NCBI GenBank assembly: GCA_965243025.1
Contig: CBDETY010000003.1
Location: 320,001 to 384,000 of the forward strand
Reading direction: 5' to 3'
From: Candidatus Latescibacterota bacterium
GTDB lineage: Bacteria; Latescibacterota; UBA2968; UBA8231
DNA length: 64,000 bases
Shown here: positions 1-64,000 of the stretch, one piece after another
Layout: every line of letters begins with the position of its first letter
How positions within the stretch are numbered: the stretch's first letter is position 1
The notes under the pieces: generated by a model
Database searches by the model: none
What the model was told of the DNA's origin: nothing
The model's input: the letters and a program-made list of their open reading frames with translations, nothing else
Position numbers and translations under genes: made by a program

Positions 1-1167
1 GATCCGGTAGTCGTTGGCCAGCACGTAGTCGAACTCGACGGCGACGATGGTCGTCGGGTTCGGACCGATGTAGTCCGGGTCGCTGAAGTCGTAGTTGAGC
101 ACGATGCGCTCGGCGCCGTCGGCGGCGAGGTAACCGCGGCGGGCAAGGCCGCCGAAGACGTCCGGCCAGCGGCCGCCTGGACGCACCACCTGGTCGAGTC
201 TCCACTCGCTGTCCTCGCCGGTGTCGAAATCGCGGCTGGTGATGCGGACGTCGTGGTTGAACAGGGCGGCGCCGGCGGCTCCGTCTTCGGGGGAGTCGTC
301 GCTGAGAACGACGGCGACCGTCGTGACCGGGACTTTGGACTGGCCTTCGGTCAGGTTTCCGGCGGCGAGGTTTCCTCCGAACAGGTCGAGGTTGGTGTTC
401 GAATTGCGCGCGTCGACAAGGGTAGCCCCGACGGTGATGAAGTCGCCGATCTGGGCGGTGCCGCGTCCCGCGACCAGGCTCGTCGAGTTTGCGGTTCGCG
501 CCGGTTCGATGGTAACCGAGGCCGCCGGGTCGCTGATCCGGGAGGCGAGGATGGTCGCCGCGTACTTGTCGGCCACGTAGTCGGCCTGCACGCCGTTGAA
601 GGTCGGCTTCGAAAAGGACAACGGCGTCAGGGTGGTGCGGATCCGGTTGCCCACGGTGACGGCGTAGCCGTTCTGCCCCTTGGCGTCGCCGCTGATGGTC
701 AGCGAGCTGAACCAGCTCTGGAACTGGCTCCCCTTGTAGATGGCGCTGCCCAGGGCGTTGGGCTGGTCCTGGCGCCAGTCGTACACCAGCCAGCCGTGGC
801 TGATGTAGTCGCCGTAGACGTCGTAGAAGTAGTCCCCCTCGATGGCGGTGTTGACGTAGCGCTCGTAGCCGCGGGTCGCGTAGCTGGTGAACTCCCACTG
901 GCGCCAGCGCCGCTCCTGGTACAGCTCCTGGGGGATGTACCAGTGCTGGAGGGTGGGATCGAGGGCGCCGAACAGCACCCCGGGACCGGCCGGCTCGTAG
1001 TTGACCTCGCCGTCGGCGGAAGCCCCGAGGCGGGTTCCGTACTCCTGCGCATGCAGCGGGGCTGCCAGGAGGAAAGTGAGGAAGAGAGCCGGGGTACCGA
1101 GTTTCAGGGCCGGTCTCCGTTGGCTGAACGTCCTTGCGTTGTTGGTGGAGGTCCGGGTATTTACCAA
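1..1167 (-). CDS. Secreted/outer-membrane protein, paralog of 14779-17556; 3' part runs off the window
   Basis: Absent from the ORF track (no stop in window). Hand translation gives ...LFLTFLLAAPLHAQEYGTRLGASADGEVNYEPAGPGVLFGALDPTLQHWYIPQELY...IEGDYFYDVYG...TVGNRIRTTLTPLSFSKP...LSDDSPED...VEFDYVLANDYRI, collinear with the 14779 protein. Signal peptide present. Start uncertain (TTG at 1167 chosen). Confidence 0.88.
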   Translation of the reverse strand, partial: MVNTRTSTNNARTFSQRRPALKLGTPALFLTFLLAAPLHAQEYGTRLGASADGEVNYEPAGPGVLFGALDPTLQHWYIPQELYQERRWRQWEFTSYATRGYERYVNTAIEGDYFYDVYGDYISHGWLVYDWRQDQPNALGSAIYKGSQFQSWFSSLTISGDAKGQNGYAVTVGNRIRTTLTPLSFSKPTFNGVQADYVADKYAATILASRISDPAASVTIEPARTANSTSLVAGRGTAQIGDFITVGATLVDARNSNTNLDLFGGNLAAGNLTEGQSKVPVTTVAVVLSDDSPEDGAAGAALFNHDVRITSRDFDTGEDSEWRLDQVVRPGGRWPDVFGGLARRGYLAADGAERIVLNYDFSDPDYIGPNPTTIVAVEFDYVLANDYRI

Positions 1168-1328
1168 ATGCCGAACAGAGATATGGGAGTTGCAGACGGA
1201 ATTACCGGGCGATCCGCACGAACCGCATGGGGTTAAGGTTAATGAAAATCCGCCTCGAAATCGACCCGAAGTCAACGCCGCGGCCGATTTCCGGAAAACC
1301 AGCTTTACCTGTTGTTATTGATACGATT

Positions 1329-3281
1329 ATGTCCCTCCTGAACAGGGGGCGGCCGCGCCTGGGGGGAGCAGCCGGAGCCGCCGCGGCCTTGTTTCTTTCG
1401 CAGTTGCCGGACCCGCTCCCGGCAGAGGTCCGGAAACCCCTGGCCTGTCCCGCGGACGCGGTCGAGCCCCCCTGGGTCGACACCAGGCGGGAGATGCAGC
1501 TGGCCACCGCGGCCCGGTTCCGGACTTTCGTCGGTTTCACCTTCACCGACCGCCGCCGGGAAAGCGGAATCGGGTTCGTCAACGTCACCACCGCCGACAC
1601 CGGAAAGAACTACCGGGCCTCGCACTACGATCACGGCAACGGCGTCGCCGCCGCCGACGTCGACGGCGACGGCCTCGCCGACATCTACTTCAGCAACCAG
1701 GTCGGGGCCAACGGGCTGTGGCGCAACCTCGGGGACGGCAGGTTCGCCGACGTCACCTCCTCCTCGGGGACGAGCCTCGACGAGGCCCTCGGGGTCGCCG
1801 CCTCTTTCGGCGATACCGACAACGACGGCGACCCCGACCTCTTCGCGACCACGGTCCTGGGGGGGAATTCCCTGTTCGCCAACGACGGCTCCGGCAGGTT
1901 CACGGACGCGACCGCCGCCTCGGGCCTTGCCTACAGCGGCCATTCGTCCGCCTCGGTCCTGTTCGACTACGACAGGGACGGCCTGCTCGACCTGTTTCTG
2001 TGCAACGTCGGCGTGTACACGACGGGGGAGGTCATCGAGGCCCCGGTCGACGCGCTGAACCCCGGGGAAGGGGAATCCTACCGGTATTTCGCCGCCCATG
2101 GCGATGCCTTCGCCGGCCACCTCAAACCGGAGCGGACCGAGCGCAGCATCCTCTACCGCAACGGGGGCAACCGCTTCTCCGACGTGTCGGAAGCGACCGG
2201 GCTGATCGACACCGGCTGGTCGGGGGACGCCAGTCCGATCGATGCCAACGAGGACGGCTGGCCCGACCTGTACGTCCTCGACATGCAGGGCAACGACGAC
2301 TACTTCGAGAACGTCCGCGGGCAGAGTTTCGTCCGCCTCGGCAGGGAGGTGTTCCCGAAGACCCCCTGGGGATCGATGGGAGTCAAGACTTTCGACTGGG
2401 ACAACGACGGGGATTTCGATCTCTTCGTCAGCGACATGCACTCCGACATGAGCGTCGACGTCGGGCCGCCGGACGAAAAGAAGAAGGCCGATATCCAGTA
2501 CTCCGACGAGTTCCTCGCCAGCGGCGGCCGCAGCATCTTCGGCAACGCCTTCTACCGCAGCGAGGGCGGGGGGAGCTACCTCGAGATCTCGGACCGGGTC
2601 GGCGCCGAGAACCACTGGCCCTGGGGCCTGAGCACGGGAGATCTGAACGCCGACGGCTACGACGACGTCTTCCTCGCCTCGAGCATGAACTACCCCTTCC
2701 GCTACGGGGTCAACACGCTGCTCGTGAACGACCTGGGAGAGGCTTTCCTCGACGCCGAGTACATCCTCGGAATCGAGCCGCGGCGAGACGGGCGCACCAC
2801 CAAAGCCTGGTTCCTGCTCGACTGCGGGGGAGCGGACAGGGAGCACGACCGCTGCGAGGGGCAGGAGGGCCTCATCGAGATATGGGCGGCCCTGGGCTCG
2901 CGCTCCTCGGTGATCTTCGACATCGAGGGGGACGGCGACCTCGATATCGTAACCAACGAGTTCAACTCCGAGCCCCAGGTCTTCGTCAGCGATCTTTCCG
3001 AAAGGAAGCGGATCAGCTACCTCGAGGTGAAGCTCGCCGGCCGCAGGTCGAACCGGAGCGGTATCGGCGCCGTCGTCACCGTGGAGGCCGAAGGCGCCCG
3101 CTACAGGAAGGCGAACGACGGCCAGTCGGGCTACCTGTCGCAGAGCGACCTGCCGCTCTACTTCGGCCTCGCCGGCGCCGCTTCGGTCGACAGGATCGTC
3201 GTGCAGTGGCCATCCGGAAAGACGCAGACCGTCCCGGGCCCGGTGGCCGTCAACCGGCTTGTCGAGGTGACGGAGAAGTAG
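1329..3281 (+). CDS. CRTAC1-like protein (FG-GAP/VCBS repeats plus ASPIC/UnbV C-terminal domain)
   Basis: Repeated D-x-D-x-D-G-x-x-D motifs; C-terminal NRSGIGAVV...GYLSQS...LYFGL...VQWPSG is typical of ASPIC/UnbV. ATG 1329 precedes a signal-like segment. Confidence 0.9.
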   Translation: MSLLNRGRPRLGGAAGAAAALFLSQLPDPLPAEVRKPLACPADAVEPPWVDTRREMQLATAARFRTFVGFTFTDRRRESGIGFVNVTTADTGKNYRASHYDHGNGVAAADVDGDGLADIYFSNQVGANGLWRNLGDGRFADVTSSSGTSLDEALGVAASFGDTDNDGDPDLFATTVLGGNSLFANDGSGRFTDATAASGLAYSGHSSASVLFDYDRDGLLDLFLCNVGVYTTGEVIEAPVDALNPGEGESYRYFAAHGDAFAGHLKPERTERSILYRNGGNRFSDVSEATGLIDTGWSGDASPIDANEDGWPDLYVLDMQGNDDYFENVRGQSFVRLGREVFPKTPWGSMGVKTFDWDNDGDFDLFVSDMHSDMSVDVGPPDEKKKADIQYSDEFLASGGRSIFGNAFYRSEGGGSYLEISDRVGAENHWPWGLSTGDLNADGYDDVFLASSMNYPFRYGVNTLLVNDLGEAFLDAEYILGIEPRRDGRTTKAWFLLDCGGADREHDRCEGQEGLIEIWAALGSRSSVIFDIEGDGDLDIVTNEFNSEPQVFVSDLSERKRISYLEVKLAGRRSNRSGIGAVVTVEAEGARYRKANDGQSGYLSQSDLPLYFGLAGAASVDRIVVQWPSGKTQTVPGPVAVNRLVEVTEK

Positions 3282-3384
3282 CCCCCGCCGGGGTTGCTCC
3301 GGCGCCGGCCCCCGGGGCGGTGAGTCCTTCGCCGCCGGCGCGGGACCCCGACTTCGCCCGAGGCCGGATTCAGCGGACCGGCTC

Positions 3385-5316
3385 GTGACAACGCCATCCC
3401 CCTTCACCCTCCGCGGCCTTTTCGCCGGCACCCTCCTGTCGCTCTTCGTCGGCGTCGCCGCCCCCTACGGCTTCATCGCCGTGCGCGGGTCCTGGTGGGG
3501 GTTGAACGCCTCCTCTCCCGGGGCGGTCTTCCTGTTCTTCGTCTTCACCTTCTTCGTCAACACCGCCCTCCGACTCATCAGGCGCCCCCTCGCTCTCGGC
3601 CGCGGCGACCTCGTCCTCGTCTACGCCATGATGGCAATGGCGATCACCGTGCCGACGCAGAACTTCCTCGTCTACATCATCCCGACGATCTGCGTCCCCT
3701 ACTACTCGGCAAGCGTCGAGAACAACTGGGAGTCGCTCATCCACCCATGGATCCCGGAGTGGATGGCGCCTGGGGACTTCGACGCCATCAGGGGTCTGTA
3801 CGAAGGGCTGCCGGCCGGGCAGGCGATTCCGTGGGCTTCCTGGATCGTGCCGCTGGGGGCCTGGTTCTCCCTGTTCATCGCCCTCAGCCTGATGATGATC
3901 TTCATGTCGTCCATACTGCACCGGCAGTGGGCGGCCAACGAGCGGCTGCCCTACCCGATGATGCAGCTGCCGCGGCAGATGATCGAGGAGGGGGACGGTC
4001 CCGCCGGGCTGGTGGTCCCCTTCTTCAGAAATCCCGTGACCTGGGCGGGGTTCGCGCTGCCGTTCGGCCTCTTCGGGCTGACGGGGCTGAACCACTACTT
4101 CCCGATCGTTCCCGACTACCCGTTCTGGCACGGCAGCATCGAGCTCTTCGAGGGGGTCCGGCTGCCGATGGCGGTGAGCTTCGCCTGGATCGGCTTCTTC
4201 TATCTCGTCGACCTCGGCATCGTCTTCAGCATCTGGTTCTTCTACCTGGCGGGAAAGGTCGAGGAGGGGGTTTTCAACAGCCTGGGAGTCTCGAGCCGCG
4301 AGACCTTGAGCCAGTACGAGAACTACCAGACCGCCGACCTGTCGCATCAGGCCACCGGGGCGGTGATCGCCTTCGTCCTGATCGGGTTATGGACCGCCCG
4401 CCCGCACCTGGCCGCGGTGTGGCGCAAGGCGTGGCGCCCCGCTTCCGGGATCGACGACAGCGAGGAGCTCGTTCCCTACCGGGCCGCCCTGTTCGGATGG
4501 TTCGGGTGCCTTGCGTTCGTCCTCTTCTGGCTCTGGCAGTCCGGCCTGCCGGCGGCGGCCCTCCCCCTGTTCGCCGGCATGGTGCTCATCTACTACATCA
4601 TGATAACGCGGGTGGTGACCGCGGGGGGCATCCCCACCAGCCGCCCTCCGATCGTGGCCCCCTACGTCGTCATTTCCGGAATGGGGGCCTCGCTGCTCGG
4701 CACCAGGGGCCTTGTGTCGCTGGGATTCGCCATGGGCTGGCAGGCGGAGATGCGCCTGTTCCCGATGATCCCCTGCGCCAACGCCCTCAAGCTCGCCGAG
4801 ATCGTCCCGGGACCCAAGGGAAGGCTGTTCTGGGGGATGCTGATCGCCCTGCTCTGCAGCCTCGGGGCGGGAACCTGGCTGCTGCTGACCCTGGGCTACG
4901 AGCACGGGGGGATCAACATGGTCGGGCCGCTGCTGTCGAACGGGAACAACTGGCACTTCCTCAATCCGCAGCTGAACGACCCCCCCGAAGCCAACCTGCG
5001 CGGCTGGGTCTTCACCGGCATCGGCGCCGCGGTCGAGGGATTCCTGATGTGGGCCCAGCACCGCTGGTACTGGTGGCCGCTCCACCCCCTCGGGTTCGCC
5101 ATCGCCGTCGGCTTCATCACCTCGCACATCTGGTTCTCGGCGCTGCTGGCCTGGACGCTGAAGGCGGGGATCCTCAAGTACGGGGGGATCAGGCTGTTTT
5201 CCGCGATGAGACCGTTCTTTCTCGGCCTCATCCTCGGGGAGGCGGCGAGCGCGGGGTTCTGGCTGTGCCTCGACGCCGTCACCGGGGCGACGGGGAACCA
5301 CATCACCGCCATGTGA
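3385..5316 (+). CDS. DUF6785/DUF6784-like polytopic membrane protein (putative transporter)
   Basis: 643 aa with many TM segments; motifs QW..NERLPYP, WWPLHPLGF and RPFFLGLILGE shared with the paralog at 53050-54999. Confidence 0.8.
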   Translation: MTTPSPFTLRGLFAGTLLSLFVGVAAPYGFIAVRGSWWGLNASSPGAVFLFFVFTFFVNTALRLIRRPLALGRGDLVLVYAMMAMAITVPTQNFLVYIIPTICVPYYSASVENNWESLIHPWIPEWMAPGDFDAIRGLYEGLPAGQAIPWASWIVPLGAWFSLFIALSLMMIFMSSILHRQWAANERLPYPMMQLPRQMIEEGDGPAGLVVPFFRNPVTWAGFALPFGLFGLTGLNHYFPIVPDYPFWHGSIELFEGVRLPMAVSFAWIGFFYLVDLGIVFSIWFFYLAGKVEEGVFNSLGVSSRETLSQYENYQTADLSHQATGAVIAFVLIGLWTARPHLAAVWRKAWRPASGIDDSEELVPYRAALFGWFGCLAFVLFWLWQSGLPAAALPLFAGMVLIYYIMITRVVTAGGIPTSRPPIVAPYVVISGMGASLLGTRGLVSLGFAMGWQAEMRLFPMIPCANALKLAEIVPGPKGRLFWGMLIALLCSLGAGTWLLLTLGYEHGGINMVGPLLSNGNNWHFLNPQLNDPPEANLRGWVFTGIGAAVEGFLMWAQHRWYWWPLHPLGFAIAVGFITSHIWFSALLAWTLKAGILKYGGIRLFSAMRPFFLGLILGEAASAGFWLCLDAVTGATGNHITAM

Positions 5317-5368
5317 CTGCGCACCGCCGAAAAAAGGGTAGTGGCGCAGTTTGAAATGTATCTTTAAT

Positions 5369-5743
5369 TCAGGAAGTATCTTCAAATGGGTGGTACAGTC
5401 GCCGACGGCCTGAGATTCCAGGTGGTATCTGATCCGTTTTCTTGAAGACCATTCCGCAGTAGCAACGCTTTGCTTTCGGGCGTCGATCTCGACCGCATTT
5501 CGGGCACCGCGGCCGGTCCGCTTGCTCGGCTCCACAATGGCTGCACACTTCCGCCTCGCTGCTGATGCGTTTTCGACAGCGGAAACATTGGGTGCCGGCG
5601 CACAGCGCCAACAGGATGCCGATGGGACCGAGCAGGATCCCGCCGATGAAGTAGTAGAAACCGTTGCCGCCGCGGCCGGAAGCGATCACGGCCGCTGCAA
5701 CCCCGCACAGAATCCAGAGAATCCAGAGAAAGAGCAGTTCCAC
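5369..5743 (-). CDS. Small membrane protein with double zinc ribbon (IS passenger)
   Basis: GTG 5743 after a GGAGGG RBS; two hydrophobic helices, then CFRC..CSHC..CPKC..CYC. Confidence 0.75.
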   Translation of the reverse strand: MELLFLWILWILCGVAAAVIASGRGGNGFYYFIGGILLGPIGILLALCAGTQCFRCRKRISSEAEVCSHCGAEQADRPRCPKCGRDRRPKAKRCYCGMVFKKTDQIPPGISGRRRLYHPFEDTS

Positions 5744-6021
5744 AGGCCCCTCCGTTCGCGCGATGGGTGGAGGCCCAGGCTTCACGTTTTGGTGCCGGGC
5801 CTTTTGCCACCGCCACAAGCGCGGAGCACTGCGGACAGTCCCTGCCTATTCGCTGCCAGGGAAAACCCCGGCGGGGTCGTACGGCTATGGTATTCAGCAG
5901 GAGACCCGACCAAGCGGGACTCCGCGCTGAAAAAAATGGCGGTGGCGACAGCCAATATAACCCGTTTCTTCTTCTTGACATAATTGATCCGGTGCCAGAA
6001 GTTTCAGGAGGGGAGAAATCG

Positions 6022-6288
6022 ATGACCGACCAAGAGTTCCAAGCCTCGGTGCTGTCCGAGTTAGAGGCCAACCGCAAGTTCCAGGCCGAAGTCCTGAAGC
6101 GGTTCGAGCAGATCGACTCGCGGTTCGAGCAGATCGACTCGCGGTTCGAGCAGATCGACTCGCGGTTCGATCGTCTGGAGCGCAAGATGGACGAAGGGTT
6201 TGAGCGGATTACCAACGAGTTCCAGGACGTGAGGTTGATCCTCCAGAACCACGAGACACGAATCCGTCGCTTGGAGGATGCCGCATAG
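6022..6288 (+). CDS. Small coiled-coil protein with RFEQIDS heptad repeats (IS passenger)
   Basis: Strong AGGAGG/GGAG RBS before ATG 6022; 88 aa with heptad periodicity. Confidence 0.8.
   Translation: MTDQEFQASVLSELEANRKFQAEVLKRFEQIDSRFEQIDSRFEQIDSRFDRLERKMDEGFERITNEFQDVRLILQNHETRIRRLEDAA
6100..6170 (+). repeat. Perfect 21-bp tandem repeat CGGTTCGAGCAGATCGACTCG, 3 copies plus a partial
   Basis: Read directly; in frame, encodes RFEQIDS. Confidence 0.95.
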
Positions 6289-6562
6289 CCATGCCGATCG
6301 GACCCCAGGGACAGAAACGTCCCGTCTCGGTAGTCGAATCCGCGGTGCTCATCTGCCGGATTGCCACCGGCCAGCAGGAAGAACAGTTCGTCAACGGCAA
6401 GCCCCGACGCAAACGCCACAGAGGGGAGACTGACAAACTTGCTCAGGAGCCGATCCCCACTTCTGAAAGCGGCACAGTTGCCGCTGGGTCGTGACGCTCC
6501 CGAGCCGGTCAGTCTCCCTTATCATTTCTTTTCACAAAGCGTTCCCCCACAACAACTTACGC

Positions 6563-6591
6563 TTGATCCGTCGGCATCCGTTTGCTATATT
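6563..6591 (+). promoter_or_regulatory. Sigma70-like promoter for the transposase, probably leaderless mRNA
   Basis: TTGATC (6563), 17 bp spacer, TATATT (6586) with TGn extension; ATG 6 nt after the -10 box; no SD sequence. Confidence 0.55.
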
Positions 6592-6597
6592 CTGGGT

Positions 6598-7473
6598 ATG
6601 AAAATCCTGCCCAGGAGCAAGCGGGAAACGGCTGTGCATCTGCTGGTTGAGGGCATGTCCCTGCGCGGAACCAGCCGACTCGTCGACTGCTCCTACAACA
6701 CGATTCTGAAGCTGCTGGTCAACGCTGGTGAAGCTGCCGCGGAGTATCACGACCGGGTTGTCAGGAACGTCCGTGTCCGGCAGGTGCAGTGCGACGAGAT
6801 ATGGTCGTTCTGCTACGCCAAGCAGAAGAACGTGCCCGACGCCCGGAAGGCACCGCCCGGTGCCGGTGATCTGTGGACCTGGACGGCCTTCGACCGCAAG
6901 AGCAAGCTGGTGTTGTCCTACCGGATCGGCGACCGGTCCCTCGAGACGGCCACGGAGTTCATGCGGGATCTGAAGGGCAGGGTGGCCAGCCGGTTCCAGC
7001 TGACGACCGACGCCCACAATGCGTACTTCGACGCGGTCGACGAAGTGTTCGGGGCGGACATCGACTACTCCCAGTTGACCAAGGTGCCCGGCATCGACCC
7101 GGAAACAAAAAAGCCGAAGGTCAGCCAGGAGAAGACCGTTATGATCGGCAACCCGGATCTTTCCAAGGCCAGCACGTCGCACGTCGAGCGGCAGAACCTC
7201 AACATGCGGATGGGCATGCGGCGCTTCACTCGGAAGTCGAACGCCTTCAGCAAGAAGGTCGTCAACCACGTCCACATGTGCAGTCTGTACTTCCTGTTCT
7301 ACAACTTCTGCCGCATCCACCAGACCCTCGAGGTCACGCCGGCCCTCCAGGCCGGCATCGACGACAGGCTGCGGGACATTGCCTGGATAGTCGACCTGAT
7401 CGACGCCAGGGCCCCGAAGCCAAAGCGTCCCAGGACCTATCGGAAAAAACCACGGCCGATTTTTTCAGACTGA
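6598..7473 (+). CDS. IS1-family DDE transposase (single ORF)
   Basis: N-terminal HTH (LLVEGMSLRGTSRL), QCDEIWSF, TTDAHNAY, STSHVERQNLNMR..RRFTRKSNAFSKK, YNFCRIH..TPA. Confidence 0.92.
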   Translation: MKILPRSKRETAVHLLVEGMSLRGTSRLVDCSYNTILKLLVNAGEAAAEYHDRVVRNVRVRQVQCDEIWSFCYAKQKNVPDARKAPPGAGDLWTWTAFDRKSKLVLSYRIGDRSLETATEFMRDLKGRVASRFQLTTDAHNAYFDAVDEVFGADIDYSQLTKVPGIDPETKKPKVSQEKTVMIGNPDLSKASTSHVERQNLNMRMGMRRFTRKSNAFSKKVVNHVHMCSLYFLFYNFCRIHQTLEVTPALQAGIDDRLRDIAWIVDLIDARAPKPKRPRTYRKKPRPIFSD

Positions 7474-7595
7474 GTCATTGCCGAAAAAAGGCTTGAATTC
7501 TTCCGTCTCGATTTGTTACATATATAGGATTTACAGGAAAATACAAGGCCGCTCCCTGAGCGTCCGTCATCCACCCACAGAAGAGGAGCTTCTGC

Positions 7596-8534
7596 ATGAA
7601 ACGTTTCACCATCCCCGGGGTCGCCGCCGCCGCGGTCTTCGCCTTCACGAGCGCCGGCAACGCCCACGTAGGCGACATCGTCTACCCGATTTACGAACTG
7701 CCGACCAGCGATCTGCCCGACATCTTCGACGGCTCGCTCGAAGACTGGGAGGACGTGCTTCCGGGCACGGAGCTGACCCACGACGATTTCACCCCGCTGA
7801 ACGTGGGGGAAGCCGCCGGAATCGACCCTGAGGATTCCGCCTACCGCGTCTACCTGGCATGGCACAGCGCCGGCCAGCACGTCTATGCCGCCGTCGAGCG
7901 CATCGACAACGTCTACATCAACACCTACGAAGGCGGCAACGTGCACATCCTGGCCGCCTACGACGATGTCGAGTTCCATCTCGACGGCGACCACACCGGC
8001 GGCCAGTACAACTTCTGGCTCGAGGCCGACGACTACTCGGAAGAGGAGTTCAAGCTGCTCCAGAACTATCAGGCGCAGCAGTACGTGATAATCGCCGAAT
8101 CTCCGGACGGACAGATCATCGGCTACCAGGGGAACGGACTCGGCTGGGCCATCGATCCGCCGTACACGGATGCCGGCGGCACCGCCTTCGGCGAGGATCC
8201 CGTGACGACGATCGTGGAGTTCTACGTCACCGCCTGGGACGAGATCAACTGGCAGGGACCGCACCTGTCCAAGCGCTCCGAGCTCGTGGGAGGCAAGATC
8301 ATCGGCCTGCAGGTAACCATCGCCGACTACGATGCCATCAACGAGGAGGGCGGTACCGTGAGGCGCGGGTTCCATACCCTTTCCGGGCAGGACAACACCT
8401 GGATTTACGCAGAGAGGTTCGTCGACGCCGAGCTCATCCCGTGCGATACCGGTGATTGCGGAGCCGCGGCCGAGCCGCTTCCGACAGCGGTCGAGGAGGA
8501 CAGCTGGGGGCGCATCAAGGCCACGTTCAAGTAG
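7596..8534 (+). CDS. Secreted acidic CBM9/DOMON-like protein with C-terminal TAVEEDSWGRIKATFK motif
   Basis: GAGGAG RBS; signal peptide (..AGNA/H); DGSLEDW, YLAW, DDVEFHLDGD and IGLQVTIADYD resemble CBM9-like beta-sandwiches. Confidence 0.75.
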   Translation: MKRFTIPGVAAAAVFAFTSAGNAHVGDIVYPIYELPTSDLPDIFDGSLEDWEDVLPGTELTHDDFTPLNVGEAAGIDPEDSAYRVYLAWHSAGQHVYAAVERIDNVYINTYEGGNVHILAAYDDVEFHLDGDHTGGQYNFWLEADDYSEEEFKLLQNYQAQQYVIIAESPDGQIIGYQGNGLGWAIDPPYTDAGGTAFGEDPVTTIVEFYVTAWDEINWQGPHLSKRSELVGGKIIGLQVTIADYDAINEEGGTVRRGFHTLSGQDNTWIYAERFVDAELIPCDTGDCGAAAEPLPTAVEEDSWGRIKATFK

Positions 8535-8627
8535 AATGCCGGCGTGGCCAGGTGAAGGCGCCCGCCCCCTGACCGGGGCTGAAAAGGCGCCGGCGGTCAC
8601 GGCGTAACCGTAACAACCGCAACTGAG

Positions 8628-8662
8628 AGAAGGGGGGGGAGTTTCCCCCCCTTCTTTGTTTG
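8628..8662 (+). terminator. Rho-independent terminator-like hairpin
   Basis: AGAAG-G7/8 ... C7-TTCT stem followed by TTGTTT. Confidence 0.65.
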
Positions 8663-11230
8663 GTGACGGGAGCGAAACGGGTGCAACGGGTTTTTCCGGG
8701 TCTCGCCGTCGCGGCAGCCCTGGCCGTACTGCCGGGGGCCGGCCCCGGCCAGTGCCAGCTCACCAGCCTGCGCATCCCCGGCGACATCGAGTGGAAGCGG
8801 GCCCAGCAGCTTCCCTTCAACCCGGGGGGCTTCTTCGAAAGCGTCGACTTCAAGATCGAGGACGGAATCGCCCCCCTCGACACGGCGCGCTGGGTTCCAC
8901 TCCCCGCCATCCCCGACTCGATCGTCTCCGCCTCCGACTTCGGCTTTGCCGACCGCCGGCTCTTCGACGCCTTCACCCGGCACGTGTCGCGCGACCGCGT
9001 CCTGGCGCGGGCCGAGGTGGTCGAGGAGGGGGCCGTCACCGTCGAGGCGGGAGGTCTGCTGCTGTCCCCGAAAGAGGACTTTCCCCGCACCGTGGCCGGG
9101 GTTCGCCGGTTCCGGGCGGCCGGCATCGACAGCCTGCGCGCCATGGTCAACCTGGCGAATGCCGTCCTCGTCCCGATCGATCCCCAGCTTCTCTTCAGCA
9201 ACTGGCTGCGCTCTCCGACGATATACGAGACCCAGCTGACCAAGGGCCAGGAACAGGCCCTTCTCGAGGCGCTGATCGACGCGGATCCGGAAAACTCCTT
9301 CCGCCGGGTGGACGGCCAGAACCGCCCGGTGCGGAAGCGCTCCGTCGTCATCATCATGGACCTCACGCGCCGGTTTCCGGTCGGCATGGTGCGCTTCTAT
9401 CCCCGGGTGGAGGAAAACCCGCTTCCCATCGCCGGATACAAGCTCGAGGTCCACGACGGGGTCACCGTGAAGCGGGGGAGGGGGGAGCGGATCGCCGAGC
9501 GGGATTTCCTCGGCTTCGGGGGGGGTGCGGAAGCGTCGGCGGGAACGGTGCCGGTGTTCGAGCAGCTGATAATCGACCAGAGCAATACCGAGGACACGGT
9601 GGCGGTCCGCTTCGACGAGCCGGAATACCTTCAGCAGTTCAAGTTCCGCTCCCTGACCGGCCTCGATTTCGACATCGCCGAGTTCGAGGTCTTCAACGAG
9701 GGGTTCACCCCGAAGGCCGTCTACCTCGGGAAACCGCTTCCGGTCGATCCGGCCGGGATCGATGCCATGCTGCGCTACCTGGGCGGCGATCTCTCCCTGC
9801 GGGCCGAGCTCGACCTTTTGCAGGGCGGCACTCTCGGCCGCGTTTCCTGGGATGAGGAGAAGATCGGCGACCCCTCGGCGTCGTCGGCAGCCGTCAGCAT
9901 GCAGACCGGGTTCACCCCCGAGCCGTGGATCCCGATCCGTCTCAACCGCAACGGCGACGCCGTCGAGTGGCGCCCGGACGCCGAGGTGGTGGACCGGCGC
10001 GCCGGCAGTCCCGGCCGCGGAGAGCTCGTCAACCTCGACGATCCGCTGCTGCGGGCCGGCGCCCGCGACGTCTGGAACGCCCTTTCCGACGAGGAGCGCC
10101 TCGTCGCCCGCACGACGTTCCCCGAGTATAACGACCCGGCAATCGTACCGGTCGCCAACAAGCGGACCCGTGCCGGGGAAGTGCTGCCGATACTGCCCGA
10201 TCCCCTGTTCTGGAGCGGATTCCAGCCCCTGGTGAACGGAGAGCGGGCGCAGCTTCCCGGAGAGCGTCCCTTCTTCCAGCTCCGGGTCGACTTCACCAGC
10301 TCCGACCCGGGCGCGGCCACGGTCATCCGCAACCTGCGCATCGAGCAGCTGCTGCCGCCCCTGCTGCGGGAGGTGCGGGCCGAGATCGTGCCGGCAACGG
10401 AGGTGACGGCAGGTATCGACACCCTGTTCACCTACGCGCTGCGGCCCCGGTTGCGGCCGGGCGACCCCGGTTTCAACCGCATCCGCATCCCCACGCCGAC
10501 GCGGATATCCCGGGTCCGGAGCGTCCGCTTCGCCTACGGCCTCGACGGCGTCGAACGCTCGCAAGAGGTCGCGTTCGAGACCGTGGCGAGCGAGGAGGAC
10601 CTGTTCGTCCTCGGCGTTCCCAGGGTGGAGCCCTCGATTGCGGCCGGGGACTCCCTGGTGGTCCTGATCGAGTTCCGCGCCCGCGTCCTCGACGTCAAGA
10701 CCGATTTCACCGGGCACGTCTTCCTCGACACCCTCGGCGCCGCCGAGGGGACCGATTACGGCGGCATCATCACCCTGGTCGGCGGCGGCGCCGACACCCT
10801 GGCGACCATCCTGCCGCAGCGGGTCATGGCGGGGGATGTCCTGTCCTTTCCCGGGGAGCTGTCCGACCGCAATTCACTGGCGGTGGTTACGAGCGTCGCA
10901 CAGCCGGTCGAGGAGGTGATCTCGCGGGTCGGGATCGCCCCGAATCCCTTCACTCCGAACGGGGACGGAATCAACGACTCGGCGGCCATCACCTTCGACG
11001 TCCTGCGCGTGGTCGAGTCGGTACCGGTGACCACCGAGCTGTTCGACCTTTCGGGACGGCTGATCCGCAAATGGGACGCGGAGCGAACCGTCGGCAGCTT
11101 TTCCGAAACCTGGGACGGCAGCGGGGCGGACGGCCGGCTGGTGCCGCCGGGACTCTATCTGCTCAAGCTGAAGAGCGCGACCGACAGCGGCGTCTTCGGG
11201 TCCACCCTGACGGTGTCGGTCGTCTACTGA
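8660..11230 (+). CDS. Large secreted protein A with FlgD-Ig/CHU_C-like C-terminal domain
   Basis: Signal peptide; C-terminal PNPFTPNGDGIND..FDLSGR..WDG..PPGLY..VSVVY. Start uncertain (TTG 8660 or GTG 8681). Confidence 0.85.
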   Translation: MVTGAKRVQRVFPGLAVAAALAVLPGAGPGQCQLTSLRIPGDIEWKRAQQLPFNPGGFFESVDFKIEDGIAPLDTARWVPLPAIPDSIVSASDFGFADRRLFDAFTRHVSRDRVLARAEVVEEGAVTVEAGGLLLSPKEDFPRTVAGVRRFRAAGIDSLRAMVNLANAVLVPIDPQLLFSNWLRSPTIYETQLTKGQEQALLEALIDADPENSFRRVDGQNRPVRKRSVVIIMDLTRRFPVGMVRFYPRVEENPLPIAGYKLEVHDGVTVKRGRGERIAERDFLGFGGGAEASAGTVPVFEQLIIDQSNTEDTVAVRFDEPEYLQQFKFRSLTGLDFDIAEFEVFNEGFTPKAVYLGKPLPVDPAGIDAMLRYLGGDLSLRAELDLLQGGTLGRVSWDEEKIGDPSASSAAVSMQTGFTPEPWIPIRLNRNGDAVEWRPDAEVVDRRAGSPGRGELVNLDDPLLRAGARDVWNALSDEERLVARTTFPEYNDPAIVPVANKRTRAGEVLPILPDPLFWSGFQPLVNGERAQLPGERPFFQLRVDFTSSDPGAATVIRNLRIEQLLPPLLREVRAEIVPATEVTAGIDTLFTYALRPRLRPGDPGFNRIRIPTPTRISRVRSVRFAYGLDGVERSQEVAFETVASEEDLFVLGVPRVEPSIAAGDSLVVLIEFRARVLDVKTDFTGHVFLDTLGAAEGTDYGGIITLVGGGADTLATILPQRVMAGDVLSFPGELSDRNSLAVVTSVAQPVEEVISRVGIAPNPFTPNGDGINDSAAITFDVLRVVESVPVTTELFDLSGRLIRKWDAERTVGSFSETWDGSGADGRLVPPGLYLLKLKSATDSGVFGSTLTVSVVY

Positions 11231-11256
11231 AGGCCGGTGGAGTGGAGGGAGTAAAG

Positions 11257-14200
11257 ATGAGAAGACTGCTGGCCGCCGCGGCGATCGCCACTGCTCTGGC
11301 CACGGAGGCGCCGGCGCAGACCGGGGAGGCGTTCGAGTTCGACGGGACGGGCCGGCGGATCGTCGTCGACCGGGAAACCCACTGGCGCAGCTGGGTGTAC
11401 CAGAACAACCTGGTCCGGGACGTGCGCGCGCCGATGGACTCGACCGGCCTGTTCGACTTCTCCGAGGGCGTCGTGCCCCGCTACTTCCCGGCGGTCAGGA
11501 ACTACGTCCTCGACCGGGAGGAGTTCAGCTTCGTCGACAACGTGCGCTTCCGCGGGCAGACGGTGACGGTCACCGGTCAGATCACCGCCCTGTCCAACGA
11601 CGCGCTGGCAGGGCGCGTCGGCGACGGAGACCTGACGACCTTCTGGGAGCCGTCCAGCGCCGACTTCAACGCCGAGGGGCTGCGCAACTGGCAGCTCCTC
11701 GTCGACCTCGGGCGGGTGGTGTTCGCCGACAGCATCGTCGTCCACTTCCCCCCCGCCGGAACCGGGGAAGACCTCGGCGACGCCCCCAAACTGTTCACCG
11801 TCGAGGTGTCGATGGGAATACAGGCCGGGGCCAGGGAGTACCACTTCGACGTCGTCGGCAGACAGTCGGTGTCCGGAAGCCAGCGCCGTTTCGTCTTCCC
11901 CCTGAGACCCCTCGACCAGGCCGACGCCGATCTCGACGGGGAGCCCGACTTCGAGGGAACCTTCGTGCACTTCGTCCGGCTGGCCGTCTTCGACAGCGAC
12001 CTCGATGCCGCCGAGCTGATCGGCGAAGGGGAAAGCGGGCGCGAGGCCTACGAGGCCCTGGCACCGGAGCGGCGGGGCATGCGCATCTTCCAGCGGCGGA
12101 CCGCTGGCGACTTCGTCAAGCGCATCGATCCCCTGCTCGGGGACGGCGGGGACACCCTGCAGACCGCCGAAGAGACCTACCTCTCCCTTCCCGATCCGGA
12201 ACGGGGTCCGATCCAGTACTTCAAGCGGGAGCTGCCGCGGGTATCCGAGATCGAGGTCATCGGCCGCGGACCGAACCTCGCGTACCGGCCACAGCGCCGC
12301 GCCGGGGCCGCGTACGAGGACGGCGGCAAGGGCGCCCCCCTCAACGCCGTCGACGGGGTCTACCTGACCAACTGGAACGGCAACGCCTGGGACCTGTCGT
12401 TCTCGAGCGGATTCGCCGGCCACGGAGATCTCGTGTTCGGCACCATGTGGCTCGATCTCGGGGCGACTTTCTGGATCGACCGGATCCTGCTCGGCATGGT
12501 GCCGGTCAGCGAAACGGAGACCGGGGGGATCCTCTTCGGCTGGTACCTCGACGGGTCGGACGGCACCGTCCTGCGCGCCCTCGACATGCGGACCCCGGAG
12601 GATTTCATCCAGCTCGAGAAGAGCCTGGAGTGGAGGGACCTGGTCAGCGATGTCTACAAGGACAACAACACCGCCCGGGTGCGCATGATGGCCGAGTCCT
12701 TCGAGCTGCGCAAGCTGCGCTTCTTCCAGCAGCGCAACGACGACCCCACGGGGCGTTTCTCGGGCACCTACGGGGCCGCCGGCCACTTCAACGAGCTGCA
12801 GATGTTCGGGCGCGGCTATCCCGCCGAGGTCAGCTTCACCTCTCCCGAGATCGTGCTGCTGCCGGGGGTCGCCAGGGAGGAGGCGGCCGGCGTGCGCGAG
12901 CGCCGCGTCCTGTCGGAAATCCGCTGGGAGGCGGAGGCCGTGGTGCGGGAGGTCGATCCGCAAACGGGGCAGGCCGTCGAGAGGACCGGGCCCCTCGACC
13001 TGAACCCGGCGGTGGAGCTGTGGCTGCAGACACGCACCAGCGACACCATCGACTCGCTGTTTTCCTACTTCCAGGTCGCCACCACGGGCACGAAGAGGCG
13101 AGCCGAAGTCGAGGTGGCCGACTACGAGGCGCTCGTCGAGCTGTGGGAGGTGTTCCGCACCTGGGAGGCCCTTCCCGAAAGCGCGCAGATTACCCTCCGC
13201 GATCACAGCGACGGCGACGATGACGGGGACGGGGTGGCCAACGAGGATCCGATAGACGGGTTGGACAATGACGGCGACAAGCTCATCGACGAGGATGCGG
13301 GGGAAGGGGAGACGGGCGGGCCCCAGTCGATTCGCGGAGCCGGGACCATCGAGCTGACCAGGCACCAGCGCCGCCAGGACGACGACGGGGACGGCGCCGA
13401 GGACGAGGATCCCATCGACGGGATCGACAACGACGGCGACTTCCTCGTCGACGAGGACGGGAAGAAGGCGGCTCAACCCCGCCAGGAAGCCGAGCGGGTG
13501 GTGACGCCGGTTTTCGCCGGTTGGAGCGCCTGGAGCGAGCCGTACAAGGCAATCGGAACCGAGGCGAGGGCGGAGATCACCTCCCCGAGCCCGCGGAAAT
13601 TCCTGCAGGCCCGGGTCACGATCCGGTCCGAGGATCCCGAGGTCACCGCGCGCATCCGCTCCCTGAGGGTTGACCTGGCCGTGCCGATCAGCACCGACCT
13701 GGCCGGAGAGCTGGCGGTGCTGACCGACGCCGGCCGGCAGCTGAGCGGCCTTGCGGCGGCGCCGGAGGATTACAGGGCGCCGCAGGGCGTCGAGCCGCTG
13801 GAACGGACGCCGTACGCCTTCTTCGTGCGCGCCGCCGGGCCGGACCCGAACGCACCGGAAGCGGCCGGGGGGTTCGACGAGATCCTGCTGCTGACCCCCT
13901 CGCAAGCCCGGCTGACCGGGTTGCGCCTGGGACGGGTGGCGGTCGAGGATCTTCCCGGGGCCGAGAGCAAGGCCGAACGCCGGGCCGAAGGGAGCGTCTT
14001 CGAGCGCGCCTTCCTGCCCGGGGAAGGGGACGGCCGTTTCCGCGACGGCGAGGGCAACGAGCTGATCGCAACCGCCTCGGGCGACTCGCTGCTGCTGCGT
14101 TTTCCCGGGTCGGTGAACGCCGGGTTTTCGGAAAAAGAGAACGCCCTCGTCGAGCTGCGCTTCGAGACCCGGACCCTGAGGGCGGGAAGCGAGTTCGCCG

Positions 14201-14643
14201 CCCTGGTGCGCAACGCCGCCGGCTCCGGCGTTTTCCAGCGCGTCGAGTCCGAGGGGCGGGACGCCACCGAGCTGGTGGACAGCGGCACGGCGCGGCCGGG
14301 TATTCTGCAGGCCGGCGAGATCGTCGGCGGGATCCGCGTTCCGGAGGTGTTCACCCCGAACGGAGACGGGGTCAACGACCTGCTCCATATCGAGTTCACC
14401 GTCCTGACGATCCGCGAGGACCGCCCGGTCGAGGTCGCGCTCCACGACCTCTCGGGCCGGCGGATAGCGAAGGCGACGCCGCGGGGCGGGGCCGGCAAAA
14501 CCCGGAGCGGGACCGTGAGCTTCACCTGGGACGGCAGGGCCGGAGAAGGGATGGCCCCGCCCGGGATCTACATCGCCCGAGTGCGGCTGAATACGGACGC
14601 GGAGGATTTCGAGGCGGTGCGGCTGGTCAACGTCGTCTATTGA
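11257..14643 (+). CDS. Large secreted protein B with Asp-rich Ca-binding-like repeats and FlgD-Ig/CHU_C-like C-terminal domain
   Basis: ATG 11257 after GGAGGGAG; signal MRRLLAAAAIATALATEAPA; discoidin-like DGDLTTFW..VDLGR; DNDGD repeats; PEVFTPNGDGVND..WDG..PPGIY..VNVVY. Confidence 0.87.
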   Translation: MRRLLAAAAIATALATEAPAQTGEAFEFDGTGRRIVVDRETHWRSWVYQNNLVRDVRAPMDSTGLFDFSEGVVPRYFPAVRNYVLDREEFSFVDNVRFRGQTVTVTGQITALSNDALAGRVGDGDLTTFWEPSSADFNAEGLRNWQLLVDLGRVVFADSIVVHFPPAGTGEDLGDAPKLFTVEVSMGIQAGAREYHFDVVGRQSVSGSQRRFVFPLRPLDQADADLDGEPDFEGTFVHFVRLAVFDSDLDAAELIGEGESGREAYEALAPERRGMRIFQRRTAGDFVKRIDPLLGDGGDTLQTAEETYLSLPDPERGPIQYFKRELPRVSEIEVIGRGPNLAYRPQRRAGAAYEDGGKGAPLNAVDGVYLTNWNGNAWDLSFSSGFAGHGDLVFGTMWLDLGATFWIDRILLGMVPVSETETGGILFGWYLDGSDGTVLRALDMRTPEDFIQLEKSLEWRDLVSDVYKDNNTARVRMMAESFELRKLRFFQQRNDDPTGRFSGTYGAAGHFNELQMFGRGYPAEVSFTSPEIVLLPGVAREEAAGVRERRVLSEIRWEAEAVVREVDPQTGQAVERTGPLDLNPAVELWLQTRTSDTIDSLFSYFQVATTGTKRRAEVEVADYEALVELWEVFRTWEALPESAQITLRDHSDGDDDGDGVANEDPIDGLDNDGDKLIDEDAGEGETGGPQSIRGAGTIELTRHQRRQDDDGDGAEDEDPIDGIDNDGDFLVDEDGKKAAQPRQEAERVVTPVFAGWSAWSEPYKAIGTEARAEITSPSPRKFLQARVTIRSEDPEVTARIRSLRVDLAVPISTDLAGELAVLTDAGRQLSGLAAAPEDYRAPQGVEPLERTPYAFFVRAAGPDPNAPEAAGGFDEILLLTPSQARLTGLRLGRVAVEDLPGAESKAERRAEGSVFERAFLPGEGDGRFRDGEGNELIATASGDSLLLRFPGSVNAGFSEKENALVELRFETRTLRAGSEFAALVRNAAGSGVFQRVESEGRDATELVDSGTARPGILQAGEIVGGIRVPEVFTPNGDGVNDLLHIEFTVLTIREDRPVEVALHDLSGRRIAKATPRGGAGKTRSGTVSFTWDGRAGEGMAPPGIYIARVRLNTDAEDFEAVRLVNVVY
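13216..13458 (+). repeat. Two copies of the DDDGDGxxxEDPIDGxDNDGDxLxDED peptide repeat
   Basis: Read from the translation of 11257-14643. Confidence 0.85.
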
Positions 14644-14737
14644 GCCGGGTATGGTACCTGCGCGCGTAAATGAGCGTTGCGAACGAGGATGTCTGATGCG
14701 GGATGCAGGGCGGCCGAATTCAGGCGGAAGTGCGCGC

Positions 14738-14757
14738 GCCGGCATTTGTATGCCGGC
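14738..14757 (+). promoter_or_regulatory. Intergenic inverted repeat GCCGGCAT-ttgt-ATGCCGGC upstream of the RBS of 14779
   Basis: Perfect 8-bp stem; function unknown (mRNA stabiliser or operator). Confidence 0.35.
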
Positions 14758-14778
14758 ATTCACAAGGGAGGGTTTAGC

Positions 14779-17556
14779 GTGAACGAGCGAGGCAAGGGAG
14801 CCGGCGGGCTCCTCGTGCTCCTTGCATTCTGTACCCTGGCGGCGGCCCCCGTTTCCTCCCGGGAGGACACGGGAACCCGGCTGGGGGTGCGCCGCGGGGG
14901 GGAGGTGACCTTCGAACCCTACGGCCCCGGCGTCCTGTTCGGGGCTCTCGACCCGGCCGTGAAGAGGTGGTACGTGCCCCAGGAGCTGTTCAACGACTTC
15001 GGCTGGAACCAGTGGGAGTACACCAACTACGCCCGCCGGCAGTTCCAGCGCTACGTCGACTCCGACATCGAGGGGGACTACTACTACGACGTCTACGGCC
15101 GCTTCCTGACCAAGGGCTGGCTGCTGTTCAACTGGACGGTGTCCGAGCCTGAGGCCGCCGGCAGCCGGCTGTTGAAGACGGGGCAGTTCAGCCAGTGGTT
15201 CAGCAACCTCGTGGTCGCCTCGGACTCGAAGGGCCAGTACTTCGCCGCGGCGACCGTGGGCAACCAGATCCGCACCACCCTGACGCCGCTGACCTTCTCC
15301 AAGCCGCTTTTCGACGGCATCCAGATGGACATGGCCTCCGACAAGTACAGGGTCACCGCCATCGCCTCGCGGCCGAGCGGCTTTCGCAGCCTTGCCGGCG
15401 CCCCCAACGAGAGGTCGAACGTCACCAACCTCCTCGGCGGCCGGGCGGCGGCGCAGATCGGGGACTTCGTCGAGCTCGGCGTTACCTACGTCAACGCCTT
15501 CAACGCCCGCACCCGCGGCCAGGCGTTCCAGGGCAATCCCTTCCGCGGCGCCCTGACGGAGGCCCAGAACGCCGACATCACGCAGGTGCAGATCCGCCTG
15601 AGCGACGACTCCCCCCAGGACCCGGCGGGGGCGGCCTTCTTCCTCGAAGAGGTGATCATCACCGACAAGGACGGCAACAGGATCTCCAACCGCCGGCGCC
15701 TCGAGCAGAAGGACGGCAGCCTGAGCCCCGTGCTCGAGTACTCTCCCATCATCGAGGGGGGCTTCCAGCGCGAGGGTTTCCGCACCGCCGACGGCCGCGA
15801 GACGATCACCCTGCGCTACGAGTTCGACGGACCCGACTACCGGGCCGCGGGGGTAGGGCCCCAGCCGGCGGAGATCGCCGCGGTCGAGTTCCGCCTGCTG
15901 CTGGCCAACGACTACCGCATCGACGTCACCTCGAACAACCAGACCAACCAGCTCAACCAGCCGGTGTTCCTGTCCGAGGGCATGCCGGAACGGACCATAC
16001 GGGCTCCGGGCAACGTCAGGGACGGCTCCAACCAGCGCTTCGTCCGCATCGAGTACGGGCTGCCCACGGCCAACGAGATCTACGGCTTCACCCTCGAGTC
16101 GACGGGCGCCCTGGGTTTCGACGTCAACGCCGAGTGGGCCCGCAACCGGCGGCACAAGCGGTTTCCGAGGTTCGCCGAAAACGACGCGACGAAGAACCTC
16201 CACGCGGTGGAGGAATCCGACGCCTGGATGATCAACGTATCGCGGCAGTCTTACCCGTTCTTCCTCTTCGGCGAGGCGTACAGCATGGCCCCGGACTACA
16301 GCACCAGCTCGTACCTCGCCAGCCAGCGCGGCGACACCGGCCCGGTGGACTACGACTCGCAGTCGCAGGGGGTGTTCGAGCTGGTCGACGACAACGACGA
16401 CCAGGACCGCCTCCCCGACTGGCAGCGGGTGGGATCCGGCCTCTCCGCCGACCGCTTCGTGTTCCCGGGCTGGGACGAGAACAACGACTTCATCGCCGAC
16501 TTCAACCAGAACAACGTCGACATCGTGCGGCCCAACCTGAAGCCGGACTGGGAGGAGCCCTTCCTGCGCTACAACGTCGACCGGCCCGAGTACCTGTTCG
16601 GAGTCGACATGAACAACAACGGCGTCGCCGACCGCTTCGAGAACGACGACGAGCCCGACTACCCGTACAAGCGGGACCGCCGCGGCTTCAACGTCTACGG
16701 AGGCGCCTTCCTCGGACCCTGGACGCGGCTGACCGTGGGCCGCCTGGACGAGAGACAGCTCGCCGACGACCGCGCCAACGAGTCGACCTACGCCCTGCTG
16801 ACCTACGAGCGCGACTTCGCCGGCGCCGGGCAGGTGCGCGTCTTCGAGAACCTGCGCCGCGTCAGGGACGACATAAAGGACAACCTGCTGGTCTGGCACA
16901 TCGCCGACGGCATCGCCGGCGAGATCGTCCCCCGCGTCGACCCGCTGCCGATGCGCGACGCCTGGGCGAACACCCTGTACGCCCAGTTCGACCTCGGGCG
17001 CTGGGAGTCGCTGAACTTCACCAGCAAGGTCAAGCACGAGTTCATCCGCCAGGTCGGCTTCGAGGAGTTCCGCGCCGAAAACAGGGTGCTCGCCAGCGAG
17101 GACGTGCGCGAAACCGCGAGCTTCTTCGGCCTCGTCAACAAGGTGGACTACACCCGGGAGTACCGCGGCCTGCTGGTTCAGCCCCGCTGGAAAAGCGAGT
17201 TCCAGCGCAGCGCGCCCTCCCTGAAGGAGAGCCAGTTCGAGCGCGCGACGACGGAGCTGCGGGAGTCGGTTTTCCTGATCGTCCGCATGCCGGTCCTGTC
17301 GCGCAGCTCGGTGCAGCTCGGGGCCGAGTACCTGTGGATGAAACAGTTCCGGGACAGCGCCAGGAACACCCTGGCCGGCTCGCCTCGCAGCGAACTGGTC
17401 GGCGCCCTGCAGGTGCTCAACCGCACCCCTTACCAGGGGTACGAGATCTTCACCGAGTACGGCCTGCGCGTCTCGAGGATCGACATCGAGTTCCTCGAAG
17501 GGGCGCGCACCGAGACGTTCCTCTTCTTCGCCATGTACGCCGGTTTCGGGAGCTGA
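14779..17556 (+). CDS. Large predicted outer-membrane protein (about 925 aa), unknown family
   Basis: GTG 14779 after GGGAGG; signal peptide; central Asp/Asn-rich loops (VDDNDDQD, DENNDFIAD, DMNNNGVAD); amphipathic beta-strand C-terminal region ending TFLFFAMYAGFGS. Confidence 0.8.
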   Translation: MNERGKGAGGLLVLLAFCTLAAAPVSSREDTGTRLGVRRGGEVTFEPYGPGVLFGALDPAVKRWYVPQELFNDFGWNQWEYTNYARRQFQRYVDSDIEGDYYYDVYGRFLTKGWLLFNWTVSEPEAAGSRLLKTGQFSQWFSNLVVASDSKGQYFAAATVGNQIRTTLTPLTFSKPLFDGIQMDMASDKYRVTAIASRPSGFRSLAGAPNERSNVTNLLGGRAAAQIGDFVELGVTYVNAFNARTRGQAFQGNPFRGALTEAQNADITQVQIRLSDDSPQDPAGAAFFLEEVIITDKDGNRISNRRRLEQKDGSLSPVLEYSPIIEGGFQREGFRTADGRETITLRYEFDGPDYRAAGVGPQPAEIAAVEFRLLLANDYRIDVTSNNQTNQLNQPVFLSEGMPERTIRAPGNVRDGSNQRFVRIEYGLPTANEIYGFTLESTGALGFDVNAEWARNRRHKRFPRFAENDATKNLHAVEESDAWMINVSRQSYPFFLFGEAYSMAPDYSTSSYLASQRGDTGPVDYDSQSQGVFELVDDNDDQDRLPDWQRVGSGLSADRFVFPGWDENNDFIADFNQNNVDIVRPNLKPDWEEPFLRYNVDRPEYLFGVDMNNNGVADRFENDDEPDYPYKRDRRGFNVYGGAFLGPWTRLTVGRLDERQLADDRANESTYALLTYERDFAGAGQVRVFENLRRVRDDIKDNLLVWHIADGIAGEIVPRVDPLPMRDAWANTLYAQFDLGRWESLNFTSKVKHEFIRQVGFEEFRAENRVLASEDVRETASFFGLVNKVDYTREYRGLLVQPRWKSEFQRSAPSLKESQFERATTELRESVFLIVRMPVLSRSSVQLGAEYLWMKQFRDSARNTLAGSPRSELVGALQVLNRTPYQGYEIFTEYGLRVSRIDIEFLEGARTETFLFFAMYAGFGS

Positions 17557-17561
17557 CGGTC

Positions 17562-18308
17562 ATGACGGTTCGAGCCATCTGTCGGGCCGCATGCGCGGCG
17601 GCGGTCTTTCTCGCCGGCGCCTGCGCCTGGAAACCTTACGCCGGGGAGCTGCGCGCCAGCTCCGAGGAGCGGCAGGCGGGCGGCACCACCGTTGCCGACG
17701 ACGGCACGGTCACCTTTGTCCGCGACCGCCTCGAGGTGCGGCTGCGGCCGGTCAGCGACGCCGAGCTCGAGCGCCAGTTCGGGGGCGGCGGCCAGGGTCC
17801 GGAAAGCGAGAACCCGTTCACCTTCGGGGGCACCCGGGACGTCTACTCCGGCAGCCGCCAGCAGCGGTTCACGGTGTTCCTGCTCGGGATCAAGAACTAC
17901 CAGTATCCCAAGGTCCGCCTCGACGGGGAGGTCGTCGTCGAAGCGGACAACGGCCGCAAGTACTACGATCTCTCGGAAAGCCAGCTGGACCGCTACTTCC
18001 GCGCCTACGCCATCGGCTACCGCGGCAACGAGTACGGGGTGTACAAGGAACGCCGGGCGGTCCTGCAGTCGACGATGTTCACCCGTGCGGAGGTCTTCAG
18101 CGGCCAGGAGACGGAGGGGTACCTGCTGTTCGAGCCGTTGCACGGCGACGTTTCTGAGATGACGGTCGTCGTCAGGAACCTCGTGGTCCGCTTCGACTAC
18201 CGGGGGGAGCCGGTCGAGTCGATCGAGGCGCGCTTCCGCTTCGAGCGCGACCTCGGGCGGCAGTACCCCGACGGCACCGTGAAGCTGTCGGAAGGGGGAG
18301 GGGAATGA
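17562..18308 (+). CDS. Hypothetical lipoprotein (248 aa)
   Basis: ATG 5 nt after the upstream stop; MTVRAICRAACAAAVFLAGAC lipobox-like signal; 3' part of track ORF 15195-18308. Confidence 0.8.
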   Translation: MTVRAICRAACAAAVFLAGACAWKPYAGELRASSEERQAGGTTVADDGTVTFVRDRLEVRLRPVSDAELERQFGGGGQGPESENPFTFGGTRDVYSGSRQQRFTVFLLGIKNYQYPKVRLDGEVVVEADNGRKYYDLSESQLDRYFRAYAIGYRGNEYGVYKERRAVLQSTMFTRAEVFSGQETEGYLLFEPLHGDVSEMTVVVRNLVVRFDYRGEPVESIEARFRFERDLGRQYPDGTVKLSEGGGE

Positions 18309-19741
18309 GGCCGGGTCTCCTGCCGGCCGGACTCCTGTGGCTGGCGCTCCTTGCCGGTTGCGGGAGCCGCGGACAGGAAGAGGGGCCGCTGGTCGAGGTC
18401 GGGGAAGAGGGGATCGCCGCCGCCGACTTTCGCGAGTACCGCGACCGCCTGCCGGAGAGCTACCGGTCGCCCGCTGGGGAGGATGGGGTCAGGAAGCTGC
18501 TGCAGGCGCTGGTCGACCGCGAGGTCATGGTGCTGGAGGCCGAGCGGCTCGGCTATCACGAGGACCCGGAATTCCGCGCCCGGCGCCATAGGCTGACCGT
18601 CGAGCGGCTCATGCAGGAGGTGCAGCACGACGAGTTCGGCGGAGACCTCCGGGTCACCGAGGAGGAGATCCGCAGGATCTACGAAGAGCGCCACTGGAAC
18701 AGGAGGATCCTGCCGGCGCACATCGTCTGCGCCTCGCAGGAGGAGGCGCGCGAAGTCATAAGGCTCCTCGACGAGGGGCGGGATTTCCACGAGCTGGCGC
18801 GCGAGCGGTCGCTGGCCGCCGACGCCGCCGGCGGGGGGTTTCTCGATCAGTACTTCGCCCCCGGGGATGCGATGGGGAACCTGGTGGAGGGAGTCTACGG
18901 ACTTCCCGTGGGGGCGTACACGCCGGAGCCGCTGAAGACCAACGACGGCTGGGAGGTGGTCAAGGTCCTCGACGAGGAGGAGGTGTCCCTGGAGCAGGTG
19001 CGCCCCCGGCTCGCCCGCGCCGCCCACAGGGAGAAGTTCCTCGCCCTGCGCAGGGAGTTCGTCGCGCGCCTGCAGGGGAAGTTCGGGCCTGCTGAAGGGG
19101 GCGCTTCCGGTTCCGGGGGAGCGGCGCCGGAATCGCTCCTGGTCGCCGAGGCGCGCTCCCGCGGCATGGACCAGTCCCCTGAGTACCTGCAGTTCGAGCG
19201 CTCCCTCTACGAGCGCATGCTGATTACCCTGCTGCGGCGCAGGCAGGTCCTGGAGAACATCCCGGTCAGCGGGGAAGAGGTGGAGTCGGCGTACCTGCAG
19301 GAGCAGGAGGAGTTCCGCCTTCCGGCGCGCGTCCAGGGAACGCGCCTGCTGGTCGGGTCCGCCGAACAGGGCCGCGACGTCGCCGGACGCCTCCGCGCCG
19401 GGGAAGAGCCGGAGGTCGTGGCCCGGGAACTGGGGCTGACGCTGGGTCACATACACATCCCCGAGACCGACCCGGCATACCGGAGGTTCGCCGGCGCCGA
19501 GGCCGGCGACGTGGTCGGGCCGGTGGAGGTGCAGTCCCGGTTCGAGGTCCTCCACGTCGATGCCCTCACACCGGCGCGCCTGCGCCCCCTCGAGGAGGTG
19601 CGGCACATGGTGCGCCACCGCCTGCGGCTGCGCCGCATCAACGAGGCGTTCGAGACCTATATCCGCGGCTTGCGCGGCCGCTACGAGGGCGAGGTGACCT
19701 GGCACGACGACCGCATCCGCCGGCTGGCCGAGGGGGCCTGA
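18305..19741 (+). CDS. Parvulin/PpiC-type peptidyl-prolyl isomerase lipoprotein (SurA/PrsA-like)
   Basis: Lipobox LAGC; HIVC..EEA..G.DFHELARERS..GG.L..PLKT..GW; a second degenerate rotamase domain; ATGA overlap with the upstream gene. Confidence 0.88.
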   Translation: MRPGLLPAGLLWLALLAGCGSRGQEEGPLVEVGEEGIAAADFREYRDRLPESYRSPAGEDGVRKLLQALVDREVMVLEAERLGYHEDPEFRARRHRLTVERLMQEVQHDEFGGDLRVTEEEIRRIYEERHWNRRILPAHIVCASQEEAREVIRLLDEGRDFHELARERSLAADAAGGGFLDQYFAPGDAMGNLVEGVYGLPVGAYTPEPLKTNDGWEVVKVLDEEEVSLEQVRPRLARAAHREKFLALRREFVARLQGKFGPAEGGASGSGGAAPESLLVAEARSRGMDQSPEYLQFERSLYERMLITLLRRRQVLENIPVSGEEVESAYLQEQEEFRLPARVQGTRLLVGSAEQGRDVAGRLRAGEEPEVVARELGLTLGHIHIPETDPAYRRFAGAEAGDVVGPVEVQSRFEVLHVDALTPARLRPLEEVRHMVRHRLRLRRINEAFETYIRGLRGRYEGEVTWHDDRIRRLAEGA

Positions 19742-19746
19742 CACCG

Positions 19747-22722
19747 ATGCCGGACCGACGCGGACTCCCCCGCTTCCACCTCGCCGGCGGGCTCGCCCTC
19801 GCCGGGGCTCTCGCGGTCCTGCCCGGCGCCCTCGGAGCCGGCGCCTGGCGCATAGGGGACGGCGGCCAGCCCTGGAGGACGTTTCCCGTCAGCTACCGCC
19901 TCGACGCCGGCGAGGTGTTCAGGCACGACTTCATCTGGGGCGGCCCGCACGCGGTGGAGATCGTCGTCGACGACGACGGCGACGGCCTGGTCGACGAGGA
20001 TCCGGTGGAGATTGTCGACAACGACGGCGACGGGTTGTTCAACGAGGACCCGGCGGACGGCATCGACAGCGACCGCGACGGCCTGGTCGACGAGGACGGG
20101 GTCGAGCCGCAGTTCGACAACGACGGGGACGGCCTGCTCAACGAGGACGGGATGCGCACCGGCGGGGTGGTGTACGAACCGGTCCTGCGCGCCCAGATGG
20201 AGAGTCCTCCTTTCGGACGGTACCCCACGCCGGAGGCGGCAGCCGGCGACCCGGAAGGCCGCGGGACCGGCTGGGGCGACGGCGGCGGGTACGGCTGGGG
20301 GGACGACGACCGCGACGTCAACTTCAACGAGGACGGCATCGACGGGGTCGACAACGACGGCGACGGCCTCGTCGACGAGGATCCCCCCGGGCCCCCGGTG
20401 CCGCTGCCCGGAAGCCTGCTGCAGGTGGTGTTCGCCTACGACGGCGACGGGTACACCGAGGCCGAGCGCCGGGCAATCCCCTTTTCCTGGGACCCGGGCA
20501 GCTCCCTCTTCGTCGGAGAAGGGCCCCGCGGGGAGGTCACCGCCGTTGCCGGGGAACGCCGCCTCAACCCCAGCGACTGGCTGCGGCCGATCCGCCTCGA
20601 CGAAACCCGGAACATCAGCCTGCTGACGGCCGACCGCTTCTACAGCGGGGAGTTCTTCACCGATCCGACCAACTCGTCCAACTGGAACTCCGGGACCGGG
20701 GGCAGCGCCCACGCCGACGCCAGGGGCCACGGCATAGTGGCCGACGGCGACATCTTCACGGCGCGGACCGCCGTCGGCAGGGCGTTCTGGGGGGGCGGGT
20801 ACCACATCCACTTCAACGCCCTCTTCTGGCTCGACCTGATCCGCCTGAGGCCGCGCCCCGACTTCCCGGAGCGCACCCCGACCACCTTCGACATCTGGTA
20901 CGCCGGCGACAGGGAGAGGCATTTCCGGACCAACATCCTTCTCGGTGAGCTGGTGACCAAAATGGACGTCCGCGATCCGATCGTTCCCCGCCAGACGGAC
21001 CGGATCAGGCCGGCGATCAAGGAGTACCGGTTCGGGGAGGGAGAGGAGTTCGACCCGGTGAAGGCGCGCATCCTGCAGTTCGAGAGCTGGATGTCGTCGG
21101 TGGAGTCGTGGGAGCTGGCCGAGTTCCAGGTATACGGACACGGCTACGCCCTCGACGCGGCGTACGCGACCGAGATCATCGACGTGGGCACGGCGCAGCC
21201 GCGGTTCCGCCGCTACTTCGACCCGAACGACCCGGACCGGCCCATCGCCATGGAAAAGATCCAGACCTTCGACGGCGACGACGACGGGAGCATTTCCGCT
21301 TCCGAGCAGGCTACCGCCATGCTCGCAGGGCAGTTCGACCCCGGGGAGCCCGGCAATCCCGTCACCTGGGGGCGGGTGCGCTGGCACGGGCGGATCGAGG
21401 GGGACGGGAATGCCGAGATCCGGGTGCGGTCCGGTTCGACCCTCGATACGCGCATCTACCAGCGCAAGGTGGGCCGGGGATTGCTGTCTCCCTTCGCCGG
21501 CTCCCCCATCGTCGCGGACTGGCCGGCCCCGGGAAGCCGCCTCGACGTCACCGCGTTCCTTCAGCTTTCGGGATTGCAGCGTCCGCTGGTGAGGGACCTG
21601 CCGCTCAACCTCGAGACGGATCTCGACGGCGTTCCGGGGGGATGGACGCCGTGGTCGGCGCCCCTCCCCTTCGCGGCGGGCCTGGTTGAGGCGGAAGCGG
21701 AATCGGGCGGCGTGGCGCTGCCGCTGCCGCCCCTTCACCGCTACATCCAGTTCCGCGTCGATTTCGAGAGCGGCGAGCACAGCGGAGTCAGTCTCGACTA
21801 TATCGAGTTCGATTTCGCCGATCCCGTCGTCAGCCGCGGCGTTCTTGCCGAGATCTTCCCGGCGACCGCGGACGCCCTCGGAAGTCCGCTGCCGTTCCGC
21901 TACGTACTCAGGCCGGACCTGGCCCCCGGCGATGCCGGTTTCGACCGCATCGAGATCGCCGTGCCGTCCCCCGGGGCCGCTATCGATTCGCTGCTGGTCG
22001 ACGATCTGCGCTGGGAGCGCATCCTGCCCGCCGCTCCGGACGGCCTCTCCGAAACCGCTGCCTCCGAGTGGATACGGGAGCGGCTGGCGAGCCGCGCCTG
22101 GCTCGACACCGCCCAGGTCAGCGGCGACCGGTTCGCCGCGGCCACCTGGTTCGACCCGGAGTCGGGATCACACAGGCTCGCCCTCAAGACCCGCCTGCTC
22201 ACCTCGGCGGACTTCCCCCGGGGCCAGGACCGCGAGATCGAAGTGGCCCTGACGACCCCCCTGTTCAGGCTCCTCACCGGATTCGACAGCTGGGTCTCGA
22301 ACCAGGCCGCCGGGACGGACCTGAAGCAGCCGACCCAGCCCGGCAACGCCTCCGACCGCCTGCCGTCGGATGCGGTGCAGGTTACTGTCCCCTCCGCCGG
22401 GCGGGCCCTGGAAATCCGCGGCTTCGCTCCCAATCCGTTCACCCCGAACGGCGACGGCGTCAACGACGCCACCAGGTGGACTCTCGACCTCTTCATGCTG
22501 ACTTCCGCGGCCGGGGTCTCGGTGAGCATCCACGATCTCGACGGGCGCCAGGTGCGCCGGCTCGAGGAGCTGGCATCGTCCGGCCGGCTCACCGTCGAGT
22601 GGGACGGCCGCGACGGGACGGGTGAGCGTGTCCTCCCGGGGATCTACCTCTACCGGCTGTTCGTCGACAGCGACACCGGGGAGGACAACGAGCTGCTGGG
22701 AACGGTAGCCGTAGCCTACTAG
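19747..22722 (+). CDS. Large secreted protein C with Asp-rich repeats and FlgD-Ig/CHU_C-like C-terminal domain
   Basis: Signal peptide; DDDGDGLVDEDP repeats; PNPFTPNGDGVND..HDLDGR..WDG..PGIY..VAVAY. Confidence 0.87.
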   Translation: MPDRRGLPRFHLAGGLALAGALAVLPGALGAGAWRIGDGGQPWRTFPVSYRLDAGEVFRHDFIWGGPHAVEIVVDDDGDGLVDEDPVEIVDNDGDGLFNEDPADGIDSDRDGLVDEDGVEPQFDNDGDGLLNEDGMRTGGVVYEPVLRAQMESPPFGRYPTPEAAAGDPEGRGTGWGDGGGYGWGDDDRDVNFNEDGIDGVDNDGDGLVDEDPPGPPVPLPGSLLQVVFAYDGDGYTEAERRAIPFSWDPGSSLFVGEGPRGEVTAVAGERRLNPSDWLRPIRLDETRNISLLTADRFYSGEFFTDPTNSSNWNSGTGGSAHADARGHGIVADGDIFTARTAVGRAFWGGGYHIHFNALFWLDLIRLRPRPDFPERTPTTFDIWYAGDRERHFRTNILLGELVTKMDVRDPIVPRQTDRIRPAIKEYRFGEGEEFDPVKARILQFESWMSSVESWELAEFQVYGHGYALDAAYATEIIDVGTAQPRFRRYFDPNDPDRPIAMEKIQTFDGDDDGSISASEQATAMLAGQFDPGEPGNPVTWGRVRWHGRIEGDGNAEIRVRSGSTLDTRIYQRKVGRGLLSPFAGSPIVADWPAPGSRLDVTAFLQLSGLQRPLVRDLPLNLETDLDGVPGGWTPWSAPLPFAAGLVEAEAESGGVALPLPPLHRYIQFRVDFESGEHSGVSLDYIEFDFADPVVSRGVLAEIFPATADALGSPLPFRYVLRPDLAPGDAGFDRIEIAVPSPGAAIDSLLVDDLRWERILPAAPDGLSETAASEWIRERLASRAWLDTAQVSGDRFAAATWFDPESGSHRLALKTRLLTSADFPRGQDREIEVALTTPLFRLLTGFDSWVSNQAAGTDLKQPTQPGNASDRLPSDAVQVTVPSAGRALEIRGFAPNPFTPNGDGVNDATRWTLDLFMLTSAAGVSVSIHDLDGRQVRRLEELASSGRLTVEWDGRDGTGERVLPGIYLYRLFVDSDTGEDNELLGTVAVAY
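19969..20385 (+). repeat. About six D(N/D/S)DGDGL(V/F/L)(D/N)ED peptide repeats
   Basis: Read from the translation of 19747-22722. Confidence 0.85.
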
Positions 22723-22820
22723 CCGGGCCTGCCTGCCGGTCCGTTTCCCAGTCCGGGCAGCCGCCAGCCCCGCCCGGACTTTTCCGGCGTTCCAACCGCT
22801 GAACAAGCCCCCACCAGTGC
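22636..22820 (+). repeat. Degenerate direct repeat, copy A (intact 3' end of protein C gene plus decayed copy of the 3' end of the GT-C/TPR gene)
   Basis: Aligns by eye with 24608-24712 and 39801-39942. Confidence 0.85.
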
Positions 22821-23081
22821 GGCGGCGGGCGTACCGGGGAGCGACCCCTCTGATTTGGCGCGTGTCAATGGTGGCAGAACAATACTGATTTTTCTCTCTC
22901 CCCGGTCCGGCCAATACCACTGTTTCCCTACCCTGGCCAATACGCCGAATACTCCCACGGCAAGTACCACCGCAGGCCCTGCAAAGTATCATCCCAGGGC
23001 TCCCTGACACCTGCAACTCCAAACCTTGACGGCGGGCCCCAAAAGGCGTGCCTTACCAAACCTTCGGGTAAAGGAGGAGAT

Positions 23082-24395
23082 GTGTCTGTTGATTCTATAC
23101 GCGAGAGGTATCGCAGGGTGCGCAACCACTCTCTCGAAATGGTGGCGATGTTGAGTGAGGAGGAATTTTACCACCAGGCCGTGCAGGAGGTGAGCCCGCC
23201 GGCCTGGAACCTTGGGCACACCAACTGGTTCTTCGACGCCGTCATCCTCGGCAGGTACGCCGGGTCCCTCGGGCGGGGCGGAAAGCTGTGGTATCACTTC
23301 AACTCCTACTACAAAGGGGCTGGCCGGCACGTGCGCCAGGCCTGCCGCGGCGCGGTGCTCATCCACGAAGCCCCTCTCCGGAGCATATTGAAGTACCGGT
23401 CCGACGTGGACGCGGTGATGGACCTCCTCCTCGACGGCGACCACGGCGAAGAGTTCGACCGGCTGTTGGAGTTGGGGATCAACCACGAGCAGCAGCACCA
23501 GGAGCTGTTCTACACCGAGGTTCTGCGAAACAGATTCGAGCGCCGCGCAGAAAGCGGGCGCATCTGCGGCGAGTCCCGTGTCCCGGGCTCGGTGGAAATC
23601 CCCCTCCGGTGGGTCCCCTTCGAGGAGACCATAGCAGAGGTGGGCAACGTGGAAGGTGGGTTCGGCTTCGACAACGAATACGGGGTGCACCGGCAATACA
23701 TCCATTCCTTTGCCATGATGAACCGCCCGGTGACCAACGGTGAGTTCATGGATTTCATCGCCGACGGCGGTTACGAGAACTTCGCCTTGTGGCTCTCCGA
23801 GGCCTGGGATGACGGCTCCATGCGGCCGGTGCTCCGGTTGGCGGACCGGGAGATTTTCCCCCGTGCCCCCCTCTACTGGCAACGGATCGACGGCAGGTGG
23901 CAGCAGTTCACCCTGCACGGCTGGCAGGAGACGGATCCCCACGAGCCGGTCTCTCACCTGAGCTACTTCGAGGCCGCGGCCTACGCCAACTGGAAGAGCC
24001 GCGGCGAAGACAGGATCGTGCGCCTGCCCACCGAGTCGGAATGGGAGCACGCCGCCCGGCGCACCGACGCCATGGCGCAGGTGCGCAAGAATGAGGCGGT
24101 GCTTCTGGACGGGGGGGTGCACCGGCCTGCGATGACGCCCCAGGAAGGGGGGCTCAAGCACATGATTGGCAACGTCTGGGAATGGACCAACAGCTCCTAC
24201 CTGCCCTACCCCGGATTTCGGCCCTACGCCGGCGCCATCGCCGAGTACAACGGCAAGTTCATGAGCAACAAGATGGTCCTCAAAGGAGGGAGCTGGGCGA
24301 CGCCCAAGGACCACATCCGCATCAGCTACCGCAACTTCTGGCCCCTGAGCTTCCAGTTCGCCATCCCCGGGTTCCGGCTGGTAATGGAATCATGA
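23082..24395 (+). CDS. egtB: EgtB-like non-heme iron sulfoxide synthase (DinB_2 plus FGE-like domain)
   Basis: SPPAWNLGHTNWFF, FNSYY, LGINHEQQHQEL (metal His triad), FDNE, RLPTESEWE, GNVWEWT, YPGF..EYNGKFM, YRNF; AGGAGG RBS. Confidence 0.8.
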   Translation: MSVDSIRERYRRVRNHSLEMVAMLSEEEFYHQAVQEVSPPAWNLGHTNWFFDAVILGRYAGSLGRGGKLWYHFNSYYKGAGRHVRQACRGAVLIHEAPLRSILKYRSDVDAVMDLLLDGDHGEEFDRLLELGINHEQQHQELFYTEVLRNRFERRAESGRICGESRVPGSVEIPLRWVPFEETIAEVGNVEGGFGFDNEYGVHRQYIHSFAMMNRPVTNGEFMDFIADGGYENFALWLSEAWDDGSMRPVLRLADREIFPRAPLYWQRIDGRWQQFTLHGWQETDPHEPVSHLSYFEAAAYANWKSRGEDRIVRLPTESEWEHAARRTDAMAQVRKNEAVLLDGGVHRPAMTPQEGGLKHMIGNVWEWTNSSYLPYPGFRPYAGAIAEYNGKFMSNKMVLKGGSWATPKDHIRISYRNFWPLSFQFAIPGFRLVMES

Positions 24396-24603
24396 GTGCG
24401 GATACCCGGTCGCGGGGCCAGCGCATCGGCCTGTGGCTCGGGCCAATCCTTTCGCGCTTACCCTGATGCTCGACCTGGCGCAGGGCAAGCCGGAGGTCGC
24501 GCGCATGGCGGCCCTTGCCGTGCTCATGGCCGCCTGGTGGATCACCGGCGCCATTCCCCTCTTCGCCACCGCCCTGTTCCTCTTTCCGCTGCCGGGCATC
24601 GAG
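24392..24603 (+). pseudogene. 5' fragment of an SLC13/DASS-family permease, frameshifted and truncated
   Basis: MSADTRSRGQRIGLWLGPIL, then a frame change to ..ARMAALAVLMAAWWITGAIPLFATAL..FPL.GI; ends at repeat copy B. Confidence 0.65.
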
Positions 24604-24607
24604 CGCA

Positions 24608-24712
24608 CCGGGGCTCTGCATCTACCGGCTGTTCGTCGACAGCGGCACCGGGAAGGACAAGGAGCTGCCGGGAACGGTAGCCGTGGCCTGCCAGACGGGT
24701 CTACCTGTCGGT
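24608..24712 (+). repeat. Degenerate direct repeat, copy B
   Basis: 14 mismatches in about 105 bp versus 22636-22740 (counted by hand); decodes PGLCIYRLFVDSGTGKDKELPGTVAVAC versus PGIYLYRLFVDSDTGEDNELLGTVAVAY. Confidence 0.9.
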
Positions 24713-24715
24713 ACA

Positions 24716-25726
24716 CTAGACCCGCACCCGGCGCCCCCGCCTGACCGACTCGATCTCCTTGAGACACAGGCGCAGGCTGTCGCGGGCGCTGATCCCCGAC
24801 AGCTCCCTGGAGTCCCTGCCGGCGGCCACGGCTCTGACCGCCTCCTGCAGCTCGCCGACGAAGCCGTCCTTTCCGGGCAGCCGCGGCGTGCGGGTCCCCC
24901 CTTCGGCGGTGAGCAGCACCGGGGGCTTACCGGAGGAGCTGTTGTACTTGAGGGTCCCCCGCTCGAAGAACACGTCGTAGCCGTGCTCGAAGGGGCAGCC
25001 CTGCTTGGACAGCCAGCCGCCGCTGGCGGTCACCTGGGGCCCGCCCTCGAAGTGGTAGTGGGTGTCGATGTGCTCCACCACCCCTCCCTTGCGGATCACC
25101 CCCGCCGAGGTCACCGCCTCGGGCATGCCGAAAAGGAACTGCACGAAGTCGGCGTCGTGGATGTGCAGGTCGATGGCCGGTCCGCCGGTGCGGTCCAGGT
25201 CCTTCGGGTCCCACCACGCCGGCATGGAGATGACGCGCTTGAAGTCCGCCGCCAGCACGCGGCCGTGCTCGCCGCCGGCCATCAACTCCCGGATCAGCCG
25301 GAACTCCGGGAAGAACCGCAGGACGTGGGCCACCATCAGCCGCAGGCCGCGCTTGTCCGCATCCGCCACCATGCGGTCCGCCCGCCGCAGGTCGAGGGCG
25401 ATGGGCTTTTCGAGGAAGACGTGCCTGCCCGCCGCCAGGGCCGCCAGGGTCGAGTCGTAGTGCAGGGTCGTGGGCAGGCAGATGTCCACGAGGTCGACGC
25501 GGTCGTCGGCGAGCAGGTCCTCGATGCGGTCGTACGCCGCCACCCCCCGCAGGTCGTGCACCCCGCCGTCGTCGCCGAAGTTCCCCTGCACCCCGCGCCA
25601 GTCTCCCCTCAGCTTCTTCGGGTCCCGGGTGCAGATGGCGGCCACCTTCGCCCCTTTGACCCGGGCGATGGCCTTGTAGTGGGTGGCGCCCATGAAACCG
25701 ATGCCGACGATGCCGATGCGTACCAT
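24716..25726 (-). CDS. Gfo/Idh/MocA family oxidoreductase
   Basis: RIGIVGIGFMG, HVFLEKP, DLHIHD. Confidence 0.92.
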   Translation of the reverse strand: MVRIGIVGIGFMGATHYKAIARVKGAKVAAICTRDPKKLRGDWRGVQGNFGDDGGVHDLRGVAAYDRIEDLLADDRVDLVDICLPTTLHYDSTLAALAAGRHVFLEKPIALDLRRADRMVADADKRGLRLMVAHVLRFFPEFRLIRELMAGGEHGRVLAADFKRVISMPAWWDPKDLDRTGGPAIDLHIHDADFVQFLFGMPEAVTSAGVIRKGGVVEHIDTHYHFEGGPQVTASGGWLSKQGCPFEHGYDVFFERGTLKYNSSSGKPPVLLTAEGGTRTPRLPGKDGFVGELQEAVRAVAAGRDSRELSGISARDSLRLCLKEIESVRRGRRVRV

Positions 25727-25898
25727 GGATTCTCTCCCCTTGGGGCGGCTACGTCAGCCGGGCCCCGGAAAGGGTGTCAAGGCACCCGCGTCGACGAGGG
25801 TAGAGGGTGTAGCTCGCCCCGAAGGGGACGTTCTCCCGGGATCCCCCATCAGGTGCGCTGCCGCCGTCAGGGCCCGGTTCACGGCTCGCCCCCGAACC

Positions 25899-26636
25899 TC
25901 AATCGATCCGATAGACCACGGTGATGGTCACGGTGACAGTGAGCTCCCCCGGGAGAACGGGAGTAGAGGTGCGGGCGGCGTCGGCGAAGGTTTCCTCAAC
26001 CTGGTAGGGGCTCGGCGGCCCCTGGAACCAGGTGCTCTCTGTGATGGAAAGCGGTTCCCCCAGCGTTGCGCCGCTTGTTTCCGCCAGGGTCCGCGCCTTC
26101 TCCTCGGCATCCTTCACCGCCAGCCTGCGGGCCTGGGTCTGCAGGGGCGTGGTGTCATCGATCATGAACCGGATGGAGTTGAGGACGATGCTGTTCCCTC
26201 CTGCGTCGGCGGCATCATCTATGACATCACTGAGGGTTTCCAGTCTCCGGACCTTCACCCGGACGGTGTTGTTCACCATGTAGCCGCGAAGTGTGCGATC
26301 TCCCTCGCCATAGTCGTACAGAGGATGGATGCCGAGATTTCCGGTCTGGATGTCCTCTTCGGCGATCTGGTTCTCCTGCAGGGCGTTGAGCACGGCGGTC
26401 ATCGCTCTGGCTGCTGCTTCACGGGCATCTGCAACAGTCTCCCTCTCGACAGCGACGCCCAGATCGAGCGTTGCCAGATCGGGTTCGCCGGCAATTGAAC
26501 CGCTCCCGGTCACCTGGATGGTCCTCTCTGCTGTTTCGGCCGACATCACATCCGAGCCGATATTCACATCACAGGCAGCAAGTGCCCAGATCAGCAATGG
26601 GCTGAGCACCAAGAGAGGGTCACTGCGTCTATTCAT
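25899..26636 (-). CDS. SIMPL (DUF541/BP26-like) lipoprotein
   Basis: Lipobox LAAC; IQVTGSG..EPDLA..EDIQT..P.Y..GY..AVKDAEEKARTLA..PGELTVTVTITVVY. Confidence 0.9.
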   Translation of the reverse strand: MNRRSDPLLVLSPLLIWALAACDVNIGSDVMSAETAERTIQVTGSGSIAGEPDLATLDLGVAVERETVADAREAAARAMTAVLNALQENQIAEEDIQTGNLGIHPLYDYGEGDRTLRGYMVNNTVRVKVRRLETLSDVIDDAADAGGNSIVLNSIRFMIDDTTPLQTQARRLAVKDAEEKARTLAETSGATLGEPLSITESTWFQGPPSPYQVEETFADAARTSTPVLPGELTVTVTITVVYRID

Positions 26637-26701
26637 GGGTTCCTCCTGTTCGAGAGGGAGTCAAGGGGCCGGTGCGCTCGCTGTGGGATCGCTACCCGAG
26701 G

Positions 26702-27886
26702 TCAACCGCCTGCAAGACGCTGTGCTCTACCCGTATCGGAGGCGCGGTACAGGGCGTGCTGAATCTCCAGGAAGCGCAGGCCGTCCTCGTTGGAGTTGGG
26801 CGGATCACACTCTCCACGGACGGCATCGAGGAAGGCTTGAAAGAAAGGGTCCTCCCCTTCGGGTCCTACCGCGTGGCTGAGATCGGTCTCCCAGCGTTTG
26901 ATGAGGTGCCGGTCCGAGGGTTCGCCCAGATGCCCGGTACCGCCCTCGAGGTCGGCTTGAAGGTCGAGCGTGAACTGCCCGCTGTCGGAATTCGCGGAAA
27001 TGCAGCCCTTTTCACCCCACAACCTGAAGCCGCGTGACTGGGCGGAGCTCCGGTCTTCGGGAAGGAGCGCGGGCTTGACCGAGTCGCTCATAATCAGAGT
27101 ACCGGCTGGGCTGATGGACTGGACCTCCGTTTCCACAGGCTGGTAAGGAGTCGGCCCCCAGTAGCCGCTGTGCAGAACACCCACGGCGCCGCCGGCAAAA
27201 CGGACGCACAGCACTATGGTATCCTCCACCTCCAGCGGCTCCCCGCACACGACGTCCGCAAAGCCCGTCACTTCCACGATCTCCTCCCCGAGTATGCGGC
27301 GCATGGAATGAAGGTAGTGGCATGCGAGATGGCCCAGGATCCCTCCACCCGCCTGCTCCCCGGAAAACACCCAACCGAAGTCATGGCGTCGCCGCCACCT
27401 CTGGTGGTCCATGCTCAGGTAGTTTATGCCGTAGATGCGGCCAAGAGTTCCTTCCGACACAATCCTGGCAGCCTCGCGAACCACGGGGGAGTCTGCAATC
27501 AGCGCCATGGTGAGGAGCAGCCCCCGAGCGTTCGCCAGTTCTACCAGGGGTGCATAGGCGTCCGGGCTGGTGGCGCCGGGTTTCTCCACGAGGACATGGG
27601 CGCCAGCCTCCAGGGCTGCCAGAACGGCGTCCGGCATCCTCGAAGGAGCCATGGTCACCACGGCCATCTGGATCTTGTGCTGCTCGAGGAGTTCTTCCGG
27701 AGAGGAGTAGACGCCGCCCAGTTTGTCTCCGACTGCCTGACTCACGAGGTCTGCATTCTTCCCCGATGGATCGGAGAGAAAGACCTTCGAGATGCTGTCG
27801 CTGTGGCCGAGCCGGATCGCCCAGCCCGTGCGGTGCCACCCCAGCTCCTCGGTGAGGATTGCCGCGTGCATGCTGTTACTCCTCAT
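26702..27886 (-). CDS. Gfo/Idh/MocA family oxidoreductase (divergent N-terminus)
   Basis: HVLVEKP, GGGILGHLACH, VEDT; start 27886 or 27871. Confidence 0.85.
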   Translation of the reverse strand: MRSNSMHAAILTEELGWHRTGWAIRLGHSDSISKVFLSDPSGKNADLVSQAVGDKLGGVYSSPEELLEQHKIQMAVVTMAPSRMPDAVLAALEAGAHVLVEKPGATSPDAYAPLVELANARGLLLTMALIADSPVVREAARIVSEGTLGRIYGINYLSMDHQRWRRRHDFGWVFSGEQAGGGILGHLACHYLHSMRRILGEEIVEVTGFADVVCGEPLEVEDTIVLCVRFAGGAVGVLHSGYWGPTPYQPVETEVQSISPAGTLIMSDSVKPALLPEDRSSAQSRGFRLWGEKGCISANSDSGQFTLDLQADLEGGTGHLGEPSDRHLIKRWETDLSHAVGPEGEDPFFQAFLDAVRGECDPPNSNEDGLRFLEIQHALYRASDTGRAQRLAGG

Positions 27887-27901
27887 CGTTCATACGGCTC
27901 G

Positions 27902-29179
27902 TCACCCGCCTCGCTGAACCCCATGGGTCAGGCGTCCCTTCCTGCTGTAGAAGGGATCGTCCCTGTCCAGCGGAAGCGTGACCGGCCGGCGTTCCTCGGC
28001 CGACTTGTAGATTGCCCGCACCAGCTCCACGTGATGACGCGGTACCTCGATGGGCACACGGGGTTCCGTATTGTCAATGATGCTTTCCAGGAACAGCCGG
28101 GTCTGGTATTCCTGGGTTATCTGCTCGGGGATGTGCGCCACATCCGCCCTCAGCGCCTCCAGGGCCTCCAGGGCAGCGGGATTATCTGCCGAGGCGAAGG
28201 ATGTACTGGCCTGGGTAAGATCGGGAGGAGCGTTCTCTTCCGGTAATACCAGGAGGGAAGCGTCCCGCCCCGATATCTCGATGCGGCTTCGATGGCCGCG
28301 GGGTTGGCGGTGGGTAATCAGGGAGGCGTGTATGCTGCCTGTAGCACCGTTGGCAAAGCGGACCACTGCCTGGCTGAGGCTGTCGTGTTCAACCCGGCGC
28401 AACACAGGTCCCGAGTAAGCAAAGACCTCCACGACCCGGGACCCGACCACCCACAGAAACGGGTCTATGACGTACCTGCCCTGATGGAACACGGCGCCCC
28501 CTCCTTCACCTTCCCAACTGCCTTGCCAGTGACCGGAAGGTGAGTCCGGGTCGAAGTAGCTCTGCGGGCGATAGTTGTTCATCTCGACCCTGGCGCTGCC
28601 CATCTCACCCAGTCTGCCGCTCTCCACCGCACTCCGGGCCAGGGCCATCGCCCGGGTGTAGCGGGGGAAGCACTGCGAAACGTACTTGACCCCTGCCTTG
28701 CTTACCGCCGCAACTATGGCATCCGCCTCCTCGACGCTGGGGGCCATGGGCCCTTCGCTGAAGACGTGCCGGCCCGATTCGGCGGCTGCCACCACGGGCT
28801 CGGCCCTTACAGGAGGCGGCGTCTGAACAACCGCCACCTGCACCTCGTCGTCGTTCAGCAACTCCTCATGGGTGCGGTATTTCCTTATCGACACACCGGA
28901 AGCGGTCCCGGCCGCCTCCGCTTTCCTCAGGTGAGTCTCGCGGTTGGCCTTGCGTTCCTGTGGACTCCAGCCCTTGTCAGCCAGGACCCGTTGGCGGGAG
29001 GCTTCCTCCAGATAGGCATTGGTCAACATCCGGCGCCGCTCCTCGGCCAGCTCACCCACCGGGTCGGCCACCGCCACCACTTGAGCGATATCTGCCAGGC
29101 CGGCATACATCTGCACGTAGAGCTCCCGTGAGATACCGCCACAGCCTATGAATCCGACTTTCAGCGGCGTATCAACCAC
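27902..29179 (-). CDS. Gfo/Idh/MocA family oxidoreductase
   Basis: VGFIGCGGI, HVFSEGP (EKP variant), EGGGAVFHQG; carries an extra charged helical insert after the Rossmann start. Confidence 0.87.
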   Translation of the reverse strand: MVDTPLKVGFIGCGGISRELYVQMYAGLADIAQVVAVADPVGELAEERRRMLTNAYLEEASRQRVLADKGWSPQERKANRETHLRKAEAAGTASGVSIRKYRTHEELLNDDEVQVAVVQTPPPVRAEPVVAAAESGRHVFSEGPMAPSVEEADAIVAAVSKAGVKYVSQCFPRYTRAMALARSAVESGRLGEMGSARVEMNNYRPQSYFDPDSPSGHWQGSWEGEGGGAVFHQGRYVIDPFLWVVGSRVVEVFAYSGPVLRRVEHDSLSQAVVRFANGATGSIHASLITHRQPRGHRSRIEISGRDASLLVLPEENAPPDLTQASTSFASADNPAALEALEALRADVAHIPEQITQEYQTRLFLESIIDNTEPRVPIEVPRHHVELVRAIYKSAEERRPVTLPLDRDDPFYSRKGRLTHGVQRGG

Positions 29180-29384
29180 GATTCCCTCTCTTTCATCTCG
29201 GCGAGGATTCTCCCGTTCAGCCGCCGGTCACAGGAAAGGCTCAGGACCGATAAAGCGGCCTGAAGAGATCGTCAGTCTATGGCGGTGGAGAGGTGGTGTC
29301 GAGAGGGGAGCAGCGGGATGGGGTTGCGGTGGGCTCAGCCCCTTGACCGGGAGTCCGAAATAGGTGCCTCATATTTCTTATTCT

Positions 29385-29414
29385 TTGCAGCAGGCGATCG
29401 TGGAGCCATACAAT
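29385..29414 (+). promoter_or_regulatory. Sigma70-like promoter upstream of the sulfatase
   Basis: TTGCAG, 18 bp spacer, TACAAT, with an AT-rich upstream tract. Confidence 0.45.
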
Positions 29415-29470
29415 CCGGGGCGGCCCGATATCGCCGCCCCGCCCGCCGAAGGAGAGGCAGCCTGACTTCC

Positions 29471-30901
29471 ATGCCGGACAGACGCCCCAACATACTGTTC
29501 GTCCTCACCGACCAGCAGCGGCCGGAGTGGGTCGAGATGAACCCGGAGATTCCGGTGCGCACTCCGCATCTCGAGCAGCTCGCCGACCGCGGGATCTGGC
29601 TGTCCAATACCGTCTGTCCATCGCCTGTTTGCGCTCCTTCGCGCTCCTGCCTGGTGGCAGGGCAGGAGTACGACCGCACCCGCGTGTGGGGCAACGACAC
29701 CTGTCCCCCTGACGATCTGCCCAAGTACCATCTGCGCCTGCGCGACGAGGCCGGGTATCACGTCATGGCGGCCGGCAAACACCACGTGGGCAATAATCAA
29801 TCCGGAAACCCCCCGCAGTTGCACCGGGGGATCGACGGCCGGCAGGGGCTGGAAGAATGGGGGTTTTCCGACGCGATCTTCAACGCCGGCCTGAACCAGG
29901 CGACTACCCTGATGCGCCGCAACGACATGGTTCCCCAGGATTCGTACATGGCGTTCCTGCACGAGCGCGGCCTGGCGCAGGAGCACCTTGACGACTACGC
30001 GCGCCGCAACCGGGAGGGGGTGTGGACGGCTACTTTTCCGACGACGCTGCCCGACGACGCCTATTTCGACACCTGGATTACCGGCAACGCCCTCGCCTTG
30101 CTGGATCGGGCACCTGACGACAAGCCGTGGTACCTGGAGGTGAACCTGCAAAACCCCCATCACCCCTGGGACATCACCGAGTCGATGCACCGGTGGTACC
30201 GCGAACCCCCGGTCGATTTTCCTCCGCCTCTGTTCAACACCGGGAATATCTCCCCTGAGACACATCAGGAGGTGCGCCGCAACTGGGCCGCCACGGTCGA
30301 ACATCTCGATCAGTGCCTCGGACGCCTGGTAGAGCAGGTTGGCAAGCGGGGGGATCTGGAGAACACGGTCGTTGTCTTCACCAGTGACCACGGCGAGATG
30401 CTCGGGGACTACAATCAATGGCAGAAACTGTCCCCTCTGCAGGCCTCGGTCGGGGTTCCCCTGGCAATAGCGGGCCCCGGGGTGGCTGCTGTCGGCCGCG
30501 ACGAGGCTCCGATGACGACCCTCGATCTGACGGCGAGCTTTCTTGAGTGGGCGGGGCTGACGCCTGGTGAAGCTCTCGACAGCCGCTCCCTTGTCGGTTA
30601 TCTCGGAGGAGGTGGGTACAGGCACCGAGATGTGGTGTTTTCCGGCCTGAGTGCCTGGCGCATGGTCTTCGACGGTCGTTTCAAGCTGGTTCGCGGCTAC
30701 GACCCGATGAAGCGCATCGGCGGCGATACCTTCGAACCGATGCACGTTCCACCTGACGAAACGAAGCGCCTGCAGCGCGACCGGCCCCAAATACTGTACG
30801 ATGTCGAGCGCAACGAAAGAGACGATGTGTCCTCCGCATTTCCCGAGGTCCTTCACCGGCTCGGCGCGGCTCTCGATGAGCATTTGGCTTCCATAGGATG
30901 A
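29471..30901 (+). CDS. Sulfatase (Cys-type, S1 family)
   Basis: PNILFVLTDQQR, CAPSR (CxPxR), GKHH, NPHHP, SDHGEMLG. Confidence 0.93.
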   Translation: MPDRRPNILFVLTDQQRPEWVEMNPEIPVRTPHLEQLADRGIWLSNTVCPSPVCAPSRSCLVAGQEYDRTRVWGNDTCPPDDLPKYHLRLRDEAGYHVMAAGKHHVGNNQSGNPPQLHRGIDGRQGLEEWGFSDAIFNAGLNQATTLMRRNDMVPQDSYMAFLHERGLAQEHLDDYARRNREGVWTATFPTTLPDDAYFDTWITGNALALLDRAPDDKPWYLEVNLQNPHHPWDITESMHRWYREPPVDFPPPLFNTGNISPETHQEVRRNWAATVEHLDQCLGRLVEQVGKRGDLENTVVVFTSDHGEMLGDYNQWQKLSPLQASVGVPLAIAGPGVAAVGRDEAPMTTLDLTASFLEWAGLTPGEALDSRSLVGYLGGGGYRHRDVVFSGLSAWRMVFDGRFKLVRGYDPMKRIGGDTFEPMHVPPDETKRLQRDRPQILYDVERNERDDVSSAFPEVLHRLGAALDEHLASIG

Positions 30902-31259
30902 AATCCATCCCACTGTTGGTGAAAAGCGGTTCTGCCACCGCGATTCGTCGGTGCCTTCCGAACCCCTCCGAGCCGGGGTCCGGGTCCTGGCTGTAGCTGA
31001 CCGGCTCGAAGAAGGCGAAGAACCCGAAATTGACCGGATCGCCGGCAGGCGCACACGAGTCGTGTAGGTGATCGACGATGGTTTCGGAAAACCCCACTAT
31101 CGAACATGGCTTCTGCAATGATTCAGTGCTGGCGTTCAATAATCTTTCCGGTCCTGGTCTGGGGATCCGCATTCCGAATAACCAGCCAGCGGTTTTATTT
31201 TCCCAACAGCCATTGAAATAAAAACGACCAGCCAATTCCTGAGATTGAGTCCCCCCGCC

Positions 31260-32699
31260 ATGCCCCGCCGCTCCTCGTCCACGCCCCCGAACCTGCTGCT
31301 GATCGTCACCGATCAGCAGGCGCGCTCGACCCTGGCCGCCTACGGCAACGACCGCATCCAGGTGCCGCGCATGAACGCGCTGGCCGCGCGCAGCACCGTG
31401 TTCCACCGCGCCTACTGCGCCCAGCCGGTGTGCGGTCCGGCGCGCGCCTGCCTGTTCACCGGCACCTGGCCGCACTGCAACGGCCAGGTCACGCTCCTCG
31501 AGCATCCCATGCACGACCACGTCCCCTGCCTGACCGATCTTCTCGACGATCGCTGGGCCTGCGGGTTCTTCGGCCGCAGCGGCCACCTTCGCTACGCCGG
31601 CGGGCCGGCCCCGCGCGCCGAGGGCATCGACGAGCTCGACTTCAACGACATCGCTACCGATCACCTGCTGCGCGCGCACGGGCTGACGCCGTCCGACGGC
31701 GTACGTTTCGGCAAGAAGGACCGGCCGGCCATCCCCGAGCACCTGGGCGGTCCGTCCAACATCGCCGCCAGGGCGTGCGACTTCATCCGCCGCCGCGCGG
31801 GCAGGCCGTTCGCCCTCACCCTCTGCTTCTACGAGCCCCACGATCCGTTGTCGGGACCCCTGGACGACCTGCATCCCTTCGACCAGGTGCCGCTGCCGGA
31901 CAACTGGCACCATCCGCCCGGCCCGGACCAGCCCCGCAAGGCGCTGCTGGAGCACCTGTATACCCTGCACCGCCCCAGGGACGGCATCGCCCTGCGCTCG
32001 GAACTGGCGTGGCGCCTGCTGATCCAGCGCTACTGGGGCCTGTGCACCCAGGTCGACCGCGCCCTCGGCCGGGTGCTCGACCAGCTCGACGCCTCGGGCG
32101 CGGCCGACGACACGCTGGTGATCCTCACCGCCGATCACGGCGACCTGGCCGGCAGCCACCAGCTGTTCGGCAAGAACATGATGTTCGAGGAGTCGATCGG
32201 CGTGCCGCTGTTCATCAGCCGGCCGGGGCAGAGCCACGACCGGCACGTGCACGCGCCGGTGGGTCACGTCGACATCGTGCCGACCGTGCTCGAGGAGCTG
32301 GGCCTCTCCGCTCCCGGCCACCTTCAGGGCACGTCGCTCGCGCCGTGGCTGGACGGCGCCGATCCGCGGCCGCGGCCGGCGTTCGTGGAATGGACGGGCA
32401 TCAACTACCTGGTCCACGAGGATTTGAAGCGCGACCCGTTGCCCGGCTACCTCGCCGGGGTGACCACGCGCGAGGCCGGGCTGGCCGATCTGGCCGACGC
32501 CGCGCGCTGCATCGTCACGCCCGAGGGGTGGAAGTTCTGCCTGAGCCCGGCCGGCCAGCACGAGCTCTACGACCTGAACGACGATCCCGGCGAGACCGCC
32601 AACCTGGCCTTCCGCCCGGAGCAGGCCGGGCGCTGCCGCGGCCTGACCGCCCGCATCCGCGACTGGCAGCTCGCCGCCGGTGACACCGGGATCGGCTGA
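31260..32699 (+). CDS. Sulfatase (Cys-type, S1 family)
   Basis: PNLLLIVTDQQ, CGPAR (CxPxR), EPHDP, ADHGD, ELYDLNDDPGE. Confidence 0.93.
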   Translation: MPRRSSSTPPNLLLIVTDQQARSTLAAYGNDRIQVPRMNALAARSTVFHRAYCAQPVCGPARACLFTGTWPHCNGQVTLLEHPMHDHVPCLTDLLDDRWACGFFGRSGHLRYAGGPAPRAEGIDELDFNDIATDHLLRAHGLTPSDGVRFGKKDRPAIPEHLGGPSNIAARACDFIRRRAGRPFALTLCFYEPHDPLSGPLDDLHPFDQVPLPDNWHHPPGPDQPRKALLEHLYTLHRPRDGIALRSELAWRLLIQRYWGLCTQVDRALGRVLDQLDASGAADDTLVILTADHGDLAGSHQLFGKNMMFEESIGVPLFISRPGQSHDRHVHAPVGHVDIVPTVLEELGLSAPGHLQGTSLAPWLDGADPRPRPAFVEWTGINYLVHEDLKRDPLPGYLAGVTTREAGLADLADAARCIVTPEGWKFCLSPAGQHELYDLNDDPGETANLAFRPEQAGRCRGLTARIRDWQLAAGDTGIG

Positions 32700-32898
32700 G
32701 CGGAGGCAGGACCCCATGCCGGCTGACTCAACCCCCGCGCGGAAACGGCGTGAAACGTCTCCGGATCGCCGCCCGGGAGAGCGAACAGACCCCGGCATCT
32801 GCTGTCTCCTGCCAGGCCGGCAGGTGTTTTGAGGTTGCGATCTGGCCGCACCCGATCACGGCGACTTTCGTCGGATTCATGAGCTCCTCGCGGTAAAA

Positions 32899-33912
32899 TC
32901 AACTGTCCGACCATCGTATTACCGCACCGACCACATCTTTGGCGCAATCTTTGTTGATGGCGTCGTAAAAGGTTGGTGATTCCTCCGATTCGACGCGATG
33001 CGTGATCGTGTGGTGCCACGGCAGGACACCTGTTGCCATGTTCTTGAGCACCGCGCGCCGGCAAGGCTCAAAGCCATCGTCGCACGGATAGAACATCGTC
33101 AGCCGTTTGCCGTGGGGCGGTGCAAATCGATAGGAGAGGGGCTTCGTGCCGTAATGGCCCTGATACACAAACTTGCCGTGCGGCTTGCACAGCTCGATCG
33201 CAGGGTCAACACACGCAGGCACGCCGGTGGATTCAAAAACAACGTCAGCACCTTCAGGCGCAATCTTGTGCAGTTCCTCCACTACGTTCCGGTTGGAACC
33301 GTTGATGAGATAATCCGCGCCGAGTTTTTCAGCGACCTCCAGCCTGTTCTGTTCAAGGTCAATGGCAACGACGATGCAGCCCCGGTGGCTGCACGCAGCC
33401 ATAACCCCCAATCCGACCAGTCCAGCGCCGAAGACCGCAACGACGTCTCCCATCCGGGGGTTTGCCGTATCGACGCCGTTCAATCCGACCGCTGGCATCA
33501 CGAACAGACTCGCCGCGTCGTCGTGAACACCTTCGGGCAGCAGCTGCAGGCCGTGCGTCGTTTGTGGATTGACCACAGCGGCAGAGCAATGAACGCCGGC
33601 TACGGCTGAGACCTGCTGTCCAGCGGACAGCTGCATCCCCTCCCGGTTATCGCGGTAATAGACCTTGCCGCCGACCTTGAACGTATCGACCTGGTTGCCA
33701 ACTTGTTCGATGACACCGACTCCTTGATAGCCGGTGCATATTGGATACTGCCCCCATGATATCTTGCTTCGGATCAGGGCAAACTCCGTTCCAATGCTGA
33801 CCCCGCTGTACAACGTCCGTATCAGGATGTGTTCCGGTCCCGGATCCGACAGGGTTACATCAGCGCAGCTAAAGTTCTGATTTTCGTCACTGACAAGCGC
33901 TTTGGCGTGCAT
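32899..33912 (-). CDS. MDR-superfamily (zinc-binding alcohol dehydrogenase-like) oxidoreductase
   Basis: SGVSIGTE, GYQGVG, VAVFGAGLVG, DVVFESTG. Visibly lower GC than its neighbours. ATG 33912 chosen. Confidence 0.88.
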   Translation of the reverse strand: MHAKALVSDENQNFSCADVTLSDPGPEHILIRTLYSGVSIGTEFALIRSKISWGQYPICTGYQGVGVIEQVGNQVDTFKVGGKVYYRDNREGMQLSAGQQVSAVAGVHCSAAVVNPQTTHGLQLLPEGVHDDAASLFVMPAVGLNGVDTANPRMGDVVAVFGAGLVGLGVMAACSHRGCIVVAIDLEQNRLEVAEKLGADYLINGSNRNVVEELHKIAPEGADVVFESTGVPACVDPAIELCKPHGKFVYQGHYGTKPLSYRFAPPHGKRLTMFYPCDDGFEPCRRAVLKNMATGVLPWHHTITHRVESEESPTFYDAINKDCAKDVVGAVIRWSDS

Positions 33913-34096
33913 TTTTTCAAATACCTCGTGTGAGTATTTTGTCAAGAAAACTCAGGTTGCCGGACAACCTGCGGGTCGAGTTTTTCATTTCCGACATTTC
34001 TCGGAAATAACCGAATTTACCAACACACCTGTCGCCCGTGCCCCGCCGGCCCTGGCGGGAGGGCGTCCGCGCATTCTCAGCGTGCGGAACTCGGCG

Positions 34097-35632
34097 ATGA
34101 CAAGGAGTGAAGCTTTGTCCTTTCCCCTTTACTCGGACACTGTCGTGATAGGGGGCGGCACGGCTGGAGCCGCCGTTGCCGGTCTCCTGGCCGAACGCGG
34201 CGGCCAGTCAGTGCTGCTCCTGGAGGCTGGCCCCGACTACGGCAGCCTGGAGGAGGGCCGATGGCCGGCCGATCTGCTGGAAGGGCGTGTCGTCGCAAGC
34301 ACGCACGACTGGTCCTACACCAGCGGGGCCTCCGCAGGCCAGCCGGGCCACGCCCTCCAGCGGGCGAGGGTGATCGGCGGCTGCTCATCGCACAATGGCT
34401 GCATCGCCCTCTGGGGCAGCCGCGCAGACTATGATGGCTGGGCCAGCGAGGGCAACGACGGCTGGTCGACGGAAGAGGTCCTTCCCCACTTCCAGAGGGC
34501 AGCGGCCAGGCTGTGCGTCCGCCGCTTCGAACCGGAGGAGACAACTCCGTTCCACGGAGCCTGTCTCGATGCGATGGCCGGTGTCGGAATCCCTCAATCG
34601 GCAGATCTGAACGACCTGGACGAGGATGTTGGCGCGGCGATGGCGCCGGTCAACATCAGGAACGGGATACGGTGGAGCACACCCTTCGCTTACCTGGATC
34701 CGGTACGCGACCGGGGTGATCTGACCGTGGTTGGCGATGCCGTGGTTGACAGGATCAACCTGGACCGCTCCAGAGCCGTCTCGGTCGAAGCGGCCCGGGA
34801 AGGGGAGAGGGTGACTGTTGCCGCGGGCCGGGTCGTCCTGTGTGCCGGCGCCTACGGCTCTCCCGCCGTCCTGCTCCGCTCGGGCGTCGGTCCATCGGAA
34901 GAGTTGGCCTCACTGGGGATCTCCACGCGGATTGACCTGCCGGGAGTGGGACGCAACCTGCACGACCATCCCGGTGTCAGCATGAAACACCACGGCACCC
35001 GGCTCTTCGACTCCTTGATGGAGGACTTCATCGCCGAGGGCAGGACGGTCTTCACGGAGCAGAGCCTGGGCAAGGCCCGCAGCAGCCGCTGCGGCGAGGC
35101 GTTCGACCTGCATATAGCCCCCATCACCTCGGCCGGTCCCGACCCGGCAGGACGCTGGGAGTGCGTGATGTACGTTGCGCACATGGCGCCGCTGTCCCGC
35201 GGGCGGCTGACGCTGCGGGACAGCGACCCGCGGAGCAGCCCGGTGATCGACACCGGCTACTTCACCGACCCAGGCGACGAGGACCTCGCGGTGCTGATGG
35301 ATGGCGTCGCGATGACCAGGGAGATCGCGCGCCAGCGGCCACTGGCCGAGCTGATCGGGACGGAACTCGGGGAAACGGCCGGCATGGTTACGGCCGAGGA
35401 GTTGCGCCGCGACAGCCTTCACTACTACCACCCGGTCGGTACCTGCAGGATGGGCCCCGACTCGCACCCTGCGGCTGTCGTCGACCCAATGGGCAGGGTC
35501 CACGGCGCACAGGGTCTATACGTAGCCGATGCCTCGATCATGCCCGTCGTTCCGAGGGCCAACACCAACCTGCCCACGCTCATGGTAGCCGAGCGGATCG
35601 CAGGAGCGCTCGACTTAGAGCTTCCCCGGTGA
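34097..35632 (+). CDS. GMC-family FAD oxidoreductase (choline dehydrogenase-like)
   Basis: IGGGTAG..LLEAG, GGCSSHN, GAYGSP..LLRSGVG, GRNLHDH, HPVGTCRMG, DASIMP..NTN. Confidence 0.93.
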   Translation: MTRSEALSFPLYSDTVVIGGGTAGAAVAGLLAERGGQSVLLLEAGPDYGSLEEGRWPADLLEGRVVASTHDWSYTSGASAGQPGHALQRARVIGGCSSHNGCIALWGSRADYDGWASEGNDGWSTEEVLPHFQRAAARLCVRRFEPEETTPFHGACLDAMAGVGIPQSADLNDLDEDVGAAMAPVNIRNGIRWSTPFAYLDPVRDRGDLTVVGDAVVDRINLDRSRAVSVEAAREGERVTVAAGRVVLCAGAYGSPAVLLRSGVGPSEELASLGISTRIDLPGVGRNLHDHPGVSMKHHGTRLFDSLMEDFIAEGRTVFTEQSLGKARSSRCGEAFDLHIAPITSAGPDPAGRWECVMYVAHMAPLSRGRLTLRDSDPRSSPVIDTGYFTDPGDEDLAVLMDGVAMTREIARQRPLAELIGTELGETAGMVTAEELRRDSLHYYHPVGTCRMGPDSHPAAVVDPMGRVHGAQGLYVADASIMPVVPRANTNLPTLMVAERIAGALDLELPR

Positions 35633-35810
35633 ACGAAAGAGGGCAAGCTCTATCCCGCCATCCACCGGGCGATGATCCTGATGAAGCCCGCCAACGGCGG
35701 CACCGGGATCGGCTCAGCGGAGGCAGTACCCCATGCGGCCTCGATGTTGCACCAGGGCATGAGATAGAACACTTTCGTCTCTAGTCATGAATATCATGTA
35801 AGGGGGCGCT

Positions 35811-36482
35811 ATGGCCAGCCAGCATGAAAAAATCTCCTTTCTCCATCTCCGGTCCGACGAGGTCGAGGAGCTGCCGGCGAGGCTCAAGGAGAGGTTCGGC
35901 GCCAGGTTCGAGTCGGCGGACGAGTGGATTCTTCTCGGCACCGCCGACCGACAGCTTGCCAGGCTGGCCGATCACGTGATCCGGGTCCTGGCAACGAAGG
36001 GGGCGGAAAGCGCCCGCAGTCTCAGCGAGCGCAATATCGAGCAGTTGGTCGATTTCCTGCTGTCGCGTGCCCCTCATGCCGATGTCGAGACCGACCTCGA
36101 GATCGACAACGTCCAGCTTCGCGCCGGCTACCTGGAGAAAACTCCGGTATTGACGGCGGCGGAAGTCCGTGCCGCGTCGGACCTCAGGCCGCGCAACAAG
36201 AGCGAACCGGCATCGCGCTGGAAACGGGAAGGCAGGATCTTCGCGGTGCGCTGCCAGGGCATCGACCGCTACCCCGCGTTTCAATTCCAGGACGGGGCGC
36301 CGCGTCCCGTGATCAGGGACATACTCGCCGCCCTCCCCAAAGGGACGACGGCATGGCAGACGGCGCTGTGGTTCGCCTCCGGAAATGGCTGGCTCGACGG
36401 CGCCGAACCGCAGCAGCGACTGGATGACGGCGATCAGGTAGTCCAGGCCGCCGGGCGGCTCGCCCTACCCGCGTTCGGATAA
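35811..36482 (+). CDS. Putative antitoxin partner of the RES toxin (HTH plus MbcA/ParS-like C-terminus)
   Basis: LTAAEV..ASRWKREGRIF..YPAFQF..WF.S.NGWLDG..P; directly upstream of a RES gene. Confidence 0.75.
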   Translation: MASQHEKISFLHLRSDEVEELPARLKERFGARFESADEWILLGTADRQLARLADHVIRVLATKGAESARSLSERNIEQLVDFLLSRAPHADVETDLEIDNVQLRAGYLEKTPVLTAAEVRAASDLRPRNKSEPASRWKREGRIFAVRCQGIDRYPAFQFQDGAPRPVIRDILAALPKGTTAWQTALWFASGNGWLDGAEPQQRLDDGDQVVQAAGRLALPAFG

Positions 36483-36492
36483 CGGGCCGGCC

Positions 36493-37104
36493 TTGGAGTC
36501 CCTCCCGCGCCCCCCGGCCGTCCTGGCGAAACCCAATCTCACCGTCCTCGAGGCCGGGGCGCTGTTGCATCGTGTCCACGACCGGGGGCTCGCCCCGAAT
36601 GCCTTCAACCCCTGCCTGGGCGGCCCCACACGCTTTGCCCCCATCCGGGACAGCGATGGGCGGTGCGTTCCTTCCCTGTACGCCGGCAGGACGCTCGTTT
36701 CGGCCATCTGCGAGACGATCTTCCATGACGTGCCGGCCGAGGCGGAGCGCAAGACCGTGCCGAGATACCAGATCGACCGCCGGTCGCACGGCACGCTTCA
36801 ACTGCGGCGCGCCATCCGCCTGGCAAATCTGCGCGCTGCCGACCTCAAAAAGTGGAACGTCACCCGGGCGGACCTGGTAGGCAGCCCCCCGACCTGCTAC
36901 GGCCGGACGGTAGAGTGGGCCCGGGCGATCCATGGTCAGTTCCCGGAGGTAGGAGGGCTGATCTGGACCTCGAACCAGTGCGACCCCGATGACGTTCTCA
37001 TTCTTTTCGGCGACCGTGCGGCCGAAGCGGACCTCGGAATCGTTGCGGTCCGGGACGGTGGTTCCGATGCGTCGTTTCTGGAGGAAGTGCGCGCCGCCGG
37101 TTAA
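36493..37104 (+). CDS. RES-domain protein (putative NAD+ phosphorylase toxin)
   Basis: RVH..FNP..RF..SLY..ETIFHD..GLIWTS..LFGDR; TTG start. Confidence 0.85.
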   Translation: MESLPRPPAVLAKPNLTVLEAGALLHRVHDRGLAPNAFNPCLGGPTRFAPIRDSDGRCVPSLYAGRTLVSAICETIFHDVPAEAERKTVPRYQIDRRSHGTLQLRRAIRLANLRAADLKKWNVTRADLVGSPPTCYGRTVEWARAIHGQFPEVGGLIWTSNQCDPDDVLILFGDRAAEADLGIVAVRDGGSDASFLEEVRAAG

Positions 37105-37318
37105 CGTGCCGGGATCCGGATCACGGTTTGAGGAGCCGGCGCAGTCATTCCTGGCGATGTGCGAGGCCCCGACCGGCGGGGGCTCGAACGCTTGTGGCGC
37201 TACGTGGCGCGGCCGATCATCCCGCAGCCCCTCGCCATTCACCGGGGGATATCTGGACCGCCGCTCCGGTCGGTGTTCCAGCTTGACAGAGCCCTGATGA
37301 TACTTAATTGATACCAGT

Positions 37319-37549
37319 ATGAAATCAGTACACATCCGAGGTATCGAAGCAGCCACCCTGGCGGCCCTCAAGCGCCTTGCAAGGTGCCACCGACGGTCCC
37401 TTCAAGGGGAGCTCCACGCCATCCTCGAGCGCGCAGCGCGTACAGCCCCTCCCGAGGAGGAAGCCGGGCTGGACTGGATCACGGTGGAGACCGGGGGCCG
37501 CTCACCCACCTGGTCGCGCAGCGAGATTTATGACGATCGAGGTCGGTGA
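37319..37549 (+). CDS. Ribbon-helix-helix antitoxin (FitA/Arc-like)
   Basis: SVHIRGI..LKRLA..HRRSLQGEL..IL, C-terminal WSRSEIYD; overlaps a PIN fragment. Confidence 0.82.
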   Translation: MKSVHIRGIEAATLAALKRLARCHRRSLQGELHAILERAARTAPPEEEAGLDWITVETGGRSPTWSRSEIYDDRGR

Positions 37550-37625
37550 GGCCGTCTTCGCCGATACGAACGTGCTGCTCTGCGCCACCGACAGGTCGCG
37601 GAGGCGCGCCGGCATGAGGCCTTAG
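37530..37625 (+). pseudogene. Truncated PIN-domain toxin
   Basis: MTIEVGEAVFADTNVLLCATD, then an early stop. Confidence 0.7.
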
Positions 37626-37828
37626 CCCATCAGGGTCCTCGACCCAGGGACAGTCGTTTCCGGCGGAGGCCATCGGATGCTCGCCACGTCGGCTTGTCCC
37701 TTCCCGGGAGGCGACGGGCAGGCAGGCGCCCCCGGCAACCTCGTCGAGACCCCTGGCGCTTGCGGCCCGGCCCCGCCGGCCCTCGATGCATGCGCCGAAA
37801 TGCCTATACTGCAGGCATGGAAAGCAGG

Positions 37829-38077
37829 CATTACCAAACAGTACACCCTTCGCGGCGTTCCCGATCACGTCGACCGCGCCCTGCGCGAGAGGGCGGCGAC
37901 CTATGGCCGGAGTCTGAACCGCGTCGCCCTCGAAGCCCTCGAGCTGGGGCTGGACTGGAGCGGGAAGAGAGACGGTTCCACGATCTCGATCACCTCGCCG
38001 GCACCTGGGTCGACGACCCCGGGTTCGACCGGGTGATCGAGGAGATGGACACAGTGGACGAAGAGCTGTGGTCGTGA
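37829..38077 (+). pseudogene. Frameshifted RHH antitoxin
   Basis: KQYTLRGVPDHVDRALRERA..SLNRVALEALELG in one frame; ..FHDLDHLAGTWVDDPGFDRVIEE..DEELWS in another. Shift near 37955; no clean in-frame ATG. Confidence 0.7.
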
Positions 38078-38460
38078 GGATCGCCATCGACACCAAAAGT
38101 TACCGGGACTTCTGCGCGGGTGATCCCGCCTGCCTCGATCTGGTGCAGCGGTCGGAGCGCGTCTACCTGCCTTTCATCACCCTCGGGGAGCTGCGCGCCG
38201 GATTCCTGGCCGGTGCGCGGGCCGGCGCCAACGAGCGGGTGCTGGAGCGGTTCCTCTCCTCGCCGAGAGTCGAGGTCGTTTTCCCCACTGCCGCCACGAC
38301 CCGCCAGTACGCCCAGCTCTTACTGCAGTTGCGCACCCAGGGGACGCCGATCCCCGCCAATGACCTGTGGATCGCCGCGCTGGTCCTGGAGAACGACGTG
38401 CACCTCTTCTCCCGGGATGCCCACTTCGACCGGCTGCCCCAGCTGCCCCGGGCGGCCTGA
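38074..38460 (+). CDS. vapC: VapC-family PIN-domain toxin
   Basis: RIAIDT, TLGELRAG, PIPANDLWIAA, SRDAHF; GTGA overlap with the antitoxin stop. Confidence 0.88.
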   Translation: MRIAIDTKSYRDFCAGDPACLDLVQRSERVYLPFITLGELRAGFLAGARAGANERVLERFLSSPRVEVVFPTAATTRQYAQLLLQLRTQGTPIPANDLWIAALVLENDVHLFSRDAHFDRLPQLPRAA

Positions 38461-38554
38461 AAGGCTCGCTGAGGGGGTCGGGGCATTCTCGATACCGTCT
38501 ATCTTTCCTTCTATACTTTTCGCCCCTGGCTTCGCCGGATTTCTGCGGAATGAC

Positions 38555-38668
38555 ATGACCGGAACTCCCGAACAGAACGCGCGGCGCGATATCGACGCGA
38601 ACCTCGAAGCGGCCGGCTGGCTGGTCCAGAGCCGCAGTGAGCTCGACCTCCCCGCCGGCCGCGGCGGG
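38555..38668 (+). pseudogene. hsdR: 5' fragment of a type I restriction subunit R
   Basis: TPEQNARRDIDANLEAAGWLVQ..LDLPAGRG resembles HsdR N-termini; fused to an unrelated antitoxin tail. Confidence 0.7.
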
Positions 38669-38815
38669 TTCGACGATCCGAAGTTCAGCCGCAAGGTGCT
38701 GGGGCTCGAGGATGAGGAGTAGGTTTCCAGCCATGCGCATTCTTCATGGGCAGCAATTTCTCGGAGAACGAACTCCGATTCTTAGCTGAGCAGGAGGCTC
38801 AGCACCGCTACCACA
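38669..38815 (+). pseudogene. Remnant of a Phd/PIN pair (antitoxin tail plus PIN 5' fragment), paralogous to 38834-39376
   Basis: FDDPKFSRKVLGLEDEE* matches FHDSALSRRVLGLEDEE*; followed by MRIL / FSENELRF versus MRVL / FSDEQRRF. Confidence 0.7.
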
Positions 38816-38833
38816 CATTCAGGAGCATGGACC

Positions 38834-39115
38834 ATGGAACTAACCTTGCACGAGGCGGAGAACCGCCTCGCCGAGTTGGTCACCGCGGCCGAGAAGGGCG
38901 AACGGGTGGTGATTGTCAAGGACGGGGAGCCATCCGTTCAACTGGTGCGCTGTAGACGAAAGCAAGGCGGCGGTCTGGACTGGGACAGACTGAACGACAT
39001 CCGTCGCGAACTCGGGATCAAGGACGCCCCTCCGGAAGAAGCCGAGGCGATGTTAGCCGCCTTTCACGACTCCGCCCTCAGCCGCCGCGTTCTGGGACTT
39101 GAGGACGAGGAATAG
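38834..39115 (+). CDS. Phd/YefM (prevent-host-death) family antitoxin
   Basis: MELTLHEAENRLAELVTAAEKGERVVIVKDGEP. Confidence 0.85.
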   Translation: MELTLHEAENRLAELVTAAEKGERVVIVKDGEPSVQLVRCRRKQGGGLDWDRLNDIRRELGIKDAPPEEAEAMLAAFHDSALSRRVLGLEDEE

Positions 39116-39130
39116 GCGGGAGACGGCCTG

Positions 39131-39376
39131 GTGCGCGTCCTCCTCGATACTCCATTCCTGGATGGTCTGATGGAGGCCCAGGGGCGGTTCTCGGATGAGC
39201 AGCGCCGGTTCATTGTGCCCCTGACCGAGCGTCACGCCGCCAGCGAGCTGCAGACCCCTCTTTCCCACAGAGATCCCTTCGACGAGTTGCTCCTCGTGCA
39301 GGCCCAGGAAGAAGACCTCAAGCTCCTCACCGCGGACCGGCAGCTCATCGGGCATCCGCTGGCCATCACAGCCTGA
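39131..39376 (+). pseudogene. PIN-domain toxin with internal in-frame deletion (81 aa)
   Basis: Has MRVLLDT and HRDPFDELLLVQAQ..LLTAD but lacks the central S..S.WE segment. Confidence 0.72.
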
Positions 39377-39380
39377 GCGC

Positions 39381-39650
39381 ATGGACACCTCCCAGATCGG
39401 CAAGCGGGCCTGGAGCTATGCCGGCGTTTTGCAGGACGCCGGGCTCTCCTGCTTCGAGTACGTCGAGCAGCTGACCCTGCTGCTCTTCCTCAAGATGGCG
39501 GACCAGCTCACCGAGCCGCCCCGCGAGCGCGAAGCGATCGTGCCCCCGCAGCTCGGCTGGAAGACCCTGCTGCCGCTCGACGGCGCAGCGCTGAATAAGT
39601 CGCCCAGCCACTCGCATTTTCCGGATCCGTGGCGGAAGAAATCCCGGTAA
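39381..39650 (+). pseudogene. hsdM: 5' fragment of a type I methyltransferase subunit M
   Basis: W.YAGVLQDAGLS..EYVEQLTLLLFLKMAD..W..L..LDG; similarity is lost after about 70 aa. Confidence 0.8.
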
Positions 39651-39800
39651 GATGCTCCAGAGGTCGGTGCCCGCGACCGCATCGTTCCGGCCAAGTCGGT
39701 TGCCGAGCCGTCGGCGGCGTACGATCCGCGGCCGGCTCGTCGAAAACGAAGTTCCACCTCCGGGCTCTGCGATCCCAACCCCCTTGACGTATGAAACCAA

Positions 39801-39942
39801 GAGGGGCAACCAGCTGCTGGGAACGGTCGCCGTGGCCTGCTAGTCCGCACTACCTGTCGATCCCTTTCCCCGCCCGGGCAGCCGCCAGCGCCGCCCGGGC
39901 CTTTTCCGGCTCTCCAACCGCTGCATAAGCTCCGGCCAGTGC
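39801..39942 (+). repeat. Degenerate direct repeat, copy C (decayed protein C tail plus intact 3' end of the GT-C/TPR gene)
   Basis: CAACCAGCTGCTGGGAACGGTCGCCGTGGCCTGCTAG..CCGGGCAGCCGCCAGC..TTTTCCGGC..TCCAACCGCTG aligns with 22680-22820. Confidence 0.85.
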
Positions 39943-42021
39943 CTGCAGCACCCGCACCGGGTCGGGAGCATCCTCCACCGCTCCCTCGAGCAGCTCGATC
40001 CCCCGCCAATAGTTCCCCGAGGCGATTTCGGTGAGCCCGAGATTGACGCGCGCCGGAGCGTAGGAGCCGTCGATCGCCAGCCCCCGCTCGAGGTAACGGC
40101 GGGCCCCGTCGACGTCCCCGGAGGCGAGGGCGGCGGCGCCGGCCGCGCTGAGGGGATCGGGGCGGTCGGGAGCCAGCTGTCCGGAGCGCTCGAAGGCTTT
40201 CACCGCCTCCCGCGGGAGGCCCGAGGCGTGCAGGGCGCGGCCGAGGTCGTAGGGGGCCGACCAGGAACCGGGATCGAGCCCGGAGGCCGCTTCAAGCTGC
40301 GGAACCGCTTCCTCCGCGCGTCCGAGACGGAGCAGCCAGCGGCCGAGGAGGTGGCGGGCTTCCACGAGCCCGGGTGCGGCGCGCACGGTCTCCGCTAACT
40401 GCACGAGCGCGGAATCGCGGGCTCCCTGCGCCCACAGGGCGCGGGCGTGCTGAAGCCGGGTGGGCGCGCGGGCAGGGTAGAGCTCCAGGGCGCGGCGGCT
40501 CGCCTTCTCCGCCTGCCGCGGGCGCTCGAGGGCGAGCCAGGCCACCGCCATGTTGTGCCAGGCGGAGGCGTAGCCGGGCTCGAGCTCGGCGGCGCGCCGG
40601 GAGTGGGCCAGCGACTCGCGCCAGCGCTCCTTGCGCAGCATGACCTCGCCGAGGTCGTGGTGCAGCTGCGCGTCCTCCGAAGTGGGGGGCGCGGCCGGAA
40701 GGTTGACGGCGATGCCCGCGGCCAGGACCGCCGCGGCCGCGGCCCCCGCCGGCCGCCAGTTCCGGGCCCGTACATGGGAGGCGATCCAGGCGGCCCCCAC
40801 CGCGGCGAACGGCAGCCAGGCCGGGGTCAGGGGGGTGCGGTAGCGGCTGGTCACGAAGAAGAGGACGATCGACAGACCGTACCCGGCGAGAAACAGGCGC
40901 AGCAGGTCGAGGGCCGGGTTCCGCTGCCGCCAGGTAACCGCCAGTCCGAGCAGGGCGAAGGGCAGGACGACGCCGTGGGGGAAGGAGATCACCTCGTCCC
41001 ACAGCAGCAGCGACAACAGGCGCGAGTGCCCGGCGGCGTAGTAGGGATCCTGGTTGCGCTTGACCTCCGGTCCTGAGAGGAGCAGCCAGGCCTTCTCCGC
41101 CAGCCGCCCGGCCCAGCCGGGGAGGTCGGAGGCGATGTCGGCGAAGGCGCGGCGCGTGAAGTAGGCGGAACGCTCCCCCGGGGACTCGTACCCCGCCTCG
41201 ACCGGCTCCGCCATGAGCCGCTCCCAGTGCATTCCCGGGTGGATGGCGACGGTGCTGTCGGCGGCGGCGTTGTTGCCGATGTAGAAGTTTACCCCGCCGT
41301 TCGCCGAGACGAGCACGAACTCGCCGCCGACCGCGGCGTTGCGCCAGGTGACCGGCCCGACGACGCAGGCGAACCCGACCAGCGCGGCCAGCAGCTGGCG
41401 GAGATACCTTCCCGCGGCCGGTCGCGGCCGCAGCCACGGGAGCGCGCAGGCGGCCAGCGCGAGGAACAGGATGATGTTCGGCCTGGTTACCGCAGCCAGT
41501 CCGCCGACGAAGCCGGCCGCCCCCCAGCGGGCGAGACCGGTTCCCTCCCGTGCCCGTGCCAGGAGCAACAGCAGGAGCAGGTAGAGGAACACCTCGAGCG
41601 CCACCGACAGCAGCTCCCCTTCGAAGTAGAGAAGCGGACCCCAGAGGGCCATGGCCGCGGCCGCCGCAGCGGCCGCCCACGCCGACGGCAGGGCGCGCAG
41701 GGAAAGGCGGTAGAGGAGCAGGCAGGAGCAGGCGCCGATCAGGGCGTGGGCAACCCGCACCGCCGCGAAGACGCCGTCGCCGAAGACCCGCAGGAACGCG
41801 GCGAGGAAATAGGGGAACATCGGCGGCTGCCAGAAGGCGTTGTCGCCGCCGAGCAGGCCGCCCGCGGCGACGAGGCGCGCCTGCTCCAGGTAGGTCCGGG
41901 CGTCGACGACCGGGGCGTCGAAGAAGGGGTTGCCGCGGCTTTCGAGCAGGTATGCCAGGCGCACCGCCAGGGCCCCGAGGAAGAGGGCACAGGGAATCCA
42001 CAGGCCCCGGCGGTCCCGCAC
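39850..42021 (-). CDS. GT-C fold (PMT_2/GT39/ArnT-like) glycosyltransferase with C-terminal TPR repeats
   Basis: PVVDARTY..F.QPP.FPYF, TRPNI, RN..VGGE..GGVNFYIGNN, FFVTSRYR.P; multiple TPRs. Confidence 0.87.
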   Translation of the reverse strand: MRDRRGLWIPCALFLGALAVRLAYLLESRGNPFFDAPVVDARTYLEQARLVAAGGLLGGDNAFWQPPMFPYFLAAFLRVFGDGVFAAVRVAHALIGACSCLLLYRLSLRALPSAWAAAAAAAAMALWGPLLYFEGELLSVALEVFLYLLLLLLLARAREGTGLARWGAAGFVGGLAAVTRPNIILFLALAACALPWLRPRPAAGRYLRQLLAALVGFACVVGPVTWRNAAVGGEFVLVSANGGVNFYIGNNAAADSTVAIHPGMHWERLMAEPVEAGYESPGERSAYFTRRAFADIASDLPGWAGRLAEKAWLLLSGPEVKRNQDPYYAAGHSRLLSLLLWDEVISFPHGVVLPFALLGLAVTWRQRNPALDLLRLFLAGYGLSIVLFFVTSRYRTPLTPAWLPFAAVGAAWIASHVRARNWRPAGAAAAAVLAAGIAVNLPAAPPTSEDAQLHHDLGEVMLRKERWRESLAHSRRAAELEPGYASAWHNMAVAWLALERPRQAEKASRRALELYPARAPTRLQHARALWAQGARDSALVQLAETVRAAPGLVEARHLLGRWLLRLGRAEEAVPQLEAASGLDPGSWSAPYDLGRALHASGLPREAVKAFERSGQLAPDRPDPLSAAGAAALASGDVDGARRYLERGLAIDGSYAPARVNLGLTEIASGNYWRGIELLEGAVEDAPDPVRVLQALAGAYAAVGEPEKARAALAAARAGKGIDR

Positions 42022-42073
42022 CAGGCTGTGGAAGCGGCCGCTCAGGCCGGTTTCGGCGGCTGCGGCGGGGGAA

Positions 42074-42820
42074 TCAGAAGACGAGATCGGTGTATTCTTC
42101 GTGCCGGTGAAAGCTCAGCTCGGTGATGCGGGCGGTGGAGGAGAGCTCGGGGTCCTCGAGTCCGCCGCTGTAGTTGTAGCGGCAGACGGCGAACTGCCAG
42201 ACCGAACCGGGGGCAGGGGGAGCGTCCCGGCCGAAGGCGCTCCAGGGCACGGTTACCTCCACCGACCAGGAGCTGTCGGTCACGGCGACCCGCCGGGTGG
42301 CGCCGCTTGCCGGGGGAACGAACGGTACCACCTGCTCCCAGGTGATGGTTCCCCCCTTCGAGATGCGGGCGCGGTCGGGGATGTGGATGTCGAGGAGGAA
42401 ACCGTTCGGGGTCACGTGGATTTCCCAGTAGTCCGTCCGTCCGCTGCCGGGCTTGACGAAGATCTCGACGACGTCGCCGAGGGCGGGCATCTTCTGCTCG
42501 TCGCCGGTGGCCCGGGAGAAGATGTCGCTGTCGAGCAGGTGGACGTAGAACGACAGCCCCCGCCCCGTGGCGCCGGCATAGGCGACTCCCGCCTCCTCCG
42601 GAAACCTGTCCTCCCCCTCCCAGAACTGCCCGAGCGGCAGCGGCTCGCAGGCGCGGTACCTCGCTGGCCGGCGGGCGCCGAAGTCCTCGAGCGGGCCCGA
42701 GAGCTGTTGCGCCGCGATCGAGGGGTTTGGCGGAGATTCCCGTTGCCCCTGCACAGGTTGATCGTGGCAGGTGCAGAGCCCCGCCAGCAACATCCACCGG
42801 ACGACGGGTATGCCCTGCAC
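42074..42820 (-). CDS. Carbohydrate-binding family 9-like protein
   Basis: GDVVEIFVKP..YWEIHVTPNG..WSVEVTVPW..W.FAVCRY..SFH; start uncertain. Confidence 0.72.
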   Translation of the reverse strand: MQGIPVVRWMLLAGLCTCHDQPVQGQRESPPNPSIAAQQLSGPLEDFGARRPARYRACEPLPLGQFWEGEDRFPEEAGVAYAGATGRGLSFYVHLLDSDIFSRATGDEQKMPALGDVVEIFVKPGSGRTDYWEIHVTPNGFLLDIHIPDRARISKGGTITWEQVVPFVPPASGATRRVAVTDSSWSVEVTVPWSAFGRDAPPAPGSVWQFAVCRYNYSGGLEDPELSSTARITELSFHRHEEYTDLVF

Positions 42821-43048
42821 CGGCAGGAGTCCTTTCCGCGGCCGCTTCTCCCCCCCCGGAAGCCGGGCGGCATCCCCGCTGCCGCGGCGGTGCGGATTCC
42901 CTGGGTTTTTCGGTGTCGGGCCCTGCATGTCGTCCAAGATAAGCGGTTTCGACGGCGTGGAATAAACGCCGCATGAATTGAAAATGGCCGCCGGCTTGCG
43001 TACTGTGACGCCCATGCCGAACCCCCCCTCACCGGCCCCCCGCCCGAC

Positions 43049-44053
43049 ATGACACCCGAGTACGTCCTCAGGCGGTTCGGGGTGTTCCTGATGATCGTCT
43101 GGGCCGGGGCGACCCTGAATTTCGTCATTCCCCGCATCGCCCCGGTAAACCCGATCCGCGAGCGGCTGCTGCAGGCGGTCTCCCTGGGCGGGGCGGGAAA
43201 GGCGGACATGGAGCGGGTCGTCGCCTCGTACGAGGCGCGCTTCGGACTCGACCAGCCCCTGTGGAAACAGTACTTCCGCTATCTCGCCGACCTGGGAAGC
43301 TTCGACTTCGGCTACTCCATCGCCTTTTTCCCGACCAAAGCCCTGGACATCATCCTCGACGCCCTGCCCTGGACCCTCGGGCTGCTCGGGGTGGCGACTC
43401 TGATCTCCTTCGCCGTCGGTTCCCTGTTCGGGGCCCTGCTGGCCTGGCCGCGCAGCCCCCCGTTCCTCGGCTGGCTCGCCGCGCCTTTCCTCGCCCTGTC
43501 GGCGGTGCCCTACTACCTGCTGGGGCTGATGCTCGTCTTCGTGCTCGGGTTCACCTTCAGGCTGTTTCCCCTCGGAGGGGGATTCACCCTCGGCAGCATC
43601 CCGGTGCCGACCCTTGCGTTCGCGCTGGACGTGCTGCGCCACTCGGTCGTGCCCGCCCTGTCCATCGTGCTGGCGTCGGCCGGCTTCTGGGCCCTGTCGA
43701 TGCGGGGCATGATGGTCACCGTGCTCGGCGAGGAGTTCGTCGCCTACGCCCAGGCGCGGGGCCTGCGCGAGCGGCGGGTGTTTCTGCGCTACGCCCTGCG
43801 CAACGCCCTGCTTCCGCAGACCACCTCCCTCGGGCTGGCGATCGGGTACGTGGTGTCCGGCGCGGTGCTGGTGGAGGCGGTGTTCGCCTATCCCGGGGTG
43901 GGAACGGTGCTGCTGCGGGCGATCCAGACCTTCGACTACTTCGTCATCTACGGCGTCGTCTTCATGGTGATCCTGTCGATCGGGCTCGCCACCCTGGTGC
44001 TCGACCTCGTCTACCCGCTTCTCGATCCGCGCATCACCTACAGGGAACGGTGA
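43049..44053 (+). CDS. ABC transporter permease (OppB/DppB type)
   Basis: FGLDQPLWKQY..DFGYS, EAA loop AQARGL..YALRNALLP, LDPRI. Confidence 0.93.
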   Translation: MTPEYVLRRFGVFLMIVWAGATLNFVIPRIAPVNPIRERLLQAVSLGGAGKADMERVVASYEARFGLDQPLWKQYFRYLADLGSFDFGYSIAFFPTKALDIILDALPWTLGLLGVATLISFAVGSLFGALLAWPRSPPFLGWLAAPFLALSAVPYYLLGLMLVFVLGFTFRLFPLGGGFTLGSIPVPTLAFALDVLRHSVVPALSIVLASAGFWALSMRGMMVTVLGEEFVAYAQARGLRERRVFLRYALRNALLPQTTSLGLAIGYVVSGAVLVEAVFAYPGVGTVLLRAIQTFDYFVIYGVVFMVILSIGLATLVLDLVYPLLDPRITYRER

Positions 44054-44061
44054 GGTCCGCA

Positions 44062-44919
44062 ATGGCCGTTCTGTCTTCCGCGCTGAGGAGCGCCCGGCGC
44101 CATCCCCACCTGACCGCCGGGCTCGCCGTCGTCGCCTTCGTCGTCGCCCTGGGGCCGGTGGGCTCCCTCTTCGTCGACACCGGGGACGCGAGGGTCGGAA
44201 CCGCGGAAGCGAACCTGGCCCCCTCTTCGGGGCATCCGCTGGGGACCGACTCGGTGGGCCGCGACGTGCTGGCGGTGATCGTCGCCGGCACCCCCCTCAC
44301 CCTGCGGATCGGGCTTCTCGCCGGCGCCGTGGGCCTCGGGATCGGGACCTTCCTCGGCTTCCTCGCGGGGTACTTCGGCGGCTGGGCGGACACCGTAATC
44401 CGGAGCGCCGCCGATGTCCTGCTCACCGTTCCGGGGCTCCTGCTGCTCGTGGTCATCGCCACGTCGCTGCGCGCCTCGGTCAGCGTCGACATGATGGCCC
44501 TCGTCATCGCCAGCCTGGCCTGGATGGTACCGACCCGGACGATCCGGGCCCAGGTCCTGTCCCTGCGCGAGCGCGCCTACGTGCAGGTGGCGCGGCTGTC
44601 GGGAATGGGGGACATGGAGATCGTCGTCCGCGAGCTGCTGCCCAACCTGCTGCCCTACCTGGCGGCCAGCTTCGTCGCCGCGGTGGCCTCGGCGGTGCTC
44701 GCATCCATCGGGCTCGAGGCCCTCGGCCTCGGCCCCCAGAACGAGCCGACCCTCGGCATGACCATCTACTGGTGCATCTACTACGCCTCCCTGCTGCGGG
44801 GCATGTGGTGGTGGTGGGTCCCGCCGGTCGCCGTCATCGTCCTCATCTTCATCGGCCTTTTCCTCGTCTCCATGGGGTTGGACCGCGTCGCCAATCCCCG
44901 GCTGCAGAAGGCTCCGTGA
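44062..44919 (+). CDS. ABC transporter permease (OppC/DppC type)
   Basis: HPLGTDSVGRDV, ERAYVQVARLSG, LLPN; 3' part of track ORF 43261-44919. Confidence 0.92.
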   Translation: MAVLSSALRSARRHPHLTAGLAVVAFVVALGPVGSLFVDTGDARVGTAEANLAPSSGHPLGTDSVGRDVLAVIVAGTPLTLRIGLLAGAVGLGIGTFLGFLAGYFGGWADTVIRSAADVLLTVPGLLLLVVIATSLRASVSVDMMALVIASLAWMVPTRTIRAQVLSLRERAYVQVARLSGMGDMEIVVRELLPNLLPYLAASFVAAVASAVLASIGLEALGLGPQNEPTLGMTIYWCIYYASLLRGMWWWWVPPVAVIVLIFIGLFLVSMGLDRVANPRLQKAP

Positions 44920-45911
44920 GCGGGCGCGGCAGTGCCGGGGCCGCGCTCCGGGTCGAGGACCTGCGGGTATCCTACCGCACCGGGAGGGGGCCGGTGCTCG
45001 CCGCCGACGGCGTCGGCTTCAGCATCGGGCGGGGGGAGTGCCTGGGACTGGTGGGGGAGTCGGGCTCCGGCAAGTCGACGACGGCCATGGCGCTGATGCG
45101 CCTCATCCAGCCGCCCGGCATGATCGAGTCGGGCCGCGTCTGGCTCGGCGGGCAGGAGCTGCTCGGCCTCCCCGAGGAGGAGATGCGGCAGGTCCGGTTC
45201 GCCCGCGTCTCGCTGATCCCCCAGGGGGCGATGAACTCCCTCAACCCGGTGATGAGGACGGGGGACCAGATCGCCGACACCATCACCGCCCACGAGGGCG
45301 GGCTCACCCGTTCAGGGCTGGACCGGCGCGTGGCGGAGTTGCTCGCCATGGTGGAGCTGGAACCCTCCGCGGCGCGTGCCTTCCCGCACGAGCTCAGCGG
45401 CGGCATGAAGCAGCGGGTCTGCATGGCGATGGCGGTGGCCCTCGGGCCCGAGGTCATCATCGCGGACGAGCCGACCAGCGCCCTCGACGTGGTGGTGCAG
45501 AAGCGGGTCATGGAGACCTTGGGACAGCTTCAGGAGAAGCTCGACGCGGCGCTGCTGCTCGTGGGCCATGACATGGGACTCATGGCCCAGTGCGTCGACC
45601 GCATCGGCGTCATGTACGCCGGCCGGCTCGTCGAAGAAGGGGGCGTCGACGAGGTGCTGAAGTCTCCGCTCCACCCCTACACCCAGCTGCTGGTGGCAAG
45701 CCTCCCCTCCGTCGAGCAGAGAGGGGTGTTCCGCGGCATCCCCGGACTGCCCCCCTCCCTCACCGACCCGCCCGGCGGGTGCCTGTTCCACCCGCGCTGC
45801 CCCGAAGCGATGGAGCGCTGCGCTGCCGAGGCCCCCCGCCTGGAGGCGCCGGAACCGCCCCGGCAGGGCCGTCGCGTCGCCTGCCTCCTCCACGCTCCGG
45901 CTTCCCCGTGA
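44916..45911 (+). CDS. ABC transporter ATP-binding protein (OppD/DppD type)
   Basis: GESGSGKS, ELSGGMKQR, ADEPTSALD, HPYT, GCLFHPRC; GTGA overlap. Confidence 0.94.
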   Translation: MSGRGSAGAALRVEDLRVSYRTGRGPVLAADGVGFSIGRGECLGLVGESGSGKSTTAMALMRLIQPPGMIESGRVWLGGQELLGLPEEEMRQVRFARVSLIPQGAMNSLNPVMRTGDQIADTITAHEGGLTRSGLDRRVAELLAMVELEPSAARAFPHELSGGMKQRVCMAMAVALGPEVIIADEPTSALDVVVQKRVMETLGQLQEKLDAALLLVGHDMGLMAQCVDRIGVMYAGRLVEEGGVDEVLKSPLHPYTQLLVASLPSVEQRGVFRGIPGLPPSLTDPPGGCLFHPRCPEAMERCAAEAPRLEAPEPPRQGRRVACLLHAPASP

Positions 45912-47008
45912 ACGCCGTGACGCCATTGCTGGAGGTTCGCAGCGCCTCCCGGGTTTTCGGGGGCGGCGGCCTGCTGCGCCCCGGCCGCGAGGTGACCGCG
46001 GTGCGGGAGGCGGACCTGGTCCTGCCCGGAGACCGCCCGGCGGCGGTCGCCGTGGCCGGGGAGAGCGGCAGCGGCAAGACCACCCTGGCGCGGCTCATGC
46101 TCGGCATGCTGGCTCCCAGCAGCGGCGAGGTGCGCTACCGGGGATTGGAGCTGCGGCAGATGACCCGCGGGCAGCAGAGGAGGTTCCGCCGCGAGGTCCA
46201 GGGGGTCTTCCAGGATCCCTTCGAGGTCTTCAACCCCTTCTACAAGGTCGACCACGCCCTGGCGGTCCCGGTGGGCAGGTTCTATCCCGAGCTGACGGGG
46301 CAGCAGCGCCGCGAGCGCATCGAGGAGGGGCTGCGGAGCACGGGGCTGCGTCCGGAGGAGACCCTCGGACGGTATCCCCACCAGCTCAGCGGCGGCCAGC
46401 GGCAGCGGGTCATGGTGGCGCGGGCCCTGCTCCTCGACCCGCGCGTGGTCATCGCCGACGAGCCGGTGTCGATGGTCGACGCGTCGCTGCGCGCCACGAT
46501 CCTCGAAAGTCTGTACCGGAGCCACCGCGAGCGCGGCATCAGCATCGTCTACATCACCCACGACCTCACCACCGCCTTCCAGCTGTGCCGCACGATCCTG
46601 GTGATGTACGCCGGCTCCGTCGTCGAGGTGGGGGAGATGGAGCTGGTGATGAAGGAACCGAAGCACCCCTACACCCGGCTGCTGGTCGGCTCGATCCCCC
46701 ATGCCGACCCGGGGCGCCGGTGGGGAGAGGCCGCCGCCGGTCCCGGAGCGGGTCAGGGGGAAGCCGGATCGGAAGAATCTCCGGAAAGGGGTGCTGAGGC
46801 GGTCGAAGCGGACGCGGCCCCGGAGGGAGAAAGCGGGCAGGGCTGCGTGTTCGCATCCCGCTGTCCCTCGGTGACCGCGGTGTGCCGGCGGAGCCGCCCG
46901 CCGCTGCTCGAAACCGACCCGACCCGGGGGGCGGCCTGCTTCCTGTACGAGGGGGCCCGGCCGCTGGACGGCGAACGGGCCGCGACGATGACCCACGGGG
47001 AGGAATAG
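45908..47008 (+). CDS. ABC transporter ATP-binding protein (OppF/DppF type)
   Basis: GESGSGKT, QLSGGQRQR, ADEPVSMVD, HPYT. Confidence 0.94.
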   Translation: MNAVTPLLEVRSASRVFGGGGLLRPGREVTAVREADLVLPGDRPAAVAVAGESGSGKTTLARLMLGMLAPSSGEVRYRGLELRQMTRGQQRRFRREVQGVFQDPFEVFNPFYKVDHALAVPVGRFYPELTGQQRRERIEEGLRSTGLRPEETLGRYPHQLSGGQRQRVMVARALLLDPRVVIADEPVSMVDASLRATILESLYRSHRERGISIVYITHDLTTAFQLCRTILVMYAGSVVEVGEMELVMKEPKHPYTRLLVGSIPHADPGRRWGEAAAGPGAGQGEAGSEESPERGAEAVEADAAPEGESGQGCVFASRCPSVTAVCRRSRPPLLETDPTRGAACFLYEGARPLDGERAATMTHGEE

Positions 47009-47009
47009 G

Positions 47010-48800
47010 ATGGCCGCGCGCGGACCGGGATTGGCTTTCAGCTGCATACCGCTGGCAGCGGCGGTCCTCTCGCTTTCGGCCTGCGGCGGCCCCGCGGATT
47101 CTCCCCCGCTGCGGGAGGTGCCGCGCGACCGCACCCTCGTGGTGATGAACGGCGGCCCCCACCAGTACAGCCTCTACGACAACCACAACCCCTACGTCCC
47201 GGGCTCGGACCAGGGCTTCCACTTCGGCACCCTTCCGGCGGTTTTCGAGCCGCTGATCATGTTCAACGTGCTCACCGGGGAGCACGAGAACTGGCTGGCC
47301 GAAAGCTGGGAGTACGACGCGGACTACAAGGCCATCACCCTGCGCTTGCGCGAGGGCATCCGCTGGAGCGACGGCCGTCCCCTGACCGCCGCCGACGTCG
47401 CCTTCACCATGCGCTTGCTCCTCGACAACGCCGACTCGATGGTGCACCACGCCGACCTGGCCGAATTCCTCGAGGAAGCGCAGGTCCTCGACGAGCTCAC
47501 GGTGCGGCTCGTCCTCACCAGGCCGGCCCCGGGCTTCTGGGCCAGCACCCTGAGCACCAACCACGGCATCCACGTGCTGCCCGCGCACATCTGGCGGGAC
47601 CAGGACCCCCTCGAGTTCTCCAACTACGACATCGCCAGGGGCTGGCCGGTCGGCACTGGGCCCTTCCGGCTGGTCTACGCCTCGACCCACCAGAAGACCT
47701 ACGACCGCCGCGACGACTGGTGGGCGGCCGAGACCGGGTTCAGGCCCCTTCCCGAGGTCGAGCGGGTCATGTTCGTGCCCTCGCAGGAGGAGAGCCAGGC
47801 GGCGCAGATGCTGCTGACCGACCAGGTCGACATGGGACAGATCATGCAGGTGTCGACCATGCGCGCCGTCATGGAGCGCAACCCGAAGGTGATAACCTAT
47901 TCCGGGAGAAGCCCGCCCTACGGATACATGGACTGGTGCCCGGTCGAGCTCGGCCTCAACTGCTCGGAACCCCCCTTCGACGATCCCGACATCCGCTGGG
48001 CCCTGTCCCTGGCCATCGACCGCGAGCGGCTCGTCGACCTGGCCGAGTCCGGCGCCGGCATGGTGACCGTGCACCCGTTCACGCCGTACAAATGGCTCGA
48101 ACCCCTCGACCGGTCGCTGCGGGAGATGTTCGCCCGCTACGGCTGCGACACCCGGGCCCACCCGGAGCGCGTCGCCGGAATCATGGAGAGCAAGGGGTAC
48201 CGCAGGGACGCCGAGGGTTTCTGGGTGGACGCGGAAGGGGAGCGGATGGCCCTGAACATCTACATCCATCACGTGCTGAAACCCTACGGCCCGCCCCTCG
48301 TCCAGCAGCTGCGCGACGCCGGCTTCGACGCCACCTTCGACACCTCTCCCGGCCTGGGGTCGCTGACCCAGACAGGGGAGCAGCCGATCGCCCTCGGGTG
48401 CCGGGGCCCGAGCGGAGTGCGCGGCATGGACCCCTACTTCATGCTCTCGATCTACACCTCGAGGTATTTCCGGCCGACGGGAAAGCCGGCGCCGCTGTGG
48501 TGGGCGACCTCGCGCTGGCGCAACGAGGAGTACGACCGCATCGTCGAGCGGGTGCAGCCGCTTCACGTCGACGACGCGGAGCTGATGCCCCTGGTCCGCG
48601 AAGCCATGGAGATCTGGGTGCGGGAGATGCCGGACATCTACCTTTCGCTGCTGATCATCCGCTATCCCATGAACACCAGCAGATGGGTCGGCTGGCCGAC
48701 CGAGGATTCCCCCTACGGCTTTCCCCACTCCTGGCAGTGGGAGTTCCTCAAGACCCTTTTGCGGCTGCGGCCGGCGGATTCCCCGGAAGCGGCCGGATGA
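47010..48800 (+). CDS. ABC substrate-binding lipoprotein, family 5
   Basis: Lipobox LSAC; LAESW..LREGIRWSDGRPLTAADVAFT, PVGTGPF, RWALSLAIDR. Confidence 0.92.
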   Translation: MAARGPGLAFSCIPLAAAVLSLSACGGPADSPPLREVPRDRTLVVMNGGPHQYSLYDNHNPYVPGSDQGFHFGTLPAVFEPLIMFNVLTGEHENWLAESWEYDADYKAITLRLREGIRWSDGRPLTAADVAFTMRLLLDNADSMVHHADLAEFLEEAQVLDELTVRLVLTRPAPGFWASTLSTNHGIHVLPAHIWRDQDPLEFSNYDIARGWPVGTGPFRLVYASTHQKTYDRRDDWWAAETGFRPLPEVERVMFVPSQEESQAAQMLLTDQVDMGQIMQVSTMRAVMERNPKVITYSGRSPPYGYMDWCPVELGLNCSEPPFDDPDIRWALSLAIDRERLVDLAESGAGMVTVHPFTPYKWLEPLDRSLREMFARYGCDTRAHPERVAGIMESKGYRRDAEGFWVDAEGERMALNIYIHHVLKPYGPPLVQQLRDAGFDATFDTSPGLGSLTQTGEQPIALGCRGPSGVRGMDPYFMLSIYTSRYFRPTGKPAPLWWATSRWRNEEYDRIVERVQPLHVDDAELMPLVREAMEIWVREMPDIYLSLLIIRYPMNTSRWVGWPTEDSPYGFPHSWQWEFLKTLLRLRPADSPEAAG

Positions 48801-48846
48801 AACCGGAAGCGCACTGCATTTCAGACCACGAAGAACGGAGCTCGCG

Positions 48847-49755
48847 ATGATCAAGCTGGGATTCGTAGCAGGAACCGCCTACCCCCACGCCGTCTGGTTC
48901 GCCGGCATGTTCAACGGCGTCAACGGCAAGCACAAGCACCTCAACGAGTGGATCGTCGAGCCGGCCATGGCGCAGATCGACGGGGCCCGGGTGGTCCGGG
49001 TTTTCGACGAGGACCGCCAGGCCGCGGAGAACATGGCGAAGTTCGCCGACGTGCCCGAGGTGGCCGGCTCCCTCGAGGAGATGTTCGAGGGCCTCGACGC
49101 CGTCTTCATCGGCGACGACCTCACCATGACCCACCACCAGTACGCGCCCCCTTTTCTCGACCGCGGCATTCCGACCTTCCTCGACAAGCCGTTCGGCGAC
49201 ACCGTCGCCACGGCCAGGGCCCTGGTGGACCGGGCGAAGGTCCGCAACTGTCTGTTCATGAGCACGTCCGCCCTCGTGTACGCCAGGGAGTTCGTGCCGA
49301 TCTACAGCCGCGAGAAGGACGTCGGGGAGATCGCCATGGTCAGCACCATGGGGCCGGCGGACCTGATGTGGGAGCGGCCCTTCGTCTTCTACGGCATGCA
49401 CGCGGTGACCCTCGGCCACTACATCATCGACGACCGCCCGGTCGAGGTGGTCGACGTCGGGCAGAGGGGCCGCACCGTCGTCCGCGTCAGGTACCTGAAC
49501 GGGGCCCACCTGACGGTGATGTGCCCCCACGGCGTGCCCGTCCACTACCACGCCCTCGTCCAGGGCACCAGAGGTTCCACCTACGCCGAGGGGGACGACT
49601 ACGCCTTTTTCTACTCCGCCATGCTGAAGGACTTCCTCGACATGGTCGAGAAGAAAGAGCAGACGTTCGACCTGCTGAAGGCCCTGGAAGTGCTGCAGAT
49701 CTGCTGCGCCCAGGAGGAGTCAGTGCGCACCGGGAAGGCGGTGCGGCTGGGTTGA
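48847..49755 (+). CDS. Gfo/Idh/MocA-like oxidoreductase
   Basis: PTFLDKPF, STSALVY, FYGMH. Confidence 0.82.
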   Translation: MIKLGFVAGTAYPHAVWFAGMFNGVNGKHKHLNEWIVEPAMAQIDGARVVRVFDEDRQAAENMAKFADVPEVAGSLEEMFEGLDAVFIGDDLTMTHHQYAPPFLDRGIPTFLDKPFGDTVATARALVDRAKVRNCLFMSTSALVYAREFVPIYSREKDVGEIAMVSTMGPADLMWERPFVFYGMHAVTLGHYIIDDRPVEVVDVGQRGRTVVRVRYLNGAHLTVMCPHGVPVHYHALVQGTRGSTYAEGDDYAFFYSAMLKDFLDMVEKKEQTFDLLKALEVLQICCAQEESVRTGKAVRLG

Positions 49756-51519
49756 GGATGCCGTCCCCCGCCCTTCGATGACGGTCACCGCCTGGCCGCC
49801 GGCGACGTCGCGAAGGGTGTCGGCGCTCCCGCTCGGCCAGTGCACGACGAGCTGGTCGACCGCCGCGGCGGCCCCCAGTCCGAAGTGGGCGGCCAGCTCG
49901 CTCTGGGTCAGGTAGCTGGAGCCGGCCCTGATCTCCCGCACCTGCCGGCGCCGGCCGGTGCGGATCTCGACGCGGGCCCCGATGCCGTCGCGGTTGCTGG
50001 GGCCGCCGACGGTTCTCACCCGCAGCCAGCCTCCGGCGGCCGAGTCGTTGCGCAGCAGCGCCGCCTCCTCCCCGAGGTTCACGACCAGCAGGTCGAGGTC
50101 GCCGTCGCCGTCGTAATCCCCGCGGGCGCTGCCGCGTCCCACCCGGGCCCGCTGCAGGGCGGGTCCGGCCCGGTCCGAGACGTCGACGAAAGCGGTCGCC
50201 CCGTACTTCCCCGGTCCGGCGTTGCGAAGCAGCAGGTCGCGCTGGCGGTAGGTCGTCGACTGGTCGATCAGCTCGGCGTTGTCGAGCACGTGGCCGTTGG
50301 CGACGAACAGGTCGAGGCGGCCGTCGAGGTCGACGTCGAGGAAGTTCACCCCGAACCCGAGGAGCGGCAGCGACACCTCTCCGCTTCCCGAGGCGAAGCT
50401 CTCGTCGCGGAAGAAGCCGTTCCCTTCGTTTCTGAGCAGGGAGTTGGGCTCGCGCTGGAAGTTGGTCACCGCGAGGTCAGGCCTGCCGTCGTTGTCGTAG
50501 TCCCCCCAGTCGGTTCCCATGCCGGCCTCGGCGCGCCCGGTCTGCCCGTACGCGGCGCCGGCCAGCACCCCGACCTCGGCGAACCGACCCTGTTCGTTGT
50601 GGAACAGGAAGTTGCGGACGTTGTCGTTGGCGACGTAGAGGTCGGGCCAGCCGTCGAGGTCGTAGTCGGCGAAGGCGGCCCCCAGCCCCTTGCCCCCGGG
50701 CTGCAGCACCCCCGCGGTTTCGGTGACGTCGGCGAACCTGCCGCGGCCCTGGTTGCGGTAGAGGATGTCGGGCTGCGCCGGGTAGAAGGCCGGATGCGGA
50801 TAGCCGGAAACTTCTCCCTTGTACTCACCGGCAACCGCGACGTAGGGGGTGGCCTCCTCCACCGGGTTTTCCGGGTCGTAGTCGACGTAGTTGGCGACGT
50901 AGAGGTCGACGAGGCCGTCGCGGTCGTAATCCCCGAAGGCGCAGCCGGCGCTCCAGCGGCCGGCGCCGACCCCGGCCGCTTCGGTGACCCGGGAGAAGCG
51001 GTCGCCGCCGGCGTTCTCGAAAAGCGCGTTGGCCCCGTAGTTGGTGACGTACAGGTCCGGGTCGCCGTCGTTGTCGACGTCGGCGGCGCAGCAGCCCATG
51101 CCGACGCCGCGGTCGTCGACCCCGAGCCGCGCCCCGGTTTCCTCGAAGAAGCCGCTCTCCGTCTGCCGGAAGAAGGCGTTGGCAGGCGCCGCCCTGCCGT
51201 CGCTCCCGCCCTCCCGGGGAGCGACCGGCGCCCCCTGCACGAGGTAGACGTCGAGCCGGCCGTCGCCGTCGGCATCGAGGAAGGCCCCGCCCCCCTCGGC
51301 GGTCTCGGGGAAGTGCCGCTCGGGGGTGGCGGCGTTGTCGTGGCGGAAGCGGAGCCCGACCTCGGCGGCGACGTCGGTGAAACGGATCTCGCGCTCCGGT
51401 TCTGCGGCGGCCGGGGCGGCGGTCAGCAGGTGTGCGGCGGCGGCCCCGGCGACGGCTCCGGCAAAGGCGCCTTTTCGGGGGTGAGGGCCAGCGGTCCGGA
51501 GCATTCCCGGCCCCTTCAT
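49720..51519 (-). CDS. CRTAC1-like protein (FG-GAP repeats plus ASPIC/UnbV)
   Basis: DxDxDG repeats, AGMG, NRDGIGARV..SYLTQS..HFGLG..WPSG; 3' part of track ORF 49720-52749; ATG overlaps the TPR gene stop. Confidence 0.9.
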   Translation of the reverse strand: MKGPGMLRTAGPHPRKGAFAGAVAGAAAAHLLTAAPAAAEPEREIRFTDVAAEVGLRFRHDNAATPERHFPETAEGGGAFLDADGDGRLDVYLVQGAPVAPREGGSDGRAAPANAFFRQTESGFFEETGARLGVDDRGVGMGCCAADVDNDGDPDLYVTNYGANALFENAGGDRFSRVTEAAGVGAGRWSAGCAFGDYDRDGLVDLYVANYVDYDPENPVEEATPYVAVAGEYKGEVSGYPHPAFYPAQPDILYRNQGRGRFADVTETAGVLQPGGKGLGAAFADYDLDGWPDLYVANDNVRNFLFHNEQGRFAEVGVLAGAAYGQTGRAEAGMGTDWGDYDNDGRPDLAVTNFQREPNSLLRNEGNGFFRDESFASGSGEVSLPLLGFGVNFLDVDLDGRLDLFVANGHVLDNAELIDQSTTYRQRDLLLRNAGPGKYGATAFVDVSDRAGPALQRARVGRGSARGDYDGDGDLDLLVVNLGEEAALLRNDSAAGGWLRVRTVGGPSNRDGIGARVEIRTGRRRQVREIRAGSSYLTQSELAAHFGLGAAAAVDQLVVHWPSGSADTLRDVAGGQAVTVIEGRGTASSTQPHRLPGAH

Positions 51520-53045
51520 GGCCTTTCCCCCAGCTCTTCCAGGGCGGCGCGCGCCATGTCGGCGCCTTCCGGGTCTCCCCGCCAGTCGCGCAGGAAGAGG
51601 CGGTAGGAGGCGGCCGCGGCCGCCAGGGAATCGAGCTCGACGTAGAGGTTGCCGAGGGCGAGGCGGGCGCGCGTGTACGAGGAGTCGGCGGCCAGCGCCC
51701 CGAGATAGTGGCGCCGGGCGGCCGGCAGGTCGCCGGTGAGCTGGCTGACGTTCCCGAGGTTGAAGCGGCCTTCGGCGAACCCGGGGTCCGCCTCGACGGC
51801 GCGGGTGTAGGCAGCCTGTGAGGCCGCCAGGTCCCCCGAAACCGCGTGCACGTACCCGAGAAGGTTCCAGGCCCCGGCGAGCCCTGGATCCAGGTCGACG
51901 GCGCGCTCGAGGGCGCCGCGCGCTTCCGCATGGCGTTTCTCCGCGAGGTGGATGGACCCCAGGGTGTGGTACAGCTTCGAAGTCTCCGCCGCGCCCGGGT
52001 GCGCGGCCAGGCCGCGCTCGCACAGGGCCATCGCCCGGCCCCTGTCCCCGGTGCGCAGGTAGAGGCTGCTGAGCCGGATCAGGGTCTCGAGGTGGTCGGG
52101 AGCCAGGGCGAGGACGGCGTGCAGCTGGGTCCGCGCGCGCGCGAAATCCCCCATCCGGCCGTAGTGGAAGGCGAGCTCGAGGCGGGTTTCGATCTCGGCC
52201 CCGGACCCGGTCCCGCGCAGGCCCCCCCGCAGCTGCTCGGCGCGCCGGGAGTGCTCGCTGAGCCGGGTGAACCGGGCCATCGCCGCCTCCCCCTCCTCGC
52301 GGCGGCCGAGGGAGAGCAGGGCGCGGGCGAGGTTGTAGTGCGCGTCCGTCTGGCTCGAGTCGACGCGGACGGCTTCGGCGAGAGGGCCCAGGGCCTGCTG
52401 CGGGCGGTTCCAGTCGAGGTAGAGCTGGCCCAGCCTCAGCCAGGAGGCGGCCTCGTCCGGAGCCAGGCGCGCCGCTTCGAGAAGCAGCGGCTCGGCTTCC
52501 TCGTAGCGCCGCTGCAGGGTGCAGATCCTGCCGAGGCGCCGGCGCGCCTTCACCAGGCTGCTGTCGAGGCCAAGGGCGGAGCGGAGCGCCTCCTCGGCCA
52601 GGCCGTTCTCCCCGAGGCGGAGGTGGACCAGCGCCCTGGTCTGCAGCGCCGGCGCGTAGTCGGGCCGCAGCCCCAGGCAGTTCTCCAGGACCTCGAGCGC
52701 CTCGAGGTAGCGGTACTGCTCGGCGCGGACGACTCCGAGGTTGTGGCATGCCCGCGCGTACCCCGGGTCCGCGGCGAGCGCCCTTTCGTAGGCTTCGACG
52801 GCCTCGGGGAGCCGGCCGAGCCTGGCGTGCAGGTTGGCCAGCTCGGTCCAGGCCGGGGCGTAACCGGGGTCGGCCTCCAGGGCGCGCTCGAAGGCGGCGC
52901 CGGCCTCGCGGTAGCGCTCCCGGTCGAGCAGGGCGTTGCCTTGCCGGTAGGCCTCGTCCCTCGCCGCCGCGGTCTCTTCGCCGGGCGGGGCGGTGCAGGC
53001 AGCGAGGAGCGCGAGTGCGTGGATCAGGCAGGGGGCCGTTCTCAT
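51516..53045 (-). CDS. TPR-repeat lipoprotein
   Basis: Lipobox LAAC; about a dozen TPR units (A..NLG..AL..DP). Confidence 0.9.
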   Translation of the reverse strand: MRTAPCLIHALALLAACTAPPGEETAAARDEAYRQGNALLDRERYREAGAAFERALEADPGYAPAWTELANLHARLGRLPEAVEAYERALAADPGYARACHNLGVVRAEQYRYLEALEVLENCLGLRPDYAPALQTRALVHLRLGENGLAEEALRSALGLDSSLVKARRRLGRICTLQRRYEEAEPLLLEAARLAPDEAASWLRLGQLYLDWNRPQQALGPLAEAVRVDSSQTDAHYNLARALLSLGRREEGEAAMARFTRLSEHSRRAEQLRGGLRGTGSGAEIETRLELAFHYGRMGDFARARTQLHAVLALAPDHLETLIRLSSLYLRTGDRGRAMALCERGLAAHPGAAETSKLYHTLGSIHLAEKRHAEARGALERAVDLDPGLAGAWNLLGYVHAVSGDLAASQAAYTRAVEADPGFAEGRFNLGNVSQLTGDLPAARRHYLGALAADSSYTRARLALGNLYVELDSLAAAAASYRLFLRDWRGDPEGADMARAALEELGERP

Positions 53046-53049
53046 CGGT

Positions 53050-54999
53050 TCAGAAATTGTAGATCATGTTTCCCTCGAACCCGAAATGCCCGTCGAGGAA
53101 CACCCAGGCGCAGGCCGTGGTGAACTCCCCGAGGACGAGGCCGAGGAAGAAGGGCCGCAGCGAGCGGTAGAGGCCGACGCCTCCGTAGCGCAGCACCGCG
53201 CCCTTGACCAGCCAGGCGAGGAAGATGTTGAACCACAGGTAGTAGGTGATCTGGAAGGTGCTGGCCACGGGAAAGCCGATCGGGTGCAGGTTCCACCAGA
53301 TGAAGCGGTAGCGCAGGTAGAGGAGCACCGCCATGACGAAGGCCCCGAACCCGGTGAACCCCAGGCGCGGCAGGAAGGGCTCGGGAGCGTTGTAGACCGC
53401 GGCCATGTAGTTGAAGGGCCAGTGAGGGGCTCCCCAGTAGTACCAGCCGTGCAGGTTGATGCCGCCGTAGGTGTAGGCCATCCGCATCGTGAACCAGATC
53501 GATCCGGCGAGTCCGATGCAGACGGCAAGGGCGATCACGAGGGGGATGCCGCGGTAGCGCCGGTCCTGCCCCTCCTCGCTCGTCAGCCTGAGGGCGTGGA
53601 CCGCGGCGTTCATCATGTTCGCGGCGGTTTCCCCCATCCAGACGGTGCTCAACCCGAGGCCGGTCATGTTCTTCAGGCCGAGAACCTCCGGCCCGAACCC
53701 GCGGGTGATGAATGCCTGCGGCACCATCGGCGTCTGCACTCCGGGCAGGCCGGCCTCGGCCACGACCCGGGACAGCCCGATGAAGGCGCCGAGGGCGCCG
53801 AACACGAGGATCGCCGAAACGTAGAGCGACAGGCCGGTCAGGGTCAGCCAGGCGACCATGAACGCAACCCCCGACACCAGGAAGGCGAAGGCGAGGCGGG
53901 GAGGCAGCACCTCGCGCCGGCGGTCCGCGGGCTCGCCCGTCATGGCCTGGCGCCAGAGCCCGCGGACGTGCGGCAGCGCCGTCCAGACCAGGAACAGGAC
54001 GAAGACCATCATCGCCCCCGCCTGCTGGTAGGCGAGGATCATCGGGCCCGCACCCCCGGAGGTCCACACGTCTCCGGAGGCGATGCGAACGCCTGCGTAC
54101 GCCATCGCGATGCGCTCGCCTTGGCAGAAGAGGAAGAAGAACCAGATGCTGAAGGCGACGTTCAGCGGCATCAGGTAGGCGAGGCCAAGGGCGGGGAAAT
54201 TGAGGCGGATCGGAATCGACAGCACGTCCCGGGACACGGTGTAACGGTCCCCGAGGGAGACCTGCTGGAAGAGGTCGCTGTAGTTGCCGAGGGAGTTCCA
54301 CGAGTGCAGGAGCAGCGGCACGGCGAATCCCAGCCACAGGAGGCGGCTCCGGAACAGGCGGCCCGGAAGGGTGCGGCCGCCGTCCTCGTCCTCGACCATC
54401 GCCAGGGGCAGCCGGGTCAGGGGGTACACGAGGCGCTCGTTCTCGACCCACTGACCCCGGAGCAGCACAGCGAGGCAGAAGAGGACGCCGTAGAACACGA
54501 GCAGGAAGCCGATCCAGGCGGCCAGCGGCCTGGTCCAGGCCTCCCAGGGAATCCCCATGCCGCGGGGAAGCCCCTCGTAGAACAGTCGCACCGCCTCCCT
54601 GTCTCCGGGCGAGAGCCAGGGGTCGAGGTGGGGCCCGAACAGGTTTTCCCAGTTGTTCTCGGGAGTGGCGTAGTACACGGCGCCGCTGATCACCGAGAGG
54701 AAGGAGCCGGTCAGCCCGGTGGTGACGACGACCGAGCCGGCGAGCATCATGACGTACACGGTGACAAGTTCGGCGCGGCCGAAGGCGAGGCGGCGGGAAA
54801 GCAGGCGCAGCAGCGGCTGCGCCAGGGCGGCGACGGCGAACAGCAGGAACACGGCGATGACGGGGATGGCGTTGCTGGTCAGCTGCGAGCCCTTGACGGC
54901 GAGGATCGCCCAGGGGCTGACGACGCTGATGGCGGCGACCAGGGCCGCTCCCGCGAGCACGGCGCGCAGGGTGACGCCGCGCGCGGGTTCCGGGGTCAT
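53050..54999 (-). CDS. DUF6785/DUF6784-like polytopic membrane protein (putative transporter)
   Basis: QWVENERLVYP, WWNLHPIGF, RPFFLGLVLGE; paralog of 3385-5316; ATG 54999. Confidence 0.8.
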   Translation of the reverse strand: MTPEPARGVTLRAVLAGAALVAAISVVSPWAILAVKGSQLTSNAIPVIAVFLLFAVAALAQPLLRLLSRRLAFGRAELVTVYVMMLAGSVVVTTGLTGSFLSVISGAVYYATPENNWENLFGPHLDPWLSPGDREAVRLFYEGLPRGMGIPWEAWTRPLAAWIGFLLVFYGVLFCLAVLLRGQWVENERLVYPLTRLPLAMVEDEDGGRTLPGRLFRSRLLWLGFAVPLLLHSWNSLGNYSDLFQQVSLGDRYTVSRDVLSIPIRLNFPALGLAYLMPLNVAFSIWFFFLFCQGERIAMAYAGVRIASGDVWTSGGAGPMILAYQQAGAMMVFVLFLVWTALPHVRGLWRQAMTGEPADRRREVLPPRLAFAFLVSGVAFMVAWLTLTGLSLYVSAILVFGALGAFIGLSRVVAEAGLPGVQTPMVPQAFITRGFGPEVLGLKNMTGLGLSTVWMGETAANMMNAAVHALRLTSEEGQDRRYRGIPLVIALAVCIGLAGSIWFTMRMAYTYGGINLHGWYYWGAPHWPFNYMAAVYNAPEPFLPRLGFTGFGAFVMAVLLYLRYRFIWWNLHPIGFPVASTFQITYYLWFNIFLAWLVKGAVLRYGGVGLYRSLRPFFLGLVLGEFTTACAWVFLDGHFGFEGNMIYNF

Positions 55000-56078
55000 C
55001 GGGGCAGGTGGTTGCGGAGGGCCTTGAGATCGTTGTCGGTGACGCCGGCCGGCACCTCGACGGCCCTGCCCTCGCCGGAGGGATGCAGGAAGAACCCGGT
55101 GTCCCGGTCCAGGGTGATCTGGTGGCCGACCCTGGCGGACTTGAGAGCGGCGAAGATCGCCCACATTGCCGGCAGGGCCTTGTCGAGGCGGCACTCGTGG
55201 GGCCTGTCGTCGTCGTCGAGCCAGGCGGCGACGGCCGCGGTGAAGTCGCGCTGGCCGGCGTGGATCTGGGCGTACAGGTCGGTCGGCGCCGCGAAGACCT
55301 CGGCCTCGCCGCGCACCTGGTACCCCCAGGTGCCGGCCTGCTGGGTCCAGGCGACCCCGTTGGAGCAGAAGATGTCGAGGTCGAGGTGCATCCAGTATTC
55401 GGCGCCGCCGCGGTTGCCCAGGCCCCGGGGAGTGCACTCCCAGAACACCCGCCGGTTGCCGGGAAACCAGTAGGTCGCCTGCACGTGGCTCGGGGCCGGG
55501 TGGCTCCACTCGTACCCCTCCAGCCCTTCGGCGCAGGCCCAGACCGCCTCGGGCAAGGGGTCGTCGAGGACCATCATCACCAGGCTCATCAGGTGCGGCC
55601 CCATAGCCATGGCGCCGCCCCAGGTGCTGGCGCGCACGAAGTCGACCTCGCCGAGTCGGCCCGAACGCACGAGGTCGCGGACCGCGATATACTGGGGGAA
55701 GAACCGCAGCTGGGTGTTGACGACGATTCGGCAGCCGGTGCGCGCGCTCACCTCGGCGATCTCGAGGGTCTCCATCGGCCACAGGGACAGCGGCTTTTCG
55801 ACGATGACGGCCTTCACCCCGGATTCGGCGGCGGCGCGGATGCCGGCGAGGCGGTAGTCGGGCTGGGTCACTATGTGGAGCACGTCGGGCCGCTCCGCCT
55901 CCAGCATCCTCCCCAGGTCTCCGTAGCGCCCCGGAACGCCGTGCTTGTCGGCGTACTCCCTGCACTTGTCCCCGTCGAGGTCGCAGCAGGCGACGAGGCC
56001 CATGGAATCGATCCCGGGGTAGACGGAGGCGTGCTGGTGGGAGTGGGAGCCGCACCCGAGAATGGCGGACCGGTACAT
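54996..56078 (-). CDS. Gfo/Idh/MocA family oxidoreductase
   Basis: MYRSAILGCG, VIVEKPL, NTQLRF; ATGA overlap with the downstream gene. Confidence 0.88.
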   Translation of the reverse strand: MYRSAILGCGSHSHQHASVYPGIDSMGLVACCDLDGDKCREYADKHGVPGRYGDLGRMLEAERPDVLHIVTQPDYRLAGIRAAAESGVKAVIVEKPLSLWPMETLEIAEVSARTGCRIVVNTQLRFFPQYIAVRDLVRSGRLGEVDFVRASTWGGAMAMGPHLMSLVMMVLDDPLPEAVWACAEGLEGYEWSHPAPSHVQATYWFPGNRRVFWECTPRGLGNRGGAEYWMHLDLDIFCSNGVAWTQQAGTWGYQVRGEAEVFAAPTDLYAQIHAGQRDFTAAVAAWLDDDDRPHECRLDKALPAMWAIFAALKSARVGHQITLDRDTGFFLHPSGEGRAVEVPAGVTDNDLKALRNHLPR

Positions 56079-56459
56079 GGCGGTTTTTCTATCGTGGGTC
56101 CTGGCAGGCGATGCGGTTTTTGGCAAACAGGGGGCGCGGCGCCGGCAAGTGGTTGCGGCCTTTGCCGCAGGGTATGCTCCGGGCAGGAATATAGGTTTGC
56201 CCCGGCCGCCTGACAGTCCTTCTACGACCCGGGGCGGCGGCGATGAAACCACCGAGGACTCCCTCGGGCCGGCTGGCGGGGCCGCGAAGACGGGACGAGG
56301 ACTGCGAGACACGACGGACGGGAGACAGGCCGGGAAGGGGAAATTGTGCCGTTACCCCATGTGGGGTACCTTGCCCGCCGGAACCCGCGAAACCTCGAGG
56401 TTCCGCTTCGCAGTCCCCCCCACCGAACGCCCCCCAAAAACCGTGATGGAGAGAGCGTC

Positions 56460-57611
56460 ATGAGCTGGGAAGTGGTCGATCGCGTGACGATATACCACGA
56501 GACCGGGATGTACGCCCTCTGCCCCAACGTGGTGCGCACGCCGTCGGGAGACCTGATGGTCTTCTTCCAGAGGGCGCCGCACCTGGGTTATCCGCACCAC
56601 GGCCATCCCCTGTTCAACGTGCAGGCATGCCGTTCCCGGGACGAGGGACGGACGTGGAGCGAGGCGGCCCTGGTGACCTCCGATCCGTTCGGGGGAATCA
56701 TCGACCGCGGCGTTCACACCCTTTCGGACGGGAGCATCTTCATGCACTGCTCCTGCACCGAGCTGGTGCCCGCGGAAGGGTCGGAGCAGCCGGGGGGGCA
56801 CGGGACCGAATGGATCTCGCGGCCGGGAAAGCCCTTCTGGGTGCGGTCGCGGGACGACGGCCACACCTGGAGCGCGCCCAAACGTTTCCCGCCCGTTCCC
56901 GACGCGGTCTGGGGCCACCCGGCCGACCACTCGGGGGTCTGCAGGAGCGGCCTGATCGAGATGCCGGACGGGCGTCTGCTCGTTCCCAGCAAGGCGACCG
57001 ACCGCCCCGACGGCTCCATGCCCTGCTTCGGCATGATGAGAGTCTCCCGGGACATGGGGGAGACGTGGGAGTACGGAGGGAGGATCGCCGAGGACCCGGT
57101 CGCCCACTTCAGCGAGCCGGCCATACACCGCACTCCCGGCGGCCGCATCCTCGTGATATTCCGCTGTCACGCCAATCGGCCGCAGGACGAGAGCATTCCC
57201 CTGAGGGACCGACAGTACAACAGCCGCTTTCAGGCCCTGGTCACCTCCGATGACGGCGGCGAGACCTGGTCGCCGTGGCGGCGCTCGGTTCACGGGTACC
57301 CCGCCCACATGCTCGGGCTCAGGGACGGGCGCATCTTCCTCACCGTCGGCACCCGCTGGGACGGACAGTCCGGCTGTCTCGCCAGGATTCTCAACCCGGA
57401 GGGCAGCGAGCTGGAGACCGCGCCGATCCACGAAACCGCCCCGGACCTGGAGACCACGCCGGATGTGATCGTCCGGAGCGACTCGTTCACTCATGACTGC
57501 GGCTACCCCTGGTCGGTGGAGCTCGAAGACGGCCGCGTCCTGGTGGTCTACTGGCATCACTACCCCGACAACCACAGGGGCATCGAGGGGGCCGTCGTTG
57601 CCGAGCGTTGA
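56460..57611 (+). CDS. Sialidase-like BNR/Asp-box beta-propeller protein
   Basis: Asp-boxes SRDEGRTWS, SRDDGHTWS, SRDMGETW, SDDGGETWS; SEP; DCGYP. Confidence 0.87.
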   Translation: MSWEVVDRVTIYHETGMYALCPNVVRTPSGDLMVFFQRAPHLGYPHHGHPLFNVQACRSRDEGRTWSEAALVTSDPFGGIIDRGVHTLSDGSIFMHCSCTELVPAEGSEQPGGHGTEWISRPGKPFWVRSRDDGHTWSAPKRFPPVPDAVWGHPADHSGVCRSGLIEMPDGRLLVPSKATDRPDGSMPCFGMMRVSRDMGETWEYGGRIAEDPVAHFSEPAIHRTPGGRILVIFRCHANRPQDESIPLRDRQYNSRFQALVTSDDGGETWSPWRRSVHGYPAHMLGLRDGRIFLTVGTRWDGQSGCLARILNPEGSELETAPIHETAPDLETTPDVIVRSDSFTHDCGYPWSVELEDGRVLVVYWHHYPDNHRGIEGAVVAER

Positions 57612-57638
57612 GCGGCCTTCGAGGCAAGGAGAATCCCC

Positions 57639-58979
57639 ATGCTGTTTTTCACGCCCCACAAGCGAGTCTGGCCGCTGGCCCTGTGTCTGGGCCTGTCGGG
57701 CTGCGCCGGCAGCTCCCCGATGACGACTGCGAACCAGTCGAAGGCCGGCGCCTGGGAGATCGGAACTCCCATCGTCGCCTACTACCACGGACCCGGAGGC
57801 GGCGGGGGAAGGTGGGGTCCGTTGACCGACGGGATGGCGAGGAAGCTGGTCGACGGGGGGTTCAACGTGGCCTGGGGTAGCTCCGTCGAAGATCTCGACG
57901 TCGCCCATGACCACGGGTTGCGGGTGGACCTGATCGCCTGGGACCTGAGAGAGCCGGAAAACCTCGACGACCCGGAAGGCAGAGCGCGGATCGACTCGGT
58001 CATCGACAGGGTCAAGGACCATCCCGCCCTGTACTCCTACGCGATCACCGACGAGCCCAGCGCCGTAAGGTTTCCGGAGTTCGCGAGGCTCGTCGACTAC
58101 ATACGCCAGCGCGACCCCGCCCACCTGGCGCACATCAACCTGTTTCCCACCTACGCCAGCGCCGCCGCGCTCGGCACCTCGGGCGGCACCGTCGAGGCCT
58201 ATCGTGAGCACCTGCGCCAGTACGTCGATATCGTCAAGCCCGACCTGATCAGCTACGACCACTACAACCTCTACAAGACCAACGACGGCAATCAGTATTT
58301 CATGAACCTCGCCCTCGTGCGCGAGGCGGCGCTGTACGGGGGCATTCCCTTCATCAACGTCATACAGGCGGTTTCTCTGGGGGAGTCCCACCGCATACCC
58401 GACGGCGACGAGAGCAGGTACCTGGCCTATACCACGCTGGCCTACGGCGGCCAGGGCATTTCGCATTTCGTGTACTGGCCCTACGCGGAATTCCATGGAG
58501 GCATTTCCGGATTCGAAGACACGGAGTGGGATGCGGAGCGCGCCGCAGCAGACGCGGCCGCCCCGCTGACCCCTTTGGGAGAGGCGGTGCGGCGGATTCA
58601 TCCGGAGTTCGTCGCCGTCGCCGAGCAGCTGCAGCCGCTGACTTCGCTGGCCGTGTATCACTCCGGGCAAGCCCCCGCGGGAGGGATGGTGGAGGAGCTG
58701 CCCGCCGGCTCCCGGTTTACCGTGGATCGCCCGTTTGATCCGGAAACCGAGAAGGGAGTGCTCTGGGGCTTCTTCGGGTCCGGCGGCGAGACCACCCACG
58801 TCCTGGTAGTGAACCTCGACCACGGCAGGGAGGTCGCGACCACGGTAGTCGGCCCCGCAGCCATGGAGGAGTTCGACGCCGGGGCGCGCCAGTGGCGCCC
58901 GGCCGCGGGCGGCTCGCGCTCGCAGCTGGACCTGGTTGCGGGCGGCGGCAGGCTCCTGCGCTTGCAGGATGGCCCCTGA
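57639..58979 (+). CDS. Lipoprotein, putative TIM-barrel glycoside hydrolase
   Basis: Lipobox LSGC; HPALYSYAITDEP, INLFP, ISYDHY, LAYGGQGISHF. Confidence 0.7.
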   Translation: MLFFTPHKRVWPLALCLGLSGCAGSSPMTTANQSKAGAWEIGTPIVAYYHGPGGGGGRWGPLTDGMARKLVDGGFNVAWGSSVEDLDVAHDHGLRVDLIAWDLREPENLDDPEGRARIDSVIDRVKDHPALYSYAITDEPSAVRFPEFARLVDYIRQRDPAHLAHINLFPTYASAAALGTSGGTVEAYREHLRQYVDIVKPDLISYDHYNLYKTNDGNQYFMNLALVREAALYGGIPFINVIQAVSLGESHRIPDGDESRYLAYTTLAYGGQGISHFVYWPYAEFHGGISGFEDTEWDAERAAADAAAPLTPLGEAVRRIHPEFVAVAEQLQPLTSLAVYHSGQAPAGGMVEELPAGSRFTVDRPFDPETEKGVLWGFFGSGGETTHVLVVNLDHGREVATTVVGPAAMEEFDAGARQWRPAAGGSRSQLDLVAGGGRLLRLQDGP

Positions 58980-59129
58980 GCCCGGAACCGGAGGGAAGCT
59001 TGAGGACAAACGGGTGCCCTGGCCGGCAGGCCCGGCCGCGCCGCTGCAAGTCACGCACGAACCCGCAGGCGACGATGGCAAACCGGCGGGAAAGCGACCC
59101 CCGACTCTGACAAGGATCCAAGGAGGCAC

Positions 59130-59648
59130 ATGCTGAAGATTACCAAGGTCAAGGTCGAGGAGCTCACGCGGGAATCCTTCGCGCCTTTCGGAAAAGCGAT
59201 CGCCGCCTTCGACGAGGCGAGGCCGGAAGTGCGCGTTGGCGCCATCGTGGAGAACGCTTACGAAGTCACCGGAGACATCCCCGATCCGGTGCCGGAGAAG
59301 CTGTCGCTGAACGAGGGTCGCCTGCGGGCCCACTTCGCATGCCACGACGACGCCGGACAGTCCTTCTACCCGAGCCGGCACTGCCCCTCCGTGTTCTGGG
59401 TTGCGCCGGTACAGCCGATGATCGAGCCGGAAGATCTGCGGGCTTTCTATACCGATGGAAGTCTCGGCGTCTGCATGGACCTGGGAATATGGCATACCAT
59501 GCCGGTCTGCCTGAGAGGGGACGAACTCTACCTGACCGCCCGCGGCAATCAGGACTACCACGCCCACTCGATCGACGTGCACTTCGACGAAGACCGGGGA
59601 CTGGCCCTCGAGCCGGACATGGACAGTTTCCCCGGGTGGAACGGCTGA
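59130..59648 (+). CDS. Ureidoglycolate lyase-like cupin
   Basis: EELTRESFAPFG, H..GQSF.P, LRAF, GIWH; AAGGAGG RBS. Confidence 0.75.
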   Translation: MLKITKVKVEELTRESFAPFGKAIAAFDEARPEVRVGAIVENAYEVTGDIPDPVPEKLSLNEGRLRAHFACHDDAGQSFYPSRHCPSVFWVAPVQPMIEPEDLRAFYTDGSLGVCMDLGIWHTMPVCLRGDELYLTARGNQDYHAHSIDVHFDEDRGLALEPDMDSFPGWNG

Positions 59649-59649
59649 C

Positions 59650-60459
59650 GTGAAACTCGAGCTGGCCTGCTCCGATTTCACCTATCCCGACCTGCCCCAC
59701 GACCAGGCTCTCCGGTTGATCTCCATGCTGGGGATCGAGGGCGTGGACATCGGGCTGTTCGAGGACCGGTCTCACCTGAGGCCGTCGTCCGAGTTCAGGA
59801 GCGTGCGCCGGTCGGCGCGCAGACTGAAGAAGAGACTGGACGATTGCGGCCTTGTTGCCGCCGACATCTTTCTGCAGTTGGCGCTGGACTACGAATCGCA
59901 TGCCGTCAACCACCCGCAGCCGCGGCGCCGGCGCCAGGCCCGCGAGGCCTTCCTCAAGGCCCTCGACTACACCGCCGAATGCCGGGGCAGGCACCTGACG
60001 GCGCTGCCCGGCGCGCACTTCGCGGAAGAGAGCCGGCGGGACTCGCTGGCCCGGGCGGCCGACGAGCTGGCCTGGAGGGTGGAGCGGGCGAAGGAGCACG
60101 GAATCACCTTCGCCATCGAGCCCCACATCGGGTCTTTTGCGGATACACCCAGGCGCGCCGAAAGGCTGGTCCACGACGTGCCGGGCCTGACCCTGACCCT
60201 GGACTACGCCCACATGTATCCGCGGGGCTATTCCGCGGCGCAGATCGAGGGGCTGATTCAATACTCCAGCCATTTTCACGCCCGCGGAGTCAACCGCCGC
60301 GGCAGCTGCGGCATGGAGGAGAACACGCTGGACTGGAAGCGGGTTTTCCGGGTCATGGACAAGACCGGCTACCGGGGCTGGATCGAGCTGGAGTACGGCG
60401 GCAACAACATTACGGACACGGTCGCCTTCCGCGACTACTTCCGGAAACTGTTCGGGTAA
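59650..60459 (+). CDS. Sugar phosphate isomerase/epimerase (xylose isomerase-like TIM barrel)
   Basis: IEPH, LDYAH, HFHAR, GWIELEY. Confidence 0.87.
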   Translation: MKLELACSDFTYPDLPHDQALRLISMLGIEGVDIGLFEDRSHLRPSSEFRSVRRSARRLKKRLDDCGLVAADIFLQLALDYESHAVNHPQPRRRRQAREAFLKALDYTAECRGRHLTALPGAHFAEESRRDSLARAADELAWRVERAKEHGITFAIEPHIGSFADTPRRAERLVHDVPGLTLTLDYAHMYPRGYSAAQIEGLIQYSSHFHARGVNRRGSCGMEENTLDWKRVFRVMDKTGYRGWIELEYGGNNITDTVAFRDYFRKLFG

Positions 60460-60517
60460 AAGCGCCCCGGCGGCTGGTGCCTGCGCGCGCGAGCTGTCAC
60501 GGAGAGGAGGAGAATCC

Positions 60518-61066
60518 ATGTGGAAGCCGGTCAGGATAAAAGTCGAGCGCCTCAGGCCCGAGTACTTCGCCCCGTACGGGCATCTCATCGCCAGCCTGGA
60601 GGAGCGCAGGCCGGACATCGTGAAAGGCAACTACAGTTCGTACGAGAAGCACGCCTATTCGGAAATATCCGCCGGGGAGGCGAAGGACGGCCCGGAATGG
60701 TATGCCGCCGACAGAAACCGGACCCCCCTGTCGGAAGGCCTGAGACGGGGCCATTTCGCCTTCCATACCGATGCGGGACAGTCCTTCTTCCCCGAGAACG
60801 GCAGGCCGACGGTCTACATCGTAGGCGGCGTCGGAGAGCCGCTCAGGGCGGAGGAAATGCGGGCTTTCTACGGCGAGGGCAGGGTGGGGGTCTGCCTGCA
60901 TCTGGGCGTCTGGCACACGATGCCGATGCCGGTGGACGGCGAGGAGCTGTACACGACCATACGCGGGGACCAGGACTACCTCGAACACTCGGTCGAGGTC
61001 GAGTTCGATCTGCAGCAGGGCCTGGTGATCGAGCCGGACCTGGAGAACTTCGATCCGAGTGCCTGA
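60518..61066 (+). CDS. Ureidoglycolate lyase-like cupin (paralog of 59130)
   Basis: FAPYG, HFAFHTDAGQSFFP, GVWHTMP, RGDQDY..HS. Confidence 0.75.
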   Translation: MWKPVRIKVERLRPEYFAPYGHLIASLEERRPDIVKGNYSSYEKHAYSEISAGEAKDGPEWYAADRNRTPLSEGLRRGHFAFHTDAGQSFFPENGRPTVYIVGGVGEPLRAEEMRAFYGEGRVGVCLHLGVWHTMPMPVDGEELYTTIRGDQDYLEHSVEVEFDLQQGLVIEPDLENFDPSA

Positions 61067-61093
61067 CCGAGCCTCCCTGCCCAATCACCCCGG

Positions 61094-61764
61094 GTGAAAA
61101 GTCCGCAGCTGATTCACTCGCTCGCTGCACAGCTGGCCGGCCTCGGCCTGCTGAACGCCGCCGCAGCGGTTGCCGACCGCCCCGGCAGCGCCGCCGTCGA
61201 CACGACCGCCGGGCACATGGCCCGGTGGCTCCAGCACCCGCAGCGGGTCGCCCGCGTCATACGGGCTGACGTTCCCCCCGTCGTCGACGGCGTCCTCGAC
61301 GACGAGGCCTGGTTCGGCGCGCCCGCGCACACCGGCTTCATCCAGCGCGATCCCGACCAGGGAAAACCGGCCACCGAGCGCACGGAGTTCAGGGTCGTCT
61401 ACGACGACGAGGCGCTCTACATCGCCGGCATCTGCTACGACAGCCGGCCCGACCGCATCACCCCCCGCCTTGCCCGTCGCGACGAGTGGCGCGAGAGGGA
61501 CCTCTTCGAGGTGAGCCTGGACCCCCACCACGATCACCAGACGGGTGCGTTCTGGAGGACAACCGCGACTTCAAGCGGAGGGCCCTGCGCTGGGAGTACC
61601 GGCCCGGCAGTACCCTGTTCTTCGTGTGGCAGCAGAACCGGGACCGCGACTTCGACGACGTTCGCGATCCCGACTTGAAGCCGCTGAGCTCCGTCGCCGG
61701 CTCCTTCACCGACGGCGGCGACAACATCGCACTGGTGAGGTTCAATCGCCGCTTCGGGCTGTAG
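61094..61764 (+). pseudogene. CBM9 plus DUF5916-type outer-membrane protein with a large internal deletion
   Basis: The N-terminal PVVDGVLDDEAW..FIQRDP..TERTE..YDD..LY..LDPHHDHQTG is joined near 61550, in another frame, to the family C-terminus LRWEYRPGSTLFFVWQQ.R. Confidence 0.75.
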
Positions 61765-61965
61765 GAGGAGATCGGGCTGAGCAGCCGGTCATCGGACTGC
61801 GAGTGACACGGGAACAGGCGAGAGACTGGACCGGCCCGAAGCGTGGGCGGCGCCGCGAAGGCCGCCCTCGAGGAACGTGATTCGGCTCGACATCCTGCTG
61901 GAGCGCAGGCCACGGGAAACGCTGGACGTGGCCAGGCCGTTAAAAGGACTGGAGGGGAACCGTAA

Positions 61966-63258
61966 TTGAAGGTCGTCGACGTCCAACGCATCACCGTGGC
62001 GGTGCCGTTCACGCCCCGGCAGCAGCAGATTACGGCGCGCGAGGTCTACAACTGGAACATTCTCGAGCTGTGCCGGGTCTCGACCGACACCGGGCACGTC
62101 GGCTGGGGGGAGACGGTCGTCCATTACACCTGGTGCCGGGTGACGGACGAAGCCGTGGAGAAGGTCGTCGGGCAGAGCCCCGCCCGTCTGATGCACGACG
62201 ACTCTCTCGGCTGCGGCCTGCAGATGGCCCTGTTCGACGTGGTCGGCAGGATCCTCGAGGTGCCGGTCCACGAGCTGCTGGGGGCCAAGGTCAGGGACCG
62301 GGTGCCGATCTCCTGGTGGTCGATAGATGCCTCACCGTCCCGATGGGCGGCAGAGGCGCAGGAGGCGGTCGCCAACGGCTACACCAGCTTCAAGGTCAAG
62401 CCGCGGCCCTGGTGGGACATCCTGGAGCAGGTGGAGGCGATCGACAAGGTGGTGCCCGGCCACTTCCGGCTCGACCTCGACCCGAACGGGACCTTCCAGA
62501 CCGCGGCCGCGGCCATCCCCATTCTCAAAAAGCTGGAGCGCTACGACATCGTCGCCATGTTCGAGGAGCCGATCCCAAGGGACGACGTGTTGGGGAACCG
62601 CCAGATTCGACGGGCAATCGACCGCCCCCTCGCCATGCATTTCGGGTCCCCGCCATACGTCACCGTCCTGCGCGAGGAGGTCTGCGACGGGTACGTACTG
62701 TGCGCCGGGGAGTCCGCGGTCATGCGCCAGGGCACGCTCAGCGCCGGGGCGAAAATGCCCTTCTGGCTGCAGCTGGTCGGCAACGGCCTGACCACCGCCT
62801 GGGCGGCCCATCTCGGGGCCGTCCTGACCCACGCCACGTGGCCGGCGATCACCTGTATCAATCTTTTCACGCACCAGCTGCTGAAGGAGAAGATCGAGGT
62901 CGTCGGCGGGTACCACGAGGTGCCCGCCGGCCCCGGGCTCGGAGTCGAGGTCGACGAAGACGCGGTGGAGGAATACCGCGTGCCGGAGGCCGAGCTCGAG
63001 CCCTTCCGAAAGAAGGGTCTGCCGTACGATCATCCGGAGCCGCGAACCATCAATACCATCGTCTACCCGGACGGCAGCTGCATCCACATGGCGCACGCGA
63101 GCCAGGGCTATTCCTTTTTCATGCAATACGGCAACGGACCGGCGCAGGTTGAAGGGGTGCGGCTCGAGCTGCGGCCCGACGACGGCTCGGGGGAGTGGGC
63201 GCGTCTGTTCGAGCGCGCCCGCGTCCGGCCGGTCCGGGACCGCCAACGAAGCCGCTGA
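61966..63258 (+). CDS. Mandelate racemase/muconate lactonising enzyme family (enolase superfamily)
   Basis: GHVGWGE, MALFDVVG..PVHELLG, FKVK, LDPN, FEEP, GPGLGVEVD. Confidence 0.9.
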   Translation: MKVVDVQRITVAVPFTPRQQQITAREVYNWNILELCRVSTDTGHVGWGETVVHYTWCRVTDEAVEKVVGQSPARLMHDDSLGCGLQMALFDVVGRILEVPVHELLGAKVRDRVPISWWSIDASPSRWAAEAQEAVANGYTSFKVKPRPWWDILEQVEAIDKVVPGHFRLDLDPNGTFQTAAAAIPILKKLERYDIVAMFEEPIPRDDVLGNRQIRRAIDRPLAMHFGSPPYVTVLREEVCDGYVLCAGESAVMRQGTLSAGAKMPFWLQLVGNGLTTAWAAHLGAVLTHATWPAITCINLFTHQLLKEKIEVVGGYHEVPAGPGLGVEVDEDAVEEYRVPEAELEPFRKKGLPYDHPEPRTINTIVYPDGSCIHMAHASQGYSFFMQYGNGPAQVEGVRLELRPDDGSGEWARLFERARVRPVRDRQRSR

Positions 63259-63269
63259 GGAGTTTGCAA

Positions 63270-64000
63270 ATGCCGCTCAATCTGAACCACGCCGATCTGA
63301 CCATCGACACGCCTGCCCGGCCGCCTGCATGGGCGCTGATGGAGCGCGAGCTGATCCGCGCCCAGAGCCGCGCCTGCGAGGTCTTCTTCGCAAAATACTT
63401 CGACGAGCGGGGATACCTGAAATGCATCCCGCGCTGGGGCGGCAACGACGGCCCCGACGACGCCATCGAGAATCTCGTCCACTGGCCCACCCTCTACCTT
63501 CTCGGGGGTTCCGACTCCCTCATGGAGATGTGCAAGCTGGCCTGGGAGGGGCACCTGCGTCAGTACACGGAGGCAAAAACCACCGAAGTGCCGTTCGCCC
63601 GGGACGGCATGTACTACAAGGAATTCCCGGTCATGTTCGACTGGGTCCACAACGCCGAGGGCCTGACGACGTTCAACCACCACGGCCTGTTCGATCCGTA
63701 CGAGCGCAGTTTCCAGGACCGGGTCCGCCGTTTCGCCGGCTTCTACATGAACGAGGACCCGCAGGCTCCCAACTACGACCCGGAGCACAAGATCATCCGC
63801 AGCCTCTTCAACGGCAGCCGCGGGCCGCTGCTGCGCAAGGCGACGGCCATCGACTGGGCCGGCGATCCGCTCGCTGAAGTGGAGGGGCGCTTCGTCGCCC
63901 TGCACGGGGAGCGAAATTTCGAGGAGATGCTCGAGCATTTCGCCGACTACACCGACATCGTCGGCGACCACCCGCAGAACATGGTGGCCACGGCCCTGGG
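63270..64000 (+). CDS. Hypothetical protein, partial at the window edge
   Basis: GAGGAG RBS and ATG 63270; open to the end: PPAWALMERELI..WGGNDGPDDAIEN..DW.H.AEG; absent from the ORF track. Confidence 0.8.
   Translation, partial: MPLNLNHADLTIDTPARPPAWALMERELIRAQSRACEVFFAKYFDERGYLKCIPRWGGNDGPDDAIENLVHWPTLYLLGGSDSLMEMCKLAWEGHLRQYTEAKTTEVPFARDGMYYKEFPVMFDWVHNAEGLTTFNHHGLFDPYERSFQDRVRRFAGFYMNEDPQAPNYDPEHKIIRSLFNGSRGPLLRKATAIDWAGDPLAEVEGRFVALHGERNFEEMLEHFADYTDIVGDHPQNMVATAL

Follow-up and report, generated by a model that had tools for sequence, protein, structure and literature searches.

A six-gene cassette of an undescribed, many times repeated outer-membrane module in an uncultured Latescibacterota-related bacterium

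The surface partners in SusC/SusD systems are held by lipid anchors. In Bacteroidota, type B cargos of T9SS, the type IX secretion system, are described as usually having a shuttle gene directly downstream (PMC12618676, PMC9143113); orphan cargos of type B can use a shuttle in common (PMC12618676), and SprF is disulfide-linked (PMC12635249). The TonB/TolA layout of a transmembrane His anchor and an extended linker is set out in a study of vWA-headed transducers (Williams-Jones et al., 2025; PMC12204202), whose authors suggest a possible gliding role for the vWA transducer operons. We analyzed a stretch of 64,000 nucleotides (the window) from a Candidatus Latescibacterota bacterium (GCA_965243025.1, contig CBDETY010000003.1) that contains a run of six genes. 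The run is a single copy of an undescribed outer-membrane module that this genome repeats many times.

The genes, named A to F, are all located on the forward strand with spacings of 26, 135, 5, -4 and 5 nt: A (8660-11230, 856 aa, start TTG), B (11257-14643, 1128 aa), C (14779-17556, 925 aa, start GTG), D (17562-18308, 248 aa), E (18305-19741, 478 aa) and F (19747-22722, 991 aa). An earlier note had described six co-oriented, mostly tightly coupled genes with Sec or lipoprotein signals, and its reading frames and gaps were reproduced. Coding-type bias is present in 6/6 genes (GC3 0.88-0.95, GC2 0.43-0.49). A simple hydrophobicity scan, which is not a signal-peptide predictor, detected a hydrophobic N-terminal stretch in all six proteins and an internal transmembrane window in 0/6; D and E have lipobox-like cysteines (LAGC in E). 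Since the gene order A-B-C-D-E was found again in relatives, a chance run of open reading frames is ruled out, and the neighborhood conservation on which the earlier proposal depended is borne out by the co-occurrence of the genes across genomes. Upstream of A lies a probable seventh member (7596..8534, forward strand) encoding an exported protein of 312 aa from a family of 101 paralogues, some of which have CBM9_1 (CBM9-like) matches. A member of this family precedes gene A in 4/5 orthologous loci holding gene A.

Protein C, noted earlier as a large barrel-like protein, was modeled with AlphaFold2 as an outer-membrane beta-barrel (pLDDT 82, pTM 0.82) with about 26 barrel strands as counted by DSSP. 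LptD and MtrB have a similar number of strands. In view of the predicted membrane-barrel fold, a soluble protein was rejected. Searched against Pfam, C gave no match at E<=0.1; NCBIfam likewise yielded nothing meaningful, and a profile of the barrel family matched no PDB chain sequence at E<=1. By sequence, membership in the PorP family (925 aa, no PF11751 or TIGR03519 match), the TonB-dependent receptors (no match to the PF00593 barrel or the plug domain) and the LptD family (no match) was rejected. Foldseek and VIA returned generic barrels only, none standing clear. The large-barrel matches in Foldseek, LptD and ushers among them, reach TM <=0.30, with Deinococcus SlpA in the top row; rows for TonB-dependent receptors (Z 9.4-9.8) are level with unrelated barrels, and LptD aligns to the model with TM 0.14-0.18. 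The best named lead in the ESM Atlas, and a lead only, is DUF6029 at 0.89 (weak, recognition 2260). C is thus predicted to be an outer-membrane barrel of an undescribed family, and the earlier assignment of 14779-17556 to no characterized family stands. The family has no Pfam entry and no solved relative, and a literature search, with subscription papers and supplements outside its range, found no paper on it or on Latescibacter together with type IX secretion or T9SS.

Two insertions stand out in the model of C. We infer from strand alternation that the beta-rich domain between strands 9 and 10 (15583..16053, forward strand) is extracellular. The other insertion is acidic and rich in Asp and Asn (16288..16677, forward strand, 27% D+N); it separates strand 13 from strand 14 and would be extracellular as well. 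It is the most conserved region of the protein (mean conservation 0.59, with near-invariant columns) and probably binds calcium. The model does not show a plug of the TonB-receptor type, and confidence is low over the first 72 residues and the first barrel strands. Conserved cysteines are absent from the barrel family.

Paralogy links the proteins encoded by A, B and F (28% over 401 columns for A-B, 26% over 400 for B-F and 36% over 127 for A-F); they have the C-terminal ~350-400 residues in common, more than the tail alone. The tail of A (10892..11227, forward strand; PNPFTPNGDG...WDG...PGLY...VVY) scores 23.5 bits against CHU_C and 25.3 bits against FlgD_ig; those of B and F are located at 14305-14640 and 22384-22719, both on the forward strand. 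Of the earlier claim that three paralogs end in PNPFTPNGDG-WDG-GxY, the paralogy holds and the exact motif fails in B, which reads PEVFTPNGDG. The three tails stay just below the 27-bit cut-offs of CHU_C (23.5-26.2 bits) and FlgD_ig (19.8-26.8 bits) and reach 17-19 bits against TIGR04131 (cut-off 35). The CHU_C cut-off is passed by 22/32 homologues. All three proteins are likely displayed on the cell surface.

A, B and F represent three subfamilies of tagged genes, I, II and III, which recur as a trio in 10/12 larger cassettes. B falls into clade II (support 97) and F inside III (support 93, on a long branch) in a cargo tree built with a quick fallback method; the tree leaves A unplaced, and its best BLAST hits assign it to subfamily I. 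A has 43 homologues, ~40 of them orthologue-like at 45-98%. F5/8 galactose-binding-type domains are found above cut-off in 6/11 type II homologues. B shows a faint F5/8 lectin-like match (PF00754, E=0.077), and no lectin match above cut-off was obtained for A, B, F, the four closest orthologues of B or the 13 type I proteins. Acidic DxDxDG repeats occur twice in B and five times in F. Together with the acidic insertion of C, these repeats would suit a static, calcium-stabilized surface lattice or coat in which the barrels are anchors, the trio provides the subunits and a motor serves assembly or turnover only. The fixed composition of the trio, the SlpA match and the high sequence conservation point the same way; even in distant genomes, orthologues of A and C keep 45-84% identity, in line with a structural role no less than with uptake. 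Nevertheless, we regard a lattice as improbable: the SlpA match is generic (TM 0.30 with rmsd 18 in Foldseek; Z 11.9 with rmsd 8.5 in VIA), such a layer could do without 42 diverged barrels, and barrels without tagged neighbors are common in relatives.

This genome contains 42 barrel paralogues and 90 type-B-like tail-tagged paralogues; the barrels occupy ~110 kb and the tailed partners ~200 kb of 6.8 Mb. A same-strand type-B-like gene lies within 3.5 kb of 36/41 barrels, compared with a type-A-like gene for 2/41. The type-A comparison is a better control than rotation, which gave a mean of 2.4 against the 36 observed and a maximum of 33 that probably stems from near-zero rotations. Among 60 genomes of the phylum, the barrel, the tail and a transmembrane DUF4159 protein are present in the same 34, the lipoprotein in 33 of these, and all four parts are absent from the other 26; outside this genome the numbers of tails are minimum values, with no more than 78 candidates scored in each genome. 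Because only 10 families have the module and 3 do not, this pattern amounts to few independent events. In one metatranscriptome with a sponge metagenome label, contigs of a related strain were present; being low-depth and spread over all 30 bins, they cannot show transcription.

The close association of barrels and tails bears on the reading proposed by the earlier note, in which C replaces PorP/SprF as the dedicated shuttle and anchor of its tagged neighbors, receives them from SprA and shows them as adhesins without any transport. Each of the 13 type I genes is part of a barrel cassette, porP/sprF is absent directly downstream in the operon, and a PorP-like gene occurs at 0/80 loci of this barrel clade. 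The proposed search of the genome for T9SS parts detected a single SprA translocon (598 bits, cut-off 200) and, above cut-off, two PorU and four ORFs of the PorV family. A genome search with PF11751 came back empty; a direct scan put one ORF exactly at the cut-off of 22.3 bits, and no weight is given to the negative. For its 90 tails the genome has no more than two clear members of the PorV/PorP-like family linked to the cassettes. The absence of PorP-like genes from the cassettes of this clade and the presence of T9SS parts stand; the role given to C is weakened by the separate PorV/PorP-like barrels, the tagless barrels and the motor operons. C has no detectable kinship with PorP/PorV-like barrels (HH-suite probability 0.05), and in most deeper operons the gene for a PorV/PorP-like barrel of ~310 aa separates the tagged gene from that of the giant barrel, so that both kinds stand side by side. 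In two relatives, G052 (~40 near-full-length barrels, one lipoprotein match) and G003, a tagged neighbor was present at 0/8 scattered barrel loci and 0/8 barrel loci, respectively. One shuttle can serve several orphan cargos, and the linkage of the barrel family to an ExbB/ExbD motor encoded outside the window is left unexplained. We consider this replacement of PorP by C rather doubtful.

Lipoprotein D is predicted to form an Ig-like beta-sandwich with a helical insert (pLDDT 87.7). It has no Pfam family, its fold matches are weak (MPT63, ApaG and YjhA, none at E<=0.001), and its nearest named family in the ESM Atlas, DUF4352 at 0.79, is a lead only. E contains two parvulin domains, with PF13145 (63.2 bits), PF00639 (32.9 bits) and PF13616 above cut-off and a faint SurA_N_3 match. 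By these domain matches E is a SurA/PrsA-like lipoprotein chaperone, and the PPIase reported in the run is confirmed as a two-domain parvulin type.

Deeper-branching cassettes place the barrels in operons with TPR-ExbB-ExbD-ExbD genes; a barrel, a TPR protein, ExbB and two ExbD are clustered in 7 genomes from 4 families. These belong to the other barrel clade. C is in a separate, derived clade in which motor genes lie within the flank at 1/80 loci, so that coupling to a motor in trans is an inference. This genome has 7 MotA/ExbB matches for its 42 barrels, a pattern of many receptors and few motors. The DUF4159 proteins carry a transmembrane His in 17/18 cases, followed by a Lys/Arg/Pro-rich linker and the DUF4159 head, and have the layout of TonB/TolA. 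Of the 8 loci retrieved from G003, 7 have a DUF4159 gene flanking the barrel. Our search for literature on DUF4159, with subscription papers and supplements outside its range, found a Pfam database article only.

SprA (SprA_N) is present in 58/60 genomes of the phylum. As 26 genomes have SprA without the motor module, the module is ruled out as a general T9SS motor. The same count speaks against a motor-driven machine for export, assembly or adhesin movement, comparable to Myxococcus Agl-Glt or Oar-type TonB-dependent secretion, with C as the export pore or the moving anchor of the trio. Such a machine would be in keeping with the TPR-ExbB-ExbD-ExbD genes and a transducer with a non-TonB head, which match the vWA transducer operon layout (PMC12204202), and with the lack, in a genome that does encode SprA, of any GldL, GldM or GldN match and of a GldK above cut-off (the controls contained no positive genome). 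The low-confidence first barrel strands would allow a possible lateral gate, and LptD and ushers are among the nearest large-barrel matches (TM <=0.30). On the other hand, barrels that are scattered, diverged and present in dozens suit a diversity of substrates better than a single machine for motility, and they lack conserved cysteines, in contrast to the disulfide-linked SprF (PMC12635249). Such a machine therefore appears unlikely to us.

We tentatively prefer, at somewhat less than even chances, to read the operon as one specificity module of a Ton-like surface receptor or importer that is driven by the proton motive force and has lid proteins delivered by T9SS. The ratio of 42 barrels to 7 motor matches, the co-occurrence of DUF4159, the lectin-type domains of type II proteins and catabolic neighbors argue for uptake. 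Genes around scattered barrels encode sulfatase, rhamnosidase, BNR-repeat, esterase and PhyH proteins (66 hand-picked of 126 neighbors, scanned without a genome-wide background), and at 17/45 full-flank loci the barrel has the DUF6785 membrane protein in its vicinity. Against uptake stand the plug missing from the model, the 27 TonB-dependent receptor matches already in the genome, the want of a lectin match in A, B and F and the position of C outside the motor-linked clade.

In this Ton-like importer, Sec would export all six proteins, and E would escort C, perhaps also the trio, through the periplasm. A, B and F would cross the outer membrane through SprA by means of their type-B-like tails, probably served by a shared PorV/PorP-like shuttle. 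One protein of each trio type would then join C at its extracellular side as a binding or lid protein, with the acidic, putatively calcium-binding segments helping the trio to dock. The ExbB-ExbD-ExbD motor, encoded elsewhere, would open the barrel, with force passing through the His-anchored TonB-like arm with its DUF4159 end, the giant TPR protein and lipoprotein D. Each paralogous cassette would take up a separate solute, likely oligosaccharides or other polymer fragments.

If uptake is correct, the barrels are a second receptor family for active outer-membrane import beside the TonB-dependent transporters, and DUF4159 gains its first role, as the head of a force transducer. With ~40 copies per genome the module might even be the main feeding apparatus of Latescibacterota, a possibility that we judge less probable than the uptake reading. 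If the shuttle and anchor reading is correct, C is a new class of T9SS anchor. Under either reading, type-B-like sorting takes place in a lineage with SprA and without detectable GldKLMN.

Compared with T9SS type B (SprB-SprF, PG1035-PorP-PorE; TIGR04131, PF13585, PF11751, TIGR03519), the module shares the Sec signal with a weakly CHU_C-matching tail, the barrel gene downstream of a tagged gene and a genome with SprA, PorV-family and PorU proteins. It differs in an unrelated barrel of three times the length, a CHU_C/FlgD-Ig hybrid tail under the TIGR04131 cut-off, three fixed paralogue types, undetected GldKLMN and the separate PorV/PorP-like barrel of deeper operons. LptD-LptE-SurA, MtrB, SlpA and FimD/PapC resemble it in combining genes for a large barrel, a lipoprotein and a chaperone like SurA; the similarity ends at TM <=0.30 and identity <=12%, the module has dozens of paralogues, and D weakly matches Ig-like beta-sandwiches, with LptE not among the matches listed. 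The operons of vWA-headed transducers are alike in their TPR and tolQ-like genes, their pair of tolR-like genes and, after these, a protein of TMH-linker-globular build that contains a conserved His; here the head is DUF4159, a giant barrel is linked and the motor lies outside the window (PMC12204202, whose main text does not contain the words Latescibacterota and DUF). With the Ton system and its receptors, including SusC/SusD (PF00593, PF01618, PF02472), the module shares many diverged barrels for few ExbB/ExbD motors, an extended linker on a membrane anchor that carries a His, partners at the surface and catabolic neighbors. It differs from them in having no PF00593 or plug match, ~26 predicted strands compared with 22, a transducer ending in DUF4159, an additional TPR protein, lipoprotein and chaperone, and surface partners that carry T9SS-type tails instead of lipid anchors.

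The six open reading frames at 8660-22722 on the plus strand (genes A to F), with the lengths and gaps claimed in the earlier note, were borne out by an ORF check of the window, and all six show a base bias of the coding type. The products of the paralogues A, B and F share 350-400 C-terminal residues, and their tails matched CHU_C and FlgD_ig slightly below the cut-off in Pfam profile searches; their TIGR04131 score in the NCBIfam search was well below the cut-off. The CHU_C cut-off was passed by 22 of 32 homologues of these tail-tagged proteins. Gene E encodes a lipoprotein with two parvulin domains (Pfam profile search). No family match was found in Pfam or NCBIfam for C (925 aa, 14779-17556) or for the lipoprotein D. 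The 80 homologues of C are labelled as Latescibacterota, Handelsmanbacteria or Gemmatimonadota MAGs, several merely as "bacterium" and one as Planctomycetota.

The AlphaFold2 model of C (83-sequence alignment; pLDDT 82, pTM 0.82) contains 26 membrane strands, the first four of low confidence, with count and closure inferred from the DSSP string. Two insertions interrupt the barrel: a beta-rich domain following strand 9, and an acidic segment, the best-conserved part of the protein, following strand 13; strand alternation in the model puts both outside. Foldseek returned outer-membrane barrels only, with TM scores of at most 0.30 (SlpA, MtrB, LptD), and VIA gave a flat list with porins on top at Z 13. 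Because both searches yielded generic barrels and no close match, C as modelled is a barrel outside every characterised family. D is predicted to fold confidently (pLDDT 87.7), with weak, Ig-like fold matches only.

The source genome (6.8 Mb, 96% complete, 6% contamination) carries 42 paralogues of C (41 longer than 500 aa), 9 of D and 17 of E. Its 195 tail-bearing ORFs, classified by their ends, comprise 90 type-B-like, 91 type-A-like and 14 others. A same-strand type-B-like gene lies within 3.5 kb of 36 of 41 barrels, a type-A-like gene near 2 of 41. BLAST and tree analyses group the type-B-like proteins into subfamilies; B falls within type II and F within type III, and best hits assign A to type I, yet it is unplaced in the tree. 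Types I, II and III occur together, in varying order, in 10 of the 12 barrel cassettes holding at least three type-B-like genes, compared with a mean of 2.3 cassettes and never 10 in 10,000 label shuffles, a statistic to which shared descent from one ancestral cassette contributes and for which one small cluster was merged into III. Every one of the 13 type I genes in this genome lies in a barrel cassette. Other genomes contributed 45 full-flank loci, several of which share a genome: type I was found in 44, II and the PPIase in 41 each, III in 36 and the lipoprotein in 14, and a PorP-like gene in none. The order A-B-C-D-E is preserved in the five relatives examined.

A short way upstream of the cassette lies an IS1-family-like transposase (6361-7473; Pfam/NCBIfam search). 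The exported 312-aa protein at 7596-8534, often directly upstream of a type I gene, has 101 paralogues in the source genome, some with CBM9-like matches, and its WGRIKATFK-type tail is a possible third sorting tail. Pfam searches identified a DUF6785/DUF6784 membrane protein (3385-5316), which may be an inner-membrane partner, and an FG-GAP/ASPIC-UnbV protein (1134-3281); these families lie near the barrel in 17 and 21 of the 45 full-flank loci, respectively. A ~670-aa unlabelled family (e.g. L090:15259-17274) recurs in the vicinity of the barrel at 17 of 80 loci. Downstream, the ergothioneine biosynthesis protein EgtB (23082-24395, above the NCBIfam cut-off) has no relation to the cassette. 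Sequence comparison detected short copies of the 3' end of gene F at 24608-24712 (87% identity) and 39804-39881 (81% identity), the former outside any intact tailed gene and looking like a remnant.

SprA, four PorV-family ORFs and two PorU were above cut-off in the source genome; GldL, GldM and GldN gave no match there and GldK none above cut-off, in a search run with no positive control genome. SprA_N was found in 58 of 60 genomes of the phylum and the barrel in 34. The same 34 genomes contain the tail (E<=1e-18) and a membrane-anchored DUF4159 protein (E<=1e-40), and 33 of them the D-type lipoprotein. Ten families have all four components and three have none, so few independent events lie behind this co-occurrence. 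The barrel module supplements the T9SS translocon rather than substituting for it. The genome's only sprA gene (L003:8197-14388) is located ~4.7 kb from a two-barrel cassette, and a run at L017:1922-13380, encoding PorU, PorV, a type-A-tailed FG-GAP protein and a peptidase-propeller-Omp85 protein, is a probable T9SS attachment cluster.

A midpoint-rooted FastTree phylogeny separates the window's barrel clade from a second, more diverse one. With sites picked by best barrel or lipoprotein hit, genes for a ~1100-aa TPR protein, ExbB and a pair of ExbD proteins are clustered with second-clade barrels in seven genomes of four families, including the source genome (G000:C3 near 6.17-6.19 Mb). Six of the seven additionally encode a ~310-aa barrel, with the tagged gene on one side and the giant barrel on the other. 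This smaller barrel has a match to PorV (E=1e-9); of 10 members of its family, all match PorV_fam (the first below cut-off) and 7 match TIGR03519, and profile comparison found no homology to C. The DUF4159 proteins have a transmembrane His, present in 17 of 18, and a Lys/Arg/Pro-rich linker, a layout shared with TonB, TolA and vWA-headed transducers, the last of which sit after TPR-tolQ-tolR-tolR genes, as described in PMC12204202. In the window's clade motor genes are nearby in just 1 of 80 loci, which counts against a motor link for the window. An operon at L006:6053-13640 encodes a D-type lipoprotein, a PorV/PorP-like barrel, a 1083-aa TPR protein, ExbB, ExbD and a transmembrane DUF4159 protein with no giant barrel, and is a candidate shared motor for the cassettes holding types I, II and III.

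Barrels also occur apart from tagged partners. In a relative (G003) a DUF4159 gene adjoins the barrel in seven of eight loci and a type-B-like gene in none; the single-contig genome G052 has about 40 near-full-length barrels, one lipoprotein match and no type-B-like gene at eight scattered barrel loci. Among 66 hand-picked proteins encoded near scattered barrels, taken with no background control, are sulfatase, rhamnosidase, BNR-repeat, esterase and PhyH proteins. Degradation of polysaccharides is predicted for Latescibacteria (PMC4454575). Of 11 type II homologues, 6 carry F5/8 domains that pass the cut-off; none does so in the window's A, B and F or in the 13 type I proteins searched. Motor-energised capture and import is ranked first, as a tentative reading, because of the barrel-copy and motor pattern, the catabolic neighbours, the polysaccharide-degrader prediction and the F5/8 domains in type II. 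The view of the earlier note, that C fills the PorP/SprF role as shuttle-anchor, ranks second and is rather unlikely; motor-driven export or movement, in third place, is improbable, and a static lattice, ranked last, is the least probable reading. Import and shuttle-anchoring are compatible, since C may both hold the three tagged proteins and transport.

No paper on the barrel family was found in a literature search; the component parts resemble known kinds, but their combination, like the barrel family itself, is undescribed. That the module represents a new class of energised transporter is possible, if doubtful. The multiplying unit is the barrel, whether or not tagged partners accompany it, around a motor operon of low copy number. 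This expansion follows the established pattern of TonB-dependent receptors, many around few motors (PMC11658791), and departs from the one-to-one pattern of shuttles (PMC12618676, PMC9143113).
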